DNA from: Candidatus Eiseniibacteriota bacterium | GTDB taxonomy: Bacteria; ARS69 | Direction of reading: 5' to 3' | DNA: 24,106 bases | Assembly: GCA_052390515.1 (NCBI GenBank) | Contig: JBQTGV010000147.1 | Coordinates: 1-24,106, forward strand | Shown here: positions 1 through 24,106 of the stretch, in pieces | Layout of the letters: each line of letters opens with the position of its first letter | How positions within the stretch are numbered: position 1 is the first letter of the stretch | Program-made: the position numbers and the translations under genes | Notes under the pieces: model-generated | Database searches by the model: none | Told to the model about the DNA's origin: nothing | Seen by the model: only the letters and a program-made list of their open reading frames with translations

Positions 1-34
1 ACTAACTCGCGGGTAGGAACGGCCTCGCCCTCCG

Positions 35-43
35 TGCTATCGT
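35..43 (+). promoter_or_regulatory. Putative extended -10 promoter element (TG-C-TATCGT)
   Basis: tgctatcgt at 35-43 matches the TGnTAnnnT consensus, about 50 nt upstream of the RBS-preceded TTG at 94. Confidence 0.4.
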
Positions 44-93
44 GGCGGATCGACGACCTTGCCGACCCGCCGGATCCATACCAGGAGGGTTCC

Positions 94-861
94 TTGAACC
101 GGATCCGCTCCCGATCGCCCCTGCCCGCGGCCTTGGCTGTGGCGGTGGGGCTCTTCGCCTGCGTCGCTCCGGCCCTCGCCGGCCCGTTCGACTACACCAT
201 CTTGCAGGTCTCGAACGGGACGCAGATGCAGCCGGTGATCGACTTCACCGCGCCGTACTTCCGCTTCCTGCTGACCAACGAGGGGATCGGCCCCGACAGC
301 TACTTCATGGAAGTGCGCAACCTGTCGGTCACGCCCACGCCGAACTGGTTCCCGCAGGTCTGCCTCGGCAACGTGTGCTTCGGCGACAGCACTACGATCC
401 TGTTCGCCGCAGGCAACACCGATTCGGTAGGCGTGAACGTCGTGCCGTTCTCGAACGGAGTGGGCACCTTCGACTTCCACATCGAGTCGGTCGGGGATCC
501 CGGTCTGTTCCACGATTTCATCGGACTCACCCTGTACGCCGGCACAGCGGCGGTCGGGGCCCTGGACCTGACCTCGGAGAACGATGATGTCGCGCTCTCT
601 CAGAACTTCCCGAATCCGGTGGCTCAGGGCACGCGCATCGCCTTCGCACTGGCCGCCGGCGGCAAGGTGACGCTCTCCGTGTTCGACGCAGGGGGAAGGC
701 TCGTCGACACGCTCGTGGACGGGACCCGTTCCGCAGGCGCGCATACCGTGGTCTGGTCGGCCGCCGACCGCTCCGGACACCCGCTGCCTTCCGGCGTCTA
801 CTGGTACCGGCTCAGCACGAACGGCGAAACACGCACGAAGCGGATGACGGTCATCCGATGA
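94..861 (+). CDS. Secreted Ig-like domain protein with Cx4C motif and C-terminal FlgD/T9SS-like sorting domain (~255 aa)
   Basis: AGGAGG at 83-88 precedes in-frame TTG 94. Signal peptide MNRIRSRSPLPAALAVAVGLFACVAPALA. WFPQVCLGNVCF motif. C-terminus SQNFPNP...LSVFDAGGRLV...W...SGVYWYRL is typical of FlgD_ig/Por-secretion-like tails. Confidence 0.8.
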   Translation: MNRIRSRSPLPAALAVAVGLFACVAPALAGPFDYTILQVSNGTQMQPVIDFTAPYFRFLLTNEGIGPDSYFMEVRNLSVTPTPNWFPQVCLGNVCFGDSTTILFAAGNTDSVGVNVVPFSNGVGTFDFHIESVGDPGLFHDFIGLTLYAGTAAVGALDLTSENDDVALSQNFPNPVAQGTRIAFALAAGGKVTLSVFDAGGRLVDTLVDGTRSAGAHTVVWSAADRSGHPLPSGVYWYRLSTNGETRTKRMTVIR

Positions 862-917
862 GACGGACGGTCTCGGGGGCTGGAGCGCCCCGTTCACTCC
901 CGGAAAGGAGACGGTCG

Positions 918-2957
918 ATGCGAAGGAAGTCACTCGTCGGTGCCCTCGCCTTGGCGATGAGCATCGTGGCGGTCGAGGCCGGCGCGGTCGTCCCGCGCGT
1001 GAGCCTCGTCGAGGAGTTCGGGTTCTTCACCTGAACGTTCTGCCCATACGCCCGTGCGGCGTTACGGATGCTGGCGAACGACTACCCACCCGATACCTTC
1101 TATCACATCGACTGGCACACCTCCGGTGCCCTGGCGAACGGCAGTGGCTCCGCGCGTGCTCCGTACTTCGGCGTCACCGCGACGCCCGACATCTACTTCG
1201 ACGGTATCGACAACGTGCTCGGCGCAGGGGACTCCCTGAGCGCCCACGCACAGTACGCACCGATCATGAGCTCGCACCAGACGGATCCCTCGCATTCCAA
1301 GGCGATCGTCAGCGCGGGCCTCGATCTGAACCGCGACACGATGACCGGTTCCATCACCGTGGATGTGGAAGTGGCGCCAGGCGAGACGATCACGCTCCCC
1401 GCGAACTGCTCGATCCGGGCGGCGCTGATCGAGAACGACATCGACTCCTTCCCGGGTCTCGAGCCGCACACCGGGAACCGGATCTGGCACCACGTCGGTC
1501 GCATGATGATCTTCGAGACCACGCTGACCATCACCGCGTCCGGCGAGCAGCAGCAGGTCGTCCAGGGATTCGCCATCGACCCGAACTGGAATCCCGACAA
1601 CCTCGAAGCGATCGCCTGGGTGCAGCGCAACACGAATCGGGTGACCCTGCAGGCGGCGAAGGCCACGAACCAGTACGCCGTCGAGGTGGCCGACCTCGAT
1701 CCGCTCGTCGGCAAGGTGGCCGGAGTCCCGGCGGACTACGACGTGCAGGTGACCTACACCGGCTCGGTCCCCGACGACGTGACCATCACCGTCGACGAGT
1801 CCGCGCTGCCGGCTGGCTGGGACGCGGAGATCGAGTGGATGGCGACGACGTATCCGACCTCGCTGACGATCCCGGGGATGACCAACGGTCAGATGGAGGC
1901 CGTGATCATCCGCACGATTCCGGGCGTCGGACCGGCGCCGCGCGCCGGAACGGGCCTCGGGACGATCACGGTGGAGACGGCTCCGGTCAGCAACACGTCG
2001 GTCGCCGTGCAGCAGACGTATCACACGTTCTCGAACACGCCGGCGCTGCTCTTCGTGGACGACGACAACGGCGCGGTTTTCGAGACGCACTTCACGAGCG
2101 CGCTGGCCGGCTCGGGACACTCTGCCGTGACCCGCAACGTGCAGACGCTCGGGAATCCGGAGACCGGCGACATGACCGATTACGACGCGGTCATCTGGAC
2201 CACGGGGGCGCTGGAAACCCAGACGATCGGGGTACCCGCGCAGACGTCGCTGCAGACGTATCTGGACGGCGGCGGTGCGTTCTTCCTCTCCAGCCACGGG
2301 TACCTGGACCACCAGGGCATCACGTCGTTCACGTCGACGTACCTCGGCGTGAACTCGTTCGTGGCGGACGGGCTGGCCGCCTCCGCGACCGGCGTCGCCG
2401 GTGACCCGATCGGGAACGGGCTGTCGTTCGCGCTGGCGCCGCCGTTCACGGACCGCACCGACCACGTCACGCCTGGCTTCGCCACCACCTGGCTGGAGGG
2501 CCCGGCCGGCGTGGACATCGGCGTCCGCTACGACTCCGGCGTCTTCAAGACGGTCTTCATGTCCGCGCCGTTCGAAGGCGTGCCGGCGCTGGATCAACCG
2601 ATTCTCATGGATCGGATTCTGGACTGGCTCACCGGCACCGGTGCGGTCGACGCTCCGCAGGTCGACGCGGCGGCTCGCAGTGAGCTCACGCTGTGGCAGA
2701 ACACGCCGAACCCCTTCCGCAGCGACACGGAGATCCGTTTCGAGCTGCCGCGTGCGGGAGTCGTGGATCTGGCCGTGTTCGACGTGGGTGGACGTCGGGT
2801 CGCGAGTCTCCTGAGCGGCCCGCTCGGCTCCGGCCGGCACGCGGCCACGTGGAACGGCCGCGGCGTGGACGGCAGCCCGGCGGCGTCCGGCGTGTACTTC
2901 GTGCGTCTCACGACGCCGGAACGGACGGTGACGCGGGACATGCTGCTGCTCAAGTGA
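918..2957 (+). CDS. Putative selenoprotein: secreted Omp28/thioredoxin-like protein with UxxC motif, Ig domain, VDDD-type alpha/beta domain and FlgD/T9SS-like C-terminal domain (~679 aa; in-frame TGA at 1032-1034)
   Basis: AAAGGAG (904-910) then ATG 918 gives MRRKSLVGALALAMSIVAVEAGA-VVPRVSLVEEFGFFT*TFCPYARAALR, in frame with ORF 1068..2957. It has a signal peptide, a Trx-like cis-Pro region (YFGVTATPDIYFDG), an Omp28-like HHVGR...WNPDNLEAIAWVQ segment, and a C-terminal QNTPNPF...SGVYFVRL. Confidence 0.85.
1048..1062 (+). promoter_or_regulatory. Putative bacterial SECIS element (upper stem-loop)
   Basis: acgcc (1048-1052) pairs with ggcgt (1058-1062) around the loop cGtgc. There are 18 nt between the UGA and the loop, and G is at loop position 2 followed by U, fitting the general bacterial SECIS model. 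Confidence 0.6.
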
Positions 2958-2983
2958 TCCTCGTCTCATCCAGCATGATCGCG

Positions 2984-3017
2984 GGGCCGCCGGTGTCTGC
3001 CGGCGGCCCTTCGCGTT
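2984..3017 (+). terminator. Putative intrinsic terminator after the Omp28-like gene
   Basis: 10-bp stem gggccgccgg/ccggcggccc (2984-2993/3000-3009) followed by ttcgcgtt; the U-tract is weak. Confidence 0.55.
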
Positions 3018-3062
3018 CGGGGGGATTCGTGCTTCAATCGCTGGGATCGAGCCGGGGGAACC

Positions 3063-3782
3063 GTGCGGTCCGTCGTCCTCATCCCGACCTACAACGAAGC
3101 TCCGAACCTCGAGCGCATCGTGGCCGCCGTTCGCCGCGCGTCCCCGGACAGCGAGATCCTGGTGGTGGACGACCAGTCTCCGGACGGGACGGGGGAGATC
3201 GCCGATCGGCTCGCGGCGGCGGACCCGAAGGTGGCCGTGCTGCACCGCCGGCCACCCCGCGGGCGCGGGCTCGCCGGCCGGGACGGGTACCTGGAGGCGC
3301 TTCGCCGCGGCGCCGATGCCATCGTCGAGATGGACGCCGACTTCTCCCATGATCCGTCGCTGCTGCCGGCCTTCTTCGGCGAGATCGAGAACGGCGCGGA
3401 CGTCGTGCTCGGATCGCGCTTCGTCCCCGGCGGGACGGACGACGATCGCAGCCCGCTGCGGCGGACCATCACCGTGCTGGCGAACCGCTACATTCGCACC
3501 GTGCTCGGCGTTCCGGTGGGGGACTGCAACTCGGGCTACCGCTGCTTCCGCCGCCGGATCCTCGAGGCGATCCGGCCGGAGACGCTGACCTCGGAGGGGC
3601 CCTCCATCGTGCAGGAAGTCCTGTTCCGCGTGCACCGTGCGGGGGCCCGGATCGTGGAGATCCCCCTCGTGTTCGTCGACCGCAAGCACGGCGACTCCAA
3701 GCTCGGGCTCGGCCTGCTGCTCGACGGCTACTGGATGATCCTGCGGCTCAAGCTCGCCTCCCTTCTGGCGAGGAGCCGGTGA
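3063..3782 (+). CDS. Polyprenol-monophosphomannose synthase-like glycosyltransferase (GT2, DPM1/Ppm1-like)
   Basis: Motifs LIPTYNEAPN, VVDDQSPDGTG, EMDADFSH, VLGSRF, DCNSGYRCFRR and EIPLVFVDRKHGDSK are characteristic of the DPM1 family. Confidence 0.9.
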   Translation: MRSVVLIPTYNEAPNLERIVAAVRRASPDSEILVVDDQSPDGTGEIADRLAAADPKVAVLHRRPPRGRGLAGRDGYLEALRRGADAIVEMDADFSHDPSLLPAFFGEIENGADVVLGSRFVPGGTDDDRSPLRRTITVLANRYIRTVLGVPVGDCNSGYRCFRRRILEAIRPETLTSEGPSIVQEVLFRVHRAGARIVEIPLVFVDRKHGDSKLGLGLLLDGYWMILRLKLASLLARSR

Positions 3783-6058
3783 GCGCGCCGCTCGACCCCC
3801 TGGCGCGGAACGCGCCGCTCCGCATGGCGGCCGTCGGCGCTGTGCTCGTCGCCGCGGCGGTCATGGCATGGTTCAACATCACCGACCTGGACATCGGCGG
3901 CCACCTCGCCGTCGGTCGGGAGATCCTCAAGTCCCGCTCCATCCCCGACACGGATTTCCTGACGCACACGGTGCGCGGGAATCCGTATCCCATCCACCAG
4001 TGGCTCGGCCAGGTCATCCTCTTCGCCACCGATCATCTCTTCGGCGTGACCGGGCTCATCCTGCTGCGCATGGCCGTCGTCGTGCTGGCCGGGGTGCTGC
4101 TCTACCGCAACGCGCGCCGGGAGGACGCGCCGGTCGCGGTGTCGGCCGCGATCGTCCTCCTGCTCCTGCTCGCCGTGCGGCCGCGCATGTTCATCCGCCC
4201 CATGCTGGTGAGCCTGATCTTCCTGCCCTGGCTGCAAGCCATCGTCGGGGACGTTCGCAGCGGCAGGACGCGTCGCCTCTGGCCGATCCTGCCGATCCTC
4301 ACCGTGTGGGGGCACATCCACTCCGGCGTGCTGTTCGGCATCCTCTTCCTCGCCGGAACCGTGGCCGCCGAAGGCGTGAAGATCCTGATCGCGCGCCGGC
4401 GGGACCCCGGCGCCGAGGGATTCCCGGGCGAAGCGCTCGACGGCTGGAACTTCCGCAGGCTCGCGCTCTTCTCCGCCATCGGATCGGCGCTGCCCTTCGC
4501 CACCATGGCGCTCGTGAACCCCAGCGGCGTGAAGCCGCTCGTGCTGCCGCTGCTCTTCTTCCGGAACGACGCCTTCCGCGCCATGATTCTCGAGTACCGT
4601 CCGGTCGACCTCGCCGTCGACTGGCCGTTCGACCTGGTGGCGGGCGCGGTCCTGCTCGGGGTCCTGCTCCGGCCGCGCCGCGTCGATCTCGCCGATCTCG
4701 TCGTCGTGCTCGGGTTCGGTCTGCTCGCCTTCCAGTCGGTGCGCGCCATCGTCGAGCTTTCCGCCACCGCGGCGCCGATTCTCGCCAGGACCTGGGGATC
4801 GCTGGCCGGGGACGGATTCACCGCGATCTCCCGCGGCCGCTCCCGGCGGCGCGCCGGAGCGGGTCTGGCCAACAGCGTCGAGGCCGGCCTGCTTCTCGCG
4901 GTGATCGGCGGCGCGTTCGTCGTCTCGCTGCGCTGCACGAACGGATGGATGTATCCCTTCGGGATCGGCAAGGACCCCAAGCACTACCCCGAGCGCGCGC
5001 TGGACTTCGTCGACGCGCAGGGCGTGCGCGGCAACGTCTTCAACACCGACCTCTGGTCCGGCGCCATTCTCTGGCGCTGGCACGGCGTCGGCCATCCCGT
5101 GTTCGTGGACGCCCGGCTGGAGGCGTATCCCGAGGAGTTCTGGCGCGACGAGTACTACCGCGTGCTGCAGGCCGCGCCCGGCTGGCAGGAGGTGCTGGAC
5201 CGCCGCAAGGTGCAGTGGGCGATCCTGCGGCGCGAAGGGAAGCAGACCGACGACCGCATCGGCGAGGTGCTCTGGGAGGATCCCGCGTGGGGACTCGTCT
5301 ACTGGGACGACTACGTGATGATCTTCCTGCGGCGCGGCGGACCGTCTTCCCGGAACGACGACATCCTCGCGACGTGGGAGTTCACGTCGTTCCATCCACG
5401 CCGCTCGCAGGCGGTGCGCGATCTGCGCGGCGAGGCGCTCGTCGTCGCCGCGAACGAGCTGGCCGATCTGGTGGAGTGGACGCCGGACTCGTTCCTGCCG
5501 AGATGGGCGCTGGCCGCGGCCTGGACGCGGCTGGGGCAAGGCGAAGAGGCCGCGGCCGTCTTCGATTCCCTGGCCCGTCTCCGCGAGGCGAAAGACAACG
5601 CGCCGTTCACGCGGAGCCGCGCCGAGGCCGAGCTCGTCGCCGGCCGGCGCGCGTCTTGGGAGGCCCTGGTCCGCGAGCTGGGCCAGGATCCGGCGTCCGC
5701 GGGTGAGCTCTTCGACGCCGCGGCGCTGCTGCGTCAGGCCGGCCGCACGGCGGAGGCGGTGCAGCTCTACCGCGAGACCCTTCGTGCCGCGCCGGACCAC
5801 CTGGACGCGCGGAACAACCTCGCCCTGCTGCTCGCCTGGGACGAGGCCGGCCGCGAGGAGGCCCGGGCGTTGATCGAGGAGGTCGTGCGCCGGCGTCCCG
5901 ACGATGGCTACTTCCTGGCGTCCCGCGGCGAGATCCGCTGGCGGAGCGGCGACGCGGCCGGCGCGCTCGAGGACTTCCGCCGCGCGCTCGCACTCGTCCC
6001 CGTCACGGACGCTTCGGCCCGCGCCGAGATCGAGGCCTGGATCGCCCGCATCCCGTGA
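3779..6058 (+). CDS. Multi-pass membrane protein, putative GT-C-fold glycosyltransferase, with C-terminal TPR repeats
   Basis: About 10-12 hydrophobic segments. Acidic DLD right after TM1, followed by HLAVGREI...HQWL. The soluble C-terminal part ends in TPR-like helices (AEAVQLYRETLRAAPDHLDARNNLA; GALEDFRRALALVP). GTGA overlap with the upstream GT2. Confidence 0.7.
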   Translation: MSAPLDPLARNAPLRMAAVGAVLVAAAVMAWFNITDLDIGGHLAVGREILKSRSIPDTDFLTHTVRGNPYPIHQWLGQVILFATDHLFGVTGLILLRMAVVVLAGVLLYRNARREDAPVAVSAAIVLLLLLAVRPRMFIRPMLVSLIFLPWLQAIVGDVRSGRTRRLWPILPILTVWGHIHSGVLFGILFLAGTVAAEGVKILIARRRDPGAEGFPGEALDGWNFRRLALFSAIGSALPFATMALVNPSGVKPLVLPLLFFRNDAFRAMILEYRPVDLAVDWPFDLVAGAVLLGVLLRPRRVDLADLVVVLGFGLLAFQSVRAIVELSATAAPILARTWGSLAGDGFTAISRGRSRRRAGAGLANSVEAGLLLAVIGGAFVVSLRCTNGWMYPFGIGKDPKHYPERALDFVDAQGVRGNVFNTDLWSGAILWRWHGVGHPVFVDARLEAYPEEFWRDEYYRVLQAAPGWQEVLDRRKVQWAILRREGKQTDDRIGEVLWEDPAWGLVYWDDYVMIFLRRGGPSSRNDDILATWEFTSFHPRRSQAVRDLRGEALVVAANELADLVEWTPDSFLPRWALAAAWTRLGQGEEAAAVFDSLARLREAKDNAPFTRSRAEAELVAGRRASWEALVRELGQDPASAGELFDAAALLRQAGRTAEAVQLYRETLRAAPDHLDARNNLALLLAWDEAGREEARALIEEVVRRRPDDGYFLASRGEIRWRSGDAAGALEDFRRALALVPVTDASARAEIEAWIARIP

Positions 6059-6074
6059 CGCCGGCCGCCTCGGG

Positions 6075-6083
6075 TGCTAAGCT
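6075..6083 (+). promoter_or_regulatory. Putative extended -10 promoter (TG-C-TAAGCT) for valS
   Basis: tgctaagct about 30 nt upstream of ATG 6115. Confidence 0.4.
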
Positions 6084-6114
6084 ACGCGGTCCCTCGCGCG
6101 CGCCGGAGCCGGGA

Positions 6115-8784
<2,670 letters not shown>

Positions 8785-8786
8785 CC

Positions 8787-8813
8787 GGATCCCCGCGGGA
8801 GCCGCGGGGTTCC
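8787..8813 (+). terminator. GC-rich hairpin downstream of valS
   Basis: ccccgcgg-gag-ccgcgggg (8791-8809) with flanking gga/tcc pairing; no clear U-tract. Confidence 0.35.
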
Positions 8814-8861
8814 TCGATGTGCCCGGGCGGCGGTGCCCGCACGGCCAGGCAAGGAGGACCC

Positions 8862-10226
8862 ATGAACCCGACACGCGCCTCCCGCGCGCTCGCGCTCGGC
8901 GCCGCGGTGCTCGCCGCCGGTCCCATCCAAGCGGCGCGAGCCGGCGAGTTCCATGTGACCGTCTACAACAACGGGCTCGCGCTGGTGAAGGAGACCCGCG
9001 ACGTCGATCTCCCTCAGGGGGTGGGGGACATCTCCTTCACCGGCGTGGCGGAGCGGATCGATCCCACGTCGGTCCGCCTGGTGTCGGCGGGCGGGGACGG
9101 TCTGTCCGTTCTCGAGCAGAACTACCGCTACGACCTCGTGAGCCGGGCGAAGCTCCTGGAGCGCTACCTGGACCGGACCGCCCGCATCGTCACCAAGCAC
9201 GACAAGCTGCACGAGGGCATCCTCAAGTCGGCCGCGGGCTCGCTCATCTTGGAGACCGACGACGGCGTCGTCCTGCTCACCGAGGACGAGATCGCCGACG
9301 TCACGCTGCCGGAGATTCCGGAGGGCCTCATCACGCGGCCGACCCTGGTCTGGAAGGTCGAGAACGACGGTCCGGCCAAGCGGCCGATCGAGATCGCCTA
9401 CCTGACCGAAGGGGTGGCCTGGCACGCCGAATACGTGGCCGCAGTCGACTCCAAGGACGAGCGTCTGAACCTCTCGGGCTGGGTCTCGATCGAGAACGCT
9501 TGCGGGGCGACATTTCCGGACGCCCGGCTCAAGGTCGTCGCCGGGGACGTGCACAGGGCCGTCCGGCCGGGTTTCGGGGGCCGGCAGGCCGACGCGATGG
9601 GCATGGAGATGATGGCCAAGGCTCCCGGGTTCGAGGAGCGGAGCTTCTTCGAGTACCACATCTACGACCTTGGCCGGAGCACGACGATCGCCGATAAGGA
9701 GGTCAAGCAAATCCAGCTCCTCGAGGGCCGGGAGTTCCCGGTCCGGAAGGAGTACGTGTACGAACCGACGCGCGACGAGAAGGTCCAGGTCCGTCTCGAG
9801 TTCGAGAACACGAAGGCGAACGGTCTGGGGATCCCGCTTCCGGGCGGCAAGTTCCGGGTGTACCGCGAAGATGCGGACGGCGCCCTGGAGTTCGCCGGGG
9901 AGGACTTCCTGGATCACACCGCGCGCGACGAGGAAGTCTCGGTGTTCCTCGGGCACGCGTTCGACCTCGTGGGCGAGCGCAACGATCTCGAGAGCCGCCG
10001 CGTGGCGGACCGGATCCAGGAGACGCGCACGGAGATCAAGGTGCGCAACCGCAAGGAGAGCGGCCGCGTGAGCTTGATCGTCCGGGAGCATCCCGGGGGC
10101 GACTGGAAAGTGTTGGAGTCGACGCACGAGTGGAAGAAGCCGAACGCGCTCGACCTCGAATTCGAGATCGAGGTGCCGGCGGGAGAAGAGGTAGTGATCG
10201 GATACCGGGTCCGTTCCGAGTTCTAG
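8862..10226 (+). CDS. DUF4139 domain-containing secreted protein (~454 aa)
   Basis: AAGGAGG RBS then ATG 8862. Signal peptide followed by VTVYNNGLALVKETR, IDPTSV, EQNYRYDL, YLTEGVAWHAEY, FEYHIYDL, GLGIPLPGGKFRVY and GEDFLDHT. Confidence 0.85.
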   Translation: MNPTRASRALALGAAVLAAGPIQAARAGEFHVTVYNNGLALVKETRDVDLPQGVGDISFTGVAERIDPTSVRLVSAGGDGLSVLEQNYRYDLVSRAKLLERYLDRTARIVTKHDKLHEGILKSAAGSLILETDDGVVLLTEDEIADVTLPEIPEGLITRPTLVWKVENDGPAKRPIEIAYLTEGVAWHAEYVAAVDSKDERLNLSGWVSIENACGATFPDARLKVVAGDVHRAVRPGFGGRQADAMGMEMMAKAPGFEERSFFEYHIYDLGRSTTIADKEVKQIQLLEGREFPVRKEYVYEPTRDEKVQVRLEFENTKANGLGIPLPGGKFRVYREDADGALEFAGEDFLDHTARDEEVSVFLGHAFDLVGERNDLESRRVADRIQETRTEIKVRNRKESGRVSLIVREHPGGDWKVLESTHEWKKPNALDLEFEIEVPAGEEVVIGYRVRSEF

Positions 10227-10233
10227 GCAGGCG

Positions 10234-11280
10234 ATGGACACGCTCGGAACCTTCCTGAAGCAGGGGCGCGAGGTGCGGGGCCTCTCGCTCGACGAGCTGG
10301 CGGTGCGCACGCGCATCCGCGTGGAGAACCTGCGCTCGCTGGAGCGCGAGGATCTGGACTCGCTGCCCACGGACACGTACGTGCGCGGGTTCGTGCGGCA
10401 GGTCTGCCGCGAGCTCGGGCTTGAGCCCACCGACGGCATCATCCGCTACGAGACGCTGCGCCGTCAGGCCACCCCGCCGGACGAGACGACGTGGGCCGAG
10501 GAGGTCGCCGAGGAGGACCCGGGCTTCCTCGAGCGTGTGCTGCGCGACCCCGACCGCGTCGTCCGCGTGGCGAGCCGCGCCGGCAAGTGGGTGGGTCTGG
10601 CCGCGGGAGCGGGGGCGCTCGCCTTGCTGGCGGTGGCCGCGCTGCGCGGACCGGATCGGCAGGATGCCCGCGCCGAGTCGACACGGGCCGTGGCGAAGGC
10701 CGAGACCCCGCTGGTCTCGACGACGGAGGCGAAGTCCCCGGAATCCAACGCGGTCGTGAAGACGACCGCTCCCGATCCGGCTCCCACCGTGGCGAAGCCG
10801 ACCGCGCCCGTTCCGGCTCCCGCTGTGACGAAGACGAAGGCTCCGGATCCGGCGGCCTCCGCGGCCGCGCAGCCCTCGACGGTCGTCGCGAAGCCGGTGC
10901 CTTCTCAGGCCAAGACGCCTGCACGAACCGTCGACACGCCGGCGAAGGCGGCGCCGGTCGTCCAGGCTCCGGTGGTCCGGGCTCAGGCCGTCCAACCGCC
11001 GCCGGTCCGCTCACCGGCCGATGCCTCCGGCTCCGCGCAGCGCGTGCTCCGGGTCGAGGCGCTTCGCCCGGTGGAGGTCTCCGTCCTTCTCGACGGCGCC
11101 GGCCACGCGCGCAAGGGATCGCTCGCCGCCGGCGAGACGCGCACGTGGAAGGCGGAGCAGCTCTTCGTGCTCAGCGCGTCGGACGGCGGAGCGGTTCGCC
11201 TCTTCCTCGACGATCAGCCGATGGGCACGGCGGGCGGGGACGGCCAGGCCGTGAAGGGTCTGCGGATCCGCCCGCGCTGA
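10234..11280 (+). CDS. rodZ: RodZ-like cytoskeleton protein (N-terminal HTH, TM helix, Pro/Ala/Thr-rich linker, DUF4115 domain)
   Basis: TLGTFLKQGREVRGLSLDELAVRTRI...LPTDTYVRGF HTH; one TM segment; low-complexity linker; C-terminal beta domain (GSLAAGETRTW...DGGAVRL...G). Confidence 0.8.
   Translation: MDTLGTFLKQGREVRGLSLDELAVRTRIRVENLRSLEREDLDSLPTDTYVRGFVRQVCRELGLEPTDGIIRYETLRRQATPPDETTWAEEVAEEDPGFLERVLRDPDRVVRVASRAGKWVGLAAGAGALALLAVAALRGPDRQDARAESTRAVAKAETPLVSTTEAKSPESNAVVKTTAPDPAPTVAKPTAPVPAPAVTKTKAPDPAASAAAQPSTVVAKPVPSQAKTPARTVDTPAKAAPVVQAPVVRAQAVQPPPVRSPADASGSAQRVLRVEALRPVEVSVLLDGAGHARKGSLAAGETRTWKAEQLFVLSASDGGAVRLFLDDQPMGTAGGDGQAVKGLRIRPR
10753..10855 (+). repeat. About three imperfect 36-bp tandem repeats inside the RodZ linker
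   Basis: aag codons at 10759, 10795 and 10831 start KTTAPDPAPTVA / KPTAPVPAPAVT / KTKAPDPA. Confidence 0.7.
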
Positions 11281-11287
11281 ACCTCGA

Positions 11288-11527
11288 TCAGGGCCGCCAC
11301 GCGTTTCCGCGCGGGCCGGGCCGACGCTCGACGGTGAGCTCCACGAACTCCTCGGAGACGCCGCTGCACGGACACATCTCGAGCCGGTAGCGGATCTCGT
11401 TGCGCACGCGCAAGACCGCCTCGTCCTCGGTCGAGGCGTGGCTCTCCGCCGGTCCGAGCGGAGCGCCCTCGCAGCGCGCGTGCCATCCACCGCCGAACGC
11501 CGGCTTCACCACCACGCGGTAGGTCAT
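11288..11527 (-). CDS. Small hypothetical protein (79 aa) with CPC motif, HicB-N-like beta-beta-beta-alpha pattern
   Basis: ATG with GGAGG RBS, TACTCT -10-like element at 11543-11548 on the minus strand, and the ORF fills the intergenic gap. Sequence ...STEDEAVLRVRNEIRYRLEMCPCSG... Confidence 0.7.
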   Translation of the reverse strand: MTYRVVVKPAFGGGWHARCEGAPLGPAESHASTEDEAVLRVRNEIRYRLEMCPCSGVSEEFVELTVERRPGPRGNAWRP

Positions 11528-11592
11528 CGCGCCTCCCGCGTGAGAGTACTACGGCGCGGCCGGTGCCCGCTGCCCTTCACGGCCCCGGTTCG

Positions 11593-11621
11593 TTGACAGC
11601 CCCGGCGTGCTCTTCTAGCCT
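11593..11621 (+). promoter_or_regulatory. Sigma70-type promoter TTGACA-N17-TAGCCT
   Basis: Perfect -35 at 11593-11598, 17-nt spacer, -10 at 11616-11621, upstream of the antiporter. Confidence 0.65.
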
Positions 11622-11623
11622 CG

Positions 11624-13051
11624 GTGCCCACGCCGGGCGAACCTCTCCCGCAGGAGCGGATCCTGATCCACGACGCCGCCGCGAGCCTCGGAACGCGACT
11701 GCCCTTGTGGAGCGTGGCGCCCTTCGCGGGGATGCTGCTCTCCATCGCCCTCTTCCCGCTGATCGCTCCGCACTTCTGGCACCGGAACTTCCCCAAGGTG
11801 GCGCTCGCGTGGGCGCTGGCCTTCGCTCTGCCGTTCCTGGCTTCCTTCGGGGAGGAGGCCGTCGACGCCATCCTGCACATCTACCTGATCGACTACGTGC
11901 CATTCCTGATCCTGCTGTGGTCGCTCTTCACCGTGGCCGGCGGCATCTACGTCGGCGGCAGCCTTCGTGGGACGCCCGGGTCCAACGCCCTCCTGCTGCT
12001 CATCGGCGCGCTGCTGGCTTCGTGGATCGGCACGACCGGCGCGGCGATGGTGATGATCCGGCCCCTGCTCCGCGCGAACGCATGGCGCCGCCACAACGTG
12101 CACATCGTCGTCTTCTTCATCTTCCTCGTGGCGAACGTGGGGGGCTCGCTCACGCCGCTCGGCGATCCGCCGCTCTTCCTCGGCTTCCTGCACGGCGTGC
12201 CCTTCTTCTGGGTCACGCGGCATCTGCTGCCGCACACTCTGCTGATCGCCGCGGTCCTCCTGGCTGTCTTCTGGCTGCTCGATCGCCGCGCGTACGCGCG
12301 GGAGGAACGGCCGCCGGAAAAGCGCGCGCCCCGCGAGCCGCGCGTGCGCATCGAGGGCTGGCACAACCTGCTCTTCCTCGCCGGGATCATGGGCGCGGTG
12401 CTCTTCTCCGGGAGCGTGCAGCTCGCGCACCTGCCGGTGCACGGCCACGTGCACGTGGAGGTCCAGAACCTCGTCCGCGACGGCGTGCTGGTGCTCATGG
12501 GACTCCTCTCCCTGGCCACCACGTCCGCGGGCGTCCGGCAGAGGAACGAGTTCTCCTGGTTTCCGATCCTGGAGGTCGCGTACCTCTTCGCCGGGATCTT
12601 CATGACCATCATCCCCGCGCTCGAGATCCTGAAGGCCGGCGAAGCGGGAGCGCTGGCCGGCGTGATCCATGCCGTTCGCGAACCGGTGCACTACTTCTGG
12701 GTAGCAGGTGGGCTCTCCAGCTTCCTGGACAACGCTCCGACGTACCTGACCTTCTTCAACAGCGCGCTCGGCACGCTCGGCGTCCCGGAGAGCGCGGTGC
12801 CCGGCATGCTCGGCTACGCGGCAGCGGAGCTGCGCAACGAGTGGTTCATCGAGACGCTCACCGCGATCGCGGCCGGGTCGGTGTTCATGGGTGCGAACAC
12901 GTACATCGGCAACGCCCCGAACTTCATGGTGAAGTCCATCGCGGAGGAGGCCGGGATCGCCATGCCGTCCTTCTTCGGCTACCTGCTGCGCTACTCGATC
13001 CCGATCCTCGTGCCGACGTTCCTCCTCGTGACTCTGGTATTCTTCCGATGA
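11624..13051 (+). CDS. Sodium:proton antiporter-like / putative citrate transporter (ion transporter superfamily)
   Basis: Many TM helices. Motifs IGTTGAAM, FIFLVANVGGSLTPLGDPPLFLGFL, LSSFLDNAPTY, GANTYIGNAPNFMVK and MPSFFGY. Start uncertain (GTG 11624 or CTG 11663). Confidence 0.85.
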   Translation: MPTPGEPLPQERILIHDAAASLGTRLPLWSVAPFAGMLLSIALFPLIAPHFWHRNFPKVALAWALAFALPFLASFGEEAVDAILHIYLIDYVPFLILLWSLFTVAGGIYVGGSLRGTPGSNALLLLIGALLASWIGTTGAAMVMIRPLLRANAWRRHNVHIVVFFIFLVANVGGSLTPLGDPPLFLGFLHGVPFFWVTRHLLPHTLLIAAVLLAVFWLLDRRAYAREERPPEKRAPREPRVRIEGWHNLLFLAGIMGAVLFSGSVQLAHLPVHGHVHVEVQNLVRDGVLVLMGLLSLATTSAGVRQRNEFSWFPILEVAYLFAGIFMTIIPALEILKAGEAGALAGVIHAVREPVHYFWVAGGLSSFLDNAPTYLTFFNSALGTLGVPESAVPGMLGYAAAELRNEWFIETLTAIAAGSVFMGANTYIGNAPNFMVKSIAEEAGIAMPSFFGYLLRYSIPILVPTFLLVTLVFFR

Positions 13052-13064
13052 GAGGAGGAGGCGC

Positions 13065-13658
13065 TTGAGTCCTGGAGCGAAGGGTCCACGCCCGACCTTC
13101 CGCGAGTTGCTGGTCGAGGGTGGTGCCGAGCGATGCGAGGGCCTGCTGCTCGGGCTGATCCTGGGTTCGGGCTCCGGCGCGCGCATCCTCTTCTGCGAGG
13201 AGTCCGGCATCGCCACGCCGCTCGGGGAGCGGCTCCTGCAGTTCGCCCGACTGCGCGCGGGCGGCACTCACCTGGTGACCGACTCCGAGGGGCACCGGTT
13301 GATTCACCAGCACGCGAAGGGACTGGCCGACGCGGGTTTGCGGATCGTGGAGGAGCGCAAGGTCGTGGAAGGGCGCTTCCGCTACCGTTTCCGCGCCTAC
13401 GCCCGGCGCTACGGGCAGGAGATCCAGGAGCTCCTCGAGTCTCTGCCCCGCGAGCTGCGCCACGAGCCGGGGAAACGCCACGAGACGGTCGACCCGCGGG
13501 CCACCGCGACCGAGGGTTACGCTCCGGTGCACGACTACGAGATCGAGGGGGACGGTGTCGTGCGCGGCGCGCGCATCGATCTGCTCGTGGAAGCGCGGCG
13601 GGCACTCGACGATCACCCGCTGGTCAAGGCGGAGCCCATCGAGCTGGAGTCGGCGTAG
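13065..13658 (+). CDS. Hypothetical protein (197 aa)
   Basis: Strong GAGGAGGAGG RBS before TTG 13065, directly after the antiporter; codon usage is typical of the region; no family recognised. Confidence 0.7.
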   Translation: MSPGAKGPRPTFRELLVEGGAERCEGLLLGLILGSGSGARILFCEESGIATPLGERLLQFARLRAGGTHLVTDSEGHRLIHQHAKGLADAGLRIVEERKVVEGRFRYRFRAYARRYGQEIQELLESLPRELRHEPGKRHETVDPRATATEGYAPVHDYEIEGDGVVRGARIDLLVEARRALDDHPLVKAEPIELESA

Positions 13659-13660
13659 GA

Positions 13661-13808
13661 GCGTCGCGGGGAGAGTTCTACTTCGGCCGAGCGTCGTAGC
13701 CGCCGAGAGCGGAGCCATGGACGGCGGAGCCCGGCGGCCACGATGCGAGCGAGCCACGGATGGCGAGCGAGCTTGAGCGAGGCCGAAGTAGAACTCTCTC
13801 CGCGACGC
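13661..13808. repeat. 148-bp element with 28-bp terminal inverted repeats (MITE/REP-like or bidirectional terminator structure)
   Basis: gcgtcgcggggagagttctacttcggcc (13661-13688) matches the reverse complement of 13781-13808 at 27/28 positions; it lies between convergent stop codons. Confidence 0.75.
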
Positions 13809-13815
13809 GACGCCC

Positions 13816-14802
13816 CTATGCGAGCGTCGCCACCATCACCGCCTTGATCGTGTGCAGCCGGTTCTCCGCCTGATCGAAGACGCGCGACCCTTTGCCCTCG
13901 AACACGCCGTCGGTCGCTTCGCGGATGTCCGGGAACTTCCGCCCGATCTCGGTCTTGTCGTCGTGGAAGCAGGGCAGGCAGTGCAGGAAGATCACGTCGG
14001 GCTGACCCGCGGCGGCGAGCAGCTCCTCGGTGACACGGTACTTGCCGAGCAGCCGGATGCGCTCGGGGATCTTGTCCTCTTCGCCCATGGAGGCCCACAC
14101 GTCCGTGTACACGACCTTCGTCCCGGCAACGGCCTTCTCCGCGGAGTCGGTCACGGTGATCTTCGCGCCGGTCTCCGCGGCAATGGCCCGGCAGCGTTCC
14201 AGCAGCGCGCGGTCCGGCTGCAGGGATGGCGGCGCACCGATGCGGAAGTCGAGCCCCATCTTGGACGAGGCGACGAGCAGGGAGTTCGCGACGTTGTTGC
14301 GTCCGTCGCCGACGTAAGTGAAGGGGACGCCGCGCAGGTTCCGGCCGAAGGCCTGCTGCACGGTCATCAAGTCCGCGAGCGCCTGGGTGGGGTGGAAGCG
14401 GTCGGTCAGCGCGTTCCACACCGGAACGCCGGCGTTGGCCGCCAGCTCCTCCGCGGTCTCGTGGGCGAAGCCGCGGTACATGATGCCGTCGAACATGCGC
14501 CCGAGCACGCGGGCCACGTCCTCCACGCTCTCCTTCACGCCGAAGCGGATTTCGTCGCGGCCGAGGTACTCGGTGTGCGCGCCCTCGTCGTAGGCGGCGA
14601 CGACCGTGGCGGCGCGGGTTCTGGTGGACGGCTTCTCGAACACGATGGCGACGCTCTTGCCGTCGAGACGTCGCTTGCGCACGCCGCGCGCCTTCTCCGC
14701 TTCGAGCTCGTGGGAGAGGTCCAGGAGGTGCGCGATCTCGTCGGGGGAGTAGTCCAGCAGGGTGAGGAAGTGGCGGCCGCGCAGATCCAGCGTCACGGGC
14801 AT
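13816..14802 (-). CDS. argF: Ornithine carbamoyltransferase (probably catabolic, ArcB-type by context)
   Basis: FEKPSTRTR, HPTQALAD, GDGRNNV, YTDVWASMG, HCLP and QAENRLH motifs; directly downstream of arcA. Confidence 0.95.
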   Translation of the reverse strand: MPVTLDLRGRHFLTLLDYSPDEIAHLLDLSHELEAEKARGVRKRRLDGKSVAIVFEKPSTRTRAATVVAAYDEGAHTEYLGRDEIRFGVKESVEDVARVLGRMFDGIMYRGFAHETAEELAANAGVPVWNALTDRFHPTQALADLMTVQQAFGRNLRGVPFTYVGDGRNNVANSLLVASSKMGLDFRIGAPPSLQPDRALLERCRAIAAETGAKITVTDSAEKAVAGTKVVYTDVWASMGEEDKIPERIRLLGKYRVTEELLAAAGQPDVIFLHCLPCFHDDKTEIGRKFPDIREATDGVFEGKGSRVFDQAENRLHTIKAVMVATLA

Positions 14803-14818
14803 TCGGGTCCTCCCTGGG

Positions 14819-16039
14819 TCAGAGGGGATCGCGGAGGATCGGCTGCGTCATGCAGCGGCTGCCACCCCGTCCCCGGCAGAGCTCGGAAGCGTCCAGCTCC
14901 AGCACCTCGACGCCCGCGTCCGAGAGGCGCCGGTTGGTGACCGAATTACGCATGTAGCCGACGACGACCCCCGGCGCGAGCGCGAGCGTGTTGTGGCCGT
15001 CGTCCCACTGCTCCCGCACGAAGCCGATCTCGTCCTCGCCGGAGGCGATGAACTTGAGCGGGCGGTCGAGGCACCGCGTGAGCGCGTCCTCGAGGCCCTT
15101 CGCCTTGGTCACGGAGAGATCGGCGCCGGCTCCACGGCGGAGGATGAAGACGTCCATTCCCTTCCGCACGCCGGGGAAGAAGTTGAACTTGTCCACGTCC
15201 ACCATGGTGAGCACGGTGTCGAGGTGCATGATGGCGCGGCCTTTGCGGAAGTGCGCCACGATGACGTTCTCGAACGACTCCTCGCCGAGGAGGCGATGCG
15301 CCAGCAGCTCGGCAGCGGCCGGCGCCGAGCGCTCCCCGCAGCCGACGAGCAGGGTCCGCTCGTCGAGGACGAGGACGTCGCCACCCTCCAGCGACGCCGG
15401 GTACGCGTGCACCGGCTCGCGGCCGTACCAGAACGTGAGATCGTGTCCGCGGAATGCGGGATGATGGCGATAGATGGCGCGGAGGAAGACGGATTCGCGG
15501 CTGCGGGCCGGCGAGGCCAGCACGGAGAGCGCCACGCCCGACCCGATCCAAGCGGCGCTGTCCCGCGTGAAGAACAGGTTGGGCATGGGGTGCAGCACGT
15601 AGTCGTAGCGGTCGGAGAGCGCGTCGGCGAAGAGCGGATCGACGCCCAGCTTCTTGAGCTCCCGCTTGGGCAGCCCGCCGATCAGGCAGTCGAGCAGCCG
15701 TTCCATCGGGCACTCGCGCAGCACCTCGCGGAGCCGGCCCGACACCTTCATGCCGCAGGACCGCGGCGTGACCACCTCGTCGACGAGCTGGCCGCGCACC
15801 TCGGAATCACGAAGCGTCTCGCCCAGCAGATCCCGGAGGTAGAGCACCTCGGCACCGCGGCCGCGGAGGATGGCGACGAAGCGGTCGTGCTCCTCCTGCG
15901 CGCGCTCTGTCCACAGGATGTCGTCGAAGAGCATCGCGTCCTTGTTGAGCGGCGTGAGGCGGGCGATCTCGACGCCGGGGCGATGCACCAGCACCTTGCG
16001 CAGCGGGCCGATCTCGGACGCGACGCGATGGCCGGACAT
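14819..16039 (-). CDS. arcA: Arginine deiminase
   Basis: SEIGPLRKVLVHRPG, LFDD, PMPNLFFTRD, LEGGD, MHLDT and ELCRGRGGSRCMT (catalytic Asp/Glu/His/Cys present). Confidence 0.95.
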   Translation of the reverse strand: MSGHRVASEIGPLRKVLVHRPGVEIARLTPLNKDAMLFDDILWTERAQEEHDRFVAILRGRGAEVLYLRDLLGETLRDSEVRGQLVDEVVTPRSCGMKVSGRLREVLRECPMERLLDCLIGGLPKRELKKLGVDPLFADALSDRYDYVLHPMPNLFFTRDSAAWIGSGVALSVLASPARSRESVFLRAIYRHHPAFRGHDLTFWYGREPVHAYPASLEGGDVLVLDERTLLVGCGERSAPAAAELLAHRLLGEESFENVIVAHFRKGRAIMHLDTVLTMVDVDKFNFFPGVRKGMDVFILRRGAGADLSVTKAKGLEDALTRCLDRPLKFIASGEDEIGFVREQWDDGHNTLALAPGVVVGYMRNSVTNRRLSDAGVEVLELDASELCRGRGGSRCMTQPILRDPL

Positions 16040-16217
16040 GGAGGCTCCAGGGGCGGCGGTTGCGGTTCCGGGTACGGGGGCACATCCCCGGAGTCGACAT
16101 CTTGAGGCAGGCGGCCGGAAAGTTCAAGGGCCGCCGCGCCGATGATGGGCGCCGGCGATGGGGCGGCGGGAGTTGGGAGCCGTGGTCTCGGCACGCGAGG
16201 TCGGATATGCTGCCGCC

Positions 16218-17411
16218 ATGACCGCGCCTGCCGAGATCCGACCCGACGTCACGCTGGACGACCTCGTCGCGCTCGACGAGATCCTCACCGACGAGGAGCG
16301 TCGCGTCCGCGATACCGTTCGCCGCTTCCTCGCCGACAAGTACATCCCGCACGTGGACGAGTGGTTCGAGAAGGAGATCTTCCCCAAGGAACTGATCCCC
16401 GAGCTCTCGCGCCTCGGCGTGCTCGGCATGAACATCGACGGATACGATTGCGCCGGCCTCGGCGACATGGCCTACGGGCTGGCGCTGGAGGAGCTGGAGT
16501 ACGCGGACTCCGGCCTGCGCAGCTTCGTCTCCGTGCAGGGCAGCCTGTGCATGTACCCGATTCTGCGTTACGGCTCCGAGGAGCAGCGGCAGCGCTGGCT
16601 TCCGCGCATGGCAGCGGGCGAGCTGATCGGCTGCTTCGGCCTGACCGAGCCGGATGCGGGCTCCGATCCCGGCGCCATGAAGACCCGCGCCGTGAAGGAC
16701 GGGAATTCGTGGATCCTGAACGGCGCGAAGATGTGGATCACGAACGCGCCGATCGCCGACCTGGCCGTGGTGTGGGCGCGCACCGGCGAGGACACGTCGT
16801 CCATTCGTGGATTCGTCGTCGAGCGAGGGGCGAAGGGCTTCGAGACGCCGACCATGCGTCGCAAGATGAGCCTGCGCGCGTCCGAGACCGGCGAGATCGT
16901 GCTGGCCGACTGCCGCGTGGCCGAGGCCGACCGGCTTCCGGAAGCGAAGGGCCTCGGCGCGCCGCTCTCCTGCCTCAATCAGGCGCGCTTCGGCATCGCG
17001 TTCGGGGCGGTCGGAGCCGCGCGGGCCTGCTTCGACGCCGCGCTCTCCTACTCGAAGGAGCGCATCGCCTTCGGCGTGCCCACCGCGAAGAAGCAGCTCA
17101 TCCAGCATCGGCTCGTGGAGATGGCCGGCGGCATCGCGCGGGGGCGGATCCTGGCCGCGCACTTCGCCCGGCTCAAAGAGAAGGGGAAGTTGTCTCCCGC
17201 GCAGGTGAGCCTCGCCAAGCGCAACAACGTGGAGATGGCGCTGGAGGTGGCGCGGTCGGCGCGCGCCGTGCTCGGCGCGAACGGAATCAGCGTCGAGTAC
17301 CCGGTCATCCGGCACATGCTGAACTTGGAATCCGTGTATACCTACGAGGGAACCCACGAGGTGCACACGCTCATCGTCGGGCGCGCCCTCACGGGCGAGG
17401 ACGGATTCTAG
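16218..17411 (+). CDS. Acyl-CoA dehydrogenase (glutaryl-CoA dehydrogenase-like)
   Basis: DSGLRSFVSVQGSL, GCFGLTEPDAGSDP, LNGAKMWITN, CLNQARFGIA, LGANGI and NLESVYTYEGT. Start placed at ATG 16218 (ORF track 16158). Confidence 0.92.
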   Translation: MTAPAEIRPDVTLDDLVALDEILTDEERRVRDTVRRFLADKYIPHVDEWFEKEIFPKELIPELSRLGVLGMNIDGYDCAGLGDMAYGLALEELEYADSGLRSFVSVQGSLCMYPILRYGSEEQRQRWLPRMAAGELIGCFGLTEPDAGSDPGAMKTRAVKDGNSWILNGAKMWITNAPIADLAVVWARTGEDTSSIRGFVVERGAKGFETPTMRRKMSLRASETGEIVLADCRVAEADRLPEAKGLGAPLSCLNQARFGIAFGAVGAARACFDAALSYSKERIAFGVPTAKKQLIQHRLVEMAGGIARGRILAAHFARLKEKGKLSPAQVSLAKRNNVEMALEVARSARAVLGANGISVEYPVIRHMLNLESVYTYEGTHEVHTLIVGRALTGEDGF

Positions 17412-17419
17412 GGGCGGGA

Positions 17420-17439
17420 GGTCAGGGGCACCCCTGACC
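17420..17439. terminator. Short hairpin after the acyl-CoA dehydrogenase stop
   Basis: ggtcaggg-gcac-ccctgacc; no U-tract. Confidence 0.35.
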
Positions 17440-17517
17440 CAGTCCTCCGGCCCACATCGCCAGGTCGACGACGCCGACCAGGTGACGCGCGCGACGAGCA
17501 GGTCGAGCGATGCCGCG

Positions 17518-17550
17518 CTGCGGCCGTCTCCTGCATCGAGACGGCCGCAG
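17518..17550. terminator. 13-bp perfect hairpin downstream of the NHL gene, between convergent genes
   Basis: ctgcggccgtctc (17518-17530), 7-nt loop, gagacggccgcag (17538-17550). Confidence 0.5.
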
Positions 17551-17568
17551 GAACGCAGCGGCGAACGA

Positions 17569-18537
17569 TCAGCGGTACGCCGACTTGATCTGCCCCCACG
17601 AGGCAGCCTCGATCGAGACTGGCGCTTCGCCGAACTTCTGGACACGGTTGTTGTAGATGTCCACGACGTACACGTTGCCGGCCAGGTCCGTCGCCATGCC
17701 CCATGGTTCGTTGAACTGTCCGTCACCGCCGCCGTACGAGCCCCACTGGGCCAAGTAGGTCCCCGTGGCACTGAACTTCTGGATGCGGTAGTTCCAGGTG
17801 TCCGCCACGTAGACGTTGCCCGCGGGATCGGTGGCCACCGAACGCGGGTAGGCGAACTGCCCGTCGCCGCTGCCGGACACGCCCCACTGCGTGATGTACG
17901 TACCGGTGTTGCTGAACTTCGTGACGACGGCGCCGAGGACGTCCGTCACGTAGACGTTGCCGGCCGCGTCCGTCGCGATTCCCATGGGGAAGAGACCTCC
18001 CGTGGACCACTGGGTGAGGTAGGTGCCCGTGCCGGTGAACTTCTGGACGCGGAGGCCGCCGAACTCCGTGACGTACACGTTGCCGGCGGCGTCCGTCGCG
18101 ATGCCCTGGGGACCGAAGAACTGCCCGTCACCCGAGCCGGGCGAGCCCCACTGGGTCAGAAAGGTCCCGGTGCCGGTGAACTTCTGGACGCGCTCGTTTC
18201 CCCAGTCCACGACGTACACGTTTCCGACCGCATCCGTAGCCAGGGCGCGGGGATCCTCGAACTGTCCGGGTCCCGCACCGTACGAGCCCCATTGGGTGAT
18301 GTAGACCCCCGTGGCGGTGAACTTCTGGATGCGGCTGTTCCAGTAGTCACTGACGTAGACGTTTCCGGCGGGGTCGGTGGCAACGCCGTGGGGTTCGATG
18401 AACTGGCCGTCGCCGTTGCCGAAGGTACCCCACTGGGTCAGGTAGACCGGGGCCTGCGCCCCGGCGGGCGAGGGCGGTAGGGATCCGAGAACGAGGAGGG
18501 CGAGCGGGACTCCATGATGCCAAAGCGATCGAGCCAT
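17569..18537 (-). CDS. Secreted NHL-repeat six-bladed beta-propeller with C-terminal SWGxxKxxYR tail (~322 aa)
   Basis: ATG 18537 after GGGAGAAGG, then a signal peptide. Six repeats of TQWGSxGxGDGQFxxPxGxATDxAGNVYVxD with a 141-nt period. Ends PVSIEAASWGQIKSAYR. Confidence 0.88.
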   Translation of the reverse strand: MARSLWHHGVPLALLVLGSLPPSPAGAQAPVYLTQWGTFGNGDGQFIEPHGVATDPAGNVYVSDYWNSRIQKFTATGVYITQWGSYGAGPGQFEDPRALATDAVGNVYVVDWGNERVQKFTGTGTFLTQWGSPGSGDGQFFGPQGIATDAAGNVYVTEFGGLRVQKFTGTGTYLTQWSTGGLFPMGIATDAAGNVYVTDVLGAVVTKFSNTGTYITQWGVSGSGDGQFAYPRSVATDPAGNVYVADTWNYRIQKFSATGTYLAQWGSYGGGDGQFNEPWGMATDLAGNVYVVDIYNNRVQKFGEAPVSIEAASWGQIKSAYR

Positions 18538-18636
18538 GGGGCCTTCTCCCGATAGGGGGTCGTTTCCGGGCACGGACCGTCCGGTGCCCATCCCGGTAAC
18601 GGAGTCCGACCGCCGACCGAACTCGAGAGTGGAGGA

Positions 18637-19581
18637 TTATCGGAGGAGCGTGAGCCGCCGTCCGATGAGCCGCGTGCGCGTTTCCAGGGCGTAGATGAAC
18701 ACGCCAGCCGGCACACGCCGGCCCGCCGAGTCCGTTCCATCCCAGGCCATCGGGTGGAAGCCGCGCGCGTACGCGCCGGAGGCCAGCACGCGGACGACGC
18801 GCCCGCCGGCGTCCAGGATGCGCAGCGTGGCCTGATCCGCAGCGGGCAGATAGAAGCTCAGGCGAACGATCCCCGTGGAGGGGTTCGGGAAGCTCGGCAG
18901 CAGGGTCACCTCGGAGAAGTCGAAGCCGCCCTCCGGGAGGGGCTGCAACACTCCCGACACGCGCGCCTCTGCGGCTGCAACGACGCTCCGGTCCGACTCC
19001 CGCTGCGCAAAGACGATGCCGGCGAGCCGCTCCGTACCCCAGCCGCTACCCAGGGCGAAGGCCAGGGCGAAGGCCTGGGACTCGCCGCCTGCCGAGGCCG
19101 CCAGCGGCGTCGCCGGAAGCACGAGACGGGAGACCCGCGGCGCCAGGCCGACGGGGTCCTCGAGCACGACCACGCGGATCACCACGTCCTCCGGCGTGGG
19201 CACGGATCCACCGGCGGACACCGAGGCGGTCACGACAACCTCACCGAGCCGGGACTCCGCCTCGAAGAAGAAAAGGGCGTCGACGCCCAGCGGGGGCGAA
19301 GAGGCGGCCGCCGACTCGATGGCCGCCCGGTACGCGCTCTCCGGATCGCCGCCGCCGGCCACTGCTTCGCCGGCCACGAACGCCGCCGGCTCCGTGCCGG
19401 CGCCGTAGTACGCCGCCCGCTCCGAAACTCCCGCGTGCGTCAGCCCCGGATCGGAGCGGTGCTCCACCCAGGTGAGCGCGTCCCCGAGCTCCGCGGCCAG
19501 CGTCTCGAGCGCCGCCCGAGCCGGCGCGCACTCCCCGCACGCGGCCGACCCGAACAGCTCGACCAGGACCGTGGCGATCAT
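18637..19581 (-). CDS. Omp28/thioredoxin-like CxxC protein with FlgD/T9SS-like C-terminal domain (~314 aa)
   Basis: ATG overlaps the upstream stop (TGATG at 19583-19579). MIATVLVELFGSAACGECAPARAAL; ERAAYYG...EP; C-terminal PSFPNP...RILDAGGRVVR...WDGTD...AGVFIYAL. The upstream part of ORF 18637..20187 is an out-of-frame shadow of the M32 gene. Confidence 0.8.
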   Translation of the reverse strand: MIATVLVELFGSAACGECAPARAALETLAAELGDALTWVEHRSDPGLTHAGVSERAAYYGAGTEPAAFVAGEAVAGGGDPESAYRAAIESAAASSPPLGVDALFFFEAESRLGEVVVTASVSAGGSVPTPEDVVIRVVVLEDPVGLAPRVSRLVLPATPLAASAGGESQAFALAFALGSGWGTERLAGIVFAQRESDRSVVAAAEARVSGVLQPLPEGGFDFSEVTLLPSFPNPSTGIVRLSFYLPAADQATLRILDAGGRVVRVLASGAYARGFHPMAWDGTDSAGRRVPAGVFIYALETRTRLIGRRLTLLR

Positions 19582-21086
19582 CAGAGGTCGTACAGCGCAC
19601 CGTACTTCGATGTGACGTACGCGACGAACGGCGCGGTCGAAGGCTCGCGGCCGGTGGCGCGCCGGATCAGCTCGGCGGCGGGATACGTGCGTCCCGGCGC
19701 GTGCACCTTTCGCCGCAGCCAGCCGAGCACCGGCGCGAAGTCCCCCCGTGCGATCTTGCCGTCGATCCCGCGGATGTCCCTTCGCATGCGCTCCCAGAGC
19801 TGCGCCGCGTACAGGTTGCCGAGCGAGTAGGTCGGGAAGTACCCGAACAGCCCCGTCGCCCAGTGGATGTCCTGGAGCACGCCCTCGGAATCCCTGCGCG
19901 GGACGACGCCGAGCAGGTCCTTCATCTTGCGGTTCCACACCTCGGGAAGGTCCTTCGTCTGGATCGAGCCGTCGCACAGCCCCTTCTCGATCTCGTAGCG
20001 CAGGATGACGTGCAGGTTGTAGGTGACCTCGTCGGCTTCCACGCGGATGAACGAGGGCACCACTTCGTTCAACGCGAAGTGCAGGTCGGCGAGCTTCACG
20101 CCGCGCGTGGCCTGCGGAAACGCCTTGCGCAGCTTGGGCAGGAAGTGCGTCCAGAACGGCAGGCTTCGCCCGATGGTGTTCTCCCACATGCGGCTCTGGG
20201 ACTCGTGCACGCCGAGCGAGACGGCGTGGCCCAGCGGCGTGCGCATGAGGCGCGGATCGAAGCCCTGCTCGTACATTCCATGTCCAGCCTCGTGGATCAC
20301 GCCGTAGAGACAGACGCGAAGGTCGTGCTCGTCGACGCGCGTGGTGAGGCGGACGTCGCGGACGCCGAAGCCGGAGCAGAAGGGGTGCATGGACAGATCC
20401 AGCCGCCCCCGCGCGAAGTCGAAGCCCATCTTCTCCACGACCTCGCGGCTGAAGGTCAACTGCGCGGCCTCGGGGAAGAGGCGGGTGACGATGCGGCGGT
20501 CGGGGCGCCGCCGAGAGCGACGGATCTTCTGCACGAGCGCGACCGAGGTCTCGCGGACCTCGGCGAAGAGCGGATCCAGCCGGCGGACGGTGGCGCCGGG
20601 CTCGTAGTCGTCGAGCAGCGCGTCGTAGGGTACGTCACGGTAGCCGATCACGTCGGCGAGCCTCCTCTTGAGGCGGACCACCGTGGCCAGCCGGCCGGCG
20701 AAGTCCCGCCAGCGGTTCGAGCGGTACGCGCCGCGCCAGGCGGCGAGCCCGGCTGCCTCGGCCCGCGCCAGCTCCTTGACGAGATCCGCCGGGATCTTCA
20801 CCGCGCGGAGGTGATCGCGGCGGGCTTCGCGGATCATCGCGCTCTCCCGCGCGGGGAGCCGGCCGCTCTTCGCGGCCGCCGACAGCGCCCTGCGGAACGC
20901 CGGCGCCACGAGCTTCTCGTGCGCCACGCCGGCCAGCGTGGCGAGCTGCTGGCCCCGCGCCTCCGCGCCTTCGCCCGGCATCTGCGTCTCCTGGTCCCAC
21001 TCGAGCAGCGACGCCGCCTTCTTCACGTCCTCGAACTCGCGCCAATTCTCGATCAGCGTCTTCATCGTTGCATTCCCCGTGGTCAT
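19581..21086 (-). CDS. Carboxypeptidase, peptidase family M32 (carboxypeptidase Taq-like)
   Basis: LLEWDQETQMP, YDALLDDYEPG, HPF, DVRLTTR, HEAGH (HEXXH), HESQS, IRVEADE, QDIHW and GYFPTYSLGN. Confidence 0.95.
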   Translation of the reverse strand: MTTGNATMKTLIENWREFEDVKKAASLLEWDQETQMPGEGAEARGQQLATLAGVAHEKLVAPAFRRALSAAAKSGRLPARESAMIREARRDHLRAVKIPADLVKELARAEAAGLAAWRGAYRSNRWRDFAGRLATVVRLKRRLADVIGYRDVPYDALLDDYEPGATVRRLDPLFAEVRETSVALVQKIRRSRRRPDRRIVTRLFPEAAQLTFSREVVEKMGFDFARGRLDLSMHPFCSGFGVRDVRLTTRVDEHDLRVCLYGVIHEAGHGMYEQGFDPRLMRTPLGHAVSLGVHESQSRMWENTIGRSLPFWTHFLPKLRKAFPQATRGVKLADLHFALNEVVPSFIRVEADEVTYNLHVILRYEIEKGLCDGSIQTKDLPEVWNRKMKDLLGVVPRRDSEGVLQDIHWATGLFGYFPTYSLGNLYAAQLWERMRRDIRGIDGKIARGDFAPVLGWLRRKVHAPGRTYPAAELIRRATGREPSTAPFVAYVTSKYGALYDL

Positions 21087-21087
21087 C

Positions 21088-21924
21088 TCATCCTCTCCCT
21101 GCAAGGTACGCGAGCCCCGTGCCGACGTTGGCGACGAAACCCGCGAGCGTGAGCGCCATCAAGAGGACGCCGAAGAGCTCGGCCCCGCGTCCCTCCGGGC
21201 GGCCGATGGAGCGACGAAACACGGTGGCCGTGATCCAGCCGCCCGCGAATCCGCCGACGTGGGCGAAGTTGTCCACGCCAGGGAAGATGAAACCCATGAG
21301 CCCGAGCACGATCGCGTAGGTCCAGATCTGCCGGGTCATGAGCGAGGCTCCGACGGCGCGCCCGTACACGATCATCGCGGCCATGAGCCCGAAGAGCGAT
21401 CCGGAGGCCCCGACGGACGGCGGCCCTGGAACCAGGTCGGAGAGCAGGAAGCCGACCCCCCCGGCCAAGCTCCAGATGACGAAGAAGCGCCACGGCCCGA
21501 AGGCTCGCTGCAGCTCCGTTCCCAGCGACCGCGTCCACATCAAGTTGAACAGGATGTGCAGAACGCCGCCGTGCAGGTAGATCGCGGTGAGCACGGTCCA
21601 CCAGCGCCCGGTCAGCAGGTCGAAGGACGCCGTGGAGCCGAGGAAGCGGAGCGCGCCAGGGTCGGGAGAGAGCAGGCCGAACACGGATCCGCCGGCGCGG
21701 AGGATGGCGCGCGGCTCCATCGCCAGCGCCACGACGTAGAGGCCGATGCACGTGGCGGTGATGACGGACACGGGGTCGATGCGGCCGAAGAAGCGCTGGA
21801 TGCCGGGGCCGTAGCCCCACAGCCCGGGCCGCGCCGCGCCGCAGAAGGGGCAGCGCTCCACCGAGACGGAGATCAGCTTCCTGCAGCTCGGGCACAGCAT
21901 CGCGCCCTGGGTCTGGCGAAGCAT
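21088..21924 (-). CDS. Rhomboid family intramembrane serine protease with N-terminal zinc ribbon
   Basis: CPSC...CPFC at the N-terminus; HGGVLHILFN; catalytic GASG and DNFAHVGG. ATG 21924 after GGGGAG. Confidence 0.9.
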   Translation of the reverse strand: MLRQTQGAMLCPSCRKLISVSVERCPFCGAARPGLWGYGPGIQRFFGRIDPVSVITATCIGLYVVALAMEPRAILRAGGSVFGLLSPDPGALRFLGSTASFDLLTGRWWTVLTAIYLHGGVLHILFNLMWTRSLGTELQRAFGPWRFFVIWSLAGGVGFLLSDLVPGPPSVGASGSLFGLMAAMIVYGRAVGASLMTRQIWTYAIVLGLMGFIFPGVDNFAHVGGFAGGWITATVFRRSIGRPEGRGAELFGVLLMALTLAGFVANVGTGLAYLAGRG

Positions 21925-21951
21925 GCACGCTCCCCGGGACAAGCTCCCGGC

Positions 21952-22017
21952 AACCTACGACGGCCCCGGGTAGCGGGGCAAGCGCGACTTGCCGGAGCCC
22001 CCGGCGGCGTCTATGCT
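21952..22017. promoter_or_regulatory. Divergent back-to-back sigma70-like promoters
   Basis: Plus strand: TTGCCG (21989-21994)-N17-TATGCT (22012-22017). Minus strand: TTGCCC (21981-21976)-N18-TAGGTT (21957-21952). Confidence 0.5.
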
Positions 22018-22024
22018 CGGCGCC

Positions 22025-23089
22025 ATGCGCAAGGCGTCGAAGGATTTCCTGGTGAAGCTGCTGGACGAGCCGGCCCCGAGCGGCTTCGAGGCGAAGGCCC
22101 AGCGCATCTGGCGCTCGTACGTCACTCCCCTGGCCGATCGCGTCGAGGTGGACGTCTACGGAAACCACACCGCCGTTCTCGACGGCAAGAGCGACGTGTC
22201 CGTGATGATCGTCGGCCACAGCGACGAGATCGGGCTCATCGTCCGCCGCGTCGACGAGCGCGGCGTGCTCTGGTTCGGCAAGATCGGCGGCGTCGATCCG
22301 GCGGTGCTGCCCGGCACGCGCGTGCGCATCCTCACGAAGAAGGGCGTCGTACAGGGTGTGATCGGGCACCCGGCGATCCATCTGCTGCCGCCCGGAGACA
22401 CGTCCAAGAAACCGAAGCTCGAGGACCTGGCGATCGACGTCGGCGCGAAGAACCAGCGCGAGGCATCGGCGCTCGTCTCCGTGGGGGATCCCGTCGTCTT
22501 CGGCGAGGACTTCCGGGAGCTGGCCAACGGCTTCGCCAGTCACCGCGCGTTCGACAACCGCATGGGTTGCTGGGTGGTCGCGGAGATGCTGCGCAAGCTG
22601 TCCGCCGCGAAGGGCCGGAAGGCGAAGGTGTACGCCGTCTCCTCCGTGCAGGAGGAGACCGGAGTGTGGGGAGCGGGACTCGTCGCCGACCGCTATCTGC
22701 CCACGCTGGCCATCGCCGTGGACGTGTGCCACGACACGACCACTCCCGGCATCTCCAAGTCGGCGCAGCCGGACGTGGCCTGTGGGAAAGGGCCGGCTAT
22801 CACGCGCGGCATCCGCACGAGCCGCGTCGTCTCGGACATGATGGAGGCGGCTGCGCGCGCCGCGCGCATCAAGGTACAGATCGAGATCGACGAGGGCGCG
22901 ACGTGGACGGACGCGGACCCCATCTCGCAGCGGCGCACCGGGATTCCCGTCGGCATCGTCTGCGTGCCGTGCCGGTACATGCACACGCCCTGCGAGGTCA
23001 TCCACCTCGGCGACCTCGAGCAGACCGCGGATCTGCTCGCGAGCTTCGTGCTGAGGCTTCCGGCGAAGATCGATCTCACGCCGCGGTGA
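22025..23089 (+). CDS. M42 family metallo-aminopeptidase (TET/FrvX-like)
   Basis: APSGFE, GHSDEIG, IGGVD, IDVGA, AFDNR, VQEETG, AVDV, TDAD and RYMHTPCE metal-ligand motifs. Confidence 0.93.
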   Translation: MRKASKDFLVKLLDEPAPSGFEAKAQRIWRSYVTPLADRVEVDVYGNHTAVLDGKSDVSVMIVGHSDEIGLIVRRVDERGVLWFGKIGGVDPAVLPGTRVRILTKKGVVQGVIGHPAIHLLPPGDTSKKPKLEDLAIDVGAKNQREASALVSVGDPVVFGEDFRELANGFASHRAFDNRMGCWVVAEMLRKLSAAKGRKAKVYAVSSVQEETGVWGAGLVADRYLPTLAIAVDVCHDTTTPGISKSAQPDVACGKGPAITRGIRTSRVVSDMMEAAARAARIKVQIEIDEGATWTDADPISQRRTGIPVGIVCVPCRYMHTPCEVIHLGDLEQTADLLASFVLRLPAKIDLTPR

Positions 23090-23105
23090 CGGGGAGGCCG
23101 AAACG

Positions 23106-23990
23106 ATGCGCTGGATTCCGTGGGCGCTTGCGGCGGTTCTGCTCGTGACGGCGGCGGCCGCCTCCGGGAAGTCCGCGTTCTGGGCCGAGCGGGAGAAGGC
23201 GTACCGGGAGTCTGCGCGCGGGCCGTTCACCGCGGTGCACGCCGAGTACGTGGAGCGGGGAACGGAGGTCCTGCTCTTCGCCTCGGAGGACTCGGTGTGG
23301 GCCGGGGCAGCCGAGGACGCACCGGCCGCGAATGCGGGCCTTCGCCTTGAGCTGGGCGCCGACGGCTTCGTGGTGTCGCCGATCGAGGGACTGAGCGCGC
23401 CGGCGGCGAGCGGCTCGCTCGTCCGCGCGGCGAAGACGTTCGGCGCGACCGCGGACGACGCGGAGGATCTTCGCATCGGGCGGTGGCTCTTGTCCCTCGG
23501 AATGCAGGGCGAGGATCTCGGACGCGTGCTCGTCTACGACCCTCGGCTCCTGGAGTCCTTCGAGGGCTTCTCCGTCTTTCCCGAGAGCGACGCGTTTCGT
23601 GTCGAGGCGCGCGTCGTCGACGCCGGCGGCGCTGCGGTCGAAGTCGGCACGACGCGTGGGCTGGTAAAGCAGCTCGTGCGCGCGGCGGTGCTGGAGTTCG
23701 AGCTGGGTGGCGCTCGCTGCCGCCTCACCGGCTTCCGGGAGCCGGGCGATGCCGCCGACGCGGCGCTCTTCGTCCCGTACAAGGACGCCACGTCCGGCAG
23801 CGAGTCCTACGCCGTCGGCCGCTACCTGCGTGTCGAGCCGGGAGCGGATGGCACCGCCACGGTGGACTTCAACCACTCGACGAACCCGTGGTGCGCGTAC
23901 TCGCCGTTCTGGAACTGTGTGCTGCCGCCTGAGGAGAACGTGCTGGCGGTGGCCGTTCGCGCGGGGGAGCGGGCGCCGGAGGGGCACTGA
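23106..23990 (+). CDS. DUF1684 domain-containing secreted protein
   Basis: GGGGAGG RBS and signal peptide; LFVPYKDATSGSESYAVGRYL...DFNHSTNPWCAYSPFWNCVLPPEEN...VRAGE. Confidence 0.9.
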   Translation: MRWIPWALAAVLLVTAAAASGKSAFWAEREKAYRESARGPFTAVHAEYVERGTEVLLFASEDSVWAGAAEDAPAANAGLRLELGADGFVVSPIEGLSAPAASGSLVRAAKTFGATADDAEDLRIGRWLLSLGMQGEDLGRVLVYDPRLLESFEGFSVFPESDAFRVEARVVDAGGAAVEVGTTRGLVKQLVRAAVLEFELGGARCRLTGFREPGDAADAALFVPYKDATSGSESYAVGRYLRVEPGADGTATVDFNHSTNPWCAYSPFWNCVLPPEENVLAVAVRAGERAPEGH

Positions 23991-24000
23991 CGCAGATGGC

Positions 24001-24023
24001 GGGGAGTAGTTCCCGTACTCCCC
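24001..24023 (+). terminator. Hairpin downstream of the DUF1684 gene
   Basis: ggggagta-gttcccg-tactcccc; close to a low-quality sequence end. Confidence 0.3.
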
Positions 24024-24106
24024 CGCGACGAGGCCGGTAGTGGGGGGTTTTTTTAAAAATTCACACAACAACCAAGAGCCCCCCCACGGAGGACCCCCCC
24101 CCCCGC

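What the first reader, a model, noticed from the sequence alone, without database searches (positions are those of the whole stretch)
918..2957. Hidden secreted selenoprotein candidate: Omp28/thioredoxin-like protein with UxxC encoded by in-frame TGA
Seen: RBS AAAGGAG, ATG 918, a 23-aa signal peptide (ending AGA), then VSLVEEFGFFT-[TGA 1032]-TFCPYARAAL, continuing in frame into the 629-aa ORF the track starts at 1068. The TGA (codon 39) sits at the nucleophilic position of a Trx-type CxxC, with Cys42 as the resolving residue. Without readthrough the gene yields only a 38-aa peptide, and the downstream ORF has no signal peptide, RBS or active site. Established: bacterial selenoproteins often carry UxxC in Trx folds and are routinely split or truncated by gene callers. 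Inference: an exported multidomain (Omp28-like + Ig + VDDD domain + FlgD/T9SS-like tail) Sec-dependent thiol oxidoreductase; I do not know of a characterised selenoprotein with this exported architecture.
Basis: partly seen in the sequence, partly recalled or inferred. Interest (0 to 1): 0.92.

Follow-up and report, generated by a model that had tools for sequence, protein, structure and literature searches.

The report
Exported thioredoxin-like selenoprotein gene, mis-annotated
The "stop" codon near the start of this gene almost certainly encodes selenocysteine in the active site of an exported, thioredoxin-like surface protein. Gene callers cut the gene short, but it is a distant cousin of a selenoprotein group catalogued since 2008.

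Summary
In detail: ATG 918, in-frame TGA 1032-1034 (codon 39) and a 679-aa read-through product.

**Evidence that the TGA codes for selenocysteine**
- The TGA sits at the same UxxCP site in 20 gene copies, covering all 12 genomes held for this phylum and 2 genomes of other families.
- Eight paralogues or distant homologues, and one full-length database protein, have Cys there.
- A hairpin starting 11 nt after the TGA is kept by compensatory changes in the Sec copies, not in the Cys copies.
- The genome has selA, selB, selD and tRNA-Sec.
- Contigs from four runs keep the TGA.

**What the protein is**
- Sec39 lies at the nucleophile position of a thioredoxin fold.
- The closest solved structure is P. 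gingivalis HBP35.
- A type IX secretion tail is present.

**Novelty**
It is a sub-threshold relative of NCBIfam NF045500, "Omp28-related selenoprotein", which is GOS_C of Zhang and Gladyshev 2008. So it is a divergent, longer variant of a known kind. This scan has noted the same kind of gene in at least 10 other genomes.

Function is inferred, not shown.

The parts
902..911 (+). Shine-Dalgarno-like GGAAAGGAGA, 6 nt before the ATG
   Evidence: Read directly.
918..2957 (+). Complete selenoprotein gene: 679 codons with Sec at codon 39, plus the TGA stop at 2955-2957
   Evidence: translation with TGA=U. The full-length alignment to 13 homologues is conserved from the N-terminus to the last residue.
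918..986 (+). Probable signal peptide (residues 1-23); inferred
   Evidence: Sequence features. Comparable hydrophobic N-termini occur in all aligned homologues. pLDDT is below 50 for residues 1-23. No predictor was run.
1032..1034 (+). TGA = selenocysteine codon (U39), first position of UxxC
   Evidence: The same codon at the same site in 20 places; TGC in 8 others. It aligns to the first Cys of CPHC in PDB 1fo5 and of CGYC in HBP35.
1041..1043 (+). Cys42, resolving residue of UxxC, followed by invariant Pro43
   Evidence: C42 and P43 are invariant.
1046..1064 (+). SECIS-like hairpin, 11 nt after the TGA. Core stem 1048-1052 / 1058-1062, loop CGUGC 1053-1057
   Evidence: Alignment A1. In one search, 87.2% of 133 cells are paired against 71.2% when shuffled (0/500), and 22 double-change cells against 8.2 (0/500); slid registers give 34-54%. 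Sec copies 6.1/7 pairs, Cys copies 3.75/7.
1002..1283 (+). Thioredoxin fold (residues 29-122), with U39 at the N-end of helix 1 and cis-Pro-type P90 (1185-1187)
   Evidence: AF2 models (beta-alpha-beta-alpha-beta-beta-alpha). Profile hit to thioredoxin 1fo5, E 2.1e-7. P90 is invariant.
1302..1667 (+). Beta-sandwich that completes the Omp28/HBP35-like module (residues 129-250)
   Evidence: Pfam Omp28, residues 82-249, 29.4 bits (cut-off 34.9). Foldseek: HBP35 5y1a TMq 0.73, Omp28 domain 2r2c TMt 0.69.
1680..2033 (+). Ig-like beta-sandwich (residues 255-372)
   Evidence: All-beta segment with high pLDDT. No family hit.
2046..2633 (+). Alpha/beta domain beginning LLFVDDD (residues 377-572); fold probably ThuA/DUF4159-like; function unknown
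   Evidence: Alternating strands and helices. GH42 enzymes appear among the whole-model Foldseek hits. Sequence hints are weak only: DUF7408 in 4 of 13 members, ThuA in 2 of 13, DUF4159 in 2 of 13, best E 0.014. Nothing significant in PDB by profile.
2706..2954 (+). C-terminal sorting domain (residues 597-679), FlgD_ig / T9SS type A
   Evidence: Pfam FlgD_ig 31.2 bits (cut-off 27). TIGR04183 Por_Secre_tail 31.5 bits (cut-off 23).

Best explanation
Window 918-2957 is one gene for a 679-residue selenoprotein.

**Decoding.** SelB and tRNA-Sec read UGA 1032-1034 as selenocysteine, directed by a small hairpin that starts 11 nt downstream.

**Domains, in order.** Signal peptide; thioredoxin fold with Sec39-x-x-Cys42-Pro; an Omp28/HBP35-type beta-sandwich; an Ig-like domain; an alpha/beta domain of unknown role; and a FlgD_ig/T9SS-type C-terminal sorting domain.

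**Inferred mechanism.**
- The protein crosses the inner membrane by the Sec pathway.
- The genome's SprA-type type IX translocon takes it to the cell surface or the medium.
- There it acts as a selenol/thiol-disulfide oxidoreductase. Sec39 is the attacking nucleophile, and Cys42 resolves the mixed selenenylsulfide.

**Shown versus inferred.** Shown: the conserved TGA, Cys alternation, hairpin covariation, Sec machinery, the fold and the sorting-domain match. Inferred: actual Sec insertion, export route, final location, substrate and the direction of the redox reaction.
For: **1. Conserved TGA.** All 11 of 11 other genomes of the family, which are the only other genomes held for the phylum, carry a homologue with exactly one in-frame TGA. 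Two genomes of other families do too. In register it is UxxC in 20 distinct places and CxxC in 8.

**2. Coding conservation on both sides.** R27, E32, C42 and P43 are invariant or nearly so, and similarity runs to the C-terminus (22-54% identity over the full length).

**3. A full-length Cys orthologue.** P0019 (686 aa, 46% identity) has CPYCP and a signal-peptide-like N-terminus.

**4. Hairpin.** Seven pairs at columns 15-33 after the TGA:
- 87.2% of cells paired, against 71.2 +/- 2.4 when shuffled (0/500).
- 22 cells changed on both sides, against 8.2 (0/500).
- Slid registers give only 34-54%.
- Synonymous Ala/Leu codon changes compensate for Tyr-to-Trp or Tyr-to-Phe changes.
- Cys copies pair at only 3.75 of 7, against 6.1 of 7 for Sec copies.

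**5. Sec machinery in the genome (95% complete).**
- selA 541 bits, selB 371 bits and selD 427 bits, all over their cut-offs.
- tRNA-Sec 71.8 bits, with anticodon TCA by ARAGORN.
- selA is found in 11 of 12 genomes of the phylum; the one miss is 82% complete.

**6. TGA is otherwise a stop here.** The gene itself ends at TGA. selA, selB, selD and ValRS are read without internal stops under table 11.

**7. Fold.**
- AF2 pLDDT is 84 for the whole protein and 92 for the N-module.
- U39 sits at the N-end of helix 1, and P90 is invariant.
- The profile hits thioredoxin 1fo5 at E 2.1e-7, with CPHCP aligned on UxxCP.
- HBP35 5y1a is the best structural match: E 1.9e-12, TMq 0.73.
- HBP35 showed CxxC-dependent thioredoxin activity in vitro (PMC2907840, abstract).

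**8. Export signals.** TIGR04183 scores 31.5 bits, over its cut-off of 23. A SprA homologue is present: 221.6 bits for the best stretch, 521 bits summed, in a 2105-aa frame.

**9. Assemblies.** Contigs from 4 of 4 runs laid, from 4 studies, bridge 1032-1034 with no difference there. One of them is a roughly 93%-identical relative. One run may be the source sample.
Against: - No physical evidence of selenium in the protein, and no RNA run was available.
- The window's own hairpin is short (5 core pairs). The 71-nt stretch folds no better than shuffles: z -0.56, with 53 of 200 shuffles at least as stable.
- RNAalifold on its own kept only 4 pairs, at -1.98 kcal/mol.
- No Rfam family matches; the 3 matches are chance-level, E at or above 3.4.
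- The hairpin lies in conserved coding sequence and the sequences are related, which inflates shuffle statistics. I also derived the structure from these same sequences.
- The family models are missed: NF045500 scores 57.8 bits against a cut-off of 200, and Pfam Omp28 scores 29.4 against 34.9.
- Pfam Por_Secre_tail is below its cut-off (17.1 against 27), and PorV-like hits are below theirs (69.6 against 250). So the T9SS route is likely, not proven.
- No electron donor for a surface-exposed redox protein is evident in the neighbourhood, which holds glycosyltransferase, TPR and ValRS genes.
Confidence: 0.85

Rival explanations
1. The TGA is a true stop. The locus is a nonsense pseudogene, or it makes a 38-aa peptide plus a separately started 629-aa cytoplasmic protein from ATG 1068.
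For: Gene callers and public collections list only the short form: 26 of 27 non-window full-type homologues are 533-630 aa. The window's own hairpin is not unusually stable. HBP35 is reported to give shorter products as well as the 40-kDa form (PMC2907840, abstract).
Against: A nonsense mutation would not be kept at one codon in 20 copies that are only 23-58% identical, with the upstream 38 codons still conserved as protein. Met51 is not conserved; L024, L025 and L030 have no Met there. Without the upstream part, the protein loses its signal peptide while keeping a secretion tail.
Confidence: 0.03
2. Sequencing or assembly error: the true codon is TGC, TGT or TGG.
For: The window comes from a 223-contig draft.
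Against: Contigs from 4 runs in 4 studies bridge the site unchanged. Eleven other genomes and 2 of other families have TGA at the same site.
Confidence: 0.01
3. The TGA is read through as something other than Sec: Trp, Gly or Cys by a reassigned code or a near-cognate tRNA.
For: Open reading under TGA=sense is compatible with any sense meaning.
Against: TGA ends this gene and several orthologues. Housekeeping genes have no internal TGA. The aligned residue in homologues is always Cys. A complete Sec system and a position-specific hairpin are present.
Confidence: 0.02
4. It is a real selenoprotein, but the UxxC pair is mainly a ligand-binding site rather than a catalytic redox centre. Candidates are haem as in HBP35, or a soft metal or metalloid such as Hg, Cu or As. 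The protein would then serve uptake or sequestration at the cell surface.
For: The best structural match, HBP35, binds hemin and is needed for growth under hemin limitation (PMC2907840, abstract; fold match). Several catalogued prokaryotic selenoproteins are metal-binding proteins (PMC13188914, Table 1 passages). No reductant supply is obvious for a surface protein.
Against: The site has every mark of a redox-active Trx motif: the N-cap of helix 1, the resolving Cys three residues on, and the cis-Pro loop. HBP35 itself has CxxC-dependent thioredoxin activity. I did not check whether HBP35's hemin-binding residues are conserved here.
Confidence: 0.2

Closest known systems
NCBIfam NF045500 'Omp28-related selenoprotein' = 'hypothetical protein GOS_C' (Zhang and Gladyshev 2008, PMC2398784; equated in Table 1 of PMC13188914)
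   Same: A Trx-like fold with a conserved UxxC, Cys homologues, and a bacterial SECIS-like hairpin after the TGA; function uncharacterised (passages read). The model aligns to residues 20-249 here at E 1.2e-15.
   Different: It scores 57.8 bits against a curated cut-off of 200. Homologues in 5 other genomes also score only 31-73 bits, so this branch lies outside the model. Here the module is followed by about 430 further residues: an Ig-like domain, an alpha/beta domain and a T9SS-type tail. I could not see GOS_C sequences (supplements are closed), so their architecture is unknown to me.
HBP35, 35-kDa hemin-binding protein of Porphyromonas gingivalis (PDB 5Y1A)
   Same: It is the best structural match of the N-terminal module (E 1.9e-12, TMq 0.73). 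Its CGYC motif aligns on UxxC. It also has a C-terminal domain for cell-surface attachment, and a thioredoxin activity that depends on the two Cys (PMC2907840, abstract).
   Different: HBP35 has Cys, not Sec. Identity is only 14%. It is about 340 aa and lacks the Ig-like and alpha/beta domains. Hemin binding was not examined here.
Omp28 outer-membrane lipoprotein family (Pfam PF11551; PDB 2R2C domain; NCBIfam NF033782)
   Same: The beta-sandwich half resembles the solved Omp28 domain (TMt 0.69). Pfam Omp28 aligns to residues 82-249.
   Different: It is below both cut-offs: 29.4 against 34.9 and 21.3 against 150. No lipobox is evident: there is no Cys in the N-terminal 38 residues.
Thioredoxin/glutaredoxin-type UxxC selenoproteins and predicted exported forms (thiol:disulfide interchange, DsbA-like and DsbG-like selenoproteins in Table 1 of PMC13188914)
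   Same: Sec replaces the N-terminal Cys of CxxC in a Trx fold. The profile hits thioredoxin 1fo5 at E 2.1e-7.
   Different: This is a multidomain surface-type architecture with a T9SS tail. In the searched library, only one paper holds both 'type IX secretion' and 'selenocysteine', and its title is unrelated (listing only).
E. coli fdhF-type bacterial SECIS (recalled, not from a call)
   Same: A small stem-loop that begins about 11 nt after the UGA, with G/U in the apical loop. Here the spacer is 11 nt and the loop is CGUGC.
   Different: The stem is shorter, and no bulged U was examined. SelB binding is untested.

Membership tests
Bacterial selenoprotein gene (SelB-dependent UGA recoding) | In-frame UGA aligned with Cys in homologues, with coding conservation on both sides | tested here: met
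   20 TGA and 8 TGC places in register. Full-length Cys form P0019. Conserved flanks.
Bacterial selenoprotein gene (SelB-dependent UGA recoding) | SECIS stem-loop immediately downstream of the UGA | tested here: met
   A conserved hairpin 11 nt after the TGA with compensatory changes, absent from Cys copies. Caveats: the window's own fold has z -0.56, RNAalifold keeps 4 pairs, and there is no Rfam match.
Bacterial selenoprotein gene (SelB-dependent UGA recoding) | selA, selB, selD and tRNA-Sec in the genome | tested here: met
   all four are over the curated cut-offs, and the anticodon is TCA.
Bacterial selenoprotein gene (SelB-dependent UGA recoding) | Selenium physically present in the protein | not testable with these tools
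   Needs 75Se labelling or mass spectrometry.
NCBIfam NF045500 Omp28-related selenoprotein (GOS_C) | HMM score at or above the curated cut-off (200 bits) | tested here: not met
   57.8 bits on the protein and 52.9 bits on the genome. Relatives score 31-73 bits.
NCBIfam NF045500 Omp28-related selenoprotein (GOS_C) | Trx-like fold with a conserved UxxC | tested here: met
   The description of GOS_C was read.
Pfam PF11551 Omp28 | Score at or above the gathering cut-off (34.9 bits) | tested here: not met
   29.4 bits. Structural likeness to 2r2c, TMt 0.69.
Thioredoxin-fold CxxC oxidoreductases | Beta-alpha-beta-alpha-beta-beta-alpha core, the redox pair at the N-end of helix 1, and a cis-Pro loop | tested here: met
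   DSSP of the models. Invariant P90. Alignment to 1fo5, with CPHCP and VPT matched.
Thioredoxin-fold CxxC oxidoreductases | Thiol-disulfide exchange activity | not testable with these tools
   Needs an enzyme assay.
T9SS type A cargo | C-terminal sorting domain | tested here: met
   TIGR04183 scores 31.5 bits against a cut-off of 23. Pfam Por_Secre_tail is below its cut-off, 17.1 against 27.
T9SS type A cargo | N-terminal Sec-type signal peptide | tested here: inconclusive
   Typical features are seen and are conserved in homologues. No predictor was run.
T9SS type A cargo | T9SS machinery in the genome | tested here: inconclusive
   A SprA homologue is over its cut-off. PorV-like hits are below theirs. 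PorU and GldKLMN were not searched.

The most novel reading that the evidence does not exclude
This may be a selenoenzyme displayed outside the outer membrane by type IX secretion.
- It is kept in every sampled genome of a small candidate phylum, and that phylum also keeps the full Sec machinery.
- No selenocysteine formate dehydrogenase was found in this genome with the one query tried.
- It could therefore be one of the main reasons the lineage retains selenocysteine.
- Its fused alpha/beta domain could dock an as yet unknown extracellular substrate or electron source.

If so, this would be a surface redox chemistry with no characterised precedent.
Probability: 0.12. Interest if true: 0.6.

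Novelty: new variant of a known kind. Interest (0 to 1): 0.36.

Why it matters
**Annotation.** The gene is listed in public collections only as a truncated 'hypothetical protein', missing its signal peptide and active site. Correcting it restores a complete exported redox protein.

**Biology.**
- It adds a long, T9SS-tailed branch to the Omp28/GOS_C-type selenoproteins. The current curated model does not capture this branch.
- Selenocysteine is used in a protein apparently destined for the cell surface.
- The Sec form is kept in all 12 genomes held for this phylum, and selA was found in 11 of the 12.

The function of the whole group is still untested. A tractable homologue could therefore open the biochemistry of a selenoprotein family known only from sequence since 2008.

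Tried and rejected
- **Rfam scan of 900-1200.** Only three chance-level matches.
- **The search for related loci with alignment A3.** With the single protein it found no confirmed relative in genome contigs, so I have no organism names for the relatives.
- **Profile of the alpha/beta domain against PDB.** Only E at or above 0.05, to unrelated sedlin/TRAPPC2 chains; rejected as chance. Pfam gave only weak ThuA, DUF4159 and DUF7408 hints.
- **Formate dehydrogenase alpha (TIGR01553) in the genome.** No match near the cut-off and none with an internal TGA.
- **RNA evidence.** No RNA holder was listed.
- **Paper searches.** No paper holds both 'Omp28' and 'selenoprotein'. BSepDB (PMC13326102) does not mention GOS_C, NF045500 or Omp28 in its main text.
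- A malformed search term; not repeated.
- **Neighbouring genes as functional partners.** Considered and dropped. Glycosyltransferase 2, a TPR protein and ValRS give no redox link.
Full report
**1. Observation**

One search shows a Shine-Dalgarno-like GGAAAGGAGA at 902-911, ATG at 918 and TGA at 1032-1034 in the same frame. With TGA read as U, 918-2954 is one open frame of 679 residues ending at a TGA stop at 2955-2957.
- U is residue 39.
- The motif is U39-T-F-C42-P.
- Residues 1-23 look like a signal peptide.

The 629-aa ORF 1068..2957 is what a standard ORF list reports.

**2. Is the TGA a selenocysteine codon?**

*Homologues.* A six-frame search with the first 261 residues covered 61 genomes, the window's own plus 60 others. 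All 11 of 11 genomes of the same family matched, each with a homologue containing exactly one in-frame TGA. Two genomes of other families (G046, G013) matched in the same way.

I examined the 30 loci returned:
- 29 had a [U/C]xxC motif in register. One of these was a duplicate of another place, which leaves 28 distinct places.
- One locus was a fragment lacking the N-terminus.
- Of the 28 distinct places, 20 have TGA and 8 have TGC.

The 38 codons upstream of the TGA are conserved as protein: a hydrophobic leader, then V-x-R-x-x-x-x-E-E-x-G. The downstream sequence aligns to the C-terminus. A search at phylum level found that only 12 genomes are held for this phylum, all of one family, and all 12 have the TGA form.

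In the public protein collection, 26 of the 27 non-window homologues of the long type are 533-630 aa and cover 79-93% of the query. I checked two of them, and both begin after the TGA. The one full-length entry, P0019 (686 aa), has CPYCP at the site.

*Recoding signal.* Twenty TGA-containing sequences aligned from the TGA onward share a hairpin at columns 15-33. In the window this is 1046-1064, with core stem 1048-1052 / 1058-1062 and loop CGUGC, 11 nt after the TGA. Counts on the seven pairs:

| Measure | Observed | Shuffled |
|---|---|---|
| Cells paired (of 133) | 87.2% | 71.2 +/- 2.4% (0 of 500 reach it) |
| Cells changed on both sides | 22 | 8.2 +/- 2.2 (0 of 500) |
| Covariation score | 0.455 | 0.167 (0 of 500) |
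| Slid registers, cells paired | - | 34-54% |

The changes are telling. Where Tyr (TAC) becomes Trp (TGG) or Phe (TTC), synonymous or conservative changes in the Ala and Leu/Asn codons on the 3' arm restore pairing. The eight Cys copies pair at only 3.75 of 7 positions, against 6.1 of 7 in the Sec copies.

Limits on this evidence:
- The window's own 71-nt stretch is no more stable than shuffles (z -0.56).
- RNAalifold alone retains only four pairs.
- No Rfam model matches.
- The structure was derived from these related coding sequences.

*Machinery.* The genome (95% complete, 223 contigs) has the full Sec set:
- selA 541 bits, selB 371 bits and selD 427 bits.
- tRNA-Sec 71.8 bits, with anticodon TCA.
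- selA is found in 11 of the 12 genomes of the phylum; the miss is an 82%-complete genome.

TGA is otherwise a stop here. It ends this gene, and housekeeping genes have no internal TGA.

*Assembly.* Contigs from four public runs in four studies bridge 1032-1034 with no difference there. One of them differs at 40 other positions over 556 bases. One run may be the source sample, and these are contigs, not raw reads.

**3. What the protein is**

AlphaFold2 with the 14-sequence alignment gives mean pLDDT 84. The N-terminal module alone gives 92.

| Residues | Feature |
|---|---|
| 1-23 | Probable signal peptide |
| 29-122 | Thioredoxin fold (beta-alpha-beta-alpha-beta-beta-alpha); U39 just before helix 42-55; invariant Pro90 before strand 3 |
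| 129-250 | Beta-sandwich (Omp28/HBP35-type) |
| 255-372 | Ig-like sandwich |
| 377-572 | Alpha/beta domain starting LLFVDDD |
| 597-679 | C-terminal sorting domain |

- A profile of the N-module hits thioredoxin 1fo5 at E 2.1e-7. Its CPHCP aligns on UxxCP and its VPT on the cis-Pro loop. HBP35's CGYCP aligns on the same site.
- By structure, the best PDB match of the module is HBP35 of P. gingivalis (5y1a; E 1.9e-12, TMq 0.73). It is followed by Atu2684 (2axo) and the Omp28 domain (2r2c).
- HBP35 is a surface protein with a C-terminal sorting domain. It has CxxC-dependent thioredoxin activity and binds hemin (PMC2907840, abstract).
- The tail matches FlgD_ig (31.2 bits, cut-off 27) and TIGR04183 T9SS type A (31.5 bits, cut-off 23).
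- The genome has a SprA-type translocon. PorV-like hits are below their cut-off.
- The alpha/beta domain has only weak ThuA, DUF4159 and DUF7408 hints and no conserved Cys or His. Its role is unknown.

**4. Mechanism**

Shown:
- a conserved recoded UGA with its hairpin;
- the Sec machinery in the genome;
- a thioredoxin-type active site with Sec at the nucleophile position;
- an export-type architecture.

Inferred:
- the protein crosses the inner membrane by the Sec pathway;
- it leaves through the type IX system;
- it acts at the cell surface as a selenol/thiol-disulfide oxidoreductase, with Sec39 attacking and Cys42 resolving.

A ligand-binding role (haem or soft metals) is the main functional rival, at about 0.2. 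The pseudogene, assembly-error and alternative-code readings are together below 0.1.

**5. Comparison with what is known**

NCBIfam NF045500, 'Omp28-related selenoprotein', aligns to residues 20-249 at E 1.2e-15, but with 57.8 bits against a cut-off of 200. Homologues in five other genomes also stay at 31-73 bits.

Table 1 of a 2026 review lists NF045500 as 'hypothetical protein GOS_C', with UxxC (PMC13188914, passages). The 2008 paper describes GOS_C as follows (PMC2398784, passages):
- 74 Sec and 312 Cys sequences;
- a SECIS-like element;
- no functional evidence.

So the kind is known. This branch is outside the curated model, is longer by about 430 residues and carries a T9SS-type tail. 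In the searched library, no paper holds both 'Omp28' and 'selenoprotein'. Only one holds both 'type IX secretion' and 'selenocysteine', and its title is unrelated (listing only).

Earlier notes of this scan report the same kind of gene in at least 10 other genomes, with the same verdict. I reached my reading before consulting them, and I checked the shared claims (NF045500 = GOS_C; HBP35 as closest structure) myself.

**6. Verdict**

This is a correct call on a real, mis-annotated selenoprotein gene. It is a divergent, multidomain variant of a catalogued but uncharacterised family. It is solid and useful for annotation, and moderately interesting biologically.

Noticed in passing
window 18637-19581 (-): A Cys paralogue of the same module: CxxC motif ACGEC, 314 aa, with a FlgD_ig tail. 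Its only nearby ATG lies 14 codons before the motif and 2 nt after the stop of the M32 carboxypeptidase gene (19584-21104, -). It therefore seems to lack the signal peptide that its orthologues in other genomes have.
   Followed up: partly
window 1-861 (+): A 5'-cut ORF ending in a FlgD_ig/Por_Secre_tail domain lies 56 nt upstream of the selenoprotein gene. In relatives, a weakly similar Omp28-like gene without an in-frame TGA lies just upstream of the Sec gene. This is probably a tandem paralogue pair.
   Followed up: partly
G011:C6:1152050-1155071; G004:C1:2994200-2997021; L040, L041, L046: Relatives carry two Sec-type copies in tandem, and also short Sec forms of about 260 aa without the C-terminal domains (motif U-P-N/T-C-P). 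The family is a small multigene set with repeated Sec use.
   Followed up: no
L032 (G005:C8) and L044 (G005:C16): Two Sec-type copies in one 73%-complete genome are split into two frames, near residue 220 and near residue 156. These are possible frameshifts or assembly errors.
   Followed up: no
G000:C71:17887-21956 (-): No selenocysteine-type formate dehydrogenase was found with TIGR01553; the best match is 58.9 bits. A 1204-aa frame with weak similarity to molybdopterin oxidoreductases lies next to selB.
   Followed up: no
window residues about 178-186 of the selenoprotein (about 1449-1475): Five of 13 aligned homologues have a C-C-E-P di-cysteine in the beta-sandwich, and a sixth has C-C-G-T. 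The window's protein has F-P-G-L-E-P there instead.
   Followed up: no
window 11563-18480 (+) and 20938-23476: Several long ORFs (about 330-800 aa) have no Pfam match at E <= 0.001. In this high-GC sequence some may be spurious. Identified genes include GT2 (3063-3782), a TPR protein (3779-6058), ValRS (6055-8784), a DUF4139/4140 protein (8229-10226) and a RodZ-like protein (10234-11280).
   Followed up: no

Follow-up and report, generated by a model that had tools for sequence, protein, structure and literature searches.

A leaderless cysteine-type sister gene of a probable thioredoxin-fold selenoprotein in Candidatus Eiseniibacteriota

The Cys gene and its Sec partner

The DNA analyzed here, referred to as the window, is a stretch of 24,106 nucleotides from a Candidatus Eiseniibacteriota bacterium (GTDB lineage ARS69; GenBank assembly GCA_052390515.1, contig JBQTGV010000147.1, positions 1 to 24,106 of the forward strand) with a G+C content of 69.5%. 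Positions 18637..19581 of its minus strand hold the coding sequence of a 314-residue protein, here called P0002, followed by a TAA stop codon. The ATG start codon (19581-19579, minus strand) overlaps the TGA stop of the gene upstream, which encodes an M32 peptidase, in the tetranucleotide ATGA. G+C content at the three codon positions of the P0002 frame is 0.75, 0.57, and 0.89, resembling that of genuine genes nearby. A relative from another assembly, P0003, is also 314 residues long and is 83% identical to P0002 with no gaps and an identical start.

P0002 was modeled with AF2 from an alignment of 50 sequences (mean pLDDT 93.4). The model places a thioredoxin-fold domain in residues 1-95 (19297..19581, minus strand), running through strand 1, the CxxC motif, helix 1, strand 2, helix 2, cis-Pro65, strands 3 and 4, and helix 3 (strands at residues 5-11, 36-42, 66-69, and 72-74; helices at 18-35, 50-59, and 80-92). 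The redox motif C15-G-E-C18 (19528..19539, minus strand), read from the translation and the alignments, consists of C15, a TGC codon at 19539-19537, and C18 at 19530-19528; in the model both cysteines lie at the N-terminal end of helix 1, and strand 3 comes after Pro65. The β-α-β-α-β-β-α core, the CxxC motif, and the cis-Pro loop of the thioredoxin fold are thus all present in P0002 as judged by AF2 and profile comparison, and a profile of 22 family domains matched the archaeal thioredoxin 1FO5 of M. jannaschii (E 2.7e-7), keeping CxxC and Pro in register. Residues 96-215 (18937..19296, minus strand) form a β-sandwich of the Omp28/HBP35 type, assigned by alignment, AF2, and structural matches. 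Residues 231-314 (18640..18891, minus strand) form a tail resembling both FlgD Ig-like domains (PF13860, 47.6 bits) and T9SS C-terminal domains. As modeled by AF2, the folded cores of the thioredoxin domain, sandwich, and Ig-like tail span residues 5-92, 98-205, and 239-312. Compared with its relatives in a 22-sequence family alignment, P0002 lacks a segment of ~15 residues in the β-sandwich that bears a "CC" pair in most of them, carries VAG at the site of the conserved FDG motif, and is missing R3. The segment deletion and the FDG to VAG change, along with a lost leader and an atypical composition, are possible signs of decay.

The second gene lies at 918..2957 on the plus strand and encodes a protein of 679 residues, with a signal peptide, when an in-frame TGA is read as selenocysteine (Sec, U). 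By translation, Pfam, NCBIfam, and AF2, this Sec partner comprises an HBP35-like UxxC module, Ig-like domains, a ThuA-like α/β domain, and a T9SS-type tail. The Ig-like and ThuA-like domains occupy residues 227-546 of the mature protein and have no counterpart in P0002; residues 345-546 correspond to a ThuA-like or class-I amidotransferase-like domain (Z 18.6 to 3SOZ and 15.5-15.7 to ThuA-like proteins). A distance of 17 kb separates the two genes, which lie on opposite strands and have unrelated neighborhoods.

The resemblance between the two proteins is far above chance. BLASTP aligned the first ~215 residues of P0002 with the partner over 220 N-terminal columns at 30% identity (E 2e-21), and the C-terminal tails at 36% identity over 92 residues (E 1e-12). 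Since the first 28 residues align without gaps, C15 and C18 of P0002 fall on the U and C of the partner's U-T-F-C motif. The first-pass annotation had claimed this gapless register, with Cys15 at the TGA position and a FlgD-like tail on both proteins. The strings that it quoted are all present, the TGC codon of C15 shares an alignment column with U, and the Pfam FlgD_ig model scores above its 27-bit cut-off in both proteins (47.6 and 31.2 bits). That annotation had named unrelated domains or a shifted motif register as outcomes that would speak against it, and neither was seen: the fold is shared and the motifs are in register.

Structural comparison of the models shows that both N-terminal modules consist of a thioredoxin domain followed by a β-sandwich. 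The best match of P0002 is HBP35 of Porphyromonas gingivalis (5Y1A), with a Z of 22.6 and an rmsd of 2.3 for 208 aligned residues over model residues 1-217. P0002 also matches the DUF1223 protein 2AXO (Z 18.3, 190 aligned) and, over residues 45-212, the Omp28 domain 2R2C (Z 10.4, rmsd 2.3, 113 aligned). The P0002 tail matches the C-terminal domain of PorU (6ZA2, Z 10.5), PorZ (5M11, Z 8.7), and FlgD (3OSV, Z 8.7). For the mature Sec partner (pLDDT 90.3) the top match is again HBP35 5Y1A (Z 23.1, 211 aligned, residues 1-222).

Decoding of the in-frame UGA

The TGA at 1032..1034 (plus strand), within U-T-F-C, was assigned to Sec from its alignment with Cys forms and from the Sec machinery of the host genome. 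This genome, 95% complete, contains tRNA-SeC as well as selA (541 bits), selB (371 bits), and selD (427 bits). A SECIS-like hairpin lies 13 nt 3' of the UGA; its apical part, at 1047..1063 on the plus strand, has 6 bp and a CGUGC loop, with G and U at +23 and +24 from the U of UGA. The SECIS of E. coli fdhF presumably carries its loop G and U at the matching positions (+23/+24).

The hairpin was evaluated across 18 TGA-containing family genes aligned without gaps from the TGA: the window gene, 14 from related genomes, and three from other MAGs. Columns 16-21 pair with columns 27-32 to close the CGUGC loop, in which G23 is present in 18/18 genes and U24 in 14/18. Paired cells amount to 89.8%, versus 35-54% after a shift of the 3' arm by one to three columns. 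Compensatory changes on both sides of a pair were found in 12 cells, a number reached by 0 of 500 shuffles; the pair 17-31 is AU in nine genes, GC in five, and UA in two, while the pair 18-30 is CG in 15 and GC in three. In nine Cys-type genes only 27 of 54 cells in the same columns pair, at 2-4 of 6 per gene, and the hairpin is absent. P0002 has CxxC and 3/6 of the hairpin pairs, and it is therefore a Cys homologue and not a selenoprotein. Folding of the single sequence 3' of the TGA was no better than that of shuffles (z -0.46), and support for the hairpin comes only from the comparative analysis.

Sec decoding of the TGA in the 918-2957 gene is a well-supported prediction, on which the match of Cys to TGA, the hairpin, and the Sec machinery agree. 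The Cys at the TGA position had been put forward as support for Sec from within the sequence, which agrees with the Sec machinery and the covarying hairpin. The Cys paralogue serves as internal evidence for Sec at 1032-1034, and the gene should thus be annotated as one selenoprotein of 679 residues rather than as a truncated ORF.

Family membership and history of the pair

Both window proteins are distant relatives of a catalogued family. In the portion of the source available, the hypothetical protein GOS_C is equated with NF045500, the "Omp28-related selenoprotein," with a UxxC motif (PMC13188914). GOS_C was predicted in 2008 by Zhang and Gladyshev, and the available part of that paper describes a Trx-like fold, UxxC, a SECIS-like hairpin, and a set of 74 Sec and 312 Cys sequences (PMC2398784). 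The Sec partner resembles GOS_C/NF045500 in having UxxC, a Trx-like fold, a SECIS-like hairpin, and many Cys homologues. NF045500 is also its best NCBIfam match, but at 57.8 bits (52.9 bits in a six-frame search of the genome) it is far under the 200-bit cut-off, and P0002 reaches 16.8 bits; the domain architectures of the window proteins also differ from those of the catalogued family, and P0002 is a Cys form. Similarly, P0002 shares its two-domain module with the DUF1223 protein Atu2684 (2AXO) and with Omp28 (2R2C), whereas both window proteins score under the gathering cut-offs of these families. DUF1223 (PF06764) gave 17.6-19 bits on P0002 against a cut-off of 30.7, and Omp28 (PF11551) gave 29.4 bits on the Sec partner against 34.9 and no match in P0002. 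At E <= 0.01, Omp28 matches 14 and DUF1223 matches 5 of the 22 proteins in the family alignment. Tail models likewise score below threshold on P0002 (TIGR04183, 14 bits against 23; PF18962, 15.2 bits against 27). Literature searches joining "Omp28" or "DUF1223" with "selenoprotein" found no papers, and a search joining "selenoprotein" with "T9SS" gave nothing on topic among the matches listed, as judged from the listing.

HBP35 offers the closest comparison of domain organization. It combines a thioredoxin-like domain with CxxC, a β-sandwich, and a T9SS C-terminal domain. Both window proteins have the thioredoxin-like domain, with CxxC or UxxC, and the β-sandwich, followed by a tail that resembles a T9SS C-terminal domain, but HBP35 is only 13-15% identical to them in sequence (profile E 0.048). 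The Sec partner differs from it in having Sec and extra domains. HBP35 has a signal peptide whereas P0002, which superposes on 5Y1A in fold, lacks the signal peptide expected of an HBP35-like T9SS cargo protein. According to the available part of the source, HBP35 binds hemin, is a T9SS cargo protein, and requires its two Cys residues for thioredoxin activity in vitro (PMC2907840).

We surveyed 61 genomes including the host, 12 of them from the host's taxonomic family. The host genome contains two family members only, P0002 and the Sec partner, and matches were found in 11 of the 11 other genomes of the taxonomic family. Exactly one TGA is present at 17 of the 27 matched places and none at 10. 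Sec forms occur in 11 of the 12 family genomes, the exception being G009 (82% complete), in which none was found. Six of the 12 (G000, G001, G002, G004, G008, and G009) carry the short Cys form with its FlgD-type tail, and five carry both this and a Sec form. The family alignment was built from 22 of the 27 places, leaving out L020 for its broken frame and L023, L024, L033, and L035 as distant or partial. The U/C column, C18, R22, P65, G71, and W181 are invariant across its 22 sequences.

A broader profile search showed the family to be very large, with 9,687 cluster representatives at E <= 1e-3, of which 3,583 reached E <= 1e-10. When 151 top hits were re-scored with a local HMM, 108 had CxxC, 37 started just 3' of the motif, and six did neither; starts just after the motif are the signature of Sec genes that have been called short. 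A locus search with a narrower alignment returned mostly tail-only matches. Among seven loci inspected (L040-L045, near full length, and L038, starting behind the motif), TGA is present at the motif in L040, L041, and L043, and the motif was not found by regex in the other four.

A tree of 44 rows was built from the 22 aligned family sequences and 22 database proteins. A clade with support of 100/97 holds three groups, into which the relatives sort as subfamilies: long Sec proteins (12 rows, 99/95, including the window Sec gene), short forms with a "WGRIKALYR"-like tail (three Sec and two Cys), and short FlgD-tailed forms, all with Cys (15 rows, 97/89, among them P0003 as well as P0002, the latter flagged as atypical in letter composition). 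The nearest Sec relatives of P0002 are the short "WGRIKALYR"-tailed forms of other genomes and not the Sec protein of the window. The tree requires at least two to three changes between Sec and Cys; its outgroups came from database proteins with Cys only, since Sec forms appear in the database as truncated entries.

The separate clades and different architectures indicate an old paralogous pair, neither a recent duplication nor an isoform pair, and the branching pattern provides good support for clades that would predate the divergence of the taxonomic family. This result divides the first-pass reading. Homology and shared family membership stand, as does the suggestion of a diverged copy, with ~30% identity over the N-terminal module and separate clades. 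A close relationship as Sec/Cys isoforms does not, given proteins of 314 and 679 residues with different domains in separate old clades. P0002 is an old, shorter sister gene without an export signal, and not a spare copy of the selenoprotein.

Leader loss and the fate of the Cys gene

P0002 begins M-I-A-T-V-L-V-E, which is already strand 1 of the fold, and the in-frame sequence upstream, as read from the DNA, is rich in Arg and lacks any hydrophobic stretch. Hydrophobic leaders of ~20-45 residues precede the "PR-x-V-L-V-E" at the domain start in each of the five orthologues from related genomes and in the database orthologues that were inspected. Among 113 hits whose N-terminal domain is complete, five have leaders of four residues or fewer; two of these are P0002 and P0003, and the other three are apparently partial or mis-started calls. 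Because P0002 lacks a signal peptide and the Sec partner has one, the two proteins probably reside in different compartments.

The gene directly upstream, at 19581..21104 on the minus strand, encodes a cytoplasmic-type metallopeptidase of family M32 (carboxypeptidase Taq) and overlaps P0002 by 4 nt. This M32 gene is complete, with a PF02074 match of 578 bits over profile positions 4-489 of 489. Its frame ends in tandem stops, TGA-TGA, the first of which overlaps the P0002 ATG. A fusion of the M32 protein and P0002 by read-through or frameshift was rejected, as the stops are in tandem and P0002 lies in another frame. No M32 or NHL neighbor was found within the 1.5-kb flanks of the orthologue loci, making a rearrangement the likely cause of the leader loss. 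The junction at 19581 is bridged by contigs of three sequencing runs: one from the probable source run (X1) with no differences across it, and two from other studies (X2, spanning 19455-19677 with eight differences, and X3, spanning 19495-19616 with one). Its presence in the contigs of other studies argues that the junction is not an assembly artefact.

The host genome encodes parts of a T9SS: SprA scores over its cut-off, and PorU-like (340.8 bits, cut-off 420) and PorV-like (69.6 bits, cut-off 250) matches fall under theirs. The C-terminal part of the PorU model (profile ~950-1095) was matched at 47 of 50 places, consistent with many proteins bearing CTD-like tails. It is plausible that the T9SS-type tail is a secretion signal in this host, but one that is useless without a leader.

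The P0002 frame appears to be still under constraint, as suggested by several comparisons. P0002 keeps each of the 14 residues that are near-invariant in the 50-sequence alignment. One X2 contig, ~87% identical to the P0002 region, has 66 differences, of which the 39 listed fall 11, 5, and 23 at codon positions 1, 2, and 3; of the 34 codons changed by these 39, 20 are synonymous and 14 are not, a count taken from a single contig that may derive from a lineage still possessing the leader. The two indels of this X2 contig cancel each other out within 5 nt. P0002 and P0003 are similarly identical along their whole length, at 84.5% in the tail and 82-83% in the other parts, a pattern that would fit either general constraint or short divergence. 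Conservation of the T9SS tail on a par with the rest of P0002 is odd for a cytoplasmic protein. Metagenome scans for P0002 or P0003 DNA returned only unrelated proteins with the tail in common.

The first-pass annotation had named a selenium-independent backup as one possibility for P0002; in such a role P0002 would replace the selenoprotein when selenium is low. Isoenzyme pairs regulated by selenium, such as the Methanococcus hydrogenases, have the same architecture. The window pair resembles them in that a Sec protein and a Cys homologue occur in one genome, here even on one contig, and agree in active-site register and tail type. However, the pair does not have the same architecture or the close, recent relationship of such isoenzymes. 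The 30% identity is confined to the N-terminal module; P0002 has no Ig-like or ThuA-like domains and no signal peptide; the clades are old and separate, with the nearest Sec relatives of P0002 in other genomes; and the genes are 17 kb apart in opposite orientation among unrelated neighbors. Length, domains, clade, and probably compartment all differ, and we consider the backup role very improbable.

A gene that lost its signal peptide by rearrangement might instead be a relic drifting toward a pseudogene. The loss of the leader, the deletion that removed the CC pair, the FDG to VAG change, the loss of R3, the lack of synteny with orthologues, and the atypical composition would all fit such decay; against it stand an intact frame of 314 codons with a GC3 of 0.89, a P0003 of equal length with no indel or stop, the third-position bias (23/39), the synonymous share of changed codons (20/34), the compensating indels in X2, and retention of all near-invariant residues. 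Decay is therefore unlikely, if less so than the backup role. Export of P0002 without an N-terminal signal, by way of a functional T9SS-type tail, would account for a P0002/P0003 tail as conserved as the catalytic domain (84.5% vs 83.2%) in a genome with T9SS parts. T9SS cargo, however, enters the periplasm via the Sec export pathway, and P0002 has no upstream in-frame hydrophobic stretch and uses its first residues for strand 1. We regard such export as the least probable of these alternatives.

The reading we favor, and hold to be probable, is that P0002 is a Cys-type member of the HBP35/GOS_C family, that the Sec partner is its ancient paralogue, and that P0002 acts as a cytoplasmic CxxC oxidoreductase following leader loss. 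In thioredoxins the first residue of CxxC, at the start of helix 1, is the attacking residue. As the Cys/Sec position is the N-terminal residue of this motif, the expected chemistry is thiol-disulfide (selenyl-sulfide) exchange, and by analogy with HBP35 both proteins may carry out thiol-disulfide or selenyl-sulfide exchange. The Cys gene would have lost its signal peptide on landing directly behind the M32 gene with a start/stop overlap, and its product would stay in the cytoplasm, probably co-translated with M32, with the secretion tail as a relic. The Sec partner would be exported by the Sec export pathway and the T9SS and act at the cell surface. Sec is a more reactive nucleophile than Cys with better resistance to oxidation, a general feature of selenoprotein chemistry, and the exchange of Se for S may give the surface enzyme such a nucleophile.

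We put forward more tentatively, as a possibility with the balance somewhat against it, that a secreted, T9SS-tailed thioredoxin-like protein has been re-purposed as a cytoplasmic enzyme behind M32 and that purifying selection has since maintained it, along with its tail, in three or more sampled populations. In that case the same redox module would be used twice in one genome, with Sec at the surface and Cys in the cytoplasm.

In other respects the pair is ordinary. Selenoprotein families typically include both Sec and Cys homologues, and according to the available part of the source such pairs underlie the standard way of searching for selenoproteins (PMC2398784). The family itself has been catalogued since 2008. 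What stands out is P0002, leaderless yet apparently constrained, whose start codon overlaps the stop of the M32 gene in ATGA. The presence of a Cys homologue together with a selenoprotein does not imply a backup, and P0002 may be a modest, testable example of a redox protein moved from secretion to the cytoplasm.

Organization of the long selenoprotein gene

The 679-aa selenoprotein (window 918-2957, + strand) contains a ThuA-like/class-I glutamine-amidotransferase-like α/β domain at approximately residues 345-546 of the mature protein. The modeled domain gave structural matches to STM1381 (3SOZ, Z 18.6) and to ThuA-like proteins (Z 15.5-15.7), and its invariant motifs include FVDDD and LDGGG. 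This domain was without a match to any Pfam family.

Just upstream of the selenoprotein gene, an ORF enters from the contig edge (window 1-861, + strand) and ends in a FlgD-Ig tail (PF13860, 42.5 bits). A FlgD-tailed gene also lies upstream of the long Sec gene at three family loci in related genomes (L016, L017, and L018), with its TGA stop shortly before that gene. At a further locus, L020 (G005:C8), the long Sec gene goes out of frame after approximately 190 residues and continues in a different frame; the genome, G005, is 73% complete. Either a frameshift has made this copy a pseudogene, or the assembly is in error here.

Short forms and motif variation in the family

A third subfamily comprises short forms of approximately 250 aa in which a C-terminus resembling SWGRIKALYR replaces the FlgD tail. 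Such forms carry Sec in three related genomes (L026 in G010, L027 in G007, and L031 in G004) and Cys in the database proteins P0018 and P0034.

In the alignment of 22 family loci (A1), the beta-sandwich of most members contains two adjacent cysteines, within CCEP or CCGP (columns ~165-172); this vicinal pair is absent from both window proteins and some relatives. In some family members, among them the database proteins P0050, P0079, and P0104, the UxxC/CxxC motif contains no Cys or Sec, reading for example S-E-P-F-S-P, and members of this kind may be redox-inactive variants.

Gene surroundings of the Cys paralogue

Genes for arginine deiminase and ornithine carbamoyltransferase, belonging to the arginine deiminase pathway, lie side by side at window 13816-16039 (- strand). 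With these two genes and those for M32, M42, and NHL proteins, the surroundings of P0002, the 314-aa Cys paralogue (window 18637-19581, - strand), resemble a region of amino-acid and peptide catabolism.
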